Shown: positions 1 to 64,000 of the stretch, piece by piece | How the letters are laid out: each line of letters starts with the position of its first letter | Position numbering within the stretch: position 1 is the first letter of the stretch | Notes under the pieces: generated by a model | Told to the model about the DNA's origin: nothing | Database searches by the model: none | The model's input: only the letters and a program-made list of their open reading frames with translations | From: Candidatus Multivorans thiocomprendens | Lineage (GTDB): Bacteria; Acidobacteriota; Thermoanaerobaculia; Multivoradales; Multivoraceae | Length of the DNA: 64,000 bases | Assembly: GCA_027493375.1 (NCBI GenBank) | Contig: JAPVWO010000250.1 | Span: 1,743 to 65,742 of the forward strand | Reading direction: 5' to 3' | Made by a program: the position numbers and the translations under genes

Positions 1-2
1 AG

Positions 3-446
3 GTCGAAGGGCAGGCGATCCGGCTCCGCGTCGATCGCCTGCAGGCGCCCGGCCCCGACTACGACAAGCTCGAGTCTCTCGCAGACGGCGAAGTCCTGGG
101 ACCGATCTACGGCAAGCCGTTCAAGTTCTGGACCGACGCGAACCTGGCGTTCGAGGACGCGGAAGTAGCCGCCCACAACCACGGCCCGACCTATCCCGGC
201 GTCTACAGCCTCTGGCTCAAGCGGGAAGGAGACGGCTGGAAGCTCGTGTTCAACCACCTGGCCGACGTCTGGGGCACGATGCACATGGCCGAACACGATG
301 CCGGCGAGACGCCGCTGGCCTTCCGCACTCTCGCTGAACCCGCGGAGCACACGGAGGGTGTGCTCGAGATGGACGGCGCGGCCGGCATGCTGACGATCCG
401 CTGGGGCACGATGGAGTGGTCGGCGCCGTTCCAGATCACAAAGTAG
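3..446 (+). CDS. DUF2911-like protein, C-terminal fragment (5' end lies outside the window)
   Basis: Frame 3 is open from the window edge to the TAG at 444-446. The translation ...YPGVYSLWLKREGDGWKLVFNHLADVWGTMH... fits the G-x-Y-x-L-W / W-x-L-x-F-N / WG pattern I associate with DUF2911. GC3 is high. Confidence 0.55.
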   Translation, partial: VEGQAIRLRVDRLQAPGPDYDKLESLADGEVLGPIYGKPFKFWTDANLAFEDAEVAAHNHGPTYPGVYSLWLKREGDGWKLVFNHLADVWGTMHMAEHDAGETPLAFRTLAEPAEHTEGVLEMDGAAGMLTIRWGTMEWSAPFQITK

Positions 447-500
447 AGCGCTCCCGGCGCCCGACGGCGTCGCACTCACCCGCCCGCTGAGGAGCGGCCG

Positions 501-1946
501 TTGGACCGCCTCGCGTTCAGCGCATCCGGAACGGGGGCCGGCCTGGTCACCAACGGCGTCTCCTACTTCCTCCTGGTCTACTACAGCCAGGTGATCGGCC
601 TGGAACCGGCGCTGGCCGGCTCCGCCCTCCTCCTGGCGCTCGCCTTCGACGCCGTCTCCGATCCGCTGGTCGGCCGCTGGTCGGATCGTCTACGGAGTCG
701 GCTGGGACGACGCCATCCGTTCCTCTATGCCTCGGTCATTCCGGCCGCGCTCTGCTACTACTGCCTGTGGACACCTCCGGACCTCTCGCAGCCCGCGACC
801 TTCCTGTGGCTCGCGGGCTTCACTATCGGGCTGCGCCTGGCGATGACGATGCACACCGTCCCCTTCAACGCCCTGCTGCCGGAAATCGCGCCCGACTACG
901 ACGAGCGCACGGGACTCATGAACTACTCGTACGCCGCCGGCTGGCTCTTCGGCACGGCGATGGCCGTGGCCATGTACCTCTGGTGGCTGGCCGATTCGCC
1001 GGAGTACCCCGACGGCACCGGGATTCTGCGCCGGGTCGGCTACGAACAGGCGGGCCTCGTGACCGCGATCGGCGTGCTGGCCTGCCTGATCGCGGCAGCC
1101 CTGGCGACTCGCCGGCACATTCCGAAGCTGACAACTCCATCGCCCGGTGCCCTTTCCATTGCGAAGGCTCTCGGCGAGACGATAGCGACCCTCCGCGACC
1201 GGAGTCTGGTCGCGATCGTTGCCTCCACCGCATTCACGGCGGCCGCCAGCGGTACCGCGACCGCGATGTGGGCGTACATGCAGCCGTGGTTCTGGGGCTT
1301 CGCCAGCAATCAGACCAGCGCGATCCTGGCCGCCCAACTCGTTTCGCCGCTCATCGCGTTCGCGGTCCTGCCACCGCTGAGCCGTGGCCGCGACAAGAAG
1401 AGCGTGCTGATCCGGGTCTCCATTCTCTCGATGCTGGCCGGCAGCGGTCCGGTGATCCTCGCCCTCCTCGGTGCCTTTCCCCCGGTCGGCCACGCGGCGC
1501 TCTTTCCGCTGATGACGGTGATCGGTGTGTTCCAGATAACGCTGATCGTGATGGGCAGTGCGATCAGCGCCTCGATGGTGGCGGACGTCGTCGACGCCCG
1601 CGCGGTCTCGACCGGCAGGCGCGAGGAGGGCCTGGTGACTTCCGTCCTGTCCTTCACCGGCAAGGTAGCCACCGGCATGGGCGTGTGGATCGGCGGTCTG
1701 CTCCTGAGTGCCATCGACTTCCCCACCGAACCTGACACGTCAACGATCGACCAGGCGACGATCGACCGTCTGGGGTGGCTCTATGGCCCTGTCGTGGCGG
1801 CGCTCTATCTGACCGCGGTCTTCGCGCTCCGTTACTACCGCCTTAGCCGGCTTCGGCACGAGGAGAACCTGGCCGCCCTGGCCGCGAACGGAGGGGCGGG
1901 GCGCGGCCGCTATCGTCCCGGAACCTCACGAGGAGATTCGACATGA
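501..1946 (+). CDS. MFS transporter, glycoside-pentoside-hexuronide (GPH):cation symporter family
   Basis: TTG start at 501 is preceded by GAGGAG (489-494). The protein has many hydrophobic segments. The loop motif DAVSDPLVGRWSDRLRSRLGRRHPF is typical of MelB/GPH transporters. The stop overlaps the next start (ATGA). Confidence 0.8.
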   Translation: MDRLAFSASGTGAGLVTNGVSYFLLVYYSQVIGLEPALAGSALLLALAFDAVSDPLVGRWSDRLRSRLGRRHPFLYASVIPAALCYYCLWTPPDLSQPATFLWLAGFTIGLRLAMTMHTVPFNALLPEIAPDYDERTGLMNYSYAAGWLFGTAMAVAMYLWWLADSPEYPDGTGILRRVGYEQAGLVTAIGVLACLIAAALATRRHIPKLTTPSPGALSIAKALGETIATLRDRSLVAIVASTAFTAAASGTATAMWAYMQPWFWGFASNQTSAILAAQLVSPLIAFAVLPPLSRGRDKKSVLIRVSILSMLAGSGPVILALLGAFPPVGHAALFPLMTVIGVFQITLIVMGSAISASMVADVVDARAVSTGRREEGLVTSVLSFTGKVATGMGVWIGGLLLSAIDFPTEPDTSTIDQATIDRLGWLYGPVVAALYLTAVFALRYYRLSRLRHEENLAALAANGGAGRGRYRPGTSRGDST

Positions 1947-3121
1947 CCCAACCATTCGACCGGCCCCGTCAACTCCTGCCGCCCGAGGCGTACTTCGATT
2001 CCGGTTGGCTGGACCGGGAGGTCGACCGCCTGTTCGACCGCTCCTGGGTCTGGGCCGCCACCGAAGAGGACCTGAAGGAACCCGGCGACTTCCGGGCCTG
2101 CCGCGTGATGAACCACTCCCTGTTCGTGCTCCGGGACGGGGCCGGGGAGCTCCAGGCCTTCCACAACGTATGCCGCCACCGCGGCTGCGAGATCGTCGAA
2201 GGCAGCGGCAACCTGGGCAGCACGATCCGCTGCCCGTACCACCGCTGGACCTACGAGACGAACGGCGCCCTGCACGGCGTGCCCAACGAAGCGGAGTGTT
2301 TCGGCGCCGTCCCTCGCGAGAACCTCTCGCTCCATCGAGCCGCGGTCGGCGCCCATCGCGGCATGGTCTACGTGAATCCCGATCCGGAACCGCCCGAACC
2401 GTTCGACGAGTGGATCGCCGGACTCGACGACCACGCCTGGCCCCACGACCTGGCCGACGGCAGCCTGAGCTACGCGGGCGATGTCCGCTATGAGATGCAC
2501 TGCAACTGGAAGGTCTTCTACGAGAACGCGATCGACGGCTACCACCTCGGCTATCTCCACAACAAGACGCTGGGCAGCGTCTATCCCGACCGGAACGTCT
2601 GGCATCCCGTGGGCCGACACACCGTCTGGTACTCGACCGAGCGGGAAGGGGATCCGCAATCGTCCACCGTGCTGTCGGCCGAACTCGCCGACGGCGCGGG
2701 GGCGACCCGCCTGCCGGGCCACGAGGAGAGCTTCTATCCGGGCGTGGTCATGCTCTTTCCACTGACGATCCTGTCGCCGAGCCCCTGGGGCTTTCACGTC
2801 TCGGTGCTGGAACCGAAGACCCCGGACCTCACGACCATGTGGACGCAGAGCTGGACGACGTACGGATCGGCCTCACGCGCCGAAGCGGGCAAGGCGCCCA
2901 CGCTGATCAGCCTCGCGAATCAGGAGGGGCACCCGATGGAGTCCGGCAACTTCCAGCTCGAGGACATGTGGATCTGCGAGATGATCCAGCGCAACCTGCG
3001 GTCCCCGAAGTTCAAGGTCGGTCCCATGGCCGCCGGCTTCGGCGCGGAGTCGCCGATCATGCACTTTCAGCAGAGCGTGCTGGACTACCTGAACGGGGAT
3101 GCCGGCAAGGTGGGCGGCTGA
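1943..3121 (+). CDS. Rieske [2Fe-2S] non-heme-iron oxygenase, alpha subunit
   Basis: Rieske motif CRHRGCEI...CPYHRWTY is present. The mononuclear iron motif NAIDGYHLGYLH (D-x2-H-x4-H) is also present. No beta-subunit gene is adjacent. Confidence 0.9.
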   Translation: MTQPFDRPRQLLPPEAYFDSGWLDREVDRLFDRSWVWAATEEDLKEPGDFRACRVMNHSLFVLRDGAGELQAFHNVCRHRGCEIVEGSGNLGSTIRCPYHRWTYETNGALHGVPNEAECFGAVPRENLSLHRAAVGAHRGMVYVNPDPEPPEPFDEWIAGLDDHAWPHDLADGSLSYAGDVRYEMHCNWKVFYENAIDGYHLGYLHNKTLGSVYPDRNVWHPVGRHTVWYSTEREGDPQSSTVLSAELADGAGATRLPGHEESFYPGVVMLFPLTILSPSPWGFHVSVLEPKTPDLTTMWTQSWTTYGSASRAEAGKAPTLISLANQEGHPMESGNFQLEDMWICEMIQRNLRSPKFKVGPMAAGFGAESPIMHFQQSVLDYLNGDAGKVGG

Positions 3122-4251
3122 TGGACTTCGTCATCCTCGCCATCCCCTACATGAGACGCCTCGGCGAACGGGTCGGCCGCGCAGGATCGGACCCGAACCG
3201 GTTCCAGGCGCTGATGGCGAATCTCCGGACCCAGATGACATTCGCCGAGTCGGTCGGCTACACCGGCTTCTGCATGACCGAGCAGCACCTGCAGGTGGAA
3301 GGGATCGAGACGACGACGAATCCGCTGTTCTGGGACTACTTCGTCGCCCAGCACACCGAGCGGATGCGCGTCGGCCAGCTCGGCATGAACCTGACAGCGG
3401 TCAACCCGATTCAATTGGCCGAGAACCTGGCGATGCTCGACCACTTCACCGGCGGCCGCATGTTCGCCGGCTTCACCAGGGGCAACACGCCAAGGTGGAC
3501 CGGCACGTTCGGCCAGCACATCGGGATCACGGCGACACACTCCGACAAGTCGGAAGTGGACCGACGCAACCGCCGCGCGTTCGAGGAGAACTGGCGCCTC
3601 GTGAAGGCGCTCTGGACGCAGGAGGTGGTGAGCATCTCGGGCGAGTTCTGGCAGGCGCCGCCGGCGATGGACTGGACGTTCGCACCCACGAGCGAATGGT
3701 CGCCCGGGTCGATCACCAGTGAAGGCACGCTGAAGGAGATCGGGATCGTTCCCCGCCCGCTGCAGAACGACCCCCACCCGCCGGTCTACGCGCCGTTCAG
3801 CTACAGCATGGGGACCGCGAAGTTCTGGGCCCGCGAGGGCGGCAAGATGATGGGCATGTTCAACGAGTCGAAGGAGGAGTTCATCCCCCTGACCCTGGAC
3901 GTCTGCCTGGAGGAAGCGCTGCAACACGGCCGGATCATCGGACCCAACGACATGCTCGCCCTGGGCGGACACCTGATCATGGGACGAAACCCGGCCGAGA
4001 CGCAGAAGCTCTACGAAGGCTTCGAGTGGCTGTTCAACTTCGCCTACAACGCACCTCCCTACCACGTGCCGATGGGCCGGCTGTGGATGGGGTCGCGCCA
4101 GCAGGTGCTCGACCACGTGGGGCGGCTCAACGAGGCGTTCGGCATCGAAGAGTTCTTCCTCTGGCACCACGTCGGCTGGTTCGAGCAGGACGAGGAGATG
4201 GCGATGCTCCACGAGTTCGCGGAGGGCGTCATCGGCCCCCTTTCCTCGTGA
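3121..4251 (+). CDS. Luciferase-like (LLM class) flavin-dependent oxidoreductase, divergent
   Basis: ATG at 3121 overlaps the Rieske gene stop (TGATG). The translation MDFVILAIPY...AESVGYTGFCMTEQHL...GQLGMNL has the N-terminal TIM-barrel pattern of LLM enzymes. The longer ORF that starts at 2839 is just the same frame read through the Rieske gene. Confidence 0.55.
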   Translation: MDFVILAIPYMRRLGERVGRAGSDPNRFQALMANLRTQMTFAESVGYTGFCMTEQHLQVEGIETTTNPLFWDYFVAQHTERMRVGQLGMNLTAVNPIQLAENLAMLDHFTGGRMFAGFTRGNTPRWTGTFGQHIGITATHSDKSEVDRRNRRAFEENWRLVKALWTQEVVSISGEFWQAPPAMDWTFAPTSEWSPGSITSEGTLKEIGIVPRPLQNDPHPPVYAPFSYSMGTAKFWAREGGKMMGMFNESKEEFIPLTLDVCLEEALQHGRIIGPNDMLALGGHLIMGRNPAETQKLYEGFEWLFNFAYNAPPYHVPMGRLWMGSRQQVLDHVGRLNEAFGIEEFFLWHHVGWFEQDEEMAMLHEFAEGVIGPLSS

Positions 4252-4264
4252 ACCGCCGCGGCGC

Positions 4265-5467
4265 TCAGAGTTCGGCCGAGACCGGCGAACCGTCGCTCAG
4301 ACTGTCGCTCGGATAGACCACGACCTGCTCGCCGGGCTCAAGGCCGCCAAGAACCTGGGCTTCCCGCGCGTTCCGCTCGCCGACCTCGATCTCCCGAAGG
4401 GTCGCACGGCCTCCCGCGACCGCGAACACCGCCCAGTTCTCGTCGCGCCGGAACAACGCCCCGGTCGGCGCCTTCAGTTCGTCTCCGCTCTCCCAGACGA
4501 CGACCCGGGTTTCGACCCGGAAGCCGTCGCCCAGGCCGGCCCAGACCGCGGGCGGATCGACGATGTCGATGACCACGTTCACCCGCTGCTCTTCCACGCC
4601 GAGCGCCGAGATCTTCGTGAAGCCCGACGGTTCCACCCGGCGCAGCCGGCCCTGCAGCGGGCGATCGCCACCCCATCGATCGATCAGTACGCGCTGTCCC
4701 GAGCGCATGCGGACGGCGTCCTTCGACAGATAGTCCGTCACCACTTCGATCCGCGCCGGATCGCCGACCTCGAGCAGGGCTTCGCCAGCCGGAACGACGG
4801 ACTCGCTCTCGCGCACGCGACGAAGCACGACGCCCGAAACCGGCGACACGATCCGGATTGCCGTGCCGTTCATGTCCTCGGCGCTCTCGGCGCTGAACCG
4901 CAGCAGTCGGACCCGCGCCGCCTGCAACTCGCTGCGGGCCGTGCGCACCGCGTAGTCGGCTGCCTCGACGGCTTCCTGCCGGGTGTCGAGGTCGAGCTGG
5001 GCGCTCTCCATCGTCTCGACCGAGACGATTCCCTCCTGACTCAGCCGCAGGTAGCGTCCCGCCTCGGAGCGCGAGTAGGCGAGTTCGGCCGCCGCCCGCT
5101 CGTAGTGCGCCTCGGCCTGGCCGAGCGCGGCGGTCGCGGTCTGCACTACCGCCTCCGCCTCGGCCCGGCTACGGGCGTCGAGAAGCACCGGCGCGGACGG
5201 CAGGAAGATCGCGAGCACCGTCTCGCCAGTCACCACGACATCACCGGGCTCGAGTTCGATTCGCAGCACGCGGCCGGCGAGCGGCGCCGAGATCACGAAG
5301 CGATCCCGGACCCTGGTCTCGCCCTCTTCGTCGATCGTCACCTCCAGCGGTCCTCGCGTCACCTGCGCGAGCTCCGCCGGCACCGGCTGCGGGCGCGTGC
5401 CGAGAAACGCGGCGGCCGCGACCACGACCAAGCCCACGCCCCACAACACCCAGCGCCGCGTCATCAT
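4265..5467 (-). CDS. Efflux transporter periplasmic adaptor (HlyD/MacA-type membrane fusion protein)
   Basis: N-terminal TM segment (WVLWGVGLVVVAAAAFL). An A/E/R-rich coiled-coil hairpin follows (ARSRAEAEAVVQTATAALGQAEAHYERAAAELAY...). The C-terminus looks like a beta-barrel. It lies directly downstream of ABC permease and ATPase genes. Confidence 0.8.
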   Translation of the reverse strand: MMTRRWVLWGVGLVVVAAAAFLGTRPQPVPAELAQVTRGPLEVTIDEEGETRVRDRFVISAPLAGRVLRIELEPGDVVVTGETVLAIFLPSAPVLLDARSRAEAEAVVQTATAALGQAEAHYERAAAELAYSRSEAGRYLRLSQEGIVSVETMESAQLDLDTRQEAVEAADYAVRTARSELQAARVRLLRFSAESAEDMNGTAIRIVSPVSGVVLRRVRESESVVPAGEALLEVGDPARIEVVTDYLSKDAVRMRSGQRVLIDRWGGDRPLQGRLRRVEPSGFTKISALGVEEQRVNVVIDIVDPPAVWAGLGDGFRVETRVVVWESGDELKAPTGALFRRDENWAVFAVAGGRATLREIEVGERNAREAQVLGGLEPGEQVVVYPSDSLSDGSPVSAEL

Positions 5468-5480
5468 CGGTTCCTTCTTC

Positions 5481-7850
5481 CTACTCGCGGGTCTTGAGAA
5501 CCGCGACCAGATCGAGTTCGTGGAGCTTACGCCGAACGGTCCAGGCCGACACGGCCATCGACCCGAGAACGGTCGCCGCGGAAACCAGGAACGTGTTCGG
5601 GTCGACCACCACCGGCAACCGGAACAGCTCGCTCTCGAAAGCGCTCATCACGCCGGCGATCATGCCGTAGCCGAGGAGCAAACCGAGTGGAATCGAGGCC
5701 ACGGTGAGGATCCCGAGCTCGCCCAGCAGGATCGAGGAGATCTCGCCGCGGGTGAAGCCGATCACCCGCAGGCTGGCGAGTTCACGGCTGGTCTCGGACA
5801 GGGAGATCCGCGCCGTGTTGTAGATGACGCCGAAGGCGATGATCACCGCGAAGAGCAGGTTGACGCTCATCATCATCGACATGTTGTCGAGCATGTAGGT
5901 CTGGATGTTCTCGAGCGCTGCGCTGCGCAAGGTCACGCCGGCCACCGCCGGCATCGCCTTCAACAGGCCGAACAGCCGTTCCTCGGCCAGCGCGTCGATC
6001 TTGAGCATCGCGCCGCTGATCGTGTCGTCGCGCCGCACCAGCCGCCGGAGCGACTCCTGCTCCATGTACGCCGTCACGCCGAGCAGATCGTCGACGGTGT
6101 CGGTCAGCACGACCTCGCGCACCGGCCTGCCGTCTTCCATGATCTCGACCATCAGCGTGTCGCCCGGCTCGACCTGCAACTGCTCCGCCAGCAGCGTGGA
6201 CAGGACGAGACCCGGCCGGTCGAGCCGGATGGCGCGATAGTCCACATCGACCACGCGCTGCAACCTCGCATCGGCCGTCAGCGCCTGGATCGCCGTCTGC
6301 TTCTGCAGGTGGCCGTTGCGCAGCCGCGCGGCGATACCGTTCGTCGGCTCCACCTGCAGCACGCCGGAGAGGGCCGCGAGTTCGTGCACCGCGCTTCGTT
6401 CGACCGGCTCGAAGAAGCTCACCGACAGGTCCTGGCGCTGGATGATGTTGAACTGCACTTCGAGCAGTTCGTCCATCGAATCCATCATCGCCGAGCCCAC
6501 GACCATGATCGCGCCGGCGAAGGCGATGCCCACGATCGACAGGCCCGCCCGCACCGGGCGTCGCGACAGGTTGCGGAGCACCATCCTCGCGGGCTGCGAC
6601 AACCATCGCCGGGCGCCCAGCCGTTCGAACAGGGAGACCCGGAAGGTCTCGGGCGCCGCCGGGCGCATCGCTTCGGCGGGCGGCAGCGAGACGACGCTGC
6701 GCACCGCGCCCAGGGCGCCCACCGTCGCGGCGACGAGGCTCACTCCGACGGCGATCAGGATGCTCGACGCCGACACGCTGTAGATCAGGAGGGGGAAGCG
6801 GAAGTACTCCATGTAGAGGCCTAGCATCGCTTCGGCCAGCAACAGGCCGGCGCCGATCCCGAGCAGGGCGCCGAGGGCCACCACGACGACGGCCCACTGC
6901 ACGTAGTGGACGCCGAGCCGGACGTTCGAGTAGCCGAGAGCCTTGAGCGCCGCGATCTGTTCGCGCTGCACCGCGACCGTTCGCCGCAGGACCACGTTGA
7001 GCAGGAACGTGGCCACGGCGATGAAGATCAACGGCACCAGCAGTCCCATGTTCTCGAGCTGCGTCAACTCGTTCTGGAGGTACCAGTTCGAGGTCTGGTC
7101 CGCACGTGGAATCGCGCCCAGACCGCCGTAGGGATCGAGAATCGCGTCGAGTTCGACGATCACCGCGCGCTCGAGGCTGGGCGACCGGTCGGTCAGCGTC
7201 AGGGCCACGTCGTTGAACCCGCCCTCCATCTCGAACGCGGTGGCCAGGTGCCGCCGGGTCATCCACAGGAAGCCGAAGTGCTTCGGATCCGGAAACAGTT
7301 CTCCCGGACCGATGCCGTAGACGAACTCCGGGCTGAGCGCTATGCCGACGATCTCCAGGGGCTGGCGGCGACCGTTGATGACCGCGAACAGGCGATCGCC
7401 CAGGTCGAGCCCGTGAGCTTCGGCGAAGCGCTCGCCAACCAGGGCCTCCTCCGCCCGGTCCGGGTCCAGGAACCGCCCGCGGCGCAGCGCGACATCGTTG
7501 AGCGCCGGCCGGCCGCGGTCCGGCAGGGAGATCAGGCGTCCATTGATCGGATCGGTGACTCCGGGCACGTCCAGCGAGACGCTCACGACCACCCGGGTCT
7601 GGACCTGCCTGACTCCCGGGATCGCCGCGATGCGCTCCTCGATCCAGTTGGGGACGCGCTTGGCGCCGGCGAACACGTCGGCGAAGGAGTAGCGGGTGTA
7701 GTAGGCGTCGCGGGTCGTGAGCAGCGAGCCGAACACTCCCTGCGCCATGACCAGCAGCGCGATCCCCGACGAGACGACCAGGGCGATCGCCAGTACCTGG
7801 GACCGAACGTTCCAGAGGTCGCGCAGCAGTTTGCGGTCGAGGGCTCTCAT
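5481..7850 (-). CDS. ABC transporter permease with two FtsX-type domains (YbbP/MacB-like)
   Basis: 789 aa with two repeats, each a large periplasmic loop followed by a 3-4 TM bundle. Motifs such as [11 protein letters not shown] and [11 protein letters not shown] are typical of FtsX-family permeases. It sits next to its ATPase. Confidence 0.8.
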
Positions 7851-7854
7851 CGTC

Positions 7855-8591
<737 letters not shown>

Positions 8592-8592
<1 letters not shown>

Positions 8593-10748
8593 CAAGGCAG
8601 CTCGATGTCGGGGGGCGCCGCGGACAGCTCGACGATCATCTCCGTGAACTCGCCCGGCACCGTATCGACCCGGATCATCCCGCCGTGCTCGCGCACTACA
8701 TCGGCCGAGAGCGCCAGACCGAGGCCAGTTCCCTGGTCGGTCGGCTTGGTCGTGAAGAAGGGATTGAAGATCTTGTCGACGATGTCCTGCGGAATGCCGT
8801 TGCCGTTGTCCCGGATCCGGACCTCAACGCCGTCGTCCATCTTTCGCGTCGTCACCGTGAGCGTCGGTTCGTAGGACTCATCGTCCGTTGTGAGCCGCTT
8901 TTCGTTCGTGGCGTAGCAGGCGTTGCCGACCAGGTTGAGGAACACGCGGCCAACGTCCTGGGCCACGACCTCCAGGGTGCCCAGATCCGGATCGAAGTCC
9001 TTCTCGATGGTCAGGTTGAAGTCCGAGTCGGAAGCCCGGGCGCTGTGGTAGGCGAGCCCGATGTGCTCGTCGACCAGACGGTTGATGTCGGCTTCCTCGC
9101 GACCGGCCGCGCCCCGGCCCATCTTCAGCATGTCGGTGACGATCCGGTTGGCGCGCTCGCCGTGGTTCCGGATCAGCTTCAGGTTGCCGCTCAGGTCCTC
9201 GAAGATCTCCCCGATCTCCTCCCGCTGGTCCTCGTCCAGGCTGCCGTCCTCGTTCTCCTTCATGATCTCCTCGACCTCTTCGAGGAGTTCCGAGGAAACT
9301 TCCGAGAAGTTCTTGACGAAGTTGAGCGGGTTCTTGATCTCGTGGGCGACCCCGGCCGTCAGCTCGCCCAGCGCCGCGAGCTTCTCGCGCATGACGATCT
9401 GGTCCTGGGCCTTCTGCAGGTCGACCAGCACGACCTCCAGTTCCTCGTTCTTCTCCTTCAGTTCATCCGCCAGCTTCTCGACCAGGTTCAGCCGCTGCAC
9501 CTCCAGCGCGTGCCGGCGGAAAACCTCGAGGGCGGCCGCCATGTCGGCGACCTCGTCCTTGCCGCCAATCCCGATCTCGGCTTCCAGGTTGCCTCCGGCC
9601 ATCTCCCGCATGCTGCTCGAGAGCGCCTCGAACCGCCGCACCAGCAGCCGTCCGACGAACAACCAACCGATGAAGACCGCTCCGGCGATGCTCAGGACGT
9701 TGAGCCCCAGGAGCAGTGCGCGCCCGGTGCGGATCGCCTGGGACGCGGCCTTGGTCGCCGCATCGGTGCGGGTCCGGGAAGCGGCGACCAGACTCTCGAC
9801 GTCGCCACCGAGTTCGACCGCCAGATTCTGGTTCTCGTCCAGCAGCGCCTGCTGCCGGTCGAGCGCGTCGACTTCCTGTCGTCTCAGGTCGAAGGCGGTA
9901 CGACTCTTCGCCAGCATCTCACCGAAGAGCGCCTCCAACCGATCCGAGGTCGCGGTTTCGTCGATCGCGCTGAGGGCGCGCTCGATACTCGTCGCCGCCG
10001 ACTCGTACCGCTCCTCGACCGGCTCGATCAGCGGCCGGTCGGTCAGCACCGCCAGGCTGTTCAGGAGCTGGTCGATGATCGTGACGTCCTGCTGAAGGCC
10101 CACCAGCACCCGGTAGCGGTCGATCTCCGGTTCCGAGAAGTGGACCTCACGGGAGGCGGGCGGCTGCTCGAACGACCGAAAGCCGGTCATCGCGTAGAAG
10201 AGCTGATTGTCGAGAGCGGGCACCAGAAGCGCCTCGATCCGGGTGTGGAGCGACTCCAGTTCCGACCGCAGCGCCTCGCTCTCCGCGCTCAGTTCGAAGC
10301 CCTCGGAAACCGACTCCCGGATCGCCGCGATGTTCCCGATGAGCTCCTCGCCACGAGCCTGGATGCTCAGGATCTCCGAGTCGCCGTCGAGTGACTCCTC
10401 GGACTCCGTCCCCCGGCTCATCAGGTCCTCGAGCTGGGCCTCGAAGGCACGTTGCGCCGGCAACATCTCGAACTCAGCCCGAGTCAGTTCGTCCTGGTTC
10501 GTCGTTGCGGTCAGCCTGGGGCCCGCGGCCACCAGTGTTCCGCTGCCCTGGGCGACGCCGAACGCCGCCGCCAGCTCCGGCACCGTTCCCTGGGTGACCC
10601 GGTTCTGCGAATCGCCGACCTGAGCGAAGGCGAACAGCGCCACCAGACTGGCCGCGAGAGTCAGGGCAGCCGCGCCGCCGATGCCGACGTAGAGCTGGGT
10701 GGCGATCCTGTAACGGGCCTCGGCCAGTCGTCGGAACCACGAGATCAT
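8592..10748 (-). CDS. Sensor histidine kinase with a large extracytoplasmic helical domain and HAMP
   Basis: Two TM segments flank a region of about 300 aa. HAMP is followed by a coiled coil. H-box [11 protein letters not shown] is present. The ATPase boxes [10 protein letters not shown] and GTGLGLALS are present. The start overlaps the upstream SBP stop (ATGA). Confidence 0.85.
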
Positions 10749-11959
10749 CGGTTCACCGCGGCTTCAAGACGCGTCGCGGGCCGATACCGGCCCCGTTCGT
10801 CGATCACGGTCAGGAACACGGCGTCGGAACCCTGGTTGTCCCCGTCTCCGAACACGAGGCGGAAGCCGTCGAGGTCGATCGAACCGGCATCGCGCAGCGT
10901 CTGAATGAACCGGTCCCGATCGACCGCCGTCCCGCAGCGCTCGAGTGCCTCGATCACGAGCCGTCCGGCGAGGTAGCCCTCGAACGAGACGAAACCGGGC
11001 TCGGCGCCGGGAGTATGGGCGCGCAGCGCGCGACGGTAGGCGGTGGCGACTCTGGAGGTTTGCGCGCTCGGAAACGGCACGACCTGGGTGACGTAGACGC
11101 CGGCGCCGCGTGGGCCGAGTTCTTCCGCGAGGGCATTGCTGCCCACGAAGGACAGGGTCATGAACACCGGATCGAGGCCGATGTGCCGGGCCCAGGAAAT
11201 CAGGCTGGCCACCGGCTGGTAGGCGCCCACGATGATGACGGCCTCCGGACGCCCCACCTCGATGTCGACAATGGCCGTCTTGACGGCGGTCGTGTTGCGC
11301 GGATAGACGCCGATGGCGACCGCCTCCATGCCGCGTCTGTCGAACGCGGCACGAACGCCCGCAAGGCCGGCACGCCCGAAGGAGTCGTTCTGAATGACGA
11401 CCGCGATCCGCTCGATGCCGAGATCCCTGGTCAGTCGCTCCACCATTTCCTCCGTCTCCTGGGCGTAGGAGGCGCGGAGGTTGATCACGTGCGGTTCGCC
11501 GCGGAGAAAGCCCGCGCCGGTGAACGGAGCGATGTACGGGACACCCGCCTCTTCGGCAACCGGTACCGCGGAGCGGGAGGTCGGCGTGCCGACGCCGCCG
11601 ACCAGCGCAAACACGCCCTCGTCCTCGATCAGGCGGCGCGTGTTGCCGATCGCCGCCTCCGGCTCGTAGCCGTCGTCCACCGTAACCAGCTCCAGGCGCC
11701 GGCCGTGCACGCCGCCGCCATCGTTGGCCTCCTTGAACGCCGCCTGGATGCCGAGCCGCATTCCTCTGCCCAGTTCGGCCGCCGGACCGCTGAAGGCGGC
11801 GGACTGGCCGAACAGGATGCGCTCGGCCGAAACGCCCGGCGTTCCTTCCGCCTCGCCCGGCGAGCCAGGCGGCTGAGCCGGCGACAAGGCCGGAGCGAAC
11901 AACGCCGCCGCGACCCAGGCTGACGCGGTCAGAGCTGTTCGAGCAGCACGTGCGCGCAT
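10745..11959 (-). CDS. Periplasmic solute-binding protein, Leu/Ile/Val-binding (Peripla_BP_6) type
   Basis: Start trimmed to the ATG at 11959, which gives signal peptide MRARAARTALTASAWVAAALFAPALSPA. The body reads ILFGQSAAFSGPAAELGRGM...VTVDDGYEP...FALVGGVGTP, typical of LivK-like binding proteins. The upstream part of the 557-aa ORF is Arg/Gly-rich and overlaps the RsbW-like gene. Confidence 0.75.
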   Translation of the reverse strand: MRARAARTALTASAWVAAALFAPALSPAQPPGSPGEAEGTPGVSAERILFGQSAAFSGPAAELGRGMRLGIQAAFKEANDGGGVHGRRLELVTVDDGYEPEAAIGNTRRLIEDEGVFALVGGVGTPTSRSAVPVAEEAGVPYIAPFTGAGFLRGEPHVINLRASYAQETEEMVERLTRDLGIERIAVVIQNDSFGRAGLAGVRAAFDRRGMEAVAIGVYPRNTTAVKTAIVDIEVGRPEAVIIVGAYQPVASLISWARHIGLDPVFMTLSFVGSNALAEELGPRGAGVYVTQVVPFPSAQTSRVATAYRRALRAHTPGAEPGFVSFEGYLAGRLVIEALERCGTAVDRDRFIQTLRDAGSIDLDGFRLVFGDGDNQGSDAVFLTVIDERGRYRPATRLEAAVNR

Positions 11960-11985
11960 CGCCCTCGGCTTCCCCGTGCGGCGGT

Positions 11986-12405
11986 TCAACTCCGGCGCTT
12001 GACCATGGTCACGTGGTTGCGGCCGCCTTCGCGGCTGTACGAAGTCTCGTCCATGAGGACCTTCACGAAGTGGACCCCCAGACCGCCGATCTTCCGTTCC
12101 TCCACGCGCGCGTCGAGGTCCGGCTCGGGGGCCTCGTGGAACGGGTCGAACGCCCTTCCGCCGTCGCGAACCTCGATCCGGACTTCGTCGTCGCTCGACG
12201 TGACCTCGATCTCGATCTCGCTGCTGCCAGGCTGACCGCCGCCGTGACGCACCACGTTCGTCGCCACTTCCTCCAAGCCGAGAACGATGGCGTAGGTCGT
12301 GTCCTGCGCCCAACCCTCCTCCGAGCCGAGCGCCTCCACCGCCTCCGAGACACCCGGAAGCTCCTCGATCCGGTTCGGAACACGCAGATGGAGAGTGGCG
12401 CTCAC
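11986..12405 (-). CDS. RsbW/SpoIIAB-like anti-sigma-factor-type serine kinase (HATPase_c_2)
   Basis: 139 aa. The pattern L..vp..i..l......v...g......y.i.lgleEvatNvvrHG is present, followed by IEVRDGGRAFDP and GGLGVHFVKVLMDE. The GTG start overlaps the PP2C gene stop (GTGA). Confidence 0.75.
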   Translation of the reverse strand: MSATLHLRVPNRIEELPGVSEAVEALGSEEGWAQDTTYAIVLGLEEVATNVVRHGGGQPGSSEIEIEVTSSDDEVRIEVRDGGRAFDPFHEAPEPDLDARVEERKIGGLGVHFVKVLMDETSYSREGGRNHVTMVKRRS

Positions 12406-13574
12406 TCGTCGGCGACACGCAAGGTCATGCAGGTCAGATCGTCGAACTGCGGCGCTTCACCGGCGAAGTCCTTCACGGCCTGCAGGATCATCTCCGCGGC
12501 TTCCCGGGCGCTCGGCGTCGGGGGGGCCTGGAACAGACCCTGGAGCGACTCCAGACCGAACTCCTCGTTCGACACGTTGATCGCCTCGGTGACTCCGTCC
12601 GTGAAGAAGACCACCAGATCTCCCGGGTTGAGCCGGACGTTGGCCTGCCCGTACTCGAAGCCGGGAATCGCCCCCAGGGCGAGGCCGCCCGTCAGTTCCA
12701 GCTCCTCCGAACTCCCGTCGGGATGAATGACCAGCGGAGGGTTGTGGCCACCGTTGGAGAAGGTGAGCACCCTGGTCGAGGGATCGTAGACGCCGTAGAA
12801 CACGGTGACGAACATCGCCGCCTCGTTCGTCTCGTTCAGCAGGTCGTTCACCTCCCGGAGGACCGTGGAAGGATCCTCGACCCCGATGGCCGCTCCCTTG
12901 AGCAGGGTGCGGCTCGACATCATGAACAAGGCCGCAGGCACGCCCTTGTCCGACACGTCGGCTACCGCGAGCCCGATCCGTCCCGCGTCGAGGTTGATCA
13001 CGTCGAAGAAGTCCCCCCCGACGTTGCGGGCGGCATGCATGCATCCGTAGACCTCGCAGTCGTCCAGGTGGGGGAAGGTGTCCGGCAGAATCGACTGCTG
13101 GATCTTCGTCGCCACATCGAGCTCGTTCTGTATCGCCACAAGCTTGTCCCGCGAGGCGAGCGCGGCGCGCCATTCGTCGAGGTGCCGCAGCGTCCGCTCG
13201 ATCGTGACCTCGAGGTCGGTGAAGTCGATCGGCTTGGTGACGAAGTCGAAGGCGCCGCGGTTCATTGCGGTGCGGATGTTCTCCATGTCGCCGTAGGCCG
13301 AGACGATGACCGAGCGGAGATCCGAGTTCACTTCGGGGATCTGCTGCAACAGGGTCAGACCGTCCATCTTCGGCATGTTGATGTCCGAGAGGACGATGTC
13401 GATGTCCTGCTTCTCCGCCAGAACCTCCAGCGCCTCGACGCCGTTGCCGGCGAACTCGAAGCCGTACTTGCCCCTGCGGATCTGGCGGCGCATGCGCTGG
13501 CGGACCAGCCGCTCCAGATCCGGCTCGTCGTCGACGACCAGGATCTTGTAGTCGGGATTGTCCCGATCGCCCAC
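12402..13574 (-). CDS. Response-regulator receiver fused to a PP2C/SpoIIE-type phosphatase (RsbU-like)
   Basis: The REC domain shows KILVVDDEPD...DIVLSDINMPKMDG...VIVSAYGD. The PP2C/SpoIIE part shows VGGDFFDV...AVADVSDKGVPAALFM...FFTDGVTEA...DDLTCMTL. Confidence 0.9.
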   Translation of the reverse strand: MGDRDNPDYKILVVDDEPDLERLVRQRMRRQIRRGKYGFEFAGNGVEALEVLAEKQDIDIVLSDINMPKMDGLTLLQQIPEVNSDLRSVIVSAYGDMENIRTAMNRGAFDFVTKPIDFTDLEVTIERTLRHLDEWRAALASRDKLVAIQNELDVATKIQQSILPDTFPHLDDCEVYGCMHAARNVGGDFFDVINLDAGRIGLAVADVSDKGVPAALFMMSSRTLLKGAAIGVEDPSTVLREVNDLLNETNEAAMFVTVFYGVYDPSTRVLTFSNGGHNPPLVIHPDGSSEELELTGGLALGAIPGFEYGQANVRLNPGDLVVFFTDGVTEAINVSNEEFGLESLQGLFQAPPTPSAREAAEMILQAVKDFAGEAPQFDDLTCMTLRVADE

Positions 13575-13606
13575 CTAGACGACCACCCCTTCCGCGCTCT
13601 AACCCT

Positions 13607-13942
13607 CTACCCCGCGGCCGCCAGGGCGTCGGCCTGCGAGTCGTAGATCTGGATGATGCGGTTGAAGCCGCTGATCTCGAACACGGACTGAACGGGATCG
13701 CTCAGCGCGCAGAGAGAGATGCTCACGTTGCGCTGGCCGAGGGTCTTGGCGACCAGCAACACGACCCTCAGGCCGGCGCTGCTGATGTAGGCGAGCTGAC
13801 CCAGGTCGATGACCACGGCCTGGACATCCTCGCCGATCGCCCCCTGCAACTGGCGTTCAAAGTCCTGGGAGTTCGAGCTGTCGACCCGGCCCTCGACTTT
13901 GGCTACAAGAACCTTGTCGTGATTCTCCACCTGGACGTTCAT
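13607..13942 (-). CDS. STAS-domain anti-sigma-factor antagonist (RsbV/SpoIIAA-like)
   Basis: 111 aa. The segment VVIDLGQLAYISSAGLRVLL contains the usual phosphorylatable Ser context. The start overlaps the transglutaminase stop (ATGA). Confidence 0.85.
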   Translation of the reverse strand: MNVQVENHDKVLVAKVEGRVDSSNSQDFERQLQGAIGEDVQAVVIDLGQLAYISSAGLRVVLLVAKTLGQRNVSISLCALSDPVQSVFEISGFNRIIQIYDSQADALAAAG

Positions 13943-14847
13943 ACTCTCTGCCTCCCGTTGCCGTTTCTTCCGCTAAGTCGCGTCTGATCAACTGCATTCA
14001 CTATCACATCCACCGCGATTCGCGCATCCCCGGCACCCTGAAACACCCCCCGCGTGGGAGAGACGTCGGCATAGTCCCGGCCAGCGGCCACGCGAATGTG
14101 CCGCTGATCGCTGAAGGTCGTGTTTGTTGGATCGAAGCCGACCCAGCCGGCCCCCGGCAGCCAGCATTCTACCCACGCGTGACTGGCGCCCGCCGTCACC
14201 CGCTCGCCGGCCCGGCCCGTGTTGTGGAGATAGCCGGACACGTAGCGGGAGGGGATGCCCCAGGAACGGGCGATCGCGATCATCAGGTGAGCGTAGTCCT
14301 GACACACGCCCCGGCCCGACTCCAGCAGGTGCTCGATGGGCGAATCGGCCGCGGTGCTGCCCGGCTCGTACTCGAAGCGCTCGCGGATCCCGTCGGACAC
14401 GCGGACCAGGCTCTCCATCGGATCTTCCTCCGGGCGGAACCCCTCGCCGCGGACGAAGTCCTCGAGCGCGGGTGACGGCCGAGCCAGCACGCTGGGCTCC
14501 ACAAAGTGCCAGTACTCCGGCAGGTGGCGCAGGCTTCGCACTTCCTCCCAGCCGCCGACCGCTTCCACGCTCGAGGTCGCGGCGAGTTCCGCCCGGAACC
14601 GGGACGTGATCACGAGTTCCCCGTGGCGCCGATGGACATTGAGAACGTGGCGGCGGTTGCCGAAGCAGTCCCGCTCCGGACTCAGAGACGCGGCCGGGAC
14701 CGTCTCGATCTCGAAGCGACGCACCCTCTGGCCCGACGTCCCGGCCGGCTGCAGACAGAGCAGCAGAACGCAGCCGCGGACGCTCTCCGAGTACTCGTAT
14801 CTCGTCCGGTGCTCAACGTCGTAACGGAGCGGGCGGGTAGACGTCAC
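13939..14847 (-). CDS. Transglutaminase-like cysteine peptidase family protein
   Basis: Start trimmed to the GTG at 14847 (GTGA overlap with the alpha-E stop). The N-terminal YDVEHRTRYEYS matches the Bact_transglu_N pattern. The catalytic core shows GRGVCQDYAHLMIAIARSWGIPSRYVSGY and HAWVECWLPGAGWVGFDPTN. Confidence 0.9.
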   Translation of the reverse strand: MTSTRPLRYDVEHRTRYEYSESVRGCVLLLCLQPAGTSGQRVRRFEIETVPAASLSPERDCFGNRRHVLNVHRRHGELVITSRFRAELAATSSVEAVGGWEEVRSLRHLPEYWHFVEPSVLARPSPALEDFVRGEGFRPEEDPMESLVRVSDGIRERFEYEPGSTAADSPIEHLLESGRGVCQDYAHLMIAIARSWGIPSRYVSGYLHNTGRAGERVTAGASHAWVECWLPGAGWVGFDPTNTTFSDQRHIRVAAGRDYADVSPTRGVFQGAGDARIAVDVIVNAVDQTRLSGRNGNGRQRV

Positions 14848-15806
14848 CGCAGCGGAGAATCCTCGATCGCGTAGTCCACGAAGGCGCCGAGCACGGCCTC
14901 GTGCAGATCGCGGGCGGACTGGCTGACCCGTTCCAGCAGTTCTTCGGGCTCCGACGCTTCCGGCCAATCGTAGAGGATGAGCGCCTCGGCCCGGCCTGCC
15001 AACCGCCGGGCGGCGGCGTCCGCGTCGACGCCAGGTCCGCCGCCGAGTCCTTCGAGTTCCGCCGCCGCGGCCTGCACGGTGGCGAGCACGGAGCCGGGCA
15101 GGGATGGATCGGCGACCAGCAGGTCGAGGACCCGGTCCGGCTTCATCTCGATCCCGTGGACGCGGCCGTAGGCCTCCAGGGCATGGTGAGTGCGCAGCAT
15201 GCTGGCCCAGCCCAGCGTTCGCCTCTCCGTGAGGCGGCTCAGTTCGATCTGGGCAAGCAGCAGGGACACCGCGAGTTGTGCCCGCTCGATCGCCCTGCCG
15301 AGGCGCATGAACCGCCAGGCCGCGCCACGATACATCGTCGCATCCGCGACCCCGACGAAGTTGTGGATCTCGCTGCGCGTCCGGGCGTAGAAGACCTCCG
15401 GCGTCCTCCAGACATCGACGGCCTCGAGATCGCGGATCCGCAGCCAGGCGGCGTTCAGGCAGGTCCACATCTCGCCGCTGATGCAGTGACGCATCTGGCG
15501 GGCGTTCTCGCGCCCGCTGGCCACAGCGCTCCACACGGAATCCGGATTCGAACGCTCGAACGTCAGGTCGTCCGCCAGCGTGAAGGCGTCCGCCAGGGCG
15601 AACTCCTCCGTCTCCGGCAGGAATTCCTCGCCCGGAGGCGGCAACCGCTTCATGCACCGGTAGATCCGCTTCCAGCCGAAGTGAATCTCCTCGACCGAAC
15701 GGTCGACCAGAAACTGCACCTGCAACTCCAGCAGGCGGCTCAGGTAGCCGGCCCTCGCCAGGTAGCGAGCCATCCAGTAGACCCCCTGGGCACTGCGCGA
15801 GAGCAT
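14844..15806 (-). CDS. Alpha-E domain protein (DUF403 family)
   Basis: The ATG at 15806 overlaps the ATP-grasp stop (ATGA). The N-terminus MLSRSAQGVYWMARYLARAGYLSRLLE matches the characteristic alpha-E start (LLSRvAe..yWmgRY.ERAe). The protein looks all-helical. Confidence 0.8.
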   Translation of the reverse strand: MLSRSAQGVYWMARYLARAGYLSRLLELQVQFLVDRSVEEIHFGWKRIYRCMKRLPPPGEEFLPETEEFALADAFTLADDLTFERSNPDSVWSAVASGRENARQMRHCISGEMWTCLNAAWLRIRDLEAVDVWRTPEVFYARTRSEIHNFVGVADATMYRGAAWRFMRLGRAIERAQLAVSLLLAQIELSRLTERRTLGWASMLRTHHALEAYGRVHGIEMKPDRVLDLLVADPSLPGSVLATVQAAAAELEGLGGGPGVDADAAARRLAGRAEALILYDWPEASEPEELLERVSQSARDLHEAVLGAFVDYAIEDSPLR

Positions 15807-17248
15807 CAGAGGTCGACCACCCAGAGATCCTTGCCGCCGCCGCCCTGGCTCGAGTTCACGACCAGGCTGCCCCTGCGCAGGGCGACCCGGCAGAACGCAC
15901 CGGGCACGATCCGGGTCTCGTTTCCGGTCAGGACGAAGGGGCGAAGGTCGACGTGGCGCGGTTCGGCGTGACCTTCGATCAGGCAGGGCGACCGCGACAG
16001 CGCCAGGGTGGGCTGCGAGATGAAGTCCGCGGGATCGGCCCGAAGCGTCTTCGCATACTCGTCCCGTTCTTCCGGCGTCGAGTGCGGGCCGACCAGCATG
16101 CCGTAGCCCCCCGACTCGCCGACCCGCTTGACGACCAGACGCTCCAGGTTGTCCAGCGTGTACTCCAGATCCTCGGGCCGCCTGCATAGGCGGGTCTCGA
16201 CGTTCTGCAAGAGCGGCTCTTCGGCCAGGTAGTAGCGAACCATGTCCGGCACGTAGGCGTAGACGCTCTTGTCGTCGGCAACGCCCGTTCCCGGAGCGTT
16301 GGCCAGGGCCACGTTGCCGCGCTTGAACGCGTTCATCAGGCCCGGAACGCCCAGCAGGGAGTCCTCGCGGAAAACCAGCGGGTCGAGGAAATCGTCGTCC
16401 ACGCGGCGGTAGATCACGTCGACCCGTTTGAGGCCGGAGGTCGTCCGCATGTAGACGAACCCGTCGTTGACCAGCAGGTCCTGCCCTTCGACGAGTTCGG
16501 CGCCGATCTCGTGAGCCAGGAACATGTGCTCGTAGAACGCCGAGTTCCAGGTGCCGGGAGTGAGCAGCGCCAGGCACGGGTCCGGCCTGCCGCCGGGCGA
16601 CAGCTCGCAGAGGGTCTGCCGCAGCAGGCTGCCGTACTGCTCGACGTCCTGAACCCGGGACCGCCGGTAGAGCCGGCGCAGGCCGGCCTTCACCGCCTTG
16701 CGATTGGCGATCATGTAGGACACGCCCGAGGGCACGCGCAGGTTGTCCTCCAGCACCATGAAGCCCTCGTGCGTGCGGACGATGTCCGTGCCGCAGATCG
16801 TCACCCAGACATCGTTGGGTACGCTGACCCCGCGCATCGCCACCCGGTACTGCGGGCAGCCGAGGATGACGTCGGCGGGAATCACGCCGTCCCTGACGAC
16901 GCGGCAGTCGCCGTAGACGTCGGCGAGGAACAGGTTGAGCGTCCGGATCCGCTGCACCAGACCGGCTTCGAGTTCCCGCCACTCCGCCAGGGCGAGCAGG
17001 CGCGGCACGCAGTCGATCGGGATGATCCGTTCCTCCGCCTCCTCGTCGCCGTAGACGGTAAAGGTGATTCCCTCCTGGGAGAACGAGCGCGTCACCCGTT
17101 CCTGGATCGTGTTCAGGTCGTCGTCGGGCAGTGCCCCGAGCGCCTCGACGACCGCCTGGCAGTGGTCGCGAGGCTCTCCCTCCGCGACGAACATCTCGTC
17201 GCAGATCGCAGGATCGAAGTCGTAGAGGCTGAAGTCCACCGGACCCAC
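15806..17248 (-). CDS. Circularly permuted type-2 ATP-grasp protein (DUF404/DUF407 amidoligase family)
   Basis: 480 aa. Segments such as FTVYGD...ERIIPIDCVPRL, GVSYMIANR, NAPGTGVADDKSVYAYVP and KRVGESGGYGMLVGP match the family usually found with alpha-E and transglutaminase genes. Confidence 0.85.
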   Translation of the reverse strand: MGPVDFSLYDFDPAICDEMFVAEGEPRDHCQAVVEALGALPDDDLNTIQERVTRSFSQEGITFTVYGDEEAEERIIPIDCVPRLLALAEWRELEAGLVQRIRTLNLFLADVYGDCRVVRDGVIPADVILGCPQYRVAMRGVSVPNDVWVTICGTDIVRTHEGFMVLEDNLRVPSGVSYMIANRKAVKAGLRRLYRRSRVQDVEQYGSLLRQTLCELSPGGRPDPCLALLTPGTWNSAFYEHMFLAHEIGAELVEGQDLLVNDGFVYMRTTSGLKRVDVIYRRVDDDFLDPLVFREDSLLGVPGLMNAFKRGNVALANAPGTGVADDKSVYAYVPDMVRYYLAEEPLLQNVETRLCRRPEDLEYTLDNLERLVVKRVGESGGYGMLVGPHSTPEERDEYAKTLRADPADFISQPTLALSRSPCLIEGHAEPRHVDLRPFVLTGNETRIVPGAFCRVALRRGSLVVNSSQGGGGKDLWVVDL

Positions 17249-17443
17249 TCGGGCGGTTTGCCGAACGGGCGTATCCTACAGGTACGGAAAGAGTAAGCCC
17301 TCCCGCCGGAGGTTGCGGGCGGACTGGGACGGCCAGCCGCTTGGACGCCGCGGCCCTCCGCCCCGTATCATCCTGTAAGCCGCCGGCGACGCGCCCCGAC
17401 TGCGCCGCGGCCGAACCTGAACTTCAACCCAAGGAGCACGAAG

Positions 17444-18019
17444 ATGACCGGAGCGCGCTCCCACAGCCGGCAAGCCGGCTTCACCCTGATCGAACTCCTG
17501 ATCGTCGTGGCGATCATCGGCATCATCTCCGCCTTGCTGGTGCCGAACCTGATGACCGGGCTGCAGAACGCGAACCAGACCCGCACCCAGGCCGACATGA
17601 AGGCCGTGGGCTCCGCCTGGATGCAGTGGCTGACCGACCAGGTCAGCGCCGCCGCCGCCGGCTCAAGCACGACCGCCACGTTCAGTTGGAGCGAGTTCAC
17701 CTATCCCGACTTCTCCCACGCGGACCTCTCCGCCCTGCTCCGTCCGTCGAACACGTTCTTCTACCTGCAGGACGTGCCCGAACGAGACGGCTGGAACAAC
17801 CCCTACCGGTTCGGCTTCGCCGGTTCGGACCAGCTCCTCGGCACCCAGGTCATCGGCATCTGGAGCGGCGGCCGCGACGGCTCGAACAGCGAACAGCCGC
17901 AGTCCACCTACGAGATCGGCGCGTTCCGCGGCACCGACTTCAACGAGGATCTGGTCTGGGCCGACGGCTACTGGGTCCGCTGGCCGGGTAGCGCCGCGGA
18001 AGTCGACACGTCCGAGTAG
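17444..18019 (+). CDS. Prepilin-type N-terminal cleavage/methylation domain protein (type IV pilin or T2SS pseudopilin-like)
   Basis: AAGGAG Shine-Dalgarno sequence precedes the ATG. The N-terminus reads ...RQAGFTLIELLIVVAIIGIISALLVPNL, the class III signal with G/F cleavage site and Glu5. Confidence 0.8.
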   Translation: MTGARSHSRQAGFTLIELLIVVAIIGIISALLVPNLMTGLQNANQTRTQADMKAVGSAWMQWLTDQVSAAAAGSSTTATFSWSEFTYPDFSHADLSALLRPSNTFFYLQDVPERDGWNNPYRFGFAGSDQLLGTQVIGIWSGGRDGSNSEQPQSTYEIGAFRGTDFNEDLVWADGYWVRWPGSAAEVDTSE

Positions 18020-18049
18020 CCGGCCGCGCCCGGCCCGCCCCGGCGGCGA

Positions 18050-18922
18050 CTAGATCTGGGAGAACGCGGTCGGCCGCAGGAACACGTTCTCGATCCGTGA
18101 GACGGTTCCCTTGTAGTAGTCCATGTCGCGCATCCGGATCCACTCGGGATGGCCGCCGAACGCCTGCCAGTGTTCCCGGTGCGCCTCCATGTCGGGGGCG
18201 GACAGGATGTAGACGAGGGCCGGAACGTCCGCACCGACCAGGAGTTCAGCAAACAGGAGGGGCGCCATGTCGACATCCCGCATGATGTCGATTTCACCGT
18301 TGTCGAACATGTGGACCTTGCGGCGGGCCGTCTCCTCGTTGTGGCTCTCGTACAGGCGCAGCTCGAAGATCCGGTCCTGCCCGGCCGCGGTCTGGGGCGG
18401 AAGCTCCATCGCCGGCATGCCCTTGAAGGCCCGCAGCAACCAGCTCTCCACGCGCTCGTAGATCGGCTCCTGCCTCGGCGTCGCGTACATCGGCGCGGCG
18501 GCTTCCAGGTACTCGGCGTCGGCTTCGAGCGTCGACTTCATCGCCGTGAAGTCCCCGACAGTCGGGAAGGCGATGATCGCCCACACGGAGAGCGAATCCA
18601 CCGGGTCGACCGGCTCGTCCGCCTCGGCGGGCGGCTCGACTCCGAACACGCCCACCCTGTCGATCCCGGCGCGGTTGAGCGCCGGCACCAGGGCGTTTTC
18701 CAGGTAGGCGAGGACGGTCTGCCGGCTGTCCTCGTCGGCCAGGCGGTAACGGCGGATCTCGTAGTACTCCCGCCCCGATTCGCTTTCCGCCGCGGCATGC
18801 CCGTCGCCCGCCGCATCCGCCACCGGCGCTTCGGCCGGTGCGCAGGCCAGCACCAGCGCGGCAGCCGCGGCGCCGGCCAGGAAGACGGGAAGCGAACGCC
18901 TGGATTGCTGGGTCATCGACAT
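18050..18922 (-). CDS. NIPSNAP family protein (two NIPSNAP repeats) with signal peptide
   Basis: Start trimmed to the ATG at 18922 (MSMTQQSRRSLPVFLAGAAAAALVLACA). The repeats read YYEIRRYRL...L.YLENALVPALNRAGI..VGVF and IFELRLYESHN... Confidence 0.65.
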   Translation of the reverse strand: MSMTQQSRRSLPVFLAGAAAAALVLACAPAEAPVADAAGDGHAAAESESGREYYEIRRYRLADEDSRQTVLAYLENALVPALNRAGIDRVGVFGVEPPAEADEPVDPVDSLSVWAIIAFPTVGDFTAMKSTLEADAEYLEAAAPMYATPRQEPIYERVESWLLRAFKGMPAMELPPQTAAGQDRIFELRLYESHNEETARRKVHMFDNGEIDIMRDVDMAPLLFAELLVGADVPALVYILSAPDMEAHREHWQAFGGHPEWIRMRDMDYYKGTVSRIENVFLRPTAFSQI

Positions 18923-18948
18923 GCTGGATTCTCCTTGCGGCCGTGACG

Positions 18949-19884
18949 CTACTTCCTGGCCAGCAGCCAGGCGCGCATCGTGTCGGAAACGAGGTCGGCG
19001 GCCTCCAACTGGACCCAATGGCCAACCGTCGGCACCGTGACCAGGGTGTAGTCGCGGTCGACCCAGTCCCAGGTGTTCTTCAGCCCGTCCTTGTCCACCG
19101 CCGTGTCCTTGAGGCCGTGGAACTGGAGGACGGGCATCTTGAGGTTCGGCACCTCGCCGCCGGCCGCGACGCCGCCGTAGTTCGCCCGGTAGTAGTTCAG
19201 CATGCCGTCCCAGTAGGAACGGGAGAACGCCTCGCGGTAGTGGCCGGCCACCTTCTCGCCCTCGCTCTCGTAGCGGCCGAGCAGCCCCTCCGGCACCGGG
19301 CGGCCGTCCGGCTCGGACGAGGCGAAGTTCCGGGCGTACTGGACGTTGCGGCGCTGCTCCTCGGTCGCGTTCGCGATCACGTTCGCATAGCCGCGGGGGT
19401 GGGTGAGGTTCATGATGATCAACCGCTTGACCTTGTCCGGATTCTCGATCGCGAACCGCCAGGCGATCGCCCCGCCCCAGTCGTGGCCGACCAGGTTGAT
19501 CGGCGCGCCGAGGTCCTCGGCCACGGCCGCGACGTCCGCGAGGAGATGCGGCATCGCGTAGTCCTCGACCCGCTTCGGCTGGCCGCTGCGGTTGTAGCCG
19601 CGGAGGTCCATCGCCGCGGCGCGGAAGTCCCCTTCGAGAGCGGCCATCTGGTGCCGGTAGCTGTACCAGATGTCGGGGAACCCGTGGATGAACAGCACCG
19701 GCTCGCCCTCGCCGAGGGTGACGTAGTGGATTCCGACATCGCCGTTCTTTACCGTGTGGTGTTCGACCCGGTCCCAGACATCCGCGTTGGAATCGTCCGC
19801 GGCGAGACCCGCGGGGAGAATCGCGGCCGCGAGCAACAATGCCGCGCACCGGACCGAACGCTTGCGAGCTTCGATGGAGTTCAT
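18949..19884 (-). CDS. Alpha/beta hydrolase, epoxide hydrolase/haloalkane dehalogenase-like, secreted
   Basis: Start trimmed to the ATG at 19884, which gives a signal peptide. Motifs HGFPDIWYSYRHQM, VGHDWGG (Asp nucleophile elbow) and TVPTVGHWV are present. Confidence 0.85.
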   Translation of the reverse strand: MNSIEARKRSVRCAALLLAAAILPAGLAADDSNADVWDRVEHHTVKNGDVGIHYVTLGEGEPVLFIHGFPDIWYSYRHQMAALEGDFRAAAMDLRGYNRSGQPKRVEDYAMPHLLADVAAVAEDLGAPINLVGHDWGGAIAWRFAIENPDKVKRLIIMNLTHPRGYANVIANATEEQRRNVQYARNFASSEPDGRPVPEGLLGRYESEGEKVAGHYREAFSRSYWDGMLNYYRANYGGVAAGGEVPNLKMPVLQFHGLKDTAVDKDGLKNTWDWVDRDYTLVTVPTVGHWVQLEAADLVSDTMRAWLLARK

Positions 19885-19942
19885 GCTCCGCCCTCCTGGG
19901 TTTGAGCGGGCCATCGTAGCAGCGTCGCCTGGCGGAACGGAC

Positions 19943-20461
19943 CTAAGGCAGCCGTCCTTCTTCCGCGGGAGGCGCTTCTTCCGCGGCCGGAAGGGCCTCG
20001 GCCGGCGGATCGTCAAAGCGCTTGTAGTTCCTCCCGTAGTCCGGCCGCGTACGGCGATGGCATACGACGCAGGACATGTAGACCTGCTCGTTCAGGGCGA
20101 TCAGCGCATCGAGGTCCCGCTCGAGGGCGGCCTCGTAGGCCGCGGCGCCGGCGTCGAACATCAGCCGCGCGTCGCGCATCCACTCGTCGCGGTCGCCGAC
20201 CACGCGACTCGGCATCATGATCAGGTTGGCCGACTCGGCGAGGATGAGCGCCTGCGCCTGCAGTTCGTTCCACTCGACTTCATTGGCCGGGGCACGGCTC
20301 TCGACGTAGAGGATCGCGTCCGACGCCGGGTACATGAGCTTGATCATCAGCTCGCTCATCGTGCCGATCGGTTCCGGCTCGGGAACCGGTCCATCGTCCC
20401 CGGCGGCCACCGCGCCCGCGAGGCCGGCGACAAGCGCGGCGGTTGCAATCTTCCCCGGCAT
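19943..20461 (-). CDS. Periplasmic four-helix-bundle c-type cytochrome, cytochrome c'/c-556-like (class II)
   Basis: Only the last 172 codons of the 591-aa ORF look real. There is a signal peptide MPGKIATAALVAGLAGAVAA, a helical body and a single CVVCH motif near the C-terminus, as in class II cytochromes c. Confidence 0.5.
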   Translation of the reverse strand: MPGKIATAALVAGLAGAVAAGDDGPVPEPEPIGTMSELMIKLMYPASDAILYVESRAPANEVEWNELQAQALILAESANLIMMPSRVVGDRDEWMRDARLMFDAGAAAYEAALERDLDALIALNEQVYMSCVVCHRRTRPDYGRNYKRFDDPPAEALPAAEEAPPAEEGRLP

Positions 20462-20533
20462 GAGGTCCCCCTTCGCGGCTATCATGGCATGATCCCGCCG
20501 GCCCCGGTAACGACCCGGAGACGAACCCCAGCC

Positions 20534-21784
20534 ATGAAGCAACAGTTCCTCGTCACCTCGGTCTGCCTGCTCGCGCTTGCCGCCTGCGCGCGGGAGGACG
20601 CCACGCTCCGTCCTGGAGACAACGACCACCGGACGCTCCAGGAAGCGCTGCTGACGGCCGAGCCGGGAGCGCTCATCGAGCTCGCCGCCGGACGCTTCGA
20701 ACTCGACGCTACCCTGTCCCTCGACGTCGAGGGCGTGACCCTGCGCGGCCAGGGGATGGACGAGACGATTCTCGACTTCTCGTTGCAGGCCCCGGGGACC
20801 GGAGGCGAAGGGATTCTCGCGACCGCCGACGACTTCACGGTCGAGAACCTCGCGGTCGAAAACACGAGGGGCGACGGCATCAAGGTGGAGGGCACGACCG
20901 GAGCCGCCTTCCGGAGCGTACGGGTCGAATGGACGAACGGGCCCGACACGAACAACGGCGCCTACGGGCTCTACCCGGTCCAGGTCACGAACGTCCTGAT
21001 CGAGGACAGCCGCGTGCGCGGCGCGTCTGACGCCGGCATCTACGTCGGCCAGTCGGCCAACGTCGTCGTCCGTCGCAACGAAGCCTGGGAGAACGTGGCC
21101 GGCATCGAGATCGAGAACACGACCGGCGCCGACGTCTACGGCAACCGGGCCCACGGCAACACCGGCGGCCTGCTCGTCTTCTCGCTGCCGGAACTGCCCG
21201 TGAAGGACGGCCGCGACGCCCGCGTCTACGACAACGACATCACAGACAACAACCTGCCCAACTTCGGCAAGGAAGGCGCGATCGTGTCGACGATCCCGGC
21301 CGGCTCGGGGATCATCGTGATGGCCAGCGACAACGTCGAACTGTTCGGGAACCGGATCCACCACAACCAGAACTCGAACCTGGCGGTCATCTCCTACCTC
21401 TCGACCGGTCGCACCTACAACGACCCCGGCTACGACCCGTACACCGAGGGCGTCTACATTCACGACAACGAGTTCATCGGCGGCGGCGAGAGCCCGAACG
21501 GCGACTTTGCCGACGCTTTCGTCGCCCTGGCGGGCGGCGCCTTCCCGGACATCGTCTGGGACGGCGTTTCGAACCCGGACAAGCTGGTCGAAGGCGAGGT
21601 CCCCGCGGACCTGCGGCTGTACATCGAGAACAACGGCGACGCCGACTTCGTGAACCTCGACCTCGGGTCCGTCTTCGCGGGCGGCGAACCCGCCGTGAGC
21701 ACGGACCTGGCCGCTCACCAGGGCGCGCTGCCGGCGGTACCCCAGCCGGTCGATCTCGGCGCGGCGACCGGTGGCGCTCCGTAG
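20534..21784 (+). CDS. Parallel beta-helix repeat protein, lipoprotein
   Basis: ATG at 20534 gives the lipobox LLALAAC. Repeated NxxI/GI turns are present (GIKVEGTT, GLYPVQVTN, GIYVGQSAN, GIEIENTTG, GLLVFS). It is the usual partner of SO_2930-type diheme cytochromes. Confidence 0.75.
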   Translation: MKQQFLVTSVCLLALAACAREDATLRPGDNDHRTLQEALLTAEPGALIELAAGRFELDATLSLDVEGVTLRGQGMDETILDFSLQAPGTGGEGILATADDFTVENLAVENTRGDGIKVEGTTGAAFRSVRVEWTNGPDTNNGAYGLYPVQVTNVLIEDSRVRGASDAGIYVGQSANVVVRRNEAWENVAGIEIENTTGADVYGNRAHGNTGGLLVFSLPELPVKDGRDARVYDNDITDNNLPNFGKEGAIVSTIPAGSGIIVMASDNVELFGNRIHHNQNSNLAVISYLSTGRTYNDPGYDPYTEGVYIHDNEFIGGGESPNGDFADAFVALAGGAFPDIVWDGVSNPDKLVEGEVPADLRLYIENNGDADFVNLDLGSVFAGGEPAVSTDLAAHQGALPAVPQPVDLGAATGGAP

Positions 21785-22895
21785 CGCGCCAACCGCGGCA
21801 CTGGCGATCGCCGCGCTCGCGCTCGCGGGTTGCGGAGCCGGGGAGGGCAGTTCAGGGCAGGGGCCGTTCGCCCGCTACCCGGAGAAGCTCTCGAGCTGGG
21901 GCCTGTTCACGGGAGAACCCGCGAGCCACATCCCGGCCCCCGGCGTCGAACCCTACGACCTGAACACGGCGCTGTTTTCGGACTACGCGCTGAAGTTCCG
22001 CTTCGTGCGCCTGCCGGAAGGGGCTGACGGCGACGTCGAGCCCGCGCTGTACCGCGAGGAGGGCCCGTTCGAGTTTCCGGTCGGCACGGTCATCTCGAAG
22101 ACCTTCGCCTACCCCGCGGACTTCCGGCTTCCGGAGGACGGTCCGCGGCCGCTGGAAACCAGGCTGCTGGTCCACGAGGAGGGCGGCTGGGTCGGCCTGC
22201 CGTACATCTGGAACGCCGAACTGACCGACGCTGAACTCGCCATCGTCGGCGGACCCCTTGAGGTGTCCTGGATCGATGCCGAAGGCGCGAGGATCGAGCA
22301 CACGTACCGGGTGCCGAACGCGAACCAGTGCAAGACCTGCCACCGGACGGACGGCGAGCGGGTGCTGCCGATCGGTCCCCAGGCCGCGCAGTTGAACCGC
22401 AACTTCGTCTATGCCGAGACCGACGGCTCCACCCTCTCCGAGAACCAGCTCGAGCGATGGCGGCGACTGGGCTTCCTCGAGGGCGCGCCGCCGGCTGCCG
22501 AGACGCCCCGCGCACCGGTCTGGAACGTCGGGCTCTCCGGCAGCGTCGACGAGCGGGCGCGCACCTGGCTCGACATCAACTGCGCCCATTGCCACAACCT
22601 GAAGGGAAGCGGACGCACGTCGGGCCTCGACCTGCGCAAGGAACACCGGGACCGGACCAGGCTGGGCGTCTACAAGCACCCGGTAGCCGCCGGCCAGGGC
22701 ACCGGCGACCGCCTGTACGGGGTCGTTCCCGGCAGGCCCGACGAATCGATCCTCGTCTACCGGATCGAATCGACGCACCCCGGCATCATGATGCCCGAGC
22801 TCGGCCGCGGTCTCGTCGACATCGAGTCGGTGGCCCTGATCCGCCAGTGGATCCTGGAGATGGAACCGCCGGAACAGCGGGAGCGGGCCGGATAA
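21771..22895 (+). CDS. SO_2930-family-like diheme c-type cytochrome, lipoprotein
   Basis: Lipobox ALALAGC. Two heme sites are present, CKTCH and CAHCH. The start overlaps the preceding beta-helix gene by 14 nt. Confidence 0.7.
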   Translation: MALRSAPTAALAIAALALAGCGAGEGSSGQGPFARYPEKLSSWGLFTGEPASHIPAPGVEPYDLNTALFSDYALKFRFVRLPEGADGDVEPALYREEGPFEFPVGTVISKTFAYPADFRLPEDGPRPLETRLLVHEEGGWVGLPYIWNAELTDAELAIVGGPLEVSWIDAEGARIEHTYRVPNANQCKTCHRTDGERVLPIGPQAAQLNRNFVYAETDGSTLSENQLERWRRLGFLEGAPPAAETPRAPVWNVGLSGSVDERARTWLDINCAHCHNLKGSGRTSGLDLRKEHRDRTRLGVYKHPVAAGQGTGDRLYGVVPGRPDESILVYRIESTHPGIMMPELGRGLVDIESVALIRQWILEMEPPEQRERAG

Positions 22896-22897
22896 GG

Positions 22898-22916
22898 ACG
22901 CCTGCCTGTGGCAGGC
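22898..22916. terminator. GC-rich hairpin between convergent genes (candidate bidirectional terminator)
   Basis: cgcctgcc-tgt-ggcaggcg forms a perfect 8-bp stem with a 3-nt loop. It starts 3 nt after the diheme cytochrome stop. There is no clear U-tract. Confidence 0.35.
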
Positions 22917-22995
22917 GACGTTCTCCCGGCCGCCTGCGGCGGCGGCCGGCGGGGACGCCGGCGCACCCAGTGGGCCCGTTCCCGCTGTCCCGGCC

Positions 22996-23652
22996 CTACT
23001 CCGCCAGGACCTGCCGGGTGCGGTGGAAGACCTCGTCCAGGCCCACCGCGTCCGAGGCGTAGTAGCCGCGGACTCCGCCGTCGCGGTCGACGAGGGCCAG
23101 CCGTGCCGCGTGGGCCACATCGACCAGGCCGCCGGCGAGGTCCAGCCGCTCGCCCATGGGCAGGGCGAAACCGTCGACAACCAGCGAACGCACGTCCGGC
23201 TCGGCGCCGGTGACGAGGCTCCAGTGCTCCAGGTCCAGGCTCCGGCTCCGCGCGTAATCACGGAGCCGCTCCGGCGTGTCGTGCGCCGGATCGACCGTGA
23301 AGCTCACCAGCGTCACTTCCTCCACGCCCTCCTCGCGGTAGCGGCGCTCCAGTTGACGCAGCGAGGCAGTGAGGCGTGGACAGACCGTGGCGCAACGCGT
23401 GAACAGGAAGGACGCGACGTAGACCCCGCCAGCCAGATCGTCGCTGCCGAACGACCCGCCGTTCTGGTCGACCAGCCGCCACTGCGGCAACTGGCGCAGG
23501 ACCGGCGGCGGGTCGGGTTCGAACCGGAGCAGCGGCCGGAGCGCCGGGATCAGGACGAAGCCTGCCAGCGCCGCGAGAAACCAGGGGTTCAGCAAGCTCC
23601 GGCGAGGCTCCCGCGCGCCTCCATCGAGGCCGGAACGAGGGTCCTCGGACAT
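22996..23652 (-). CDS. SCO1/SenC family copper chaperone (thioredoxin fold)
   Basis: N-terminal TM segment. Motif FLFTRCATVCP (C-x3-C) is present, with a downstream His (VAHAARLALVDRDG). It is divergent from the ActA operon. Confidence 0.85.
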   Translation of the reverse strand: MSEDPRSGLDGGAREPRRSLLNPWFLAALAGFVLIPALRPLLRFEPDPPPVLRQLPQWRLVDQNGGSFGSDDLAGGVYVASFLFTRCATVCPRLTASLRQLERRYREEGVEEVTLVSFTVDPAHDTPERLRDYARSRSLDLEHWSLVTGAEPDVRSLVVDGFALPMGERLDLAGGLVDVAHAARLALVDRDGGVRGYYASDAVGLDEVFHRTRQVLAE

Positions 23653-23668
23653 GATCCGAGCCTATCCG

Positions 23669-23697
23669 GGCGCCGGGCTTTGACCGCCTCGATAGCA
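23669..23697 (+). promoter_or_regulatory. Sigma-70-like promoter candidate for the ActA operon
   Basis: TTGACC (23669-23674), a 17-nt spacer, then TACACT (23692-23697). It lies in the 74-nt divergent region between SCO and actA. Confidence 0.4.
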
Positions 23698-23762
23698 CGC
23701 TGTACACTCCGCGCGATCTCGGAGGGGTGCAGGGCTCATACCCTGCTTCGGGGTACGGAGTT

Positions 23763-24410
23763 TTGGCACAGATCTTCCCCAAGTGGACTCTCAAGGTTCC
23801 GCTCTACGTGGCGCTTGCCCTGCCGGTGGGCGGCGGTGCCGTAGCGGGCGGCATCTGGTACTTCTTCTCGCCCGAGTACACCGATGTCGGCTACCGGCCG
23901 GCGCAGCCCGTGCCCTACAGCCACGCGCTCCACGTCGGCGAACTCGGCCTCGACTGCCGTTACTGCCACGCCTCGGTCGAGGAGTCGGCGGTGTCCAACG
24001 TCCCCCCGACCCAGGTCTGCATGAACTGCCACCACGTCGCCGTCCGGGACAGCGAGCTGCTGGAACCGATTCGCAAGAGCATCGAACAGGGTCGTCCGAT
24101 GCGCTGGGTGCGCATCCACAACCTTCCCGACTACGCGTTCTTCGACCACAGCGTTCATGTCGGGGCCGGTGTCGGCTGCCGGACCTGCCACGGTCCGGTC
24201 CACGAGATGGAGGTCGTGTCCCAGGTGGAGCCTCTGAGCATGAGTTGGTGCCTCGACTGTCACCGCGACCCGGGTCCGCACCTGCGGCCGCTCGAAGCGG
24301 TGACCGACATGGAGTGGATTCCGACCGGAGACCACGAGGCCTTCGCCGAGCTGGCGATCGCGGAACGGGCGCTGGCGCCTCCTGAAGACTGCACGGCGTG
24401 CCACCGATGA
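23763..24410 (+). CDS. actA: Alternative complex III subunit ActA, membrane-anchored pentaheme cytochrome c
   Basis: Five CxxCH sites are present: CRYCH, CMNCH, CRTCH, CLDCH and CTACH. The N-terminus ...AQIFPKWTLKVPLYV matches the usual ActA/NrfH-like start, so I prefer the TTG at 23763. The GTG at 23727 is the longest alternative. Confidence 0.85.
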   Translation: MAQIFPKWTLKVPLYVALALPVGGGAVAGGIWYFFSPEYTDVGYRPAQPVPYSHALHVGELGLDCRYCHASVEESAVSNVPPTQVCMNCHHVAVRDSELLEPIRKSIEQGRPMRWVRIHNLPDYAFFDHSVHVGAGVGCRTCHGPVHEMEVVSQVEPLSMSWCLDCHRDPGPHLRPLEAVTDMEWIPTGDHEAFAELAIAERALAPPEDCTACHR

Positions 24411-27400
24411 GCGCGGGCAACGGCAAGCGGCCGGACAGAACCTACTGGCGCAGCCTGGAACAACTCCAGGGAGTTTCCGGGCCGGTCGCCCTCCGGCAGA
24501 TCGACGGCCAGGAGCGTGAGTTCCCGGAGGGCGCGTCGGAAGCGCCGCCCGAACTGCTGCGGGACGGCGTCAGCCGCCGCGGCGTGCTCGCCATGCTGGG
24601 TGGTACGGCCTCGCTCGCCGGCCTGACCGGCTGCGACATCATCCGCCGCCCGGTCGAACACATCGTTCCCTACGTCGACGCCCCGGAGGGCATGGTCCCC
24701 GGCGTTCCGCTGGCCTACGCCACGACGATGCCGTTCGGCAGCCGCGCCCTCGGTCTGCTGGTGGAGAGCCACGAGGGTCGGCCGACGAAGGTCGAAGGCA
24801 ACGAACTCCATCCGTTCTCGGAAGGCGCATCGAGCGTGTGGGCCCAGTCCTCGATGCTCGACCTGTACGACCCCGACCGGTCGAAGTCCGTACGGTTCGG
24901 CGACGAGGCGTCCTCCTGGGACGACTTCGTGGCCGCCTGGAACGAAGGCGACCTCGGCCCCGCGGCCGACGGCACCGGCTTCGCCATCCTCGCCGAGCCG
25001 TCCTCGTCGCCGACCCTGGTCCGGCTCAAGGAAGCGCTCCTCGACCGCTATCCGCAGGCCCGATGGGTGACCTGGGAGCCGGTGAGCGAAGAGAACGCCG
25101 ACCAGGGGACGGCGTCCGCCGCCGGTGAGCACGTCCACGCGCTCTACCATGTGGACCGCGCGCAGGTCCTGCTGACCCTGGACTCCGACTTCCTCAGCAC
25201 CGAGGGCGACAGCGTCCGCAACCTGCGCGGCTACGGCCGCGGCCGGCGCGTGAACGAGGCCGGCGGCGGCACCATGCTGCGCCACTATGCCGTCGACGGC
25301 GTCCACTCGGTGACCGCGGCCGGCGCGGACCACCGCCTACGAGTGCAGAGCGGCCGCGTCGCGGCCCTCGTCGCCCGCCTTGGCAGCGCGCTCGCGGGTC
25401 ACGGCCTGGAACTGCCGGTGGGTGCCGGCGCGCCGGCCGCCGACATCGACGAGGCCTGGGTCGAAGCGCTGGCGCAGGACCTGATCGCACACCGGGGCGC
25501 CGGGCTGATCGTCGCCGGCAACCGCCAGCCGGCGGCCGTCCACGCCGCCGTCTACGTCCTGAACTCGGCGCTCGGCAACGCGGGCTCGACGGTGACGTAC
25601 CACCGGACGCCCGACAGCGGCAGTTCGAGCGACGCGGACCTTGCCGCCCTGTCGTCGGCGATCCGGGAAGGCGCGGTCGACCGTCTGCTGATCCTGGGCG
25701 CCAACCCGGCCTACAGCGCTCCCGCCGACCTCGACTTCCCGGCCGCCCTCGAGAGCCTGGGCGAAACGGCCGCGGTTATCCACGCCGGCGCCTACCGGGA
25801 CGAAACGAGCCGCTTCGCGCGCTGGCACCTGCCGCTCGCCCACTATCTGGAGAGCTGGGGCGACGCCCGGGCCACCGACGGCACGGCGAGCGTCGTGCAG
25901 CCCCTGATCGAGCCGCTCCACGGCGCGAAGAGCCTGGTCGAGGTGCTCGCCCTGGCCGCGACGGGCGAGTCCCGCGACGGCCGCGATCTGGTCCGCGAGA
26001 CCTGGTCCGGGATCCTCGGCCTGCCGCTCGAGGAGGACGCCGACGAGGCGGCCGCCGCCGGGACCGCGCCGGAAGCCGAGACAGACGCCGAAGCCGCCGC
26101 TGACGGCGAGGTCGAAGAGACCGAAGCGGAAGAGGCCGTGCCGGTCGACCCGATGTCGCTGCCGTTCCCCGTCGCGCTCTCCGGGTTCGAAGTCGCCTGG
26201 CGCAAGGTGTTGCACGACGGCCTGCTGGACGGCAGCGCCGCGGCGGCGGCCGATCTCCCCGCCATCGCGCCCGAGGATGGCGCCGCCGCGGTTCGCGCCG
26301 CCGGCGACGCCGCCCAACCGATCGCCGCGGGCGACGAGATGGAGATCGTCTTCCGGTGTTCCCCGGCGGTCCACGACGGTCGCTTCGCCAACAACGGCTG
26401 GCTTCAGGAGCTGCCGGACGCGATGACCAAGCTGACCTGGGACAACGCCGCCCTGATCAGCCCCGCCACCGCCGCCGCGCTGGGTCTCGAGAACGAGGAC
26501 CTCGTCACGGTGGCCTCCGGCGGCCGGCAACTCGAGCTTCCCGTCTGGCAGGTGCCGGGACAGGCGGACAACACGGTGACGATCGACCTCGGCTACGGCC
26601 GCGACTTCACTGGCCGGATCGCGAGCGCCGCCAACCTCGAGGGCCACGGTCCGGGGCGCAACGCCTATCTGCTGCGCACCTCGGAGGCGCCCGACCTCGC
26701 CCGCGGCGCGCTGAGCCCGACCGGCGGCGCCTACCCGCTGGCGCAGACCCAGGACCACCACTCGATGGAGGGCCGCCCGATCGTCCGCGAGGCCGATCTC
26801 GACTACTTCGAAGCACATCCCGACTTCGCGACGGCCCACGGCGAGAAGCCGCACGAGAACTCGATGTGGGACGAGTGGACCTACAAGGACTCGCCGCAGT
26901 GGGGCATGACGATCGACCTGAACGCCTGCGTCGGCTGCAACGCCTGCATGATCGCCTGCCAGAGCGAGAACAACGTGCCGATCGTCGGCAAGGAGCAGGT
27001 GATGGAGGGCCGGGAGATGCACTGGCTCCGCATCGACCGCTACTTCTCCGACGAGGGAGAATCCCGCGGCATGCTCCGGGACCTCGTCCACGACCTCCCC
27101 AACGAGCCGCGGACGAGCTTCCAGCCGGTGCCCTGCATGCAGTGCGAGAACGCGCCCTGCGAGCAGGTCTGCCCGGTCGCGGCCACCGTGCACGACAGCG
27201 AAGGGCTGAACGCGATGGTCTACAACCGTTGCATCGGCACCCGCTACTGCTCGAACAACTGCCCCTACAAGGTACGGCGCTTCAACTACTTCAACTTCAC
27301 CAAGGACACTCCCGAGGTGATGAAGCTGGGCAAGAACCCGGACGTCACGATCCGTTCCCGGGGCGTCATGGAGAAGTGCACGTACTGCGTCCAGCGAATC

Positions 27401-27691
27401 AGCCGGGCGAAGGTCGACGCCAAGCAGGACGGCCGGCCCCTGGCCGACGGCGACGTGGTCACCGCCTGCCAGCAGGCCTGTCCGGCCGAGGCGATCCGCT
27501 TCGGCGACATCACGGATGCCGCCAGCGGCGTTTCCCAGGCGAAGGCCAGTCCCCGCAACTACAAGTTGCTCGACGACCTGCACACGAAGCCCCGGACGAC
27601 CTACCTCGCGAAGATCCGCCACCCGAACCGCGACATCACGCCGGCGCCGCCACCCGCCGAAGACCACGGCGGCGGCGAGGACGCGCACTGA
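24407..27691 (+). CDS. actB: Alternative complex III subunit ActB (Mo-free molybdopterin-oxidoreductase-like B1 fused to 4Fe-4S B2), Tat signal
   Basis: ATG at 24407 overlaps the actA stop (ATGA). YWRSLEQL, Tat motif SRRGVLAMLGG and HEGRPTKVEGNELHP...LDLYDPDRS are present. There is no N-terminal Cys cluster. The C-terminal ferredoxin shows CVGCNACMIACQSENN, CMQCENAPCEQVCP, CIGTRYCSNNCPYK and CTYC...ACQQACP. Confidence 0.9.
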   Translation: MSAGNGKRPDRTYWRSLEQLQGVSGPVALRQIDGQEREFPEGASEAPPELLRDGVSRRGVLAMLGGTASLAGLTGCDIIRRPVEHIVPYVDAPEGMVPGVPLAYATTMPFGSRALGLLVESHEGRPTKVEGNELHPFSEGASSVWAQSSMLDLYDPDRSKSVRFGDEASSWDDFVAAWNEGDLGPAADGTGFAILAEPSSSPTLVRLKEALLDRYPQARWVTWEPVSEENADQGTASAAGEHVHALYHVDRAQVLLTLDSDFLSTEGDSVRNLRGYGRGRRVNEAGGGTMLRHYAVDGVHSVTAAGADHRLRVQSGRVAALVARLGSALAGHGLELPVGAGAPAADIDEAWVEALAQDLIAHRGAGLIVAGNRQPAAVHAAVYVLNSALGNAGSTVTYHRTPDSGSSSDADLAALSSAIREGAVDRLLILGANPAYSAPADLDFPAALESLGETAAVIHAGAYRDETSRFARWHLPLAHYLESWGDARATDGTASVVQPLIEPLHGAKSLVEVLALAATGESRDGRDLVRETWSGILGLPLEEDADEAAAAGTAPEAETDAEAAADGEVEETEAEEAVPVDPMSLPFPVALSGFEVAWRKVLHDGLLDGSAAAAADLPAIAPEDGAAAVRAAGDAAQPIAAGDEMEIVFRCSPAVHDGRFANNGWLQELPDAMTKLTWDNAALISPATAAALGLENEDLVTVASGGRQLELPVWQVPGQADNTVTIDLGYGRDFTGRIASAANLEGHGPGRNAYLLRTSEAPDLARGALSPTGGAYPLAQTQDHHSMEGRPIVREADLDYFEAHPDFATAHGEKPHENSMWDEWTYKDSPQWGMTIDLNACVGCNACMIACQSENNVPIVGKEQVMEGREMHWLRIDRYFSDEGESRGMLRDLVHDLPNEPRTSFQPVPCMQCENAPCEQVCPVAATVHDSEGLNAMVYNRCIGTRYCSNNCPYKVRRFNYFNFTKDTPEVMKLGKNPDVTIRSRGVMEKCTYCVQRISRAKVDAKQDGRPLADGDVVTACQQACPAEAIRFGDITDAASGVSQAKASPRNYKLLDDLHTKPRTTYLAKIRHPNRDITPAPPPAEDHGGGEDAH

Positions 27692-28380
27692 TGCGGCTTG
27701 CCTGGAACTGGCCGCCCACTGGGTGCGCGGGTCTTCTGACCCGCTGCCGCCGCAGGCGGCCAGGAGAACGCGCCGGCCGTCAGGCCGGCTCCGTCCGGGC
27801 GGCCAGATCCATGCAAGCTCTGGCAGCCGTCCTGCTGCTGCTCGGCTGCCGGGGCATGCCGTCGCCCTTTCCGCCGATCCACCCCAACCCGAACATGGAC
27901 TACCAGGAGCGCTACGACCCGCAGGAGGCGAGCGCCTTCTTCTACGACGGCATGGCGATGCGCCAGCCGGTCGCGGGCACGGTGGCGCGCGGGCAGCTCG
28001 ACGTCGATCACCGCCTTCTGTTCGGGCGCGACGACGAGGGTTACTTCCTCGAAACCTCGCCTCTGGCGGTCACCGACGAGGTGCTGGCCCGGGGCGAGAA
28101 CCGGTACGAGATCTACTGCCAGCCCTGCCACGACGAGCGCGGCACCGGTCAGGGCATCCTGTTCGAGCGCGCCAGCACCCCCACCGCCTCCCTCCACGAT
28201 GAACGCATCGCCGCCTACAACGATGGCCGCCTGTACGACGTGATCACGAACGGTGTCGGGTTGATGGCGGGCTACCGCTATCCGCTGACGGTCGACGACC
28301 GCTGGGCGGTCGTCGCCTACGTCCGTGAGCTGCAGCAGGAACGCCGAACGATGCAGGCGGAGCGGGAAGCACGCCAGTAG
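27691..28380 (+). CDS. actE: ActE-like monoheme cytochrome c lipoprotein
   Basis: Lipobox LLLLGC. A single CQPCH site is present. The C-terminal MAGYRYPLTVDDRWAVVAYVRELQ is typical of ACIII ActE. The start is uncertain: the ATG at 27691 overlaps the actB stop (TGATG), and the ATG at 27811 is the alternative. Confidence 0.7.
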   Translation: MRLAWNWPPTGCAGLLTRCRRRRPGERAGRQAGSVRAARSMQALAAVLLLLGCRGMPSPFPPIHPNPNMDYQERYDPQEASAFFYDGMAMRQPVAGTVARGQLDVDHRLLFGRDDEGYFLETSPLAVTDEVLARGENRYEIYCQPCHDERGTGQGILFERASTPTASLHDERIAAYNDGRLYDVITNGVGLMAGYRYPLTVDDRWAVVAYVRELQQERRTMQAEREARQ

Positions 28381-28394
28381 CGCCCGGGGAACAG

Positions 28395-30326
28395 ATGACC
28401 AGAAACAGGATCCTCTTCGGCATCGGCGTTCTCGCCTTCGTGTCCGTGATCGTCACGGTGCGTCTGGGCGGTTTCCTGGTGGACAACGAGTACCGCCAGC
28501 CGGACCGGCAGGTCGCCGCCCAGGAAGAGCTGGGCGAGGCCGAACTCGTGCCACGCCAGCAGGGCATTGCCGACGAGCAGGCCGCGGACGAAGCCGAAGC
28601 GCGGGCGAGGCCCTACGAGGAGGCCGAGTACCGCACGGTGCCGTTCGTCGGCAGCCGGGTGACCGTGTGGGTGCTGGCGCAGCTCCATCTGCTGTTCGCG
28701 GCGTTCGTCCTCGCCGTGCCGCTGTTCGCCTTCATCATCGAGTTCGTCGGCTACGTCAAGAAGGAGGAGCGGTACAACAAGCTGGCGTACGAGTTCACGA
28801 AGCTCCTCTCCGTCTCGTTCTCGATGACCGCCACCTTCGGGGCGTTCCTGACCTTCGCGTTGATCATCCTCTACCCGAAGTTCACGAACTACCTGATGCA
28901 CATCTTCTCGCCGACGTTCCTGCCCTACGTCCTGCTTTTCTTCCTGGAAGCGCTCTTCCTCTACAGCTACTACTACGGCTGGGGCAAGTTCGGGCCGAAA
29001 ATGCACCTGTTCCTGGGCTTCATGCTGAACATCGTGGGCACCGCGATCATGTTCATCGCGAACGCCTGGCTGACCTTCATGATGTCGCCCGGCAAGCGCG
29101 ACGACATCGATGGCGACGGCGTCCCGGACTTCGTCTCCGCGGTCTCGGAGAGCGGCGCACTCCTCAGCCTCCGAGACGCCTTCTTCAACTTCACCTGGAT
29201 GCCGATCAACATCCACCGGATCATCGCGAACGTCGCCTTCGGCGGCTCGATCGCCGCCGCCTACGCCGCCTTCCGCTACCTGCAGGCGAAGTCCGACGAG
29301 GAGAGGGCCCACTTCGACTGGATGGGCTACGTCGGCAACTTCGTCGCCATCATCGCCTTCCTGCCCCTGCCGTTCGCGGGCTACTACCTGGCCGCCGAGA
29401 TCTACGCCTTCAGCCAGACCCTGGGCATCCAGATGATGGGCGGCACGTTCTCCTGGCTGTTCGTCCTCCAGGCGGCCCTCATCGGCAACCTGTTCCTGGG
29501 CGCCAACTACTACCTCTGGCTGGGGATGGGCCGCATGGAGGGCGGCGTCCACTTCCAGAAGTTCATCAAGTGGCTGCTGATCGCGATCGCCCTCTGCTTC
29601 GCCGTCTGGGCAACGCCGCGCTACGCCATCTCTTCGGTCTCCGAGATCGCCGCGATGGGGGGCAGCAGCCACCCGCAGCTTTCCTACCTGGGGCAGATGT
29701 CGGCCAAGAACACGGCGGTCAACATCCTGATCCTCTCGACCTACATGAGCTTCCTGCTCTACCGGCGGACCGGCAGGCAATCGATCCATCCGCACAGGCA
29801 GCTCCTCACCCGCGCACAGGCGATCGTCTTCTCCTCCGCGGCGGCGCTGGTCATCTTCTACGGCGTCTACGGCTACTTCGTCGACTCGGCGACGCGCATC
29901 CGGTTCGCGATTCCGCAGGTCTACTCCGTGCTCGCGGCCCTGGTGGTGATCACGGTGATCGACCTGCCCCTGTACCGCAACGCCGCGCAGTCGGGCGAAA
30001 CCAAATGGGGCAGAATCCCGGCCGTCTCGCAGTACGCCCTCATCTTCATTGCCCTCAGCTTCACCTGGCTGATGGGGCTGATGGGCTACGTCCGCTCCGG
30101 CCTGCGCCAGGAATGGCATGTGTACGGCGTGATCCTCGACACCTCCCCGGACGCCTACACGCCCAGCCTGGGCTTCGCGACGCAGGTCGTCTCCGTCACG
30201 GTTCTCATCTTCTTCGGCCTGATCGGCGTCGTCTTCTGGCTCAGCAGCCTGAGCGGCAAGAAGGACTACGCGCCGGGCGCTGCCGCTGAGGACGGCGGCC
30301 GGCTCGAAGGGGGCCAGACGGCATGA
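28395..30326 (+). CDS. Cytochrome bd-like membrane protein (CydA superfamily, no Q-loop)
   Basis: By eye it aligns to E. coli CydA at four segments. AQLHLLFAAFVLAVP aligns with the H19 region. FFLEALFLYSYYYGWGKFG...IANAWLTFMMSPG aligns with FFLESTFVGLFFFGWDRLG...VANGWMQNP. INIHRIIANVAFGG aligns with the H186 region. GYVRSGLRQEWHVYG aligns with EYGRQPW. It has 643 aa and many TM segments, with only a short loop where the quinol-binding Q-loop would be. Confidence 0.75.
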   Translation: MTRNRILFGIGVLAFVSVIVTVRLGGFLVDNEYRQPDRQVAAQEELGEAELVPRQQGIADEQAADEAEARARPYEEAEYRTVPFVGSRVTVWVLAQLHLLFAAFVLAVPLFAFIIEFVGYVKKEERYNKLAYEFTKLLSVSFSMTATFGAFLTFALIILYPKFTNYLMHIFSPTFLPYVLLFFLEALFLYSYYYGWGKFGPKMHLFLGFMLNIVGTAIMFIANAWLTFMMSPGKRDDIDGDGVPDFVSAVSESGALLSLRDAFFNFTWMPINIHRIIANVAFGGSIAAAYAAFRYLQAKSDEERAHFDWMGYVGNFVAIIAFLPLPFAGYYLAAEIYAFSQTLGIQMMGGTFSWLFVLQAALIGNLFLGANYYLWLGMGRMEGGVHFQKFIKWLLIAIALCFAVWATPRYAISSVSEIAAMGGSSHPQLSYLGQMSAKNTAVNILILSTYMSFLLYRRTGRQSIHPHRQLLTRAQAIVFSSAAALVIFYGVYGYFVDSATRIRFAIPQVYSVLAALVVITVIDLPLYRNAAQSGETKWGRIPAVSQYALIFIALSFTWLMGLMGYVRSGLRQEWHVYGVILDTSPDAYTPSLGFATQVVSVTVLIFFGLIGVVFWLSSLSGKKDYAPGAAAEDGGRLEGGQTA

Positions 30327-30808
30327 AGCTCTCCGTTCCCATGCCGCTGCGGCTGGTCCTTCTCGTGCTGGGCACCACGGCCTTCTACATGTACCTGGGC
30401 CAGATCGTGCCGCAGAAGGAATCCCACCCACCGCCGCCGGTCCTGATCAACGCCGAGATGACGACGGAGGACCTGGTGGCGGTCGGCGCGGAGCTGGCGA
30501 GCGGCAAGGGCCAGTGCCTCGTCGGGTGTCACACGGTCGGCCAGAGCGGCCCCTTGCGCTATCCGGACCTGGACGGCATCGGCGGCCGCGCCGCCACCCA
30601 GGTGGACGGCCTGTCCGACCTGGAGTATCTCGCCCAGTCGCTCTACGAGCCGGCCGTGTTCATCGTCCCAGGGTTTGCCGACGGAATGCAGGCCATCAAC
30701 CAGCCGCCGATCAACCTCTCCGACGACGAGATCAAGGCGGTGATCGCCTGGCTGCAGAGCCTGGGCGGTACGCCGAACGTGACCCTGGACACCGATCTCG
30801 GCTATTGA
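30323..30808 (+). CDS. Membrane-anchored monoheme class I cytochrome c
   Basis: ATG overlaps the bd-like gene stop (ATGA). N-terminal TM segment. A single CLVGCH site and a distal Met (ADGMQAIN) are present. The C-terminus reads IAWLQSLGG. Confidence 0.7.
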   Translation: MKLSVPMPLRLVLLVLGTTAFYMYLGQIVPQKESHPPPPVLINAEMTTEDLVAVGAELASGKGQCLVGCHTVGQSGPLRYPDLDGIGGRAATQVDGLSDLEYLAQSLYEPAVFIVPGFADGMQAINQPPINLSDDEIKAVIAWLQSLGGTPNVTLDTDLGY

Positions 30809-30816
30809 CGTGAACT

Positions 30817-30832
30817 TTCAGAAATTTCTGAA
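30817..30832. promoter_or_regulatory. Perfect 16-nt AT-rich palindrome TTCAGAAATTTCTGAA (candidate operator)
   Basis: Seen directly in the sequence. It lies in the 119-nt intergenic gap inside the cytochrome operon. The half-site TTCTGAAC occurs again at 30864-30871. Confidence 0.3.
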
Positions 30833-30927
30833 CAGATGAGGAACAACCTCCTGCCCGTCGCTGTTCTGAACGGTGACTGCCCCCAAAGCGGTCGACCCTC
30901 AGCCCCTCGAACCTGCCGGAACTGATC

Positions 30928-31746
30928 ATGTTGGGACTCAACCTTCCCGTTGTCATCGTCCTGGCCGCGGTCGGCGGCGTACTCGCCTGGCGCCGGGCCA
31001 ACACTCTCACCTGGCTGCTCTACACCTGGGTCGCCCTGTGGGCCTTCTTCAAGTACGGCTTCGCCGTGCCGATCCCGCGGTCCGTGGCGACGATCTACCT
31101 CGGAATCACCGGGCTCGCGCTGGTCTGCTTCGCCTCCTCGAGCCGGGAACGGTTGTCGGAGACGGTCCAGCCGATCGCGCGGCTCATTCTCGAACCCCGC
31201 TACCGCCTGGCCCTCGCCGGGCTTCTCGTCGCCCTGCCGGCACTCGCCGCCTACAACGTCTACGCCGATCTGAACGTGCCGCTGGAGGCGCCCGGTTTCG
31301 GCCGGGAGGTCCATCCGCCGCCGCCCACGGAGATGACCGTCCACGACGAGACGGTCGACATGGCGACGGCCGAGAACCCGTACCTGCACTACAACCACGA
31401 CGATCCGGAGCTCTACGGAGAGCACCTGGAGAACGGGCGGCGGGTCTACTACGAGAACTGCTTCTGGTGCCACGGCGACGGCATGGGCGGAGACGGCATG
31501 TTCGCCCACGGCCTGAATCCCGTGCCCAGCAACTTCAACGATGTCGGCACGTTGCCGATCCTCCAGTCCTCCTTCGTCCACTGGCGGATTGCCAAGGGTG
31601 CTCCGGGCCTTCCCGGCGCGGGGACCCCCTGGGACAGCATGATGCCGGCCTGGGAGAAGTTCCTCACCACCGAGGAGATGTGGGACGTCAACCTCTTCAT
31701 CTACGACTTCAACGGCTACGAGCCGCGCGCCCTGGGGCAGCACTGA
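30928..31746 (+). CDS. Polytopic membrane protein with a C-terminal monoheme cytochrome c domain
   Basis: About four N-terminal TM segments are followed by GRRVYYENCFWCHGDGMGGDG (CxxCH) and ...MMPAWEKFLTTEEMWDVNLFIY. Confidence 0.7.
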   Translation: MLGLNLPVVIVLAAVGGVLAWRRANTLTWLLYTWVALWAFFKYGFAVPIPRSVATIYLGITGLALVCFASSSRERLSETVQPIARLILEPRYRLALAGLLVALPALAAYNVYADLNVPLEAPGFGREVHPPPPTEMTVHDETVDMATAENPYLHYNHDDPELYGEHLENGRRVYYENCFWCHGDGMGGDGMFAHGLNPVPSNFNDVGTLPILQSSFVHWRIAKGAPGLPGAGTPWDSMMPAWEKFLTTEEMWDVNLFIYDFNGYEPRALGQH

Positions 31747-33548
31747 TGACCGTGCACGCCAGACGACGCGCTCGGGCCATGGCCACGTTGGCCGCTGCCG
31801 TCCTGCTCGTGGCCCTGCCGGCCGGCGGCCAGGTCGACCTCGGCACCGAGGAGCAGCGCGCGGCCGGAAAGATCGTCTACGACAAGTACTGCGGCCAGTG
31901 CCACGGCGACACCGGCGACGGCAACGGCTACGCCACGCCGCGCGTCAAGCCGAAGCCGCGCGACTTCACGACGGGCACCTACAAGTTCCGCACCACGCCG
32001 AACGGCATGCTGCCCACGGACGACGACCTGCGCCGCGTGATCGAGATCGGCGCCCCCTACACCTCGATGCCGGGCTGGCCGAACCTGACGAGCGCCGAGA
32101 TCCAGAACGTCATCTACTACATCAAGTCCTTCTCGCCCGACTTCGAGAACCCCGACCGCTACGGCGAGCCGATCGAGATTCCCCGGCCGCTCGAATCGAC
32201 CGAGGAGTCGATCGCCCGCGGCCGCGTGGTCTACGAGGAGCAGGGCTGCGCCGCCTGCCACGGCGAGGTCGGGCGGGGCGACGGCCCATCGGCGCCGACC
32301 CTGGTCAATGACAAGGGCGACCCGATCAAGGTCGCCGACCTCACCCAGCGCTGGACCTACCGCGGCGGTGCGACGAAGGAAGACATCTACCGCACCTTCT
32401 CCACCGGCCTGAACGGCACGCCCATGCCGTCCTACGCCGACTCGCTCGAGATCGAGGATCGCCAGCACCTGGTGAACTACGTCTACTCGCTGGGCGACGG
32501 AGACGATCCGAACTACGGCACGCTGATCACGGCGGTCTACTCGGAAGAGCCGATCGACCTGGAGGACGGAGAAACGCTCGACGCGCTGTTCGAGACCGCG
32601 CCGATGACCCGCTTCCCCCTCGTCGGCCAGATCAGCGAACCGGGACGCAACTTCTTCCCCTCCGTCACCTCGATCGAGGCCCAGGCGGTCTACAACCGCG
32701 ACGAGATCGCGTTCCGGGTCCGCTGGCACGACCTCCGCGCCGACACCTCGGGCCGCAACAGCCCGAGCCTGGAAGTGCCGATGTGGGACGAGGACAACGG
32801 CATCGGCGCAGAGGCGGCCGACGACGGCGGCGACGATTTCTTCGGGGATGCCGGAGGGGACGATTTCTTTGGCGAGTTCGGCGGCGAGGAAGCGCCCGCG
32901 GAGGACGACTTCTTCGGCGATAGCGGCGGCGACGACTTCTTCGGTGACGGCGGCGACGACTTCTTCGGCGCCGCCGACGCAGGGCCCCCCGGCGCCGAGT
33001 TCTCCGACGCCGTGGCGCTGCAGTTCCCGGCCTCGCTGGCGCCCGAGGAGACTCCCGAACTCAAGCCGTACTTCCTCTACGGCGACTCCCAGAACCCGGT
33101 CGACCTCTGGTTCGTCAACCTGACGTACGGTGTCGCCGACACATTCCGGGGCCGCGGCAGTGAGTCGATCGAGCCCACCGAGGCCGACATCGTCGAAGCC
33201 GTGACTTCCTACGACCAGGGCGAATGGACCGTGACGTACAAGCGGCGGCGCTCGTCGCGCGCCGGCGTCAGCTTCGCCGAGCAGCAGTACACGCCGGTCG
33301 CCTTCAGCGTCTGGGACGGCTTCAACCGCGAACGCGGAAACAAGCGGGCGCTGTCGTCCTGGTTCTACGTCTACACCGAACCGAGCGTGCAGCCGGCGAC
33401 GACGTTCCCCATCGTCCGGGCAGCCGTCATCGTGCTCGTGCTCGAACTGCTGGTCGTCTTCCTGGTTCGCCGCCGGGCCCGCCGGCAGGCGGCCGGCGAA
33501 GAGGCCGCGGGCGGGACCCTCGCCGCAACCGAGGCGCCCGCCGTCTGA
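31746..33548 (+). CDS. Diheme cytochrome c fused to an ethylbenzene-dehydrogenase-gamma-like (EB_dh) domain, with C-terminal TM anchor
   Basis: Start trimmed to the ATG at 31746 (1-nt overlap with the upstream stop). There is a signal peptide and two heme sites, CGQCH and CAACH. The later AQAVYNRDEIAFRVRWHD...AVALQFP...PVAFSVWDGFNRERGNKRALSSW resembles the EB_dh / DMSO-reductase gamma-subunit fold. The terminal TM segment is AAVIVLVLELLVVFLV. Confidence 0.7.
   Translation: MTVHARRRARAMATLAAAVLLVALPAGGQVDLGTEEQRAAGKIVYDKYCGQCHGDTGDGNGYATPRVKPKPRDFTTGTYKFRTTPNGMLPTDDDLRRVIEIGAPYTSMPGWPNLTSAEIQNVIYYIKSFSPDFENPDRYGEPIEIPRPLESTEESIARGRVVYEEQGCAACHGEVGRGDGPSAPTLVNDKGDPIKVADLTQRWTYRGGATKEDIYRTFSTGLNGTPMPSYADSLEIEDRQHLVNYVYSLGDGDDPNYGTLITAVYSEEPIDLEDGETLDALFETAPMTRFPLVGQISEPGRNFFPSVTSIEAQAVYNRDEIAFRVRWHDLRADTSGRNSPSLEVPMWDEDNGIGAEAADDGGDDFFGDAGGDDFFGEFGGEEAPAEDDFFGDSGGDDFFGDGGDDFFGAADAGPPGAEFSDAVALQFPASLAPEETPELKPYFLYGDSQNPVDLWFVNLTYGVADTFRGRGSESIEPTEADIVEAVTSYDQGEWTVTYKRRRSSRAGVSFAEQQYTPVAFSVWDGFNRERGNKRALSSWFYVYTEPSVQPATTFPIVRAAVIVLVLELLVVFLVRRRARRQAAGEEAAGGTLAATEAPAV
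32820..32969 (+). repeat. In-frame acidic-aromatic tandem repeat (five DDFFG units) inside the EB_dh-like domain
   Basis: The translation is DDGGDDFFGDAGGDDFFGEFGGEEAPAEDDFFGDSGGDDFFGDGGDDFFG. The DNA units ggcggcgacgacttcttcgg recur nearly identically. Confidence 0.9.
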
Positions 33549-33624
33549 CCCGGAGCATCCCGGAACAACACCCGACCCAGTACCGCACAGAACCGACACT
33601 TCCGTCAACCCGAGAGACATCACC

Positions 33625-35784
33625 ATGTACAAGACGATCTACGTCCCCGTCGACAACTCGGACTACTCGAACCAGGCGATCGCCTCCGCGGTCGAGCTGG
33701 GCCGCGAGTTCGACTCCACGATGGTCGGCTGCCACGTCTACGCGGCCAGCATGCACGACTACCGCTTCAAGCAGATGGAGTACACCCTGCCGGACGAGTA
33801 CCTCGAGGAGACGGAGCTCGACCGCCAGCGGAAGATCCACGACTCGCTCATCACGATGGGCCTGGAGCTCATCTCCGAGAGCTACCTCGAGCCGATGAAG
33901 GCGGTCTGCGACGACGCCGGCCTCGAGTTCGAGCCGAAGATGATGGACGGCAAGCACCACGTCGAGATCGTCCGCGACATCCGCGAATCGGGCTACGACC
34001 TGACGGTGCTCGGCGTGATGGGGATCGGCCGCGTCCGCGACACCCAGATCGGCTCCGTCTGCGAACGCGTGGCCCGCACCGCCGACAGGGACGTCCTGGT
34101 CATCAAGCGGCTGCCCGCGGGGGCGACCGCGACGAACGGAAACGGCAACGGGCACCATACCGAGGCCGACGGCCGCGACACGATCCTGGTCGGCGTCGAC
34201 GGCTCGCCCCAGTCCTTCGGAGCGCTGATGACGGCGATCGACCTGGCGAAGACCCTCGGCAAGAAGGTCGAGGCGATCTCGGTCTACGACCCCTACCTGC
34301 ATTACTCCGTGTTCAAGGGCGTGGTCAACGTGCTGACCGAGCGCGCGGCGAAGATCTTCCGCTTCGAGGAGCAGAACCAGCTCCACGAGGAGATCATCGA
34401 CACCGGTCTGGCGCAGATCTACCAGTCCCACCTGGATGTCGCCGAGACGATGGCGACCGAGGTCGGCGTGGAGTTGACGAAGACGCTCCTCGACGGCAAG
34501 GCGTTCCAGAAGGTCCTCGACCATGCCAGGAAGATCGATCCCTGGATGCTGGTCATCGGCCGGGTCGGCGTCCACAGTGACGAGAGCGAGACCGGCCTCG
34601 GCAGCAACGCCGAGAACCTGCTCCGCGCCTGCCCCTGCGACCTGCTCCTGACCACTCGCCTGGAGCACCCGGAACTCGACGTCAAGGCCGAGGAGAGCAT
34701 CCGCTGGACCCCCGAAGCCGAGGAGCGTTTCAAGCGGGTGCCCGAGCAGGTGCGCGGCATCGCCCGCACCGCCCTCTACAGGCTGGCCGTCGAGCAGGGA
34801 CACAGCGTGATCTCGAGCAACGTGCTCGACGAGGCGATGGACCGCTACATGCCGAAGTACACCGCCCGCGAGACGGAGGCCCTGGCCGAGAAGCTCGCCC
34901 TGCAGCTCGCGCGCAGCCGGCCGACCTTCATCTGCAGGAAGTGCGGCGTCACCTCGGCCGAACCCGATCCGGTGCGCTGCGGCGTCTGCGGCAGCGACTC
35001 CTTCGAGCAGATCACCGAAGAGATGCTGGAACGGATCGCCGAAATGGAAGGCGGTCTCGAGGTCGAGACCACCTACGACGGCCGCAAGCTGAAGTGGACC
35101 GCCGACGCCCGCCTGGCCCTCAAGACGATCGAGGACGCCTACCGCCGCCGCCGCGCCAAGGCCCGGATCGAGAAGAAGGCGCGGATGAGCAAGCTGCCGA
35201 CCGTCACCTTCGAGTTCGCCCGCGTGATGATCGAGGACGAGACCGGCGAGCCGGTGACGATCGAGGCCCGTGAGCAGGCGACCGAGGCCAACGGCAACGG
35301 CGCCGCCGAGACGTCGGCCGACGAACGCAAGCTGATCGCCCGCGACGACGACCGCGTCCCGCTGCTCTCGAACCACGAGTGGACCGCCGAAGCCGTCGAG
35401 CGCATCCTCCGGGTTCCCGCCGGCTTCATGCGCGACCGCACCCAGGAGCGCGTCGAACTGGTGGCCCGCGAAAAGCACGTCTCCCGGATCGGCATCAAGA
35501 CGGTCGAGGAGGGCATCGAGCTCGGCCGCGAGCTGATGGAGCAGATGATCGCGGCCTACGAGCTAGACAAGAAGGACGAGTCGCCCGCCGGGGACGTCGC
35601 CGAGGCCGAAGCAAAGGCCGCGACCGCCGCCGGCAGGTGCCCCTTCTCCGCTCTCGCCGAAGCCGGCGCCAGCGACGCCCAGGTCGAGGCGGCCAAGGAC
35701 GCGAAGGCCGGGAGCTACCTGAACGAGGTCGGCCTGATGTCGGCCCTGGACGAGAAGCGCAAGGCCGATGAGTCCCGCAACTGA
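33625..35784 (+). CDS. Double universal-stress-protein (USP) domains fused to a zinc ribbon and three PCP_red-like (BchB C-terminal-like) domains
   Basis: USP1 is IYVPVDNSDYS...LTVLGVMG...VCERVARTADRDVLVIK. USP2 is ILVGVDGSPQS...LVIGRVG...GSNAENLLRACPCDLLL. The zinc ribbon is CRKCG...CGVCG. The PCP_red-like units are RWTPEAEERFKRVPEQVRGIARTALYRLAVEQGHSVISSNVLDEA, KWTADARLALKTIEDAY... and EWTAEAVERILRVPAGFMRDRTQERVELVAREK. Confidence 0.8.
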   Translation: MYKTIYVPVDNSDYSNQAIASAVELGREFDSTMVGCHVYAASMHDYRFKQMEYTLPDEYLEETELDRQRKIHDSLITMGLELISESYLEPMKAVCDDAGLEFEPKMMDGKHHVEIVRDIRESGYDLTVLGVMGIGRVRDTQIGSVCERVARTADRDVLVIKRLPAGATATNGNGNGHHTEADGRDTILVGVDGSPQSFGALMTAIDLAKTLGKKVEAISVYDPYLHYSVFKGVVNVLTERAAKIFRFEEQNQLHEEIIDTGLAQIYQSHLDVAETMATEVGVELTKTLLDGKAFQKVLDHARKIDPWMLVIGRVGVHSDESETGLGSNAENLLRACPCDLLLTTRLEHPELDVKAEESIRWTPEAEERFKRVPEQVRGIARTALYRLAVEQGHSVISSNVLDEAMDRYMPKYTARETEALAEKLALQLARSRPTFICRKCGVTSAEPDPVRCGVCGSDSFEQITEEMLERIAEMEGGLEVETTYDGRKLKWTADARLALKTIEDAYRRRRAKARIEKKARMSKLPTVTFEFARVMIEDETGEPVTIEAREQATEANGNGAAETSADERKLIARDDDRVPLLSNHEWTAEAVERILRVPAGFMRDRTQERVELVAREKHVSRIGIKTVEEGIELGRELMEQMIAAYELDKKDESPAGDVAEAEAKAATAAGRCPFSALAEAGASDAQVEAAKDAKAGSYLNEVGLMSALDEKRKADESRN

Positions 35785-35922
35785 GTCACGTGGTTTCGCG
35801 CTTCCGACACGACTCACGCCTGTGAACGAGCAGAGCACGTCCGCGAAGAGGAGATCGGCTCCACACTGCGGGCGGACCAGGAGCCGGCCTTTCTCTATCT
35901 CGCTCTCCTGGCGTGGGCCGTA

Positions 35923-36702
35923 ATGGCCACGGCGCAGCCATCCGACAAAGAAGACGATGACAAGGAGACGTCCGACATCTCTGTCGTTTCTCTGGTGTAC
36001 GCAGAGGCGGTCGCCGCCGGCCTTGAAGACGAACAGGTCGTTCGAGAGGTCTTTGCCGCCCTGGTCGCCAAAGCCGACTACCAGGTGCTCAAACGCCTTT
36101 ACGCTTCCGTGGTCCGCAAGAACCGCGAGCGGCAGTCAATCGTCCGCCGCTCCCTGCGCGAGACCGGCTACAGGCAGGAAGTCTGGGCCGAGTGGCCGAG
36201 CCAGAAGGTCAACGCCCTGTACGCGATGGCCATCGCCTCAGGCGCTGAACCCGACCCCGTGCTTCGACAGCGTCTCTTCCGGCTCCTGGACCGTGAGGCC
36301 GATGACGCTGGGCCCGACATCCTGTGCGATGCTTCCTGTGGGCCGGAAGACCCTGAGCATCCCTTCAACATCTACGACACGGACATCTTCCGGGAATGGC
36401 TGGGATGGTACGAGCACGTCTTCCACGGCGGTCCGGCTCCCGCTGTTCTCTTTGAAATCGACGCCGCGCAGATCGAGAAGCTGATCGACGGATCATGCAC
36501 TATCGCCCAAGCGGTGTCCGCGATTGGCACCGTTGCTGACGTCATTGAAATCGTCAGGAACGATCCCCCTGCCGGGCTGTTCTGGAAAAAGAAGATCGTG
36601 AAGTGGCTGGCCAAGGCCGGCGTAAAGATCACTGTCTCGCAGGTCACGGGGGTAGGCGGCATGCTTAACCTTGCCGCTGTTCTGTGCGAACTCCGAGAAT
36701 AG
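35923..36702 (+). CDS. Hypothetical protein (no recognisable domain), lower-GC gene
   Basis: 259-aa ORF with an acidic N-terminus and no signal peptide. The C-terminal part is amphipathic/hydrophobic. Codon usage is visibly less GC3-biased than in neighbouring genes. Confidence 0.5.
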   Translation: MATAQPSDKEDDDKETSDISVVSLVYAEAVAAGLEDEQVVREVFAALVAKADYQVLKRLYASVVRKNRERQSIVRRSLRETGYRQEVWAEWPSQKVNALYAMAIASGAEPDPVLRQRLFRLLDREADDAGPDILCDASCGPEDPEHPFNIYDTDIFREWLGWYEHVFHGGPAPAVLFEIDAAQIEKLIDGSCTIAQAVSAIGTVADVIEIVRNDPPAGLFWKKKIVKWLAKAGVKITVSQVTGVGGMLNLAAVLCELRE

Positions 36703-36704
36703 CT

Positions 36705-36812
36705 ATGCCTCTTCGGGATCTTGCAGTCACGGCAAAGACGGTCGCTGGCGTGGTCCTCTTCTTCCTGGTGCTCGCTTGGGCCGCCTTCAAGTTCTGGATG
36801 GTATTCACTTAG
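36705..36812 (+). CDS. Small hydrophobic peptide (35 aa, one TM); not in the supplied ORF track
   Basis: I translated this myself: MPLRDLAVTAKTVAGVVLFFLVLAWAAFKFWMVFT. The ATG begins 2 nt after the preceding stop codon. Confidence 0.3.
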   Translation: MPLRDLAVTAKTVAGVVLFFLVLAWAAFKFWMVFT

Positions 36813-37082
36813 CCGGTTCTCCTCTGGATCTTCACTGAAGCACGGAGGGCCATCCTGCGAGTAACCCTCTTCTCGGGGTGATTCTCTGGAGTCGCCTCCA
36901 GATTCCTGTTGTTCCCATCCGGAGCCCGATCGGGTCGGACCTCCGTAGCAGCCCAACGGTCGCACTGCCATCCGCGACCAACCGCGTGGCCGGTGGCGCA
37001 CGAGCGCTACTCCTTGATCCTCAAGACCGCTCCTCGGGAATCTGACGGCCCGCGTCCACGTGCTTCTCAGTCCTCCATACCC

Positions 37083-38456
37083 ATGCGAACGACTCCCCCT
37101 ACCGGCATGATCTTCCATGGCTGGAAGATCATCTTCGTCTCCTTCCTGGCGTTGTTCGTCTCCGTCGGCTTCGGCTTCTACTCGTTCAGCGCCTTCTTCG
37201 TTGCCCTGACCTCCGAGTTCGGGGGCGGCCGGGTCGGCGTCGGCATCGGCGTCGCCATCTTCGGCGTGACGAACGGCTTGGTCGCGCCGTTCCTGGGTCA
37301 TGCCCTGGACCAGGGCCACGCGAAGCGGATCATGACGGCGGGCACCTGGCTGCTGGCGCTGGGCCTGCTCCTGACCGCGACGGTCCAGAATCTGATCCAG
37401 TTCTACCTCGTCCTCGGCACCTTCCTGGCCCTGGGAGCGGCGCTGATCGGTGGCGTGACCGCCTCCACCCTGGTCGCCAACTGGTACGTCCGCCAGCGCG
37501 CCATGGCTCTCGGCATCGCCACGATGGGCATCTCGCTCTCGGGCGTCGTCATGGCGCCCGTGGCGACACGGCTGATCGACCTGATCGGCTGGCGCGGTAC
37601 GTTCGTGCTCTACGGCGCGCTGACGCTGCTCTTCGTCCTTCCGGCCGTCCGGCGCTGGGTGATCGACCGCCCGGAGGACATCGGCCTTCACCCCGACGGG
37701 GCAGCGACCTCCCTGGCCGGCGAGTGGACCGCGGCGCCCGCGGCCGGGGAGGGACCGGTGGGCGTGGAACCGGTAACGCCCCTGCCCACGGCCGACGGCG
37801 CTCCGCCCAGGCGCCCACGGCTGGAGTGGACGCAGCCGCTGGCGAACCGCAACTTCTGGGTCATCGTCCTCGTCGTGTCGATGTGCTTTTGCGCCAACTC
37901 CGCCATCCTCGCGCACATCATCGCCCACGCGACGGACCTGGGCTTTCCGCCCGTCGACGCTGCCTTCTGCCTGTCCACGATCGCTGCCATGGGAGTACTG
38001 GGCAAGGTCGTGTTCGGCTGGATCAGCGACCGGCTCAGCAGTCGCGGCGCCGTGTGGCTGGCGGTCAGCCTGATGGGCGCCGGCGCCGGCGGTCTGCTGG
38101 GGGCCGAGAGCTATCCGGCGGTTCTCGGCGCCGTCGCCGTCTTCGGACTCGGCATGGGCGGCATCATGCCCTTGTGGGGAACGCTGATAGGGGCCTGCTT
38201 CGGCCGCCGCTCCTTTGGCCGGGTGATGGGCCTGATGAGTCCCATGCTGCTGCCGATCCAGGTACTCGGCGTCCCCTTCGCGGGCTACGTCTACGATCGT
38301 TTCCACAGCTACGACCTGGCCTTTACCACGTTCGTCGGCTTGTACGGCTTCTCCATAGTGACCCTCCTGCTTCTCCGAGTCCCCGCACGGGAGCCGAGCG
38401 GCTCCGCGGCTTCCCCCGCGGGGCCGACGACCGCGACGGTCACGCGGACGGAGTAA
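37083..38456 (+). CDS. MFS transporter (oxalate/formate antiporter-like)
   Basis: Start trimmed to the ATG at 37083. The N-terminus GWKIIFVSFLALFVSVGFGFYSFSAFFVAL is typical of OFA-type MFS proteins. There are 12 hydrophobic segments with a long central loop. Confidence 0.8.
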   Translation: MRTTPPTGMIFHGWKIIFVSFLALFVSVGFGFYSFSAFFVALTSEFGGGRVGVGIGVAIFGVTNGLVAPFLGHALDQGHAKRIMTAGTWLLALGLLLTATVQNLIQFYLVLGTFLALGAALIGGVTASTLVANWYVRQRAMALGIATMGISLSGVVMAPVATRLIDLIGWRGTFVLYGALTLLFVLPAVRRWVIDRPEDIGLHPDGAATSLAGEWTAAPAAGEGPVGVEPVTPLPTADGAPPRRPRLEWTQPLANRNFWVIVLVVSMCFCANSAILAHIIAHATDLGFPPVDAAFCLSTIAAMGVLGKVVFGWISDRLSSRGAVWLAVSLMGAGAGGLLGAESYPAVLGAVAVFGLGMGGIMPLWGTLIGACFGRRSFGRVMGLMSPMLLPIQVLGVPFAGYVYDRFHSYDLAFTTFVGLYGFSIVTLLLLRVPAREPSGSAASPAGPTTATVTRTE

Positions 38457-38460
38457 CCGG

Positions 38461-39372
38461 GTGACCGCCTACCGTTTCTGCCGTTCGGACGACGTGCCCC
38501 TCATCGTCGACGCGTACGAACGCTGCAACGTCGGCGCCGGCGCCCGGCCCTGGCGCCTGACGGTGGACCACATGAAGCGGCTGGGCCGGGAGATGAACCT
38601 CTGGACCAGCAGTTGCATGGTCGCCTTCGAGGGTTCCGACCCGATCGGCGTCCTCATCGCCGCCAAGCGGGAGCCGATCGCCAGCCTGGTGCTCCACGTC
38701 GCCGTCCACCCGGATCACCGCCGCCGGGGTCACGGCCGCCACATGATGACCTCGCTGAGCCAGAAGATGGCGATCCTCGAACCGACGCTGATGCTCGTCG
38801 AACTACCGGAAGGCGACGCCCTCGGCCGCCGCTTCTTCGAAGCCTGCGGATTCACAAGGCGGGACGTCCTGACCGATTACACCTGCGCGGGCGAGGCGCC
38901 GGCCGGCGGCGTCGACCCGGTCGGTGGCGTCGACCTGGTCGCCGATGTCGCCGCCGCCGAGCTTGTCTCGCAAGAGGACTTCGAGGCCGTCCCGGAGCTC
39001 GACCGCTGCTGGCAGCGCGCTCCTCTGAGCATCCGGAACCTCCGTGACCGGCCGCAAGGTCTTGCGATCGCCACCGATCGAGGCTTCGAGGCCTGGCTGC
39101 TCCACCGGGGCGACGGCGACGCGGAGACGCCCCTGCCCTTCCTGGCGGCCCCGCCGACGCGGTCACCGCTGGAGGTCCTCGCCCTCGGCGGCAAGATGCC
39201 CGTTCCCGCGCTCGTGCGCCCGCTGCTCGCCGTGGCGTCGGACCGCGCCGGGCGCTCGCTCCACCTGCCCCGGGTCCATCCGTCGGAGGTCCCCGCCGGC
39301 CGCCTCGAGGAGTACGGCTTCAGGCCCGGCTCCAGGACGATTCGCTACGAGAGCGACGCGGCTCCGGCTTGA
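38461..39372 (+). CDS. GNAT family N-acetyltransferase (two-lobed)
   Basis: LVLHVAVHPDHRRRGHGRHMMTSL matches the acetyl-CoA binding motif A (Q/R-x-x-G-x-G/A). GTG start. Confidence 0.6.
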   Translation: MTAYRFCRSDDVPLIVDAYERCNVGAGARPWRLTVDHMKRLGREMNLWTSSCMVAFEGSDPIGVLIAAKREPIASLVLHVAVHPDHRRRGHGRHMMTSLSQKMAILEPTLMLVELPEGDALGRRFFEACGFTRRDVLTDYTCAGEAPAGGVDPVGGVDLVADVAAAELVSQEDFEAVPELDRCWQRAPLSIRNLRDRPQGLAIATDRGFEAWLLHRGDGDAETPLPFLAAPPTRSPLEVLALGGKMPVPALVRPLLAVASDRAGRSLHLPRVHPSEVPAGRLEEYGFRPGSRTIRYESDAAPA

Positions 39373-39396
39373 GGACTTGGTACTCTCGCACCCGCG

Positions 39397-40275
39397 ATGA
39401 AGAGCTACTTCGACCTGATCGATGACGGCGGTTCCGACATCGCCGGCCAGGTCGGCCGGCAGCGGGAACGCATCGCCGAGGCCCTGACCGGCGTCGAACA
39501 CATCGTCGCCATCGGCTCCGGCAAGGGAGGCGTCGGCAAGAGCACCCTGACCATGCAACTGGCCCTGGCCATGGAGCGCCGCGGCCGCCGCTGCGCCGTG
39601 CTCGACGCCGATCTGAACGGCCCTTGCCAGGCGCGCCTCGCCGGCCTCGAGAACGCGGCCCTGCTTCCGGGCGGCCGCGGCATGGCGCTGCCGCGCACCG
39701 CGACCGGACTCGGCGTCGTATCGATGGGTTCCGCGGTGCCGGAATCGGAGGACCTGGACTTCGCCAGCGTTGCCCGCGGCGACTCCCATGTCTGGCGCGC
39801 CACCCGCGAGTTCAACCTGTTCCAACAACTGCTCGGTCTGGTCGACTGGGGACGTCTCGACGTTCTCCTGGTCGACCTGCCGCCCGGCGCCGAGCGCACG
39901 CTCCAGTACGCCGAGGTCCTGGGACCGGGGGCCCGTTTCGTCCTCGTCTCGATTCCGACCGCCCTGGCGCGAGGCGTCGTGGCGCGCTCGGCCGCCGCTC
40001 TGCGGCGAACCCGGAACGTGACGCTCGGCGTGATCGAGAACATGAGCGGCTACTACTGCGAAGGCTGCGACGATGTCCGGCCTCTGTTCGAGGGCTCGGA
40101 CGACACGGCCCCCGAGCTTGGACTCCCCGTACTCGCTTCGATACCGTTCGATCCGCGGCTGGCCGCGGCCTCCGACGCCGGCGACCCGGAGTTGCCGCGG
40201 GGGCCTGCCGTCCGCGCGATCGAGACCGCCGCCGACTCCATCCTGAGCGGCCTCGCCGAGCGGCGGGCCGGCTGA
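39397..40275 (+). CDS. Mrp/NBP35 (ApbC-like) P-loop ATPase, Fe-S cluster carrier family
   Basis: Deviant Walker A IGSGKGGVGKST, VLDADLNGP, LLVDLPPG and the CxxC pair NMSGYYCEGCDD are typical of the family. Confidence 0.85.
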   Translation: MKSYFDLIDDGGSDIAGQVGRQRERIAEALTGVEHIVAIGSGKGGVGKSTLTMQLALAMERRGRRCAVLDADLNGPCQARLAGLENAALLPGGRGMALPRTATGLGVVSMGSAVPESEDLDFASVARGDSHVWRATREFNLFQQLLGLVDWGRLDVLLVDLPPGAERTLQYAEVLGPGARFVLVSIPTALARGVVARSAAALRRTRNVTLGVIENMSGYYCEGCDDVRPLFEGSDDTAPELGLPVLASIPFDPRLAAASDAGDPELPRGPAVRAIETAADSILSGLAERRAG

Positions 40276-40287
40276 TCCGGAGACCCG

Positions 40288-40767
40288 ATGAAGTTCCTCT
40301 GCGTACCCTGCGACGAGCAGATGAAGCTCAAGCACGCGATCGGCCCCGAGGGCGGTTCGGTCGCCCTGGTCTACGCCTGTCCCGCCTGCTCGGCCGAGAT
40401 GGCGATGATGACGAACCCGCACGAAACCCAGGTCGTCGGCTCGCTCGGAGTGAAGATCGGCGCCGCGGAAGATCCCGAGGCGGCCGCGGCCGCCTCGAAA
40501 TGCCCGTTCACCGGCATGCTGGCCGACATGGGCGTTCCGGTGACCGGAACGCGCGCCGCGGAGAACGCCAACCCCGTCGCGAGCGGCAATGGCGGCCCCG
40601 GAGGCATTCCCTGGACGGCCGAGGCCCGCGAGCGGCTCGCCAACATCCCGGACATCGTCCGCGCCGCGGCTGTCGCGGGGATCGAGAAGTTCGCCGAGGA
40701 CCACGGCTACGAAGAAGTCAACGCGGCCGTCCTGGAACGCGCCCGCTCGTTCTTCGGGATCGCCTGA
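40288..40767 (+). CDS. Zinc-ribbon protein with a C-terminal PCP_red-like domain
   Basis: The N-terminus has CVPCD...CPACS. The C-terminus IPWTAEARERLANIPDIVRAAAVAGIEKFAEDHGYEEVNAAVLERA fits the BchB C-terminal pattern W..eAe..l..iP.fvR. Confidence 0.75.
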   Translation: MKFLCVPCDEQMKLKHAIGPEGGSVALVYACPACSAEMAMMTNPHETQVVGSLGVKIGAAEDPEAAAAASKCPFTGMLADMGVPVTGTRAAENANPVASGNGGPGGIPWTAEARERLANIPDIVRAAAVAGIEKFAEDHGYEEVNAAVLERARSFFGIA

Positions 40768-40783
40768 CCGCCTGGAGCCGGCG

Positions 40784-42154
40784 ATGACGGTGTCACCCCT
40801 GGAGCGGCAGGCGAGCGTGAACCCGACCGCCTTCGCGCGGCCGTACGTCATCTCCTGGAACCTGACCTACCGCTGCAACCTGGCCTGCGAGCACTGCTAC
40901 CTCGACGCCGGCGGCAAGCCTCTGGTCCAGACCGCGAACTTCGCCGACCGCTCGGAGCTCTCGACCGACCAGTGCCGCAAGGTGATCGACGACATCTGCG
41001 AGTTCGCCCCCGAAGCCCTGGTCATCCTCACCGGCGGCGAGCCGCTGCTGCGCCGAGACATCCTGGAGATCGTGCGCTACGCGGCAGAGCGCGACTTGTG
41101 GGTCGTCGTCGGCAGCAACGGCGTGCGCATCACCGAGAACCTGGCCCGGATTCTGGCCGGCGAGGGTGTCCGCGGTCTCGCCCTGTCGCTCGACGCCCTC
41201 GACGCCGAGGTCCACGACGGCTTCCGGCGGGTTCGCGGCGCCTGGCGGAACACGGTCGACGGCGCCGGGCACCTCGCCACGGCAGGGTTGCCCTTCATCA
41301 TCCAGACCACGGCCGGCGCCCACAACCGGGGTCAGCTCGAGGAGATCGCCGAGTTCGCCTACAGCGAACTCAAGGCACGGGTCTGGAACCTGTACTTCCT
41401 GGTTCCGACCGGCCGCGGCCAGTTCGTCTCGGACCTGTCGCCGTCCGACTACGACGAGGTGCTGGCCGCCCTCACGTCCATCCAGCGGAACTACCGCGGG
41501 CGCATGGTCGTCAACGCGAAGTGCGCGCCCCACTACGTCCGCCAACTACTCGCCGGAGACCAGGACTCGCCCTTCCTCAAGGCGTACGACGGCGGCGCCG
41601 GCGGCTGCCCGGCCGGAACCCACTACATGGGGATCCGACCCAACGGCGACGTCACGCCCTGCCCCTACCTGCCGGTGTTCGGCGGCAACCTGAAACGGTC
41701 GACGCTCTCGGATCTCTGGAACGACTCCGACCTCTTCCAGTCGATCCGGCGCCGCAACGATCTCGGCGGCCGCTGCGGCTCCTGCGAGTTGTCGACGGTC
41801 TGCGGCGGCTGCCGGGCCCGGGCCTTCGGGATGACGGGCGACCTGATGGCGGAGGATCCGCTCTGCACCCACGAGCCCGGCACCTTCACTGCCGACCGGC
41901 TCCAGGCGTTCGGCGACCGCACCGGGCTGGCCTCTCTCGCCCGCTACGGCGAAGACAGCTCGACCAGCATCGCCTGGGAACCCGAAGCCGAAGCCCGCAT
42001 GAAGCGGGTGCCGGCCTTCGTCCGCGGCATGGTCGTGCGCTCGGTCGAGTCCCACTGCCGCAAGAACGGGATTTCGACCGTGACCGTCGACGAACTCGAG
42101 TCGATCCGCGCCCGGATGCCGACGCCAAAGGTCTTCGGCAGCCGCCCTTCCTGA
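40784..42154 (+). CDS. Radical SAM/SPASM enzyme, NirJ/AhbC/AhbD-like, with a C-terminal PCP_red-like domain
   Basis: Start trimmed to the ATG at 40784. VISWNLTYRCNLACEHCY is the CxxxCxxC radical SAM cluster motif. LTGGEPLLRRD is present. The SPASM cysteines are CPAGTHYMGIRPNGDVTPCPY and GGRCGSCELSTVCGGCRARA. The tail reads IAWEPEAEARMKRVPAFVRGMVVRSVESHCRKNGISTVTVDELE. Confidence 0.85.
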   Translation: MTVSPLERQASVNPTAFARPYVISWNLTYRCNLACEHCYLDAGGKPLVQTANFADRSELSTDQCRKVIDDICEFAPEALVILTGGEPLLRRDILEIVRYAAERDLWVVVGSNGVRITENLARILAGEGVRGLALSLDALDAEVHDGFRRVRGAWRNTVDGAGHLATAGLPFIIQTTAGAHNRGQLEEIAEFAYSELKARVWNLYFLVPTGRGQFVSDLSPSDYDEVLAALTSIQRNYRGRMVVNAKCAPHYVRQLLAGDQDSPFLKAYDGGAGGCPAGTHYMGIRPNGDVTPCPYLPVFGGNLKRSTLSDLWNDSDLFQSIRRRNDLGGRCGSCELSTVCGGCRARAFGMTGDLMAEDPLCTHEPGTFTADRLQAFGDRTGLASLARYGEDSSTSIAWEPEAEARMKRVPAFVRGMVVRSVESHCRKNGISTVTVDELESIRARMPTPKVFGSRPS

Positions 42155-42182
42155 ACGGCGTAAGCAGCCCGGGTTAGAGGTC

Positions 42183-42839
42183 GTGGCCAGCAGCAGCAAC
42201 CCGCTGCCCCGCTCCTACGCCCACGTTCCGCGGACGATCCTCTGGCTCGTGCCGGGCGGCGAGGGCCTGATCGACGGACGAACGGTGACGGTCGAGCCCT
42301 TCTACCTCAGCAAGTGGCCGGTGACGAACGAGCAGTTCGAGGCCTTCGACCCGGACCACCGGCGATCCCCCCTCTCTTCCGGTGACCGGGACCTCGCCGT
42401 CGGCATCGGCTGGAACCAGGCCGACGCCTACTGCCGCTGGTACGCCGAGGTGTCCCGCAAGCCGATGCGGCTGCCGACCCGAACGGAGTGGCTCTACGCC
42501 TGCCGGGGCGTTTCGACCCCCGACGACCAGCCGTCCTGGACCGCCACCCCGGAGGCCATCGACCGCCACTGCTGGCACGCCGGCAACTCGGACGGCCGCG
42601 TGCAGCACCCTGAGCACCGGCAGGCCAACGACTTCGGCCTTCACGGGATGCTGGGAAGCGTCTGGGAGTGGGTCGCCGAGGAACCAGCCGGCGCCCCAGG
42701 CCAACGCACACTCTGCGGCGGCTCCTTCCGCCTCCCGCCACAAGAACTCAAGACCGCCCGGACAACGCACGAGGCACCCGGTTTCGCTTCCGACGAAACA
42801 GGCTTCCGGGTCGCCCGCTCCTTCCGCATCGACGACTGA
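42183..42839 (+). CDS. FGE-sulfatase (SUMF1/EgtB/PvdO) fold protein lacking the catalytic Cys pair
   Basis: FYLSKWPVTNEQFEAF, VGIGWNQADAYCRWY, RLPTRTEWLYACRG and GLHGMLGSVWEWV are present. The terminal segment CGGSFRLPPQELKTARTT has no C-x4-C active-site pair. Confidence 0.7.
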   Translation: MASSSNPLPRSYAHVPRTILWLVPGGEGLIDGRTVTVEPFYLSKWPVTNEQFEAFDPDHRRSPLSSGDRDLAVGIGWNQADAYCRWYAEVSRKPMRLPTRTEWLYACRGVSTPDDQPSWTATPEAIDRHCWHAGNSDGRVQHPEHRQANDFGLHGMLGSVWEWVAEEPAGAPGQRTLCGGSFRLPPQELKTARTTHEAPGFASDETGFRVARSFRIDD

Positions 42840-42919
42840 TGCCGCACCCGGGCTCTTCACGAAGGGCCACATCCGCATTTGACCCGCGGAAGAGCCTGTG
42901 ATGAGCGTTCCAAGTCAAC

Positions 42920-42953
42920 ACAACAGGAGGTCCTCCACAACAGGAGGTCCTCC
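42920..42953 (+). repeat. Perfect tandem duplication of a 17-nt unit containing a Shine-Dalgarno sequence
   Basis: acaacaggaggtcctcc occurs twice (42920-42936 and 42937-42953). The second copy ends 2 nt before the ATG at 42956. Confidence 0.9.
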
Positions 42954-42955
42954 CA

Positions 42956-43339
42956 ATGAGGCAAGAAAGTTGGTTTCGGGGCGCACTGCTGAGCGTGCTC
43001 TTCTTCGCGCTGCTGAGCGGCGGAGCGCCCACTGCGGTGGCGGCCGATCTCCAGTCGGTTGCGTCCAACCACCAGATCGAGACGACCGAAGGGCCCTGCC
43101 AGCAGCCCGGTTACGTCAACACCGCGGGTGGATGTATGCCGGCGACCGAGGTCACGCATCACAACAACTGCGACATGTACGGCGACTTGGCTCTTGCCGG
43201 TGGGTTGCTGGGCGCAGCGGGCGGCTTGCTCGCCATCATCCCTGAGCCGGTGACGACGTTCGTAGGAGGCCTACTCGGGCTCGTCGGCTTCGGCGGTCTT
43301 GCCGCCGGGACCATCGCGTACATCGGCAACGATTGTTGA
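42956..43339 (+). CDS. Hypothetical secreted protein with a Cys-rich segment and a C-terminal glycine-zipper hydrophobic hairpin
   Basis: Signal peptide MRQESWFRGALLSVLFFALLSGGAPTAVAA. Three Cys lie in the mature middle region. The C-terminus reads GGLLGAAGGLLAII...FVGGLLGLVGFGGLAAGTIAYIG. The gene lies in a lower-GC stretch. Confidence 0.5.
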   Translation: MRQESWFRGALLSVLFFALLSGGAPTAVAADLQSVASNHQIETTEGPCQQPGYVNTAGGCMPATEVTHHNNCDMYGDLALAGGLLGAAGGLLAIIPEPVTTFVGGLLGLVGFGGLAAGTIAYIGNDC

Positions 43340-43350
43340 GGGGATCTGGC

Positions 43351-43464
43351 ATGAGATTCGTGCCGCGTTGGTGGAAGGTGCCTCCCCTGAGCGCTCGGCT
43401 CTTCTTTCTGTTCGCGATGTTGGGCGGCCTTGCATGGGCCATCTACATCAACGTTCAGCACTGA
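43351..43464 (+). CDS. Small hydrophobic peptide (37 aa, one TM); not in the supplied ORF track
   Basis: I translated this myself: MRFVPRWWKVPPLSARLFFLFAMLGGLAWAIYINVQH. It starts 11 nt after the preceding stop. Confidence 0.25.
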   Translation: MRFVPRWWKVPPLSARLFFLFAMLGGLAWAIYINVQH

Positions 43465-43657
43465 GTCTCCGCCACGCCCTGCCGGCGTCGCTGCTGGTTG
43501 CGCCGCTTCTCCGCGCACCGGTCGCGGCGTCGGTCGGGCTCGTCCCGCCCATGTGGCCAGCAGACGATGGCGAAGGGGCGCCGTTCGCCGACCAGACGGC
43601 CTGAACGCTACCCGCCGGTTCCACGGAGACCCTCCCCCTGGCCCCACGTGGGCGGAG

Positions 43658-44631
43658 TCAACGCCTCGACGCGCCGCGGACGACCGGCGTCGGCGGGTCT
43701 TCGCCGCGGTGCAGTGCCAGGACGTTGTCCACGGCGAGTTGGGCCATGGCCAGGCGGGTCGGGATCGAGGCACTGGCGATGTGGGGCAGCAGGACCGCGT
43801 TGTCGAGGTCGAGAAGGTCCGGGTGAATCTCCGGTTCCCGCTCGAAGACGTCCAGGCCGGCGGCCCAGATGACGCCCGAGCGAAGCGCCGCCGCCAGCGC
43901 CTCTTCGTCGACGATCGGCCCGCGGGCGGTGTTCACGAGCACCGCGGTCGGCTTCATCCGCGCCAGTTCGTCCGCGCCGATCAGGCCGGTCGTCCCTTCG
44001 GTCAGCGGCAGGTGGATGGAGACGAAGTCGGCAGCGCCGAGCAAGCCGTCCAGATCGGTGCGCCGGGCGCCGAGCTCGCGTTCCAGATCCGGCCGCTCCC
44101 GTTCGTCCCAGTAGAGGATCTCCATGCCGAAGCCGAGCCCTGCGCGGCGGGCGACCGCCTCGCCGATGCGACCCATGCCGAGGATGCCGAGCGTCCGGCC
44201 GTGGACCTCCTGGCCGGTCAGCAGCATCGGCCCCCAGCGCCGGTAGCGACCGGCGCGCAGAAACCGCTCGGCTTCCGGCAATCGACGGGCCGCCGCGAGC
44301 AGCAGCGCCAGCGCCAGGTCCGCGGTGGCGCCGTCGAGCACGCCCGGCGTGTTCGTGACCCAGATGCCGCGGGCCTCCGCCGCCGCGATGTCGACGTTGT
44401 CGAAGCCGACCGCCATGTTCGCCACCATGCGCAGGCTGCTCGCGCGGTCGAAGAGCTCCGCGTCCATCCGCTCCGTGAGCAGCGCCACGATCACGTCGGC
44501 TTCGGACGCGGCGTCGAGCAGCGCCGCGCGGTCCAGAGCCGCGCCCTCCTCGAGCATCCGCGTCTCGGTCGCCGGCTCCGCCCGCAGCCGTTCGACCGCC
44601 GGTTCCGGGATCGGCCTTGTAACGAGCACTT

Positions 44632-44635
<4 letters not shown>
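43658..44635 (-). CDS. D-2-hydroxyacid dehydrogenase / glyoxylate-hydroxypyruvate reductase family
   Basis: Start trimmed to the ATG at 44635 (ATGA overlap with the upstream stop). Motifs GILGMGRIGEAVARR (NAD fold), VNTARG and LLPHIASAS are present. Confidence 0.9.
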
Positions 44636-45846
<1,211 letters not shown>

Positions 45847-45850
45847 CGCC

Positions 45851-47506
45851 TCACCCGGCGCCGTTCTCGCCCGAAGCCGCGATCATCGCCGCCACCTGTT
45901 CGGGCCGCACCCGCGTCAGCAGCGGCTCGAAGGGACCGATCTCGCGGTCGAGCAGCGGCGCGTGAACGTCCTCCCAGACCAGGGGAGCCGTTCGCAGAAA
46001 GGTCTCGGCCCGGCCGGCGATCGCCGGCACCACCGGCTTCAGGAACACGACCAGCTGGCGGAACAGCTCGATGCCCGTGGTGCAGACGGCCTGTACTTCC
46101 GCGGCGCGTTCCGGGTCCCGCGCCGCCTCCCAGGGACGCCGCTCGTCGATGTAGCGGTTGGCGCGGTCGGCCAGCGCGATGACGCGGCGGAGCGCCTGGT
46201 TGTAGTCGCGGCCTTCGTAGAGTTCGGCGATCTCCTCCGCCTCCGCGGCCGCCGCCGCCGCCAGTTCGGGCGCGTCGAGCGACGCCGCCAGCCGGCCGTC
46301 GAACTGCCGGTGCAGGAAACCGGCACAGCGGCTGGCGATGTTCACCACCTTGCCGACGAGATCGGAGTTCACCCGCAGGACGAAGTCCTCCAGGTTGAGG
46401 TCGATGTCGGCGAGGCCGTTGCTGAACTTGGCTGCGATGTAGTAACGGAAGGCTTCCGGATCGAGGTGCTCCAGGTAGGTACGCGCCATGACGAAGGTGC
46501 CGCGCGACTTCGACATCTTGCCCCCGTCGACGGTCAGGAAGCCGTGAACGAAGACCGAGGAAGGCGTACGGTAGCCGCCGCCGTGCAGCATGGCCGGCCA
46601 GAACAGGCAGTGGAAGTAGAGGATGTCCTTGCCGATGAAGTGGTACAGCTCGGCGTCGCTGTCCGGTCCCCAGAAGTCCTCGAAACCGAGTCCGTTCCGG
46701 TCGCAGTACTGGCGGAAGCTGGCCATGTAGCCGATCGGCGCGTCGACCCACACGTAGAAGTACTTGTTCGGCGCATCCGGAATCTCGAACCCGAAGTACG
46801 GGGCATCGCGGGAGATGTCCCAGTCGCGCAGGCCGTCGTCGAACCACTCGCGGAGCTTGTTGACGACCTCGCTCTGCAGGCGACCGTCGCCGACCCACTC
46901 CTCGAGGAGCTGGCGGTAGTCGGAGAGGCGCAGAAAGAGGTGCTCCGACTCCTTCTCGACCGGCAGGGCGCCGGTCACGATGGAACGGGGGTCGATCAGG
47001 TCCGCGGGCTCGTAGGTCGAACCGCACTCGTCGCAACTGTCGCCGTTCTGGTCCTTCGCCCCGCAGCGCGGACAGGCGCCCTTGATGAAGCGGTCCGGCA
47101 GGAACATCTCCCGCTCCGGGTCGTAGAACTGGCGCACCGTCCGCCGGTCGATCGATCCACGGTCGCGCAACCGCTTGTAGATTCCCTCGACCAGCTTGCG
47201 GTTCTCGGGCGAGTGCGTCGTGTAGTAGTTGTCGAAGTGGATCGAGAACGCCCGGTAGTCCTCCAGGTGCTCGTCCGCCAGCCGGACGATCAGTTCTTCC
47301 GGAGAGATCTCCTCCCGCTCGGCGCGCAGCATGATCGGCGTGCCGTGGGCGTCCTCGGCGCAGACGTAGTAGCACTCGTGTCCGCGCATGCGCTGCAACC
47401 GGCACCAGATGTCCGTCTGCACCGCCTCCACCAGGTGGCCCATGTGGATCGGGCCGTTGGCGTAGGGCAGGCCGCTCGTGACCAGAATGCGTCGTCGTTC
47501 GGGCAT
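45851..47506 (-). CDS. metG: Methionine--tRNA ligase
   Basis: HIGH-type motif [12 protein letters not shown], zinc knuckle CPRCG...CDECG and KMSKSRG are present. At 551 aa it has no C-terminal tRNA-binding appendix. Confidence 0.95.
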
Positions 47507-47589
47507 GGCGATCCCCCGGGCACGGGCCGGGCCCGCCGGAGACGGGGAGGTTCGGACGGTGGATTATGCAGGATCCACGGGCGCCCACG

Positions 47590-47618
47590 GGAAACTTCGC
47601 TCGGGCATCATGCGTCTT
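47590..47618 (+). promoter_or_regulatory. ECF-type promoter-like element upstream of the ECF sigma gene
   Basis: GGAAAC, a 17-nt spacer, then CGTCTT. This resembles the GGAAC...CGT pattern of autoregulated ECF promoters. It ends 15 nt before the ATG. Confidence 0.3.
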
Positions 47619-47633
47619 CCTGATCAGAGAACG

Positions 47634-48251
47634 ATGGCCTCCAAGCGACAGCCGCAAGAACCCAACCCCGACCTGTTCCTCGCCCGGCGCGCCGCCGCCG
47701 GCCACGCCGACGCCTGGGCCGAGCTGATCGAACGGTACGGCCGGCGCATCTACAACATCTCCTTCCAGTTCGCCGGCAACAGGGCCGAGGCCGAGGACCT
47801 GACCCAGGAGATCTTCCTGCGCCTCTACCGCAACCTCGGTCGCTACCGCGGCGACGTGCCGCTCGCCGGCTGGACCCTCCGCCTGTCCCGCAACCTCTGC
47901 ATCGACCACTACCGGCGGACCCGGACCGAGCGGCGGACCGTCGTGGTTTCGGAAGAGATTCTGAAGCATCAGGCCAGCGGCAGCGATCCGGCCGCCCGGG
48001 CGGAACGAAGGGAGAAGCTGCGCCTGGTCTACGGGGTCATCGAGGAGATGCCGGAGCCCTTCGCCGAGATCCTGACGCTTCGCGATCTGCAGGGCCTGAG
48101 CTACGCGGACATCTGCGCGTTTCTCGACCTGCCGGAGGGGACGATGAAGTCCAGATTGCGGCGCGCTCGCCTGGAGCTCATCCGCCGGATCGACCGCAAG
48201 CGGCAGGCCCTCGGCGATTCCACGCCGACTCGCGGCGGAGCCTACCGGTGA
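47634..48251 (+). CDS. ECF-family RNA polymerase sigma factor
   Basis: Region 2 reads AEDLTQEIFLRLYRNL...WTLRLSRNLCIDHYR. Region 4 reads LTLRDLQGLSYADICAFLDLPEGTMKSRLRRARLEL. Confidence 0.85.
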   Translation: MASKRQPQEPNPDLFLARRAAAGHADAWAELIERYGRRIYNISFQFAGNRAEAEDLTQEIFLRLYRNLGRYRGDVPLAGWTLRLSRNLCIDHYRRTRTERRTVVVSEEILKHQASGSDPAARAERREKLRLVYGVIEEMPEPFAEILTLRDLQGLSYADICAFLDLPEGTMKSRLRRARLELIRRIDRKRQALGDSTPTRGGAYR

Positions 48252-48946
48252 GCCGCAGGCGCCAACATACGGCGACCTCTCCGGCCGCGGCGTCCCCGGA
48301 TCGGATGCCGGGCATCGAAGAGCTTGCCGCCGACCTGCCGGTCCCCGCCGAACTTCAGGCCGGACTGCTCGAGATCGCCGTCGGCGCACCGCTTCACCGA
48401 GATGGCGAGGCGCGCGCCGCGGAACTCGAATCGCCGCTCGGATCCGAACTCGAGCCGCCGCCGGCTCTGATACGGCGGTTGCGAGCGATCCCGGCGCGCA
48501 ACCCGGCTCACCGGCCCGCGGTTCCCGGCGCGCCGCCTCGGACCGCGACGGCGGTCGCCGCCAGCTACGTGCTCGCGGTTGCCCTGACCCTGCTTCCCGG
48601 CGACCCGGTCGCCGCCGGCCGCAAGGCCGCCGCGAACCTCGGCGCCGCGGCCGGCGAACACGTGCTCGATCCCGTCGCCGAAGCCGGCTCCTCCATGCAG
48701 GCGGGCGTCGCGCAGCGTCTCGGCGCCGTCCGGAATCTCCGCCCCCCGGTCGGCTTCTTCACCGACCCCCTGGTCCTGGCCTCCGACCGCGTGAGCGCCT
48801 GGTTTCAGAGCGCGGTCGACTCGTCGTCCGAGGCCGCCGGCAAACTGGGCGGCCTGTGGCCATGGAGCGATACCGGCAATGACGACGGTCCTCCGCCCAC
48901 GAGCGGAGACCGTCCACAAACCCCGAGGGAGGGAACTTCCGCATGA
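48248..48946 (+). CDS. Putative anti-sigma factor (single TM), hypothetical
   Basis: GTGA overlap with the sigma stop and ATGA overlap with the next gene. One TM segment (TAVAASYVLAVALTLL). GC3 is high. No zf-HC2 motif is recognisable, so the call rests on position only. Confidence 0.4.
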   Translation: MSRRRQHTATSPAAASPDRMPGIEELAADLPVPAELQAGLLEIAVGAPLHRDGEARAAELESPLGSELEPPPALIRRLRAIPARNPAHRPAVPGAPPRTATAVAASYVLAVALTLLPGDPVAAGRKAAANLGAAAGEHVLDPVAEAGSSMQAGVAQRLGAVRNLRPPVGFFTDPLVLASDRVSAWFQSAVDSSSEAAGKLGGLWPWSDTGNDDGPPPTSGDRPQTPREGTSA

Positions 48947-49533
48947 GTACCGAGAGCGAACACGACCCGTCCCGGACCGACCGCACCGACACCGCCGGCC
49001 ATGAACAGGCCCCCGTGGCGGAGGCTCCGCCGCCACCACCGCCGCCGACGCCCGCCCAGGCAAGTCTCACGACCCGCCACGTGATCAGCGTCATCCTCGC
49101 CCTCTTCCCCGGGCTGGGCCACATCTACAACGGCCTCTACCAGCGGGGCATCGTGCTCTTCCTGCTCGCCGTCGGCTCCATCTATCTCGCCACCGAGGAG
49201 GGCGTGATGGGCATGGTCGTGGCCTTCGTGTGGCTCTTCAACATCATCGACGCCTATCGGCAGGCCTCGCTGATCGAGCGCGGCTTCGCCACGGACCTCG
49301 GGCTGCGGGACGCCCCGAAACCGCCCGCCAACGGGCAACTGGGCCTGCTGGCCGGCGCCGGTCTCTTCGTCATCGGCTTCCTGGCCCTGCTCGACTACAC
49401 CTTCGGCTACGACATCGACCGCGTGTGGGAGTTCTGGCCCCTGGGCCTGCTCGCGGCCGGCGCCTGGCTGATGATCGGCGCCTACAGGCAGTGGCTGCGC
49501 AACCGCGACGAGGCGAGGGCGGCTTCGGAGTAG
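48943..49533 (+). CDS. Membrane protein (Pro-rich N-terminus, 4-5 TM), hypothetical
   Basis: VISVILALFPGLGHIYNGLYQRGIVLFLL and FNIIDAYRQA resemble TM2/DUF-type small membrane domains. It is the third gene of the ECF operon. Confidence 0.5.
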   Translation: MSTESEHDPSRTDRTDTAGHEQAPVAEAPPPPPPPTPAQASLTTRHVISVILALFPGLGHIYNGLYQRGIVLFLLAVGSIYLATEEGVMGMVVAFVWLFNIIDAYRQASLIERGFATDLGLRDAPKPPANGQLGLLAGAGLFVIGFLALLDYTFGYDIDRVWEFWPLGLLAAGAWLMIGAYRQWLRNRDEARAASE

Positions 49534-49535
49534 GA

Positions 49536-50459
49536 CTAGCCCAGCTCGGCCCGCAGCTTGCCGTGCAGCGCGTCCGCGCCGTCGATCATCGCGTCGACCG
49601 TCCGGGCGCCGGCCAGGAACAGGCCGGTCAGGTTCAGCGCCACGCCGTCGAACCCCATCTCGCCGAGCTTCGCGGCGGCCGCGGCGACACGGTCGGGCTC
49701 CGTGTAGAAGGTCCGGTCGCTCTCGTTGCCGGGCCGCGGCGGCGGGGACACCTGAGCCTGGAACTCGAGCGCCGAAGGATCCCGGCCGGCCTCCTCGGCG
49801 TACCGGCGCACCGCGGCGATGGCCTGATCGCCGTTCTCGAAGAGCTCGGCCGAGGCGACCCCCATCCAGCCTTCGCCGAGCCGTCCCGCCCGGCGAAAGG
49901 CGGCCTCGCTGTGACCGCCGATCCAGATCGGCAGCGCTTCGCCACGCGGCGGTTTGGGTTCCATCGCCATCGCCTCGAGCCGGTAGAACTCGCCGTCGAA
50001 GTCGATCGGGTCCTGGCTCCAGCAGGCGCGGAGCACCGCGATCGCCTCGTCCATGCGCCGGCCGCGGTTCCTGAAGTCGTGGCCCAGGGCCTCGTACTCC
50101 GACTCCTGCCAGCCAACCCCGAGGCCCAACCGCAGACGGCCGCCGGACAAGGTGTCCAGGGTCGCCGCCTGCTTGGCGGTCAGCACCGGGTCGCGCTGCG
50201 GCAGCACGAGAACCTCGGTGCCAAGCCCGATCCGGCGGGTGCATGCCGCCATGTAGCCGAGAGTGGCGAACGCCTCCATGATCGGCATCTTGGCCGGATA
50301 GCGGTTCTTCTCCCGACCCTCCGTGTCGTGGCCCATGACCACGTGGTCGAAGATGTCGAGCTGATCGAAGCCGATCTCGTCCATCGCGCCGGCAAGGCGG
50401 GCGATGGCCTCCGGCCCCTCGCGGTACACGACACTCGGAAACTCAAGGGCAAGCTTCAT
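49536..50459 (-). CDS. LLM class F420-dependent (luciferase-like) oxidoreductase
   Basis: EAFATLGYMAACTRRIGLGTEVLVLPQRDPVLTAKQAATLDTLSGGRLRLGLGVGW is the characteristic LLM core. Confidence 0.8.
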   Translation of the reverse strand: MKLALEFPSVVYREGPEAIARLAGAMDEIGFDQLDIFDHVVMGHDTEGREKNRYPAKMPIMEAFATLGYMAACTRRIGLGTEVLVLPQRDPVLTAKQAATLDTLSGGRLRLGLGVGWQESEYEALGHDFRNRGRRMDEAIAVLRACWSQDPIDFDGEFYRLEAMAMEPKPPRGEALPIWIGGHSEAAFRRAGRLGEGWMGVASAELFENGDQAIAAVRRYAEEAGRDPSALEFQAQVSPPPRPGNESDRTFYTEPDRVAAAAAKLGEMGFDGVALNLTGLFLAGARTVDAMIDGADALHGKLRAELG

Positions 50460-50491
50460 TCTCGGTGCTCCCGGGAAGGTGGGGGCGGCGC

Positions 50492-51265
50492 TTACGCGCC
50501 GGCCAGGAAGCGCTCACGCAGCCGTCTCATGCCGTTGAGCCAGCGGTCGTGGTCGGCCGTCTTGCGGCGCATGTACTCCTGGACCCGCGGGTGCGGCAGG
50601 ATGAGGAAGCGTTCCTGGTCGATCGCCCGAACGACGATGTCGGCCACCTCTTCCGCTTCCATCATTCCGTCGACGCCGGCCACGCCGGGGCCCCTCGCGG
50701 TCATCGCCGTGCGCACCGCCTGCGGACAGAGGACGGAGACCCGAATGCCCTCGTTGCCGTGGGTGATCGCGATCCACTCGGCCAGCGCCACGGCCGCGTG
50801 CTTGGTCACGGCGTAGGGCGCCGAACCGATCTGCGACAGGAGGCCGGCCGCCGAGGCCGTGCTCGCGATGTAGCCCTCGCCACGCTCGATCATCTTCGGC
50901 AGCACGGCGCGGGCCGCGAAGATGTGGGACATCACGTTGATCTCCCAGATGTTCTGCCAACCCTCGTCGCTCACCTCGACGCCGCCTCCGGTGCCGATGC
51001 CGGCATTCGAGAAGATGAGATCGATGTCGCCGAAGGCGGCCTCCGCGCGGGCGACCATGTCCTGGACCTCGCTCTCGACCGCCACGTCGACCGTCACGGC
51101 GATCGCTGCGGCGCCGATCTCCTCCGCCACCGCCGCCGCGCCGTCGCCGTCGCGGTCGGCGACCACGACTCCCCGCGCGCCGTCGGCGGCGAACCGCCGG
51201 CAGAGCGCCCTGCCGATTCCGCTGGCGCCGCCGGTGACGACGCAGTTCCTGCCCTGTATCTCCAT
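50492..51265 (-). CDS. SDR family oxidoreductase
   Basis: Start trimmed to the ATG at 51265. TGGASGIGRA (TGxxxGxG), NAG and the catalytic YAVTKHA (YxxxK) are present. Confidence 0.9.
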   Translation of the reverse strand: MEIQGRNCVVTGGASGIGRALCRRFAADGARGVVVADRDGDGAAAVAEEIGAAAIAVTVDVAVESEVQDMVARAEAAFGDIDLIFSNAGIGTGGGVEVSDEGWQNIWEINVMSHIFAARAVLPKMIERGEGYIASTASAAGLLSQIGSAPYAVTKHAAVALAEWIAITHGNEGIRVSVLCPQAVRTAMTARGPGVAGVDGMMEAEEVADIVVRAIDQERFLILPHPRVQEYMRRKTADHDRWLNGMRRLRERFLAGA

Positions 51266-51342
51266 GGGCGGCGATCGTAGCAATTGCTCGAACGAGCCGC
51301 AGGATGCGGCTAGAATCGCCCTCTGACCGGCGCCGCAGCCAG

Positions 51343-52497
51343 ATGACCGCAGACCAACCATCGCTGCACCGGCAGTTACTGAAGGGCCTCGAAGAGGAGG
51401 TCTACACCGGCACCGCCGACGGCCACGTGCTGCCGCTCTCGGCCCACGTCAAGGCAGCGATGGACGGCTACACGACCGAGCCGGACGGCCGCAACGTCGA
51501 GTTCACGACGGCGCCCTACCGCAGCTACCAGGTCCTGATCGACCGCCTGATGGCGAAGCGCTGCGCCCTGCGCCGCTACCTGGAAGCCGAGCACGGCTGC
51601 ACGCTGGTACCCGGCGGCGCGCTCTCCCTGGCCGGCCCCGATTCCTTCCACTTCTCCGACCCGGACAACCCTTACTACCGCTACATAAGGGACACGTACG
51701 GCAACCGGGTCGTAACCGCGTCGACCCACATCAACCTCGGCATCGACGAACCGGACGAGCTGCTCCGCGCCTACCGGGTGTTGCGGCTCGAGGCGGCGAT
51801 CTTCCTGGCCCTGACCGCGGCATCGCCCTTTCTGGCCGGCAAGCCGACCGGCCAGCATTCCAGCCGCTGGCTTCGCTTCCCCCTGACCCCGGAGCGGGTG
51901 CCGTTCTTCGCCGACGCCGCCACGTTCGCGGTCTGGATGGACGAACAGCTCGAGAGCGGAACGATGCAGAACCAGCGCCACCTGTGGCTCGGCATCCGGC
52001 CGAACGGACCGGCGACGCCCAGGGTCCTGGATCGCCTGGAGCTTCGCATCTGCGACCGGATCAGCGATCCCCACATCCTGCAGGCGGTCACGGCGCTCTA
52101 CGAGGCCCGGGTCTGGCAGGTGCTGGAACAGCCCGACCTCGATCCCCTGCGTGAACGGTCCTCGCCGAAGCTCGAGGAGCTGGCCGCCGCCAACGAGCGG
52201 GCCGCGGGCACGAAGAGCCTCGACGCGGTCGGCGTGAACTGGGTGGACGGCCGTGCACTCACGTTCAGGGACTGGATCCGGTCGATGCTCGACGATGTCG
52301 CCGAGACCGCGAATCGTCACGGCTTCGCTTCCCTGCTTCAGCCGCTCGAAGCTGTTCTCGCCAACGGCAATCCGGCGATCCAGTGGCTGCGCCGGGTGGA
52401 ACAGGGGACGACGCCCCAGCAGGTCATCCAGGAGGCGATCGTCGAGCTGGCCGCGCTGGACCGGGAGTTCGACCCGAGCTGTCCCCTGGTGGCCTGA
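51343..52497 (+). CDS. gshA: Glutamate--cysteine ligase, cyanobacterial/GCS2-like type
   Basis: LLKGLEEEVYTGTADGHVLPLS...TTEPDGRNVEFTTAPY matches my recollection of the group-3 GshA N-terminus. The size of 384 aa fits. Confidence 0.6.
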   Translation: MTADQPSLHRQLLKGLEEEVYTGTADGHVLPLSAHVKAAMDGYTTEPDGRNVEFTTAPYRSYQVLIDRLMAKRCALRRYLEAEHGCTLVPGGALSLAGPDSFHFSDPDNPYYRYIRDTYGNRVVTASTHINLGIDEPDELLRAYRVLRLEAAIFLALTAASPFLAGKPTGQHSSRWLRFPLTPERVPFFADAATFAVWMDEQLESGTMQNQRHLWLGIRPNGPATPRVLDRLELRICDRISDPHILQAVTALYEARVWQVLEQPDLDPLRERSSPKLEELAAANERAAGTKSLDAVGVNWVDGRALTFRDWIRSMLDDVAETANRHGFASLLQPLEAVLANGNPAIQWLRRVEQGTTPQQVIQEAIVELAALDREFDPSCPLVA

Positions 52498-52515
52498 CGG
52501 CAGCCTCCGCTGGCG

Positions 52516-53010
52516 TCAGCCTGCCGCCAGGCGGGCATAGCGGCCGCCGTGGAACAGCAGCGGCTCCGCGTCGCGCAGCCGTTCGCCGGCGACGACATCG
52601 CCGATCACGATGATGTGATCGCCTCCGTCGATCCGATCCGCGATCCGGCATTCCAGGTGGACCAGCGCGTTCTCGATCAGGGGCTCGCCCAGGCTGCCCT
52701 GCCGGAACGCGACGCCCAGCAGCGAGCCCGTAGCCGGCGCGGTCGTGCGCGCGAAGGTGTTCGAGATCTCCTCCTGGTCGGACGCCAGGATGCTGAGGCC
52801 GAAAGCTCCCGCCCGCAGCATCTGCCGGTAGCAGTTCGACTCCCGGTCGACGCAGACGAGGAGCTGCAGCGGTTCGAGCGAGAGCGAGCAGACGGCGTTC
52901 GCCGTCATTCCATGGAGCCGGCCGTCCACGTTCGTCGTCACCACCGTGACGCCCGTCGCGAACTGGCCGATCAGGCCGCGGTAGGTATCGCGGTCCAGCT
53001 CAGAAGGCAT
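52516..53010 (-). CDS. Flavin reductase family protein (FMN-binding split barrel)
   Basis: YRGLIGQFATGVTVVTT...HGMTANAVCSLSLEPLQLLVCVD. I prefer the ATG at 53010; the GTG at 53025 is the alternative. Either start overlaps the 3' end of the upstream protease gene. Confidence 0.8.
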   Translation of the reverse strand: MPSELDRDTYRGLIGQFATGVTVVTTNVDGRLHGMTANAVCSLSLEPLQLLVCVDRESNCYRQMLRAGAFGLSILASDQEEISNTFARTTAPATGSLLGVAFRQGSLGEPLIENALVHLECRIADRIDGGDHIIVIGDVVAGERLRDAEPLLFHGGRYARLAAG

Positions 53011-56000
53011 CGATGTCGATCTCACCGCAGATGCTCCCCGCCTCGTTCCGGTAGATCGCTACGCTATCGGCCAGCGTGTCGCTCACCGTGATCGTGTACT
53101 CCACGTCCGAGAGGCCGCCGTAGAGGAACCAGAAGCTGCCGTTCACTCCGCGGCCGTCCAGCATCTTCACCGCCAGTTCGACGTTCGAGGGGCTGAAGAA
53201 CCAGTAGAAGCCCGTCTTCCCCGTCGTCAGCGACGGGATCACGCTGGCGGTCCGTGGCACGTCCGCATCCACGTTCGGGTCGATGAAGTCGACTTCGACC
53301 GCGAACCGGTCGTCGAGCAGGCACAGCCGCTCGTCACTGGCCTCGCATCGACCCGAACGGTCACTTGCGAGTTCGATACCGCCAGGATCGAGGGACGCCA
53401 CGTCCATCCGCAGGAGGTCGAATCCCGGGCGGCCCGCACCGGTGCCGGGGGCGCGGGACGGACCCGTCGCGGCCGCCGTATCGATGAAGGCCAGAAGGTC
53501 CTTCTGACCGCAGACGTCCTTCGGCGAGTTGTGGTACGTCCGCCGCTCGCCGGTTTCCGCGTCTCTCACGGTGATCCAGTACTCGACGTCGGACAGCGCG
53601 CCGAAGAAAACCCAGTAGCTGCCGTTGATGGCCGTCCCGTCGAGGACCTTGACGACGAGTTCGATGTTCTCGGACTCGAAGAACCAGAACAGCCCGGACT
53701 CGTCCGAGATGTCCACAGCCACGGCCGTGCCCGCGCCGAACTCGTCCAGCACGTCCGGCCTGCTCCAGTGCGCCCGCGCCTCGAAGCGTCCGTCGCGAAG
53801 GCAGAGAAAGCCGGCCCCTTCCCGACAGGCGCCCCGGAAGGCGCCGGTCGTGACGCTGGCCTCCGGAGAGTAGTCCGCGGCCCCGGACCGGAGCCGGAAC
53901 GTGTAGGGAGTCTCCGCCTCGAGACCCGCGATCATGGTCCCTCCTGTCGTAGCCTGGGCCGTGCCAACCTCCATCCATCCGCTCGCCGGGTTCCGCGCCT
54001 CGACCGCCAGCGGTCCCCGCGCCGCCCGCGTCCACCCGCCGGTCCAGGTCAGTTCGACCGAGGTCTCGCCCGACGGAACGACCATCAGCCCGCCATCCTC
54101 CTCCTCGGGCGGGTCGCCGCTCGGCGCCGGCATTCCCCTGACCGTGTTGCTGGCGCGCGAGTAGCCGGCGTCGCTGTAGGCGAAGACGCGGTAGTCGAGG
54201 GCTTCGCTCCGGGCCAACTCAAACGAAGTGGCGCCAGCCGGGACCAGAGCAACCCGCGTCCAACGGCCGCCACCCACCACGGTGGTGTCCTGCCGGTCGT
54301 ACTCGGGCCGCAACTGGACCTCGAAACCCGTCTCTCCGCGCGAGTTGTCTCTCCAGGTCAACCTGGCCACGCCGCCGTCCACGCCCCAGTTGAGCCTGGT
54401 CGGCGCCGCCGGACCGCGGCCCGCCTCGCCCAGTCCCAACCTCGCGTAGCTGCGTTCGCCAACGCCCGCGTCGTTGTACGGCAGGACGAAGAAGAGGTAG
54501 CCGCCGCCGCGGGCCAGCCCCTCGATCTCGATCGCCTCGCTGTTGGCATCGGTCTCGAACAGGCCGAACCAGCCCGAGACGAGCGCCAGGACCCGGAAGC
54601 CCAGTTCGTCGGACGAATTGTCGCGCCACGTCAGACGAACGGACGTATCGCCCGTCACCCTGGCGGTCAGGTCGGAGACAGCCCTGGGCCCCGGCATGGG
54701 CGGCGATTCCAGGACGAGGAGGCTGCTGGCAGAGGTCCCGGCGATGCCATGCGCGTACACCCGAACGCTGTAGGAGATGTCCGGGAAGAGGCTTGTCAGG
54801 AGCGTCGATTCGCTGTTCGCCGAGACCCACTTCCGCCGCTGCAGCACTCCCCGGTACAGGAGCTGAACCTCGAAGAGACTCTCGTTGTCCGAGTTGTCGA
54901 CCCAGCTCACACGCGCCGAGTTCGTCCCGGCGCGGATGGGATCCTCCTCCACGACCGTGCGCCAGGCGAGTCCCGAAGGCGGGGCCGGCGCCGCGCCCGG
55001 AACGACCAGCGTGACCGTGCTGCTTCTCGCCGAGTAGGTGCTCTCCCCCCTGACCGCCCTGACGAAGAAGAAGTAGCGCGTGCCCGGGTCGGCCACCGGA
55101 AGATCGAGGGTCGCCGACCTCCGCTCCTCGAACCGTCGCGTCGGCAGGTTTCCCGTTCGACCGCGCTGCCAGTACGTTGCTTCGTAGCCATCCGCGTCGG
55201 GCGCGTTGTCCTGCCAGAGCAGCCGCACCGAGATGTCGCCGGCCATCCGGACCACCAGGTCCGTCGGCGCCGCGGGAGCGTCCTCCGGCAAGGCGTCGAC
55301 GAAGTCGCCGTAGCGGACGCCGAGGTGGATGCTGTCCCGCAGAGCGCGCTCGTTCTCCCGTTCGTTCGCGATGCCGATCACCCGGCCCTGCGGCTTGACG
55401 CGTACGCTCGACAGGTACGGTTCGCCCTGGCCGGTGTAACTCATGATCGTCCCGACGTTCGGGATGCGATCGAGATTGCCGTGCCCGAAGGCGTACGGCC
55501 TGAAGGCAAACTGGGGAGAACCGCCGTTCTCCGGGTCGTGGTGGGCGCCCAGGCCGTGGCCGACTTCGTGGGCGAAGATCGGCCCATCGTCCGAACAGGC
55601 GCTGGAGGTCCAACCGTAGGCGTACTCCGAGAACTCCTCCGCGCCGTCCGCCCGTGCCAAAAGGTAGTGCTGGCCGCACGCGCCTCCAAGCGCCCACGGC
55701 GACTCCCCGGTGAAGAGATGAACCAGATCGGCGCCGTGTTCACGCCGCAGCCGCAGCACCTCCCCGTCCCACCGCAATTGCGTGATGATCGAGGCGCCGT
55801 ACAGACCGGTGCCGTCTCTGCCGACACGGTCCAGGCCCGAGAGCTGCGCCATGTGGACGATTCTCGCGCTCACCCCGATGTTGCCGTTCCGCAGGACCAT
55901 GTTCAGGTAGTCCCCGGCACTCCGAATCGCCGCTCGGGCGCCTCCCCGATCCGCCCAGGTCGAAGCCGCCGCCCTCGTGTAGACGACCAGGATGTCGAGC

Positions 56001-56602
56001 TGTTCGTGGTTCCGTGGCGCAGCCACTCGCGCCGGCAGATCGACGGCCATCGCTTCGGCCGGAAGGCGTGCCTGCTCCCGCAATCGCGGATCGGAATCGC
56101 TGCCCACCGGGCAGAAAGCCTCGGGCTCGCGCCCGGGCAGGCCGAAGCTCGAAGCCATCTCACCGCCACCGTCGGGCCGGGCGCTGATCCGATATCGGAC
56201 ACCGCCGGGCTCACCGAACCAGCCGACCAGACGGCCACCCTCGACGGTCAGGACGACGCTGTCATGACCCGCACCCGAAAGACCGCCCGACCACATCAGG
56301 TCGCCGCCGCCCCGATCCTCGAAGACGCCGAGTTCCGCCTCCAGCACCAAGCCATTCGGCGTCGGCAGCTCCAGCCGGACCGGCTCCGTGCGAAGCAGCT
56401 CCATGTCGACCTGGACGGCGATGGAGGAAATCTCCGGCGCGAAGTCCTGGACGGAGACCGTTGCCGGCTGGGTCGCCTGCGGAATCAGCGTCAGCAGGCG
56501 CTGACCCTGAAGCGGCGCAGCGAGCAAGAGGAGCGCCGCGGCGGCAAGGACTCCACCAATCCGGCTTCCGTCGCACTCCAGTCTGGACAGGACTGACCGC
56601 AA
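53000..56602 (-). CDS. Secreted metzincin (reprolysin/M12B-like) metalloprotease with five FN3-like modules and a duplicated C-terminal domain of unknown function
   Basis: Signal peptide present. HEVGHGLGAHHD (HExxHxxGxxH) and Met-turn TIMSY are present. There are five repeats of the pattern VRLxWxDNSxxExGF. Two paralogous C-terminal modules of about 110 aa follow (LCLxDxRF...FWFF..N.EL.VK.LDG...NGS.W...G.LSDVEY.ITV.D). Confidence 0.75.
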   Translation of the reverse strand: MRSVLSRLECDGSRIGGVLAAAALLLLAAPLQGQRLLTLIPQATQPATVSVQDFAPEISSIAVQVDMELLRTEPVRLELPTPNGLVLEAELGVFEDRGGGDLMWSGGLSGAGHDSVVLTVEGGRLVGWFGEPGGVRYRISARPDGGGEMASSFGLPGREPEAFCPVGSDSDPRLREQARLPAEAMAVDLPARVAAPRNHEQLDILVVYTRAAASTWADRGGARAAIRSAGDYLNMVLRNGNIGVSARIVHMAQLSGLDRVGRDGTGLYGASIITQLRWDGEVLRLRREHGADLVHLFTGESPWALGGACGQHYLLARADGAEEFSEYAYGWTSSACSDDGPIFAHEVGHGLGAHHDPENGGSPQFAFRPYAFGHGNLDRIPNVGTIMSYTGQGEPYLSSVRVKPQGRVIGIANERENERALRDSIHLGVRYGDFVDALPEDAPAAPTDLVVRMAGDISVRLLWQDNAPDADGYEATYWQRGRTGNLPTRRFEERRSATLDLPVADPGTRYFFFVRAVRGESTYSARSSTVTLVVPGAAPAPPSGLAWRTVVEEDPIRAGTNSARVSWVDNSDNESLFEVQLLYRGVLQRRKWVSANSESTLLTSLFPDISYSVRVYAHGIAGTSASSLLVLESPPMPGPRAVSDLTARVTGDTSVRLTWRDNSSDELGFRVLALVSGWFGLFETDANSEAIEIEGLARGGGYLFFVLPYNDAGVGERSYARLGLGEAGRGPAAPTRLNWGVDGGVARLTWRDNSRGETGFEVQLRPEYDRQDTTVVGGGRWTRVALVPAGATSFELARSEALDYRVFAYSDAGYSRASNTVRGMPAPSGDPPEEEDGGLMVVPSGETSVELTWTGGWTRAARGPLAVEARNPASGWMEVGTAQATTGGTMIAGLEAETPYTFRLRSGAADYSPEASVTTGAFRGACREGAGFLCLRDGRFEARAHWSRPDVLDEFGAGTAVAVDISDESGLFWFFESENIELVVKVLDGTAINGSYWVFFGALSDVEYWITVRDAETGERRTYHNSPKDVCGQKDLLAFIDTAAATGPSRAPGTGAGRPGFDLLRMDVASLDPGGIELASDRSGRCEASDERLCLLDDRFAVEVDFIDPNVDADVPRTASVIPSLTTGKTGFYWFFSPSNVELAVKMLDGRGVNGSFWFLYGGLSDVEYTITVSDTLADSVAIYRNEAGSICGEIDIDAF

Positions 56603-56643
56603 GACATCCTCCGCTGCTATCCGGGACTCAGTACACTGGATTC

Positions 56644-58404
56644 GTGCAATACAGGTCTATCTCACCATGCAAGAAGCCCGCCGTCGATCTCCTTCGGTTT
56701 CGGGGGCCGACCATCGTCCCCGTGCTGGTCGCGGCAATCGCCCTGGCGCTCTCCGGTTGCCGCGGTATCGACGCCCCGCCCCGGCCCGACATCGTCCTCA
56801 TCATGGCGGACGACATGGGCTTCTCCGACCTGGGCAGCTACGGCGGCGAGATCGGAACTCCGCACCTCGATCGCCTGGCCGCCAACGGCCTGCGCTTCAG
56901 CCACTTCTACAACACGGCCCGCTGCTGCCCGACCCGCGCGTCCCTGCTGACCGGCCTGTATGCGCACCAGGCCGGCGTCGGCCACATGATGGGCGACGAC
57001 GGGCTGCCCGGATACCGCGGCGATCTCGCCGCCAACGCGGTGACGATCGCCGAGGCGCTCAGGGAGGCCGGCTACGGCACCTACATGTCGGGGAAGTGGC
57101 ACGTCACGCGCCACGTGGGCCACTGGAGCGGCAACGACGAACTCACCTCGACCCGCAACTGGCCGCGGCAACGCGGCTTCGACCGCTTCTACGGCACGAT
57201 CCACGGTGCCGGCAGCTTCTACGACCCGATCTCCCTCACCGAGGACAACGAACCCGTCGAACTCACGCCGCCTGACGACCCGGCGGCCCCCGTCTACTAC
57301 TACACGGACGCAATCTCCGAGTACGCGGCGCGCTTCGTGCGTGACCACGCGGAGGGAGAACGCAGCGACGATCCGTTCTTCCTCTACGTGGCCCACACCG
57401 CGCCCCACTGGCCGCTGCACGCGCTGCCGGAGGACATCGCCCGCTACCGGGGCCGCTACGCCGCCGGCTGGGACGCGATCCGGGCCGAGCGCCGGCAGCG
57501 GCTGATCGAACTCGGGCTGATCGACGCCGCCTGGCCGCTTACCGAGCGCGACCCGCGCGTACCCGCCTGGGCGGATGTTCCCGGCGAGGAACGGCCCTGG
57601 TTCGAGCGCGCGATGGAGGTCTATGCCGCCCAGGTCGACCGCATGGATCGGGGCATTGGCGAGGTCGTCGCGGCGCTGGAGGAGACCGGCCGTCTCGACA
57701 ACACGCTGATCCTGTTCCTGGCCGACAACGGCGGTTGCGCCGAGGTTCTGACGGAACGGTGGACCGGCCTCGCGATCCCGCGTCAAGCCCTCGACGGCAG
57801 CCCGGTGGCGGTCGGCAACGACCTGAGCGTGCTGCCCGGACCGGAGTCGAGCTACCAGAGCTACGGCCCCCACTGGGCCCACGCCAGCAACACCCCGTTC
57901 CGCCTCTACAAGCACTGGGTCCACGAAGGGGGCATCGCTTCCCCGCTGATCGTCCACTGGCCGGCCCGGATCGCCGACGGCGGCGACATCGTGCGCGAAA
58001 CCGCCCACGTCATCGACCTGATGGCGACGGCGCTCGACGCCGCCGGCGCCGTCCACCCCGCGAGTCGCGCCGGCAGCGTCTCGATCCCGGTCGAGGGCGT
58101 AAGCCTGCTGCCGGCGTTCGAGGCGCGTCCGCTCGACCGCGAGGCGGTGTTCTGGGAGCACGAAGGCAACCGGGCGGTCCGCTCCGGCAAGTGGAAGCTG
58201 GTGTCCCGATACCCCGGCGAGTGGGAGCTCTACGACGTGCTCGCCGACCGCACGGAAGCCAACGATCTGGCGCTGGTGGAACCGGAACGGGTCGCCGCGC
58301 TCGCCGCGCTCTGGAACGACTGGGCCGCTCGCACCGGCGTGGTCCCCTGGGACGAGATTCGTGAGCGCCGGCAGGTCGCCCGCGTGTTACGCTCCGGGCC
58401 ATGA
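56644..58404 (+). CDS. Arylsulfatase (Cys-type, formylglycine-dependent), lipoprotein
   Basis: IVLIMADDMGFSDLGSYGG and the CCPTRASLLTG (C-x-P-x-R) motif are present. Lipobox ALALSGC. The ORF has no ATG upstream of the signal peptide, so I chose the GTG at 56644. Confidence 0.85.
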   Translation: MQYRSISPCKKPAVDLLRFRGPTIVPVLVAAIALALSGCRGIDAPPRPDIVLIMADDMGFSDLGSYGGEIGTPHLDRLAANGLRFSHFYNTARCCPTRASLLTGLYAHQAGVGHMMGDDGLPGYRGDLAANAVTIAEALREAGYGTYMSGKWHVTRHVGHWSGNDELTSTRNWPRQRGFDRFYGTIHGAGSFYDPISLTEDNEPVELTPPDDPAAPVYYYTDAISEYAARFVRDHAEGERSDDPFFLYVAHTAPHWPLHALPEDIARYRGRYAAGWDAIRAERRQRLIELGLIDAAWPLTERDPRVPAWADVPGEERPWFERAMEVYAAQVDRMDRGIGEVVAALEETGRLDNTLILFLADNGGCAEVLTERWTGLAIPRQALDGSPVAVGNDLSVLPGPESSYQSYGPHWAHASNTPFRLYKHWVHEGGIASPLIVHWPARIADGGDIVRETAHVIDLMATALDAAGAVHPASRAGSVSIPVEGVSLLPAFEARPLDREAVFWEHEGNRAVRSGKWKLVSRYPGEWELYDVLADRTEANDLALVEPERVAALAALWNDWAARTGVVPWDEIRERRQVARVLRSGP

Positions 58405-59021
58405 AGAAGAGAGCTTTCCTGGCTGGCGCGGCCCTGGTTTGCGCCTCTCCCGCGCTGGCTGCCGACGTGCCGACAACCGCGGAGGAAGTCCGGCCGCTTC
58501 TGGTCGGCAGCGCCGTTCCCGAAGTCGAACTTCCCGCCGCCGACGGCGGCGTCGTCGACCTGGCCGCCGCGGCCAGGGCCCAGCCGACGATTCTCATCTT
58601 CTACCGCGGCGGCTGGTGACCGTACTGCAACACGCAACTGGGTCAGTTGCAGGAGATAGAGCAGGATCTGATCAACCTCGGCTACCAGTTGTTCGCGGTG
58701 TCGCCGGACATCGTCGCGCAACTGCACGCCACCGTCGACAAGAACGAGCTGAACTACCGGCTCCTCTCGGACCGGGGCATGGCGGCCTCGCAGGCCTTCG
58801 GCATCGCCTTCCGCGACGAGGAGATGGTGCGGACCTACCGGGAGAGCTATCAGCTCGACCTGGAGGAGTACGCCGGGGACGATCACCACATGCTGCCGGT
58901 GCCCGCGGTCTTCGTACTCGACACGGACGGCCGGGTCGCCTTCCACTACGTGAACCCGGACTACAGGGTCCGTCTCCCGGAGACGGTTCTGCTCGAGGCC
59001 GCGAAGGCGGCCCTCAAGTAG
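58401..59021 (+). CDS. Peroxiredoxin-like (AhpC/TSA, PRX_like) thiol-disulfide oxidoreductase, predicted selenoprotein; TGA at 58617-58619 read as Sec
   Basis: ORFs 58401-58619 and 58647-59021 are in the same frame and are separated only by one TGA. The joined translation gives FYRGGW-U-PYCN, where homologues have FYRGxWCPxC. There is a signal peptide. A hairpin lies downstream of the TGA. Confidence 0.7.
58625..58652 (+). other. SECIS-like stem-loop downstream of the in-frame TGA
   Basis: ctgcaac (58625-58631) pairs with gttgcag (58646-58652). An alternative tighter hairpin pairs gcaac (58634-58638) with gttgc (58646-58650) around the loop tgggtca, starting 14 nt after the TGA. That loop contains GGGU. 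Confidence 0.45.
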
Positions 59022-59031
59022 GTACCGCCAG

Positions 59032-59056
59032 CGGCCGCCGAGCTCGCCGGCGGCCG
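59032..59056 (+). terminator. GC-rich hairpin after the selenoprotein gene
   Basis: cggccgccg-agctcgc-cggcggccg forms a 9-bp perfect stem. It begins 10 nt after the stop and has no U-tract. It may be a terminator/attenuator or an mRNA stabiliser. Confidence 0.3.
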
Positions 59057-59064
59057 ACCGCGTA

Positions 59065-60378
59065 GTGGATTCGAACCGACAGGCGCTGGCGCGCAACGAT
59101 CCCGCGGTCTGGGCCGCGATAGCCGGCGAGGAGGAGCGCGAGCGGCGCGGCGTCGAGCTCATCCCCTCCGAGAACTACACGTATCCCGAGGTGTTCGCGG
59201 CGAACGGCTCGGTGCTGACGAACAAGTACGCGGAGGGCTATCCCGGCCGCAGGTACTACGGCGGCCAGGAGTTCACGGACGCGGTCGAGCGGCTGGCGAT
59301 CGAGCGCGCTCGCAGGGTGTTCCGGGCCGAGCACGCGAACGTTCAGGCGCTCTCCGGCTCGCCGATGAACCAGGCCGTCTACTTCGCCTTCCTGGATCCG
59401 GGCGACACCGTGCTGGCGATGGACCTGTCGCACGGCGGGCACCTCACCCACGGCGCGCCCGTCTCCCACATGGGCCGGGTTTTCAACTTCATCCGCTACC
59501 GGACCGACCCGGCCAACGAGGGCGCGATCGACTTCGACGCCCTGCTCGCCCAGGCCCGCGAGCACCGGCCGAAGATGATCCTCTGCGGCTACTCGTCCTA
59601 CCCGCGGGACTACGACTACCGCGAGTTCAAGCGGGTCGCCGACGACGTGGGGGCGCTGACGATGGCCGACGTCTCCCACATCGGCGGCCTGATCGCCGGC
59701 AACGCGATGGCCAACCCGCTCGACCACGGCTTCGACGTGATGACGACGACCGGTCACAAGACCCTGCGCGGGCCTCGCAGCGGCCTCATCCTCTGCCGCG
59801 CGGAACACCGCCTGAAGATCGACAAGGCGGTCTTCCCGGGCCTTCAGGGCGGCCCCCACATGAACGCCATCGCCGCCTTGGCCATCACCCTCGGCAAGGC
59901 GCTCGAACCCGAGTTCGCCGTCTACGCGCGGCAGGTCCTTTCGAACGCGAAGGTGCTGGCGGACGAGCTGATGAGCCGCGGCGCCGAACTGGTCACCGGC
60001 GGCACCGAGAACCACATGATGGTGCTGGACACGCGGGAGAGCTTCGGTATCGACGGCCGGGTCGCCGAAGAGACGCTGGACAAGGTCTCGATCACGGTCA
60101 ACAAGCAGTTGATCCCAGACGATCCGCTGCCGCCTCTGCGACCCAGCGGCATCCGCCTCGGCAGCCCTGCCGCCACCACCCGCGGCATGGAAGAGGCGGA
60201 AATGAAGCTGCTCGCCGAGTGGATCATGGACGCGCTGCGGCGCCACCGCGACGAGGAGCGGCTCGACGCCATGCGCCAGGACATCGAGCGCTTCTGCCTG
60301 CGCTTTCCCGTGCCCGGCGTGACCCCGCCGGACGCCGGCGCCGCCAGCCCCCGACGATCAAGCGCCGCCAGACCCTGA
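59065..60378 (+). CDS. glyA: Serine hydroxymethyltransferase
   Basis: ELIPSENYT, TNKYAEGYPGRRYYGG, SHGGHLTHG and TTTGHKTLRGPRSG (PLP lysine) are present. GTG start. Confidence 0.95.
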   Translation: MDSNRQALARNDPAVWAAIAGEEERERRGVELIPSENYTYPEVFAANGSVLTNKYAEGYPGRRYYGGQEFTDAVERLAIERARRVFRAEHANVQALSGSPMNQAVYFAFLDPGDTVLAMDLSHGGHLTHGAPVSHMGRVFNFIRYRTDPANEGAIDFDALLAQAREHRPKMILCGYSSYPRDYDYREFKRVADDVGALTMADVSHIGGLIAGNAMANPLDHGFDVMTTTGHKTLRGPRSGLILCRAEHRLKIDKAVFPGLQGGPHMNAIAALAITLGKALEPEFAVYARQVLSNAKVLADELMSRGAELVTGGTENHMMVLDTRESFGIDGRVAEETLDKVSITVNKQLIPDDPLPPLRPSGIRLGSPAATTRGMEEAEMKLLAEWIMDALRRHRDEERLDAMRQDIERFCLRFPVPGVTPPDAGAASPRRSSAARP

Positions 60379-60407
60379 ACACCAGACGCAAGAGGCTGAA
60401 GAACGAG

Positions 60408-61265
60408 ATGGTTTCCGAACACGACGACCACGCGATCCGCCACGAGCTCGAGGACGGCGTCCTCACGATCACGCTGAACCGGCCCGAGCGTCTCAACGCC
60501 TTCAACGGCCAGATGATGGCGGAGATGATGGACGCCTTCGACCGCGCGGACGCGGACGACGACGTCCGCGCCATTGTCGTCACCGGCGAAGGGCGGGGTT
60601 TCTGCGCCGGCGCCGACCTGTCCTCCGGCGGCGACACCTTCGCCCGTTCCAACGCCGAGCTCGACGACTACCGGGACGGCGGCGGCGTCCTGTCGCTGCG
60701 GATCTACGATCTCCGCAAGCCGATCATCGCCGCGATCAACGGCCCGGCGGTCGGAGTCGGCATCACGATGACCCTGCCGATGGACGTTCGCCTCGCCTCG
60801 ACCGAGGCGCGGATGGGCTTCGTCTTCGTTCGCCGGGGCATGGTGCCCGAGGCCTGCAGCAGCTACTTCCTGCCCCGCCTGGTCGGCATGGGCCGGGCCT
60901 CCGAGTGGACGCTGACCGGCCGGGTCTTTCGCGCCCCGGAGGCGCTCGAAGCCGGCCTCGTCAGCCGCGTTCTTCCTCCTGACGAACTTCTTCCCGCGGC
61001 GCGCGAGCTGGCCACGGAGATCGCCGCCAACACCTCGCCGGTTTCGGTCGCGATCACGCGGCACATGCTGTGGAAGGGGCTCGATGCCGAGTCGCCGATG
61101 GCGGCGCACCGGGTGGAGTCGAAGGGCATCTACACACGCGGCAGGAGTGACGACGCGAGGGAAGGCGTGACATCCTTCCTCGAGAAGCGCCCGGCAGAGT
61201 TCCCGTTGAAGGTCAGTTCCGACATGCCGTCCTACTTCCCCTGGTGGGAGGACGAACCGTTCTAG
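60408..61265 (+). CDS. Enoyl-CoA hydratase/isomerase (crotonase) family protein
   Basis: Start trimmed to the ATG at 60408. LNRPERLNAF, VVTGEGRGFCAGADL and KPIIAAINGPAVGVG are present. Confidence 0.9.
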   Translation: MVSEHDDHAIRHELEDGVLTITLNRPERLNAFNGQMMAEMMDAFDRADADDDVRAIVVTGEGRGFCAGADLSSGGDTFARSNAELDDYRDGGGVLSLRIYDLRKPIIAAINGPAVGVGITMTLPMDVRLASTEARMGFVFVRRGMVPEACSSYFLPRLVGMGRASEWTLTGRVFRAPEALEAGLVSRVLPPDELLPAARELATEIAANTSPVSVAITRHMLWKGLDAESPMAAHRVESKGIYTRGRSDDAREGVTSFLEKRPAEFPLKVSSDMPSYFPWWEDEPF

Positions 61266-62590
61266 GTCCTGGCGGCAGCGGATCGCAGCCTGCCGCCCGC
61301 CGCGGAGCGGTGGCGTCCTGGTGTCTCTACGACTGGGCCAACTCCGCCTTCACCACCCTGGTGGTGACCTTCGTCTACGCCACCTACTTCTCGCAGACGT
61401 TCGCCGAGGACGCGGATCGCGGCACCGCCCTGTGGTCGCGCGGGATCACGATCAGTTCCCTGATCATCGCCATCATCTCGCCGCTGCTGGGAGCGATGGC
61501 CGACCGCTCGGGCCTCAGGCGCCGCTTCCTGGCCGCCGCCACCCTGGTTTCGGTCGCCGCCACCGCCTGGCTGACCTTCATCGTCCCGGGAACCGGCAAC
61601 GCCGTTCTCTCGGCACTGACGCTGTTCGTCATCGCGAACGTCGGTTTCGAGGTCGGCATGGTCTTCTACAACGCCTTCCTGCCCCAGTTGTCGACGCCCC
61701 GAACGATCGGACGGATCTCGGGCTACGCGTGGGGGCTCGGCTACGCGGGAGGGCTCGTCTGCCTCGTGGTCGCTCTGCTCGGGCTGATCGGTCTCGGCGA
61801 GGGTGCGCCCTGGTTCCCGCTCAGCACGGAAGACGGCTTCAACGTCCGTGCCTCGAACCTGCTCGTGGCCGGCTGGTTCCTGGTCTTCAGCCTGCCGGCG
61901 CTCATCCTGCTGCGCGACGAAGCAACGCCTCGCAGCGACGCATCCACACCCGGCGCGATCGCATCCGTGCGCGGCGCCTTCCGGGACCTCGGCCGCACGC
62001 TGACCCGGATCCGTGATTTCCGGGACATCGTCCGCTTCCTCATCGCGCGCCTGATCTACAACGACGGCCTGATCACCGTGTTCGCCTTCGGCGGCGTCTA
62101 CGCCGCGGGCACCTTCGGCATGGACACGGCGGAGGTGATCGTGTTCGGCATCGCCCTCAACGTCGCGGCCGGACTGGGCGCGTTCCTGTTCGGGCTCGTC
62201 GACGACCGCCTGGGCGGGCGCACCACCGTGCTCTGGAGCCTGGTCGGCCTGTTCGTCTGCTCCCTGGTCGCGGTCGCGGCGCCCAACAAGGCCTGGTTCT
62301 GGGGCGCGGCGCTCGTGCTGGGCCTGTTCATGGGCCCGAACCAGTCCGCGAGCCGGTCGCTCATGGGCCGATTCGCGCCCAAGCGCTACGAGTCCGAGTT
62401 CTTCGGCTTCTTCGCCTTCTCGGGCAAGGCGACGGCCTTCCTCGGGCCGCTGCTGCTGGGCCTCATCACCGCCGGCTACGGGCAGCGCGCCGGCATCGGC
62501 GTCGTCCTGGTGTTCTTCCTGGTCGGCGGTCTGCTGCTGCTCCGGGTCGACGAGGCGCGGGGCATCGAACGAGCGGCGCGCAGCGCCTGA
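61244..62590 (+). CDS. MFS transporter, UMF1/Atg22-like family
   Basis: SWCLYDWANSAFTT is the family N-terminal signature. There are 12 TM segments. The start is uncertain: the GTG at 61244 overlaps the previous gene by 22 nt, and the GTG at 61310 is the alternative. Confidence 0.8.
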   Translation: MGGRTVLGPGGSGSQPAARRGAVASWCLYDWANSAFTTLVVTFVYATYFSQTFAEDADRGTALWSRGITISSLIIAIISPLLGAMADRSGLRRRFLAAATLVSVAATAWLTFIVPGTGNAVLSALTLFVIANVGFEVGMVFYNAFLPQLSTPRTIGRISGYAWGLGYAGGLVCLVVALLGLIGLGEGAPWFPLSTEDGFNVRASNLLVAGWFLVFSLPALILLRDEATPRSDASTPGAIASVRGAFRDLGRTLTRIRDFRDIVRFLIARLIYNDGLITVFAFGGVYAAGTFGMDTAEVIVFGIALNVAAGLGAFLFGLVDDRLGGRTTVLWSLVGLFVCSLVAVAAPNKAWFWGAALVLGLFMGPNQSASRSLMGRFAPKRYESEFFGFFAFSGKATAFLGPLLLGLITAGYGQRAGIGVVLVFFLVGGLLLLRVDEARGIERAARSA

Positions 62591-62637
62591 CGGGTCAACA
62601 ATGGACTCCGGATCGACGTAGAAGAAAGGGAGGAGCG

Positions 62638-63225
62638 ATGGAGGCAGTCAGCGACTGGTGGGGCTCCCTGGAGGGGGCTTACCGCGTTTTCTACGCGCTG
62701 GGGATCGTCTCCGCCCTGGCCCTGCTCGTTCAGGTCATCCTCACCGTCTTCGGACTCGACGACATCTTCGACGCGGCGGACGGCGACGGCGTATCCCTGC
62801 TCTCGCTGCGCACCGTGAGCGGCTTCCTCGCCGGCTTCGGCTGGACGGGTGTCGTGATGATCCGAGCCGGCTACTCCACCCTGGCCGCCTCGATCGGCGG
62901 CACGGTCGTCGGCCTGCTCTTCGCCGGCATCCTGTTCGGCGTCATGCGCGTCCTGATGGGGCTTCGCCACAGCGGCACGATCGACTACAGGAACGCCGTC
63001 GGCGTAGCCGGCAAGGTCTACGCGCCGATCGGCGCCAGCCTCGAGAAGCCCGGCCAGGTCGAAATTCTGGTCCAGGGCCGCCTGCGGACGGTCGCCGCGA
63101 TGACACGGCACGACCAGGACCTGCCGACTCTCGCCCGCATCCGCGTGGTCGACCTCCTCGATCAGAACACCCTGCTCGTCGCTCCACTCGACGCGGAGGC
63201 CGACGACCCGAAAGAAACCGAATAG
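62638..63225 (+). CDS. NfeD/YqiJ-like membrane protein with a C-terminal OB-fold
   Basis: The N-terminal half has TM segments. The C-terminus GVAGKVYAPIG...GQVEILVQGRLRTVAAMT is an NfeD-type beta-barrel. It lies immediately upstream of a flotillin gene, like the yqiJ-yqiK arrangement. Confidence 0.65.
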   Translation: MEAVSDWWGSLEGAYRVFYALGIVSALALLVQVILTVFGLDDIFDAADGDGVSLLSLRTVSGFLAGFGWTGVVMIRAGYSTLAASIGGTVVGLLFAGILFGVMRVLMGLRHSGTIDYRNAVGVAGKVYAPIGASLEKPGQVEILVQGRLRTVAAMTRHDQDLPTLARIRVVDLLDQNTLLVAPLDAEADDPKETE

Positions 63226-63250
63226 CAGTAGCAGCTAGGAGAATCCAACC

Positions 63251-64000
63251 GTGGACCTGATCATCCTCATCCTGTCCGCCCTGGCGGCCGTCCTCATCCT
63301 CGTCTTCGCGCTCTCGAGTCGATACCGGCGCTGCCCCTCCGACCGCATCCTGGTGGTCTACGGCAAGATCGGCGGCTCCGGCTCTGCCAAGTGCTACCAC
63401 GGCGGCGCGGCGTTCATCGTCCCGATCCTGCAGGCGCATCAGTTCCTCGATCTCGAACCGATGACGATGGACATCAACCTGACCGGCGCGCTCTCGAAGC
63501 AGAACATCCGGGTCAACTGCCCGTCGACGTTCACGGTCGGCATCTCGACCGAGGCCGGGGTGATGGAGAACGCCGCCGAGCGCCTGCTGGGCATGCGGAT
63601 GGAGCGCGTCTCCGCGCTCGCCCGCGACATCATCTTCGGCCAGATGCGCGTCGTCCTGGCGACGATGCCCATCGAGGAGATCAACGCCGACCGCGACAAG
63701 CTGATCGAGAACATCTCGAACGGCGTCGAAGTCGAGCTGAAGAAGGTCGGCCTGCGGCTGATCAACGTGAACATCCAGGACATCACCGACGAGTCCGGCT
63801 ACATCGACGCGCTCGGCAAGGAGGCCGCGGCGCGGGCGATCAACGAGGCGAAGGTCAAGGTCGCCGAGCAGGAGCGCGACGGTGAGGTCGGCGCCGCCGC
63901 GGCGGAGCGCGACCGGCGCATCCAGGTCGCCGAGGCCCGGGCGACGGCTCAGGAGGGCGAGAACGAATCCGCGGTGCGGGTGGCCCAGTCCGACTCAAGT
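63251..64000 (+). CDS. Flotillin / SPFH (band 7) family protein, N-terminal fragment (runs off the window end)
   Basis: I translated frame 2 from the GTG at 63251: MDLIILILSALAAVLILVF...RCPSDRILVVYGK...FTVGISTE...INADRDKLIENISNGVEVELKKVGLRLINVNIQDITDESGYIDALGKEAAARA... There is no stop before 64000. Confidence 0.85.
   Translation, partial: MDLIILILSALAAVLILVFALSSRYRRCPSDRILVVYGKIGGSGSAKCYHGGAAFIVPILQAHQFLDLEPMTMDINLTGALSKQNIRVNCPSTFTVGISTEAGVMENAAERLLGMRMERVSALARDIIFGQMRVVLATMPIEEINADRDKLIENISNGVEVELKKVGLRLINVNIQDITDESGYIDALGKEAAARAINEAKVKVAEQERDGEVGAAAAERDRRIQVAEARATAQEGENESAVRVAQSDSS

Follow-up and report, generated by a model that had tools for sequence, protein, structure and literature searches.

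The stretch of DNA analysed here (64,000 nucleotides from the acidobacterium Candidatus Multivorans thiocomprendens; hereafter the window) contains a conserved and hitherto undescribed gene set, in which three proteins carrying the PCP_red domain, one of them a radical SAM enzyme, are encoded together with an Mrp/NBP35-type ATPase downstream of a respiratory cluster; no paper describing this module was found in the literature. Its most likely function, which we infer, is to make or hand over heme for adjacent oxidases when oxygen is scarce. The first-pass annotation had interpreted the locus as a tetrapyrrole module serving the bd-like/cytochrome complex, and our results support this interpretation in part.

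The gene coordinates and domain calls of that annotation agreed with ours, and PCP_red scored above its Pfam gathering score (32.5) in all three proteins. These are a 719-aa protein, USP2PCP (33625-35784; Usp 126.7 bits and PCP_red 73.1 bits, each in two stretches), a 159-aa protein, ZnPCP159 (40288-40767; PCP_red 44.9 bits), and a 456-aa enzyme (40784-42154; Radical_SAM 78, SPASM 40.9 and PCP_red 47.5 bits), all on the plus strand. In six-frame translations of the 64-kb window, the strict PCP_red pattern matched three times, always within these genes, and its looser first half matched five times, at the previously reported sites only. Moreover, the domain of the enzyme matched by sequence the C-terminus of solved BchB/ChlB structures (2xdq_B, E=2.7e-5; 3aek_B, E=1.1e-4). 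The presence of a genuine PCP_red domain in the three proteins is thus confirmed, and the same C-terminal domain is common to two unrelated tetrapyrrole enzymes, namely subunit B of DPOR and the AhbD-like branch. Of the five occurrences originally proposed, four are clear, while the middle copy of USP2PCP is degenerate. The module shares with DPOR BchB/ChlB (PF08369; 2KRU, 2YNM, 3AEK) and with the stand-alone Nostoc protein asr4154 (2L09) this small three-helix domain, as judged by HMM, sequence and predicted fold; unlike BchB, its proteins lack the nitrogenase-like core, with just the last 50-70 residues of BchB models matching, and join the domain to USP, zinc ribbon or radical SAM moieties. 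Chlorophyll-biosynthesis genes, already described as absent, were not found among the ~55 window ORFs scanned with Pfam.

USP2PCP is composed of tandem USP domains (33625-34653; aa 1-161 and 186-343, from Pfam and AlphaFold2 secondary structure), a PCP_red domain, a zinc ribbon and two more PCP_red-like units. Both USP domains, read by eye, keep a G-x2-G-x9/10-G-S motif of nucleotide-binding type, whose residues are invariant in our alignment (G130, G133, G143 and S144; G312, G315, G326 and S327). The first PCP_red copy (34687-34842, aa 355-406; Pfam stretch 361-404; 47.3 bits with our own HMM) includes the strict motif at 34705-34755, and is followed by a CxxC...CxxC zinc ribbon (34933-34989, aa 437-455) with invariant cysteines C437, C440, C452 and C455 and a weak HypA match. 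The degenerate second copy (35086-35244, aa 488-540), a loose motif match, reached 8.8 bits (i-E 0.004) with an HMM trained on the remaining copies, yet in the AlphaFold2 model it displays the strand-helix-helix-strand-helix order of both clear copies (pLDDT ~80). The third copy (35377-35508, aa 585-628) corresponds to the second Pfam stretch (own HMM 16 bits, i-E 2e-5; pLDDT ~90); the whole model has a pLDDT of 71.5. A total of 4342 homologues was found at E<=1e-10, annotated just as 'universal stress protein', and the regulatory or chaperone role formerly suggested for the fusion is plausible.

ZnPCP159, which NCBI annotates as 'PCP reductase family protein', consists of an N-terminal zinc ribbon with four invariant cysteines (C5, C8, C31 and C34; pLDDT 80-90), a disordered linker (pLDDT <50 at residues 58-104) and a C-terminal PCP_red domain (40612-40746, aa 109-153; pLDDT ~90) that matches the strict motif. 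In Foldseek searches, its model superimposed on the NMR structure of BchB PCP_red (2KRU) with an rmsd of 0.8 A over 51 columns (probability 1.00), with further matches to 2L09 and to ChlB in 2YNM. The linker holds a Cys72-Pro73-Phe74 triplet (40501-40509), in which C72 and P73 are invariant and F74 is at least 90% conserved among 50 homologues; in 105 distinct locus sequences the triplet is at least 95% conserved. It resembles heme regulatory (Cys-Pro) motifs in being a Cys-Pro-hydrophobic triplet within a disordered segment, near-invariant in Acidobacteriota; unlike them, its heme binding is putative, and neither the Nitrospinota orthologue nor USP2PCP outside Thermoanaerobaculia has the motif.

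The enzyme had been likened to the NirJ/AhbC/AhbD group, and family placement bore this out. With NCBIfam models, its core scored highest for the heme b synthases AhbD and NirJ2 (TIGR04545 and TIGR04055; 295 and 276 bits) and for TIGR04053 (263 bits), all under cutoff (500 bits for each of the AhbD and NirJ2 equivalogs), followed by NirJ (158 bits), AhbC (143), MftC (140) and PqqE (116). Since an AhbD-like control protein encoded in a cobA/hemD - rSAM - hemE operon scored 443 bits, the 500-bit cutoff also leaves out an AhbD-like heme-operon protein. More than 7800 homologues were identified, with ~70% identity across Acidobacteriota; the PCP_red-bearing enzymes form a separate branch, divided from canonical AhbD/NirJ2 by a single tree split, and all full-length representatives within it carry one to four PCP_red copies. 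The nearest relatives devoid of PCP_red are all AhbD/NirJ2-like (290-498 bits on those models). By sequence, the enzyme belongs to the AhbD/NirJ2 heme radiation as a branch of its own; its scores under cutoff and its position on the far side of the split make it quite possible that substrate or reaction has changed. As in AhbD, a CxxxCxxC radical SAM motif (C31, C35 and C38; 40874-40897), invariant in the enzyme alignment, is combined with a SPASM-type auxiliary cysteine set: eight further cysteines are invariant (C247, C275, C293, C331, C334, C340, C343 and C361), and those of the SPASM domain (41606-41788) plus C247 and C361 would be enough for two auxiliary clusters. Differences from AhbD are the separate branch, the C-terminal PCP_red domain (41975-42103, aa 398-440, with the strict motif), and the USP-PCP_red, ZnPCP and Mrp partners in a respiratory context instead of ahbABC/heme operons (control locus L048). 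NirJ (heme d1; TIGR04051) is likewise a tetrapyrrole propionate-processing radical SAM/SPASM enzyme of the superfamily (PMC7242693), but the window enzyme lies far under its cutoff of 515 bits, and the window yielded neither a nir operon nor siroheme decarboxylase genes.

Peptides are the substrates of most SPASM enzymes, and the best solved-structure match of the enzyme by sequence is PqqE (E=1.6e-15). The enzyme might accordingly be a maturase that modifies ZnPCP159 (at the invariant Cys-Pro), USP2PCP or an oxidase subunit, PCP_red serving in substrate recognition, or else might form an anaerobic/aerobic formylglycine pair with the FGE-like protein encoded downstream; the invariant cysteine does sit in a disordered linker, an FGE-sulfatase-domain gene follows the enzyme (42183-42839), and a sulfatase is encoded at 56461-58404. 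We consider this improbable, as peptide-maturase models gave at most 143 bits versus 295 for AhbD, and no sulfatase maturase ranked in the top 25 families, which extended down to 56 bits. Further, neither an RRE/PqqD-type domain nor a conserved small precursor gene came to light, and the FGE-like gene is limited to the Multivorans-like clade, being absent from L036-L038, L041, L043 and other diverged loci. The absence of the Cys-Pro motif from the Nitrospinota orthologue also argues against it, and the motif does not fit the formylglycine consensus C-x-P-x-R.

Immediately upstream of the last two genes, as earlier reported, lies a 292-aa P-loop Fe-S carrier ATPase of the Mrp/NBP35 type (39397-40275, plus strand; Pfam ParA/NUBPL 178 bits), with a deviant Walker A motif (GKGGVGKS) and a CEGC motif, falling under the MrpORP and ApbC equivalog cutoffs. 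It was found in 54 of 55 diverged acidobacterial loci, as well as in the Nitrospinota locus L134 and in L136, and ZnPCP in 71 of 72 diverged acidobacterial loci; ATPase, zinc-ribbon PCP_red protein and enzyme are thus the core set in essentially every acidobacterial locus examined. A GNAT acetyltransferase of 303 aa (38461-39372, plus strand; Pfam Acetyltransf_7/1), with an uncharacterised C-terminal half, is conserved as a neighbour in Acidobacteriota only (34/35 close and 19/26 diverged loci with enough flank) and is absent from deep-lineage loci. Among these deep relatives (Nitrospinota, Binatia and Nitrosomonadales; enzyme identity 37-41%), the partner that stays constant is the USP(-PCP_red) protein: the USP tandem gene adjoins the enzyme in all 8 deep-lineage loci with flanks, in 7 of them with PCP_red, making USP the partner that most consistently accompanies the enzyme across phyla.

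Mrp/NBP35 proteins are relatives of BchL/NifH, and both are P-loop ATPases whose dimer interface holds a cluster. By a loose analogy with BchL feeding BchNB, PCP_red could be a protein-protein docking domain devoid of tetrapyrrole binding, and the ATPase with its bridging cluster, the PCP_red proteins and the USP domains could assemble into a complex that delivers electrons to the enzyme in an ATP-dependent manner or regulates it. The CEGC motif, the nucleotide-binding-type USP motifs and the presence of PCP_red in all partner proteins are in keeping with this proposal, which we nonetheless judge very unlikely: most deep-lineage loci that retain the USP-PCP_red/enzyme pair lack the ATPase, a contact between BchL and the PCP_red domain of BchB is hypothetical, and Fe-S cluster delivery is the simplest role for Mrp/NBP35 proteins.

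The respiratory cluster upstream (21771-33548, plus strand) encodes a 374-aa cytochrome c, an ActA-like multiheme cytochrome c, an ActB-like Fe-S/molybdopterin-fold protein, a bd-like CydA (28395-30326, plus strand), a 161-aa cytochrome c and a cytochrome c with an EB_dh domain (cytc891; 30873-33548, plus strand), with SCO1/SenC on the minus strand (22996-23652). Orthologues of the bd-like protein and of the 161-aa, EB_dh and 374-aa cytochromes adjoin the USP-PCP_red/enzyme pair in Vicinamibacterales, a second Thermoanaerobaculia lineage, Binatia and further lineages, a linkage that persists at 39-41% enzyme identity (L137, L138 and L140); a cytc891 orthologue also flanks the module in L044, at 54% identity. 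The proposed tie to the bd-like/cytochrome cluster therefore holds as an old and recurrent co-occurrence, but not as an exclusive one, as a convergent aa3-type COX operon is commoner, lying beside the module in 26 of 33 diverged, mostly soil-metagenome loci, against 8 of 18 with a bd-like gene within 10 kb; L134, L135 and L141 keep the pair with flanks devoid of a bd-like gene.

The main rival reading is a special heme product. AhbD/NirJ-like side-chain chemistry might yield a putative non-canonical heme (d-like, trimmed or oxidised) solely for the bd-like (OR-N type)/cytochrome c-EB_dh complex, with the PCP_red proteins carrying it to the assembly site. The deep linkage to the bd-like and cytochrome genes and the separate branch under the AhbD cutoff are in its favour; in addition, the relative NirJ shows lineage chemistry beyond vinyl formation (PMC7242693), and the OR-N family keeps the active-site heme ligand, its cofactors being uncharacterised (bioRxiv 10.1101/2021.01.16.426971). 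The lower frequency of bd-like than of aa3 neighbours and the loci that keep the pair away from any bd-like gene weigh against it. To our knowledge, canonical bd oxidases require no such enzyme, and overall we see this reading as possible but rather doubtful. Plain oxygen-independent heme b synthesis seems at least as likely as the d-type or modified heme originally envisaged, on the basis of homology, of the reported acidobacterial coproporphyrin pathway, and of locus L135, where a HemY-type protoporphyrinogen oxidase (TIGR00562, 246 bits versus a cutoff of 98) directly follows the enzyme. In L044, a HugZ/DUF2470-type protein adjoins the enzyme.

Our preferred reading, held somewhat short of an even chance, is an oxygen-independent step from coproheme to heme b, in which the PCP_red proteins would serve as lids for the tetrapyrrole or as its carriers. 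In its favour are the AhbD/NirJ2 placement with invariant radical SAM and SPASM cysteines, the PCP_red domain shared with DPOR, the HemY and HugZ/DUF2470 neighbours, the conserved partner genes, the bd-like and aa3 oxidase neighbourhoods, and the Cys-Pro-Phe triplet of ZnPCP159. Depending on the organism, the coproporphyrin pathway is completed by AhbD, an oxygen-independent coproheme decarboxylase (PMC10991733), or by ChdC (PMC7242693); because Acidobacteria are reported to use this pathway, mostly with ChdC (PMC10991733), coproheme would be a native intermediate. Several observations speak against it: the scores under the 500-bit cutoffs and the separate branch may denote another reaction; ChdC is reportedly already present, a need for the enzyme in bulk heme supply being putative; it is not obvious why a simple biosynthetic enzyme should require two or three PCP_red partner proteins, and the persistent bd-like/cytochrome c-EB_dh linkage is not obviously needed either; the Cys-Pro motif is not universal; and no heme-biosynthesis gene is present in the window.

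Gene siting of this kind has a parallel in hemN, an oxygen-independent radical SAM heme enzyme gene that adjoins cbb3 oxidase genes in several proteobacteria. Both cases place a radical SAM heme-biosynthesis gene beside low-oxygen terminal oxidase genes; HemN, unlike the window enzyme, has no SPASM domain, acts before iron insertion and lacks PCP_red or USP partners. As a working analogy for the small domain, NifB is a radical SAM enzyme with a small C-terminal domain that also stands alone nearby, with cofactor precursors trafficked both by this NifX domain and by free NifX (PMC13474568); the two systems are unrelated in fold, cofactor and pathway, and a carrier role of PCP_red is putative.

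From the domains, the family placement and the conserved neighbourhoods shown above, we infer for the heme b reading a substrate, a reaction and roles for the partner proteins. The enzyme would catalyse an AhbD-type, SAM-dependent, oxygen-independent oxidative decarboxylation of two coproheme propionates, giving heme b and bypassing the peroxide-dependent ChdC at low oxygen, with its PCP_red domain serving as a lid for the tetrapyrrole or as a docking element. Both ZnPCP159 and USP2PCP may dock to the enzyme, or bring substrate in and take product out, and the Cys-Pro-Phe motif of the disordered linker may be a transient binding site for heme. Through the tandem USP domains, the heme step could be coupled to nucleotide or energy status, and the Mrp/NBP35 ATPase would load the three predicted [4Fe-4S] clusters of the enzyme. 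Taken together, the locus would constitute a conserved module that processes tetrapyrroles in the cytoplasm specifically for respiratory heme proteins, and whose siting beside bd-like and aa3 oxidase operons would secure the heme supply of the oxidases under low oxygen.

Pfam searches placed every domain that the first-pass annotation had named at the positions at which it had read them. USP2PCP (33625-35784, plus strand, 719 aa) carries two Usp domains (PF00582; 126.7 bits in two stretches) and the BchB C-terminal domain PCP_red (PF08369; 73.1 bits, also in two stretches), ZnPCP159 (40288-40767, 159 aa) carries PCP_red at 44.9 bits, and the enzyme (40784-42154, 456 aa) combines Radical_SAM, SPASM and PCP_red (47.5 bits), all three proteins lying above the PCP_red gathering score of 32.5 bits. 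The gene upstream of the last two (39397-40275), earlier read as an Mrp/NBP35 Fe-S carrier ATPase, was likewise recognized by a ParA/NUBPL match of 178 bits, a deviant Walker A motif (GKGGVGKS) and a CEGC motif; its scores lie under the ApbC and MrpORP equivalog cutoffs, and we therefore treat it as a family member with no named orthologue. The five motif copies previously counted hold for the looser first half of the motif, which occurs five times, all in these genes, although the strict motif occurs only three times; this count covers six reading frames of the whole window, with zero matches outside the module genes. The middle USP2PCP copy (aa 488-540) is degenerate (8.8 bits, i-E 0.004, with an HMM from the remaining copies), and in the AlphaFold2 model of USP2PCP (pLDDT 71.5) it displays the strand-helix-helix-strand-helix succession of both clear copies.

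In sequence, the C-terminus of the enzyme aligns with those of solved BchB/ChlB chains, and the three-helix fold known from the end of BchB was found in the ZnPCP159 model, whose C-terminal domain superposes in Foldseek on the NMR structure of BchB PCP_red (2KRU; rmsd 0.8 Å, TM (target) 0.77, probability 1.00); this model also superposes on ChlB in 2YNM_D (rmsd 1.1 Å) and on Nostoc asr4154 (2L09). Models of DPOR subunit B (BchB/ChlB) match the enzyme only from model position ~445 to the model end, with 31-48 bits vs cutoffs of ~490-912, and the nitrogenase-like three-domain core of that subunit is missing. As had been noted from the sequence, chlorophyll-biosynthesis genes are missing from the ~55 window ORFs scanned with Pfam, and neither bchN nor bchL, the partners of BchB, occurs in the window; with both the BchB core and the bch genes absent, a chlorophyll-synthesis remnant was rejected.

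Among NCBIfam models, the enzyme scored highest with AhbD heme b synthase (TIGR04545, 295.4 bits), NirJ2 (276) and TIGR04053 (263), followed by a lower tier constituted by NirJ (158), AhbC (143), mycofactocin maturase (140) and PqqE (116). Every score lies below the curated equivalog cutoff (500 bits for AhbD, 515 for NirJ), so the enzyme is not certified as AhbD; its relatives from other lineages reach 279-338 bits on TIGR04545. Missing the 500-bit cutoff does not rule out heme synthase function, because a deltaproteobacterial AhbD-like protein encoded in a cobA/hemD - rSAM - hemE operon (control locus L048) reaches just 443 bits. The radical SAM CxxxCxxC motif is invariant in the alignment (C31, C35, C38), as are eight further cysteines (C247, C275, C293, C331, C334, C340, C343 and C361), which would suffice for two auxiliary clusters.

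When 1.84 billion cluster representatives were searched, a sharp divide appeared: the full-length ones at or above ~269 bits (38-47% identity) bear one to four PCP_red copies without exception, and those under ~245 bits bear none. The relatives without PCP_red are AhbD/NirJ2-like (290-498 bits). In a neighbour-joining tree of the catalytic core, a single split set 29 PCP_red-bearing sequences, together with 2 lacking the domain, apart from 74 AhbD/NirJ2-like sequences, with at most three sequences misplaced in 48 of 50 bootstraps, and no grouping of the enzyme with canonical AhbD sequences was seen. Given the NCBIfam scores, the PCP_red divide and the tree split, the enzyme belongs, at the sequence level, to the tetrapyrrole-processing AhbD/NirJ2 radiation, in which it represents a branch of its own, and is no peptide or sulfatase maturase. 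More than 7800 homologues were found. The window belongs to an acidobacterium (class Thermoanaerobaculia), and its enzyme shows 97-99% protein identity to counterparts in MAGs labelled Candidatus Multivorans, Thermoanaerobaculia or Holophagales.

Several variants of the architecture were also observed. Five representative proteins (P0369, P0372, P0381, P0382 and P0409; 593-713 aa), distant members of the enzyme branch, carry three or four tandem PCP_red copies behind the radical SAM core; Nitrospinota, Binatia and Nitrosomonadales provide examples. At locus L042 (4219-6234), an ORF of 671 aa joins radical SAM/SPASM/PCP_red, without a change of frame, to a UbiE/COQ5-like SAM methyltransferase domain, which may be a true fusion or an assembly frameshift. 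Six AhbD-like proteins without PCP_red (P0425, P0432, P0440, P0441, P0449 and P0456) have long fused C-terminal regions that appear, by eye, to resemble AsnC-type siroheme decarboxylase domains (AhbA/B, NirD).

Other identities were considered for the enzyme. The NirJ (heme d1) assignment was rejected, with 157.6 bits vs the cutoff of 515 and zero nir genes in the window. That the enzyme modifies a protein is improbable: the best maturase model gives 143 bits vs 295 for AhbD; no sulfatase maturase is present among its 25 best NCBIfam families, the lowest of which scores 56 bits; and a RiPP maturase was discarded, as Pfam finds no RRE domain, there is no precursor gene, and no small ORF conserved across the compared loci was found. 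An anSME/FGE formylglycine pair was also rejected, the enzyme being unlike anSME and the FGE-like gene clade-specific. The latter gene (42183-42839, plus strand, 218 aa; FGE-sulfatase domain, Pfam 92 bits) begins 28 bp past the enzyme gene and is restricted to the Multivorans-like clade; a sulfatase gene (56461-58404, plus strand) lies ~14 kb downstream; a relation to the module is improbable.

Regarding the partner proteins, ZnPCP159 consists of an N-terminal zinc-ribbon domain with four invariant cysteines (C5, C8, C31, C34), a linker predicted to be disordered (residues 58-104, pLDDT < 50) and the C-terminal PCP_red domain. The linker contains a Cys72-Pro73-Phe74 triplet in which C72 and P73 never vary and F74 is conserved in at least 90% of the sequences, among 50 database homologues; in 105 distinct ZnPCP sequences from the collected loci, conservation of the triplet is at least 95%. 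Heme regulatory motifs consist of a Cys-Pro pair and a following hydrophobic residue within a flexible segment, and the putative CP motif of ZnPCP159 shows both this sequence and predicted disorder. It is absent from the Nitrospinota ZnPCP orthologue. A similar Cys-Pro-Phe motif near the end of USP2PCP occurs in Thermoanaerobaculia only and was thus ruled out as a general feature of that protein. The conserved core of USP2PCP is USP-USP-PCP_red, the zinc ribbon and extra PCP_red units being lineage-specific extensions, and both USP domains keep nucleotide-binding-type glycine/serine motifs (read by eye; the residues are invariant in the USP2PCP alignment). Two genes were rejected as module parts, namely orf259 and that for an MFS transporter, since the length of their segment varies in close relatives and the MFS gene is absent from diverged loci. 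orf259 (35923-36702, plus strand) matches neither Pfam nor NCBIfam models and has a lowered third-position G+C of 0.75 vs ~0.9; because the stretch from USP2PCP to the MFS gene differs in length among close relatives, it looks like a variable insertion.

The comparison of the window proteins covered 133 loci drawn from scans of genomes and metagenomes, those whose enzyme is at most 75% identical to that of the window being considered diverged. Among the diverged loci, Mrp was found in 54/55 and ZnPCP in 71/72, USP2PCP in 13 of the 26 with at least 5.5 kb upstream, and the CydA-like bd-like gene (28395-30326 in the window) in 8 of the 18 with ~10 kb of upstream sequence. Of the 33 diverged loci with at least 3 kb downstream, 26 have a convergent aa3-type oxidase operon (COX1-COX3-COX4-x-COX2) after the enzyme, and each of the nine whose two flanks are complete contains one or more oxidase-cluster genes. 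The order bd-like - cytc161 - cytc891 - USP2PCP - GNAT - Mrp - ZnPCP - rSAM, where cytc161 and cytc891 are cytochrome c proteins (the second with an EB_dh domain) and GNAT is an acetyltransferase (38461-39372), is intact in three Vicinamibacterales loci (L036-L038) and in L041, from a second Thermoanaerobaculia lineage; in all of these loci cytc891 is just 41-56% identical to that of the window. Close relatives of the window keep USP2PCP and cytc891 upstream (33-34 of 34-35 loci), and none has the COX operon downstream of the enzyme. In another locus (L044, enzyme 54% identical), the enzyme gene is flanked by genes for a HugZ/DUF2470-type protein and a cytochrome c/EB_dh protein.

Window G+C is ~68% throughout; between 33000 and 44700 no promoter-like sites were detected, and terminator-like sites were about as frequent as expected from shuffling. 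Upstream of the ActA/ActB-like and bd-like genes lie genes for a NosD-like beta-helix protein (19754-21784) and a cytochrome c (21771-22895), as well as a minus-strand SCO1/SenC copper chaperone gene (22996-23652), which together hint at a copper site in the respiratory cluster. Pfam recognized no ORF in the 700 bp separating the ActB-like and bd-like genes (27692-28394), nor the one at 27516-28202; this stretch may hide a membrane subunit. Small membrane proteins are encoded just before Mrp in L043 (7659-8012; weak SirB-like match, after a CoxB-like subunit II) and in L134 (6377-7057; DUF420), and may be oxidase assembly factors.

Eight deep-lineage loci, whose enzymes are 37-41% identical to that of the window, were also read. 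The Nitrospinota locus (L134) is arranged as cyt c - DUF420 - Mrp - PCP_red(149) - USP-PCP_red - rSAM(613), the Nitrosomonadales locus (L135) as lactonase-type NosZ - cyt c - USP-PCP_red - rSAM - HemY, and the Binatia locus (L138) as cyt c/EB_dh - x - cyt c - USP-PCP_red - rSAM. In L136, a COX operon with UbiA is divergent from the rSAM gene, which is followed by USP-PCP_red - Mrp - PCP_red and then by a bd-like gene; in L137, bd-like - cyt c/EB_dh - cyt c - cyt c is divergent from USP-PCP_red - rSAM and an orthologue of the window cytochrome c protein cytc374. L140 reads cupredoxin - SCO1 - bd-like - cyt c - x - USP-PCP_red - x - rSAM, L141 has USP-PCP_red - rSAM with a cytochrome b nearby, and L143 reads cyt c - USP - CBS - rSAM - PCP_red fragment. 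A USP tandem protein with PCP_red is thus present in seven of the eight, and these gene orders make the USP tandem protein the constant cross-phylum partner of the enzyme. Respiratory cytochrome genes lie close by in all eight, and a bd-like and/or cyt c-EB_dh orthologue in four of them, as well as in L044. In L143 (1452-2932), the USP tandem protein lacks PCP_red and a separate CBS-domain protein lies between USP and rSAM; in L135 (906-9284, a Nitrosomonadales MAG), the nitrous-oxide reductase NosZ is of the clade III lactonase type (NF052460, 742 bits, above cutoff). Heme-biosynthesis genes are absent from the window; elsewhere, heme-related genes adjoin it, namely HemY in L135 (TIGR00562, 246 bits vs a cutoff of 98) and the HugZ-like protein in L044.

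These neighbourhoods bear on the main rival reading, a specialised heme modification dedicated to the bd-like/cyt c-EB_dh complex. The separate branch of the enzyme, its elaborate set of partners and the persistence of the bd-like/cyt c-EB_dh neighbourhood at 39-41% enzyme identity all speak for it, but aa3 neighbourhoods are frequent and some loci lack a bd-like gene, and we regard it as rather unlikely. We find it slightly harder still to credit the broader proposal that the USP-PCP_red/rSAM-PCP_red pair, with Mrp and ZnPCP where present, constitutes a new cofactor-maturation system for OR-N-type bd-like oxidase/cyt c-EB_dh complexes, producing a non-canonical heme by radical side-chain chemistry, with PCP_red as a general tetrapyrrole carrier family of the chlorophyll and heme pathways.

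From the domain content, family placement and neighbourhoods of the module, we infer, tentatively and at somewhat less than an even chance, an AhbD-type coproheme decarboxylation assisted by PCP_red, Mrp and USP proteins. The homology of the enzyme suggests AhbD-type chemistry with an iron tetrapyrrole as substrate, and it would be a coproheme decarboxylase needing neither oxygen nor peroxide, encoded with low-oxygen respiratory complexes, an arrangement that would be biologically sensible. This placement resembles that of hemN, which sits beside cbb3 oxidase genes in proteobacteria, and HemY adjoining the enzyme in L135 fits the oxygen-independent coproheme decarboxylase. The coproporphyrin pathway has been reported in Acidobacteria, with the last step performed by ChdC or, in some organisms, AhbD (PMC7242693, PMC10991733). 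PCP_red may serve as a tetrapyrrole lid, carrier or docking unit, since the same domain caps two unrelated tetrapyrrole enzymes and exists as free proteins nearby; a precedent for the carrier idea may be the NifX domain of NifB, a radical SAM enzyme, and the free NifX proteins (PMC13474568). The enzyme would receive its three Fe-S clusters from Mrp, and the USP domains may link activity to nucleotide status. The narrower view that the PCP_red and Mrp proteins act purely in docking or electron delivery seems to us highly improbable.

Full-text searching found no description of this module in the literature, and the DPOR papers that were read contain no statement on the role of the PCP_red domain; public names are generic ("radical SAM protein", "universal stress protein", "PCP reductase family protein"). 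The module, found in Acidobacteriota, Nitrospinota, Binatia and Nitrosomonadales, is best described as a distinct, widespread AhbD/NirJ2-type branch that has dedicated partners and a domain borrowed from a chlorophyll enzyme. It points to a PCP_red function beyond chlorophyll synthesis, and the presence of PCP_red both on two unrelated tetrapyrrole enzymes and in free proteins is what one would expect if it were a substrate lid or carrier. The module bears on the cofactors of OR-N-type bd-like oxidases and on heme supply to respiratory oxidases when oxygen is scarce, and its three or four proteins, a well-delimited set, offer a concrete candidate for a low-oxygen heme step. Even if only the plainer reading is true, it would show how heme can be made without oxygen or peroxide in organisms using the coproporphyrin pathway.

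What the first reader, a model, noticed from the sequence alone, without database searches (positions are those of the whole stretch)
58401..59021. Predicted selenocysteine-containing peroxiredoxin-like protein, split into two ORFs by an in-frame TGA
**What the sequence shows**
- The 72-aa ORF (58401-58619) and the 124-aa ORF (58647-59021) are in the same frame.
- Only the TGA at 58617-58619 separates them.
- Read through, the product is a 206-aa signal-peptide-bearing AhpC/TSA (PRX_like) protein.
- The TGA falls exactly at the first redox cysteine of the conserved FYRGxW-C-PxC motif, giving GGW-U-PYCN.

**Supporting evidence**
- A stem-loop begins 6-14 nt downstream (ctgcaac...gttgcag, or gcaac-tgggtca-gttgc with a G-rich apical loop). 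This is where a bacterial SECIS would be expected.
- UxxC thioredoxin-fold and Prx-like selenoproteins are a known class in marine bacteria. They are routinely mis-annotated as two fragments or as a pseudogene.
Basis: partly seen in the sequence, partly recalled or inferred. Interest (0 to 1): 0.7.

Follow-up and report, generated by a model that had tools for sequence, protein, structure and literature searches.

The report
Selenocysteine peroxiredoxin-like gene split by TGA
The two small ORFs are almost certainly one gene for an exported peroxiredoxin-like redox protein whose in-frame TGA encodes selenocysteine; this is a well-known kind of selenoprotein that annotation pipelines routinely cut in two, so it is real but ordinary.

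Summary
Window 58401-59021 (+) is one reading frame with a single TGA (58617-58619). Read through, it gives a 206-aa AhpC/TSA-fold protein.

The TGA lies on the first Cys of an invariant FYRGGW-C-P[YF]-C motif. It is TGA in the window plus 40 related genome loci and TGT/TGC in 39 others. It is never TAA or TAG.

A 7-bp hairpin with a GGU loop (58634-58650) starts 14 nt after the TGA. It meets all four published bacterial SECIS criteria. It pairs perfectly in every Sec form, with compensatory changes in 5 of 7 pairs. Cys forms do not have it, even those encoding the same peptide.

Both halves are under purifying selection (dN/dS 0.24 and 0.14). Independent long-read and short-read assemblies carry the same TGA.

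The family, Prx-like thiol:disulfide oxidoreductase with a UxxC motif (PF00578), is an established selenoprotein family. It is not a canonical peroxiredoxin: the catalytic Thr and Arg are replaced.

Main gap: I could not reach selA, selB, selD or tRNA-Sec in the window's own clade (sponge/coral-associated Thermoanaerobaculia, Acidobacteriota). I found them only in other lineages, including an Acidobacteriota contig where they flank a related W-U-PYC gene.

Verdict: a new member of a known kind, of modest interest.

The parts
58401..59021 (+). Complete read-through coding sequence: 206 codons (Sec at codon 73) plus the TAG stop. It encodes a Prx-like UxxC thiol:disulfide oxidoreductase.
   Evidence: Single frame with one internal TGA. 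Pfam AhpC-TSA E = 4.8e-26. Full-length Cys homologs are 50-58% identical over 83-100% of the length. dN/dS is 0.24 upstream and 0.14 downstream of the TGA, with no other stops in 34 clade sequences.
58401..58460 (+). Predicted Sec-type signal peptide (MKKRAFLAGAALVCASPALA, cleavage after A-L-A), implying an exported or periplasmic protein.
   Evidence: Inferred from the sequence. Homologs all have hydrophobic N-termini. The AF2 model of homolog P0006 has an N-terminal helix detached from the fold at low pLDDT. No signal-peptide predictor was run.
58617..58619 (+). In-frame UGA read as selenocysteine (residue 73). It is the first residue of the U-P-Y-C redox motif (58617-58628).
   Evidence: TGA in the window plus 40 related genome loci and TGT/TGC in 39 homologs at the same codon; never TAA or TAG. 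It aligns with the invariant first Cys. In the AF2 model of a Cys homolog this Cys sits directly before the helix that follows the beta-strand, which is the Trx-type nucleophile position.
58634..58650 (+). Bacterial SECIS-like hairpin inside the coding sequence: 5' arm GCAACUG (58634-58640), loop GGU (58641-58643), 3' arm CAGUUGC (58644-58650). There are 21 nt between the UGA and the loop.
   Evidence: 7 of 7 pairs in all 41 Sec forms, with 4 stem versions among genome loci. Cys forms average 4.1 of 7. Covariation: 5 of 7 pairs changed on both sides, 0 of 500 shuffles reach it, slid controls 8-43% paired. RNAalifold recovers it. It meets the bSECIS model of PMC13188914.
56644..58404 (+). Upstream sulfatase gene. 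Its TGA stop overlaps the Prx-like ATG (ATGA at 58401-58404). It is context, not an obligate partner.
   Evidence: Pfam Sulfatase E = 2.2e-58. The start is taken from public gene calls on near-identical contigs (586 aa). The gene is absent or degraded in about 9 of 35 clade loci that still keep the TGA gene.
59065..60378 (+). Downstream serine hydroxymethyltransferase gene, the conserved 3' neighbour (context).
   Evidence: Pfam SHMT E = 5.9e-141. The order Prx-like, SHMT, enoyl-CoA hydratase, ATG22-type MFS is conserved wherever the locus extends that far, in 34 of 35 clade loci (L011 is only 3 kb).

Best explanation
This is one gene for an exported, Prx-fold, UxxC-type thiol:disulfide oxidoreductase that contains selenocysteine.

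Proposed recoding step (inferred). During translation, the UGA at 58617-58619 is not read as stop. The 7-bp/GGU hairpin, whose loop lies 21 nt downstream, acts as a bacterial SECIS. It recruits SelB-GTP-Sec-tRNA(Sec) to the ribosome, and Sec is inserted at residue 73.

Proposed chemistry (inferred). After export, Sec73 is the attacking nucleophile of a U-P-Y-C redox centre at the N-terminus of the first helix of the thioredoxin-like core. It reacts with a substrate disulfide, or possibly a peroxide. It then forms a selenenylsulfide with Cys76, which an unknown periplasmic reductant resolves.

Shown here: the gene structure, the Sec/Cys homolog pairing, the conserved and covarying hairpin, purifying selection on both halves, and the fold.

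Inferred, not shown: actual Sec insertion, the SelB interaction, export, substrate and reductant.
For: 1. Sec/Cys pairing. The window plus 40 loci from different genomes have TGA where 39 homologs have TGT/TGC, in an invariant FYRGGW-C-P[YF]-C motif. The interrupting codon is always TGA.
2. Conservation. The TGA is kept throughout a clade of 35 other genomes at 78-97% protein identity and in more distant Acidobacteriota and Eisenbacteria (52-57%). In every clade locus but one (L017) the frame stays open for exactly 133 codons downstream. dN/dS is 0.24 upstream and 0.14 downstream.
3. SECIS. The hairpin is 7 of 7 paired in all Sec forms, with compensatory changes. The paired codons co-change when the peptide changes (QLGQL, QLGEL, ELGQL). 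The loop is always GGY. Cys forms average 4.1 of 7 pairs, including ones encoding the identical QLGQLQ peptide.
4. Wider set. Across 133 unique W-U-PYC sequences, 72% carry a hairpin that complies with the bSECIS model. The figure is 8% for Cys forms and 7% for codon-shuffled controls.
5. Not an error. The same TGA appears on 8 contigs from independent assemblies, including an 82x long-read contig.
6. Known family. Prx-like (PF00578, UxxC) is an established selenoprotein family (PMC2398784, PMC13188914, PMC1794560).
7. Physical linkage elsewhere. In locus L182 (Acidobacteriota; SelA 97% identical to a 'Ca. Acidiferrales' SelA), a W-U-PYCK Prx-like gene lies next to tRNA-Sec, selD, selA and selB.
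8. Fold. The AF2 model of a 58%-identical Cys homolog (pLDDT 89) matches BCP/PrxQ/AhpE structures.
Against: - No selA, selB, selD or tRNA-Sec was found in the 64-kb window.
- None could be assigned to the window's own clade. Every sel-gene contig I reached has a tetranucleotide correlation to the window of 0.943 or less, against 0.989-0.996 for clade loci.
- No Rfam model matches the hairpin.
- The isolated hairpin is only -7.4 kcal/mol (-8.9 with dangles), close to the model's -7.5 cutoff.
- With this genome's codon usage, the peptide TQLGQLQ would form the 7-bp stem by chance in about 14% of synonymous encodings. So the hairpin in any single genome is weak evidence; the case rests on the comparative data.
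- No expression or proteomic data are available.
Confidence: 0.88

Rival explanations
1. The UGA is recoded, but not as selenocysteine. It could be read as Cys through a tRNA(Sec)-like tRNA(Cys) (selC*-type) system. It could also be read by near-cognate Trp/Cys read-through stimulated by the downstream hairpin. Either route would give a CxxC or WxxC protein.
For: Sec machinery was not demonstrated in the clade. tRNA(Sec)-like Cys tRNAs that may act as opal suppressors, and unusual suppressor-type allo-tRNAs in Acidobacteria, have been described (PMC5389517).
Against: - In that paper selC* genes were reported from Firmicutes, Thermodesulfobacteria, Nitrospirae and Proteobacteria, not Acidobacteria.
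- The hairpin fits the SelB-type bSECIS model in spacing and in its G[G|U]N loop.
- A related W-U-PYC gene is physically linked to a canonical tRNA-Sec (anticodon TCA) with selD, selA and selB in an acidobacterial contig.
- If Cys were the product, a one-base change to TGY would be simpler, and 39 other lineages use exactly that.
Confidence: 0.05
2. The TGA is a true stop. The locus encodes a 72-aa secreted peptide and, separately, a 124-aa C-terminal fragment started at TTG 58647, as public annotations show.
For: Gene callers on all public assemblies output exactly these two ORFs. Both pieces are under purifying selection, which two independent genes would also show.
Against: - The split falls inside the CxxC active site of a single thioredoxin-like fold. 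Neither piece could fold alone.
- The nine codons between the TGA and the TTG (PYCNTQLGQ) are as conserved as the rest and contain the invariant second Cys.
- The stop is never TAA or TAG in 41 sequences.
- This reading does not explain the conserved, covarying hairpin.
Confidence: 0.03
3. The gene is a pseudogene inactivated by a nonsense mutation.
For: A premature stop inside a conserved domain is the usual signature of a pseudogene. Two clade MAG loci (L033, L034) have a disrupted upstream part.
Against: - The same TGA is retained across genomes with dS of about 0.4, and in lineages only 52-57% identical.
- There are no further stops or frameshifts in 133 downstream codons in 34 genomes, and dN/dS is 0.14. 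A decaying pseudogene would not show this.
Confidence: 0.02
4. The TGA is a sequencing or assembly error for TGC/TGT.
For: None, beyond the general possibility of a single-base error.
Against: An identical 60-mer around the TGA occurs in a long-read contig at 82x, in an NCBI MAG and in two Logan short-read assemblies from different runs. The TGA is also present in 40 other genome loci from many projects.
Confidence: 0.01

Closest known systems
Prx-like thiol:disulfide oxidoreductase selenoproteins ('Prx-like 1', PF00578, UxxC), described from Geobacter and Deltaproteobacteria genomes and from the Sargasso Sea and GOS metagenomes (PMC1088965, PMC2398784, PMC1794560, PMC13188914)
   Same: - PF00578 domain.
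- Sec as the first residue of a UxxC motif, aligned with Cys in far more numerous Cys homologs.
- A SECIS hairpin immediately downstream inside the coding sequence.
- Typically mis-annotated as fragments.
   Different: - I could not compare directly with published member sequences such as WP_010940744.1, so assignment to the same subfamily rests on domain, motif and description.
- The host here is a sponge/coral-associated Thermoanaerobaculia (Acidobacteriota) clade, and the protein carries a signal peptide.
- The 2006 survey found only 4 selenoproteins in 3 families in Acidobacteria.
BCP / PrxQ / AhpE peroxiredoxins (for example PDB 2cx3, 3hjp, 5epf, 1xvw)
   Same: - Same fold: Foldseek E = 4e-11, with TM-score up to 0.88 on the target, for the model of a 58%-identical homolog.
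- The second Cys (C76) aligns with the peroxidatic Cys.
   Different: - The PxxxT/SxxC motif is not kept: the Pro is Arg69 and the Thr/Ser is Sec73.
- The catalytic Arg is replaced by the invariant Pro168.
- The score against the NCBIfam BCP equivalog is 55.6 bits, against a cutoff of 140.
- There is a family-specific insertion with invariant D153, E155 and H162-H163.
- It therefore has the CxxC/UxxC geometry of thioredoxins and is probably not a canonical peroxidase.
Bacterial SECIS consensus model (bSECISearch; Zhang and Gladyshev, as summarised in PMC13188914), with the E. coli fdhF SECIS as prototype
   Same: - The hairpin lies in the coding sequence just 3' of the UGA.
[quoted passage not shown]
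   Different: - It is a minimal form: a perfect 7-bp stem with a triloop, no bulged U and no conserved lower stem.
- Its stability is near the model's threshold.
- No Rfam family covers it.
- Binding to SelB is untested.
SelL and SelL-related redox proteins (NCBIfam NF040769)
   Same: Prx-like fold with a Trx-like dicysteine or diselenide motif. There is a weak hit, E = 9.2e-11.
   Different: The score of 41.7 bits is far below the 120-bit cutoff. SelL has UxxU, and it was described from aquatic eukaryotes (PMC2398784).

Membership tests
Bacterial selenoprotein gene (UGA recoded as Sec) | An in-frame UGA that aligns with a conserved, redox-active Cys in homologs (a Sec/Cys pair) | tested here: met
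   TGA in the window plus 40 loci, against TGT/TGC in 39 loci at the same codon. It aligns with the invariant first Cys of FYRGGW-C-P[YF]-C.
Bacterial selenoprotein gene (UGA recoded as Sec) | The UGA is conserved in orthologs from other organisms, with coding constraint on both sides | tested here: met
   35 clade genomes plus 5 more distant genomes keep the TGA. dN/dS is 0.24 upstream and 0.14 downstream, with no other stops.
Bacterial selenoprotein gene (UGA recoded as Sec) | [quoted passage not shown] | tested here: met
   Loop GGU, stem 7 bp, spacing 21 nt, -8.9 kcal/mol with dangles and -7.4 in isolation. Covariation in 5 of 7 pairs, with 0 of 500 shuffles as good. Absent from Cys forms.
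Bacterial selenoprotein gene (UGA recoded as Sec) | selA, selB, selD and tRNA-Sec present in the same genome | not testable with these tools
   None in the window. Only the window and 20-kb loci of the clade's genomes were accessible. The sel clusters I found (L182, L201, L210, L211, L202-L205) belong to other lineages by tetranucleotide signature.
Bacterial selenoprotein gene (UGA recoded as Sec) | Selenium demonstrated in the protein (75Se labelling or mass spectrometry) | not testable with these tools
   This needs an experiment.
Prx-like thiol:disulfide oxidoreductase selenoprotein family (Prx-like 1) | PF00578 (AhpC/TSA) domain | tested here: met
   E = 4.8e-26, 91.6 bits against a cutoff of 26.
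Prx-like thiol:disulfide oxidoreductase selenoprotein family (Prx-like 1) | UxxC redox motif with Sec as the first residue | tested here: met
   U73-P-Y-C76. This is the motif listed for the family in PMC2398784 Table 2 and in PMC13188914.
Prx-like thiol:disulfide oxidoreductase selenoprotein family (Prx-like 1) | Sequence clustering with published members (for example WP_010940744.1) | not tested
Canonical peroxiredoxin (BCP/PrxQ type) | Prx/thioredoxin-like fold | tested here: met
   AF2 model of the 58%-identical homolog P0006, pLDDT 89. The top Foldseek hits are Bcp4, PrxQ, BcpB and AhpE.
Canonical peroxiredoxin (BCP/PrxQ type) | The PxxxT/SxxC active-site motif and the catalytic Arg | tested here: not met
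   The alignment to 2cx3 and 2ywn shows Pro replaced by Arg69, Thr/Ser by Sec73 and Arg by Pro168. Only the Cys (C76) is kept. Pro168 is invariant.
Canonical peroxiredoxin (BCP/PrxQ type) | Score above the NCBIfam equivalog cutoff (NF006960, thioredoxin-dependent thiol peroxidase) | tested here: not met
   55.6 bits against a cutoff of 140.

The most novel reading that the evidence does not exclude
The most novel reading my evidence leaves open concerns how this host-associated Thermoanaerobaculia clade decodes the UGA. It might do so without a canonical selA/selB/selC/selD set, for example with a divergent or relocated machinery or a tRNA(Sec)-like suppressor. Alternatively, the minimal 7-bp/GGU-triloop element shared by hundreds of W-U-PYC genes might define a distinct SECIS class with its own mode of SelB recognition. 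I could not inspect the clade's genomes for the machinery, so neither possibility is excluded.
Probability: 0.06. Interest if true: 0.6.

Novelty: new member of a known kind. Interest (0 to 1): 0.3.

Why it matters
- Annotation: every public assembly of this clade that I examined annotates the gene as a 72-aa plus a 124-aa fragment. Merging them restores a conserved exported redox enzyme and flags these sponge/coral symbionts as probable selenium users.
- Method: the locus shows cleanly that Sec/Cys pairing combined with a Cys-form negative control for the hairpin can validate a SECIS without a covariance model.
- Biology: a conserved periplasmic selenoprotein in a host-associated Acidobacteriota clade hints at a selenium requirement in the symbiosis. 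The family and the recoding mechanism are already well described, so it does not open a new question.

Tried and rejected
1. Rfam. The gathering-threshold scan of the whole window and the permissive scan of 58560-58720 gave only chance miRNA/snoRNA hits. Rfam has no model for this SECIS.
2. Single-sequence folding. The 76-nt region is no more stable than shuffles (z = 0.33), so thermodynamics alone is uninformative. The comparative data decide.
3. Outer hairpin.
4. Functional coupling to the upstream sulfatase (ATGA overlap). The sulfatase is absent or degraded in about 9 of 35 clade loci that keep the TGA gene, so it is not obligate.
5. Other selenoprotein genes in the window. A screen for TGA codons with coding composition on both sides gave only this gene plus two antisense artefacts. 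The same-frame neighbours at 38362-40767 are three separate genes.
6. Sec machinery.
   - ARAGORN found no tRNA-Sec in the window or in the clade loci.
   - Pfam annotation of 40 window ORFs found no sel genes.
   - tblastn used E. coli SelA, SelB and SelD sequences recalled from memory. These queries were validated by their strong hits in L182. They found nothing in the window or in the clade loci.
   - I then used L182 SelA and a GC-rich SelA representative as queries, cluster look-ups and contig look-ups.
   - Every sel contig retrieved failed the tetranucleotide test against the window.
7. My first hairpin scan used an isolated-hairpin energy cutoff that wrongly excluded the window's own hairpin. 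I redid it with dangles and several cutoffs.
8. Rare-codon argument. CAA, TTG and GGT are rare in this genome (7%, 5% and 9.5%). But the peptide would still form the stem in about 14% of synonymous encodings, so I do not treat it as strong evidence.
9. Literature searches for Sec use in Thermoanaerobaculia or 'Ca. Multivorans' returned nothing.
I modelled a 58%-identical Cys homolog instead.
Full report
**1. Observation**

Window 58401-59021 on the + strand is a single reading frame. It holds a 72-aa ORF (58401-58619) and a 124-aa ORF (58647-59021), interrupted only by the TGA at 58617-58619 and ending in TAG.

The read-through product is 206 aa. It matches Pfam AhpC-TSA (E = 4.8e-26) and Redoxin (E = 3.8e-18). 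The local peptide is ...TILIFYRGGW*PYCNTQLGQLQ....

The window has about 68% GC. In such DNA the coding frame shows in third-position GC. A screen for TGA codons with coding-type composition on both sides finds only three in 64 kb. The other two are antisense shadows of ordinary genes.

**2. Homologs and the Sec/Cys pair**

A search of about 5.8 billion proteins returned two kinds of hit.
- The closest relatives (81-95% identity) are all 124-aa fragments covering only the C-terminal 60% of the query. Many come from 4-5-Mb contigs.
- Full-length homologs (200-250 aa) are 48-60% identical.

A scan of species-representative genomes gave 80 loci. L001-L035 form one clade of Acidobacteriota MAGs. 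Their labels include Thermoanaerobaculia, 'Ca. Multivorans', 'Holophagales' and 'Vicinamibacteraceae'. Judging by isolate names, many are from sponge and coral projects.

At the codon in question, the window and 40 loci have TGA: the whole clade, four more distant Acidobacteriota at 52-57% identity, and one Ca. Eisenbacteria. Another 39 loci have TGT or TGC, and one locus lacked the motif. No locus has TAA or TAG.

The alignment with 11 full-length homologs puts the TGA on the first Cys of an invariant FYRGGW-C-P[YF]-C motif. This is the classic Sec/Cys-pair criterion used to identify selenoproteins (PMC13188914).

**3. Selection and sequencing error**

Within the clade, the 44 codons before the TGA have dN/dS 0.24 and the 133 codons after it have 0.14. 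Variation is concentrated at third positions, and there are no other stops in 34 sequences. In every clade locus but one (L017), the downstream frame runs exactly 133 codons to a stop. That excludes a decaying pseudogene.

The window's exact 124-aa fragment lies on 8 contigs from independent assemblies.
- A 2.42-Mb long-read contig named ..._82x.
- An NCBI MAG.
- Two Logan assemblies of different runs, one of them 100% identical to the window over 10.6 kb.

All carry the identical 60-mer around the TGA, and all are annotated as 72 aa plus 124 aa. That excludes a sequencing error.

**4. The SECIS**

The sequence 14 nt after the TGA is GCAACUG-GGU-CAGUUGC (58634-58650).

*Sec forms.* All 41 Sec forms (13 distinct sequences) form 7 of 7 pairs at this register. 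There are four different stem sequences:
- GCAACUG/CAGUUGC
- GCAGUUG/CAACUGC
- UCAGCUC/GAGCUGA
- GGAGCUG/CAGCUCC

The loop is always GGU or GGC.

*Cys forms.* The 38 distinct Cys-form sequences average 4.1 of 7 pairs, and only one reaches 7 of 7. Cys forms that encode the very same QLGQLQ peptide do not form the stem.

*Formal counts.* On 14 distinct sequences, 100% of cells are paired and 5 of 7 pairs have changes on both sides. No shuffle out of 500 is as good, and partner-slid controls give 8-43% paired. RNAalifold recovers the same helix.

[quoted passage not shown] Here the values are GGU, 7 bp, 21 nt and -8.9 kcal/mol with dangles, or -7.4 for the bare hairpin.

*Caveats.*
- Single-sequence folding is not significant.
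- Rfam has no model for the element.
- The peptide TQLGQLQ would give the stem in about 14% of synonymous encodings under this genome's codon usage.

The evidence is therefore comparative and does not come from thermodynamics.

**5. Breadth**

The QLG[QE]L and QLV[QE]L subgroups keep the same-register hairpin with many further stem versions and loops GGN or GUN. That is the published G[G|U]N pattern. Other subgroups use shifted registers.

With a register-free implementation of the model, 72% of 133 unique Sec sequences have a compliant hairpin at the -7.5 cutoff. The figure is 8% for Cys forms and 7% for codon-shuffled controls. At -6.0 the figures are 91%, 11% and 13%.

**6. What the protein is**

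The AF2 model of the 58%-identical Cys homolog P0006 is confident (pLDDT 89). Its best structural matches are BCP, PrxQ and AhpE peroxiredoxins. The window protein itself could not be submitted.

Sequence alignment to BCP structures shows which active-site residues survive.
- C76 corresponds to the peroxidatic Cys.
- The Pro of the Prx motif is Arg69.
- The Thr/Ser of the motif is Sec73.
- The catalytic Arg is the invariant Pro168.

No NCBIfam model reaches its cutoff. The first Cys, which corresponds to Sec73, sits immediately before the helix that follows the central strand, as in thioredoxin CxxC centres.

This matches the literature's 'Prx-like thiol:disulfide oxidoreductase' selenoprotein family (PF00578, UxxC).
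- GOS: 225 Sec forms and 2,740 Cys homologs (PMC2398784).
- The family is listed as 'predicted with high confidence' in a 2026 review (PMC13188914).
- It is present in Geobacter and other Deltaproteobacteria (PMC1794560).

The N-terminus looks like a Sec-type signal peptide. That is an inference.

**7. Genomic context**

The gene's ATG overlaps the TGA stop of an upstream sulfatase gene (ATGA). It is followed by genes for SHMT, an enoyl-CoA hydratase and an ATG22-type MFS transporter.

The downstream order is conserved in 34 of 35 clade loci; the exception, L011, is only 3 kb long. The sulfatase is missing or degraded in about nine of them, so I do not infer a functional link to it.

**8. Sec machinery: the gap**

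The window has no tRNA genes and no selA, selB or selD among 40 annotated ORFs. None of the clade's 20-kb loci has them either. This is expected for about 1% of a 5-Mb genome and is not evidence of absence.

Among the metagenome loci, L182 carries a related W-U-PYCK Prx-like gene. It lies divergently adjacent to tRNA-Sec (anticodon TCA), selD, selA and selB. Its SelA is 97% identical to one annotated from 'Ca. Acidiferrales bacterium', an Acidobacteriota lineage.

Further clusters turned up as follows.
- tRNA-Sec-selD-selA-selB clusters on L201, L210 and L211. L210 also has an adjacent formate-dehydrogenase gene split at the usual Sec position.
- selA with selB on L202 and L203, and selA alone on L204 and L205.

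A tetranucleotide test places all of them outside the window's clade. Clade loci correlate at 0.989-0.996 with the non-overlapping 48 kb of the window, while the sel loci reach at most 0.943.

With the genome and metagenome scans and the three large protein searches spent, the machinery of the window's own lineage remains untested. This is the main reason confidence is 0.88 rather than higher.

**9. Verdict**

The locus is a genuine, conserved selenoprotein gene that public annotations split into two ORFs.

It is a new member (new host lineage, exported form) of a selenoprotein family known for two decades, decoded by what looks like a standard if minimal bacterial SECIS. It deserves an annotation fix and a note on selenium use by these symbionts, but it is not surprising to a specialist. 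Interest is 0.3.

Noticed in passing
window 33235-42151 (+): A run of same-strand genes in which the small PCP_red domain (PF08369, C-terminal domain of the protochlorophyllide reductase 57-kD subunit) occurs three times. It is fused to tandem Usp domains (33235-35781), stands alone in a small ORF (40276-40764), and sits at the C-terminus of a radical-SAM/SPASM protein (40544-42151). An MFS transporter, a GNAT and a NUBPL/ParA-type Fe-S P-loop NTPase lie in between. An FGE-sulfatase-domain protein follows at 42084-42836. The function is unclear.
   Followed up: no
window 22996-31746: A respiratory gene cluster: SCO1/SenC (22996-23661, -), a cytochrome c7-like protein (23655-24407), a 1101-aa protein with molybdopterin-binding and 4Fe-4S domains (24386-27688), a 665-aa membrane protein with only a partial cytochrome bd subunit I match (28329-30323), and a c-type cytochrome (30877-31743). 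It resembles an alternative complex III type locus. I recall that resemblance from memory and did not test it.
   Followed up: no
window 53000-56602 (-): A 1200-aa predicted secreted protein with an M12B/reprolysin-like metalloprotease region and fibronectin type III repeats. It is conserved immediately upstream of the sulfatase/Prx-like genes in most clade genomes at 66-91% identity.
   Followed up: partly
window 11986-13972 (-): A partner-switching module: STAS anti-anti-sigma (13607-13972), response-regulator-SpoIIE/PP2C phosphatase (12402-13574) and HATPase_c_2 anti-sigma kinase (11986-12456), downstream of a HAMP/HisKA sensor kinase (8592-10763).
   Followed up: no
L182 1148-7481 (metagenome contig Ga0307374_10020214): A W-U-PYCK Prx-like selenoprotein gene with a long C-terminal extension lies on the - strand (TGA at 1747). 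It is divergently adjacent to tRNA-Sec (2760-2854), selD (2975-3973), selA (about 4054-5439) and selB (5421-7481). So a selenoprotein gene is physically linked to the complete Sec machinery in an Acidobacteriota ('Ca. Acidiferrales'-like) contig.
   Followed up: partly
L201 8811-13275; L210 8681-13351; L211 8826-13193: The same tRNA-Sec-selD-selA-selB gene order recurs on three large contigs of a single ENA assembly series. In L210 a divergent formate-dehydrogenase-like operon is annotated as 200-aa (Molybdop_Fe4S4) and 671-aa (Molybdopterin) pieces. That is the usual appearance of a Sec-containing FdhA split at its UGA. In L210 and L211 the selA gene itself is frameshifted, a long-read artefact.
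   Followed up: partly
L081-L200 (metagenome loci): Other subfamilies of G-W-U-PYCN genes use hairpins in a different register. Downstream peptides include LELEALE, LELRSLQL and LQLRAYQ. One example is AGCUGC-GGUCAUU-GCAGCU. About 9% of the sequences have no model-compliant hairpin even at a relaxed cutoff. A few pattern hits look like chance matches and not genes (for example L129, L136, L159).
   Followed up: partly
window 58635-58649: The SECIS stem in the window's clade is built from codons that are rare in this genome: CAA (7% of Gln) and TTG (5% of Leu), paired with each other, plus GGT (9.5% of Gly) in the loop. The common-codon version (CAG/CTG/GGC) would also pair. This suggests selection for a weaker A-U pair and a U in the loop, but I have no explanation for it.
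   Followed up: partly
L033 and L034 (clade MAG loci): In these two MAGs the part of the gene upstream of the TGA is truncated or frameshifted (12 open codons in L033; a non-multiple-of-3 match in L034). These are probably assembly problems and not gene loss.
   Followed up: no
L205 (JAJDCP010000177.1, GCA_029260765.1): This selA-bearing contig comes from the same accession series, and so probably the same project, as four clade MAGs (JAJDUI, JAJDZH, JAJEBV, JAJEHN). By tetranucleotide signature (r = 0.886) it belongs to a different organism. Other members of the same community therefore use Sec.
   Followed up: partly
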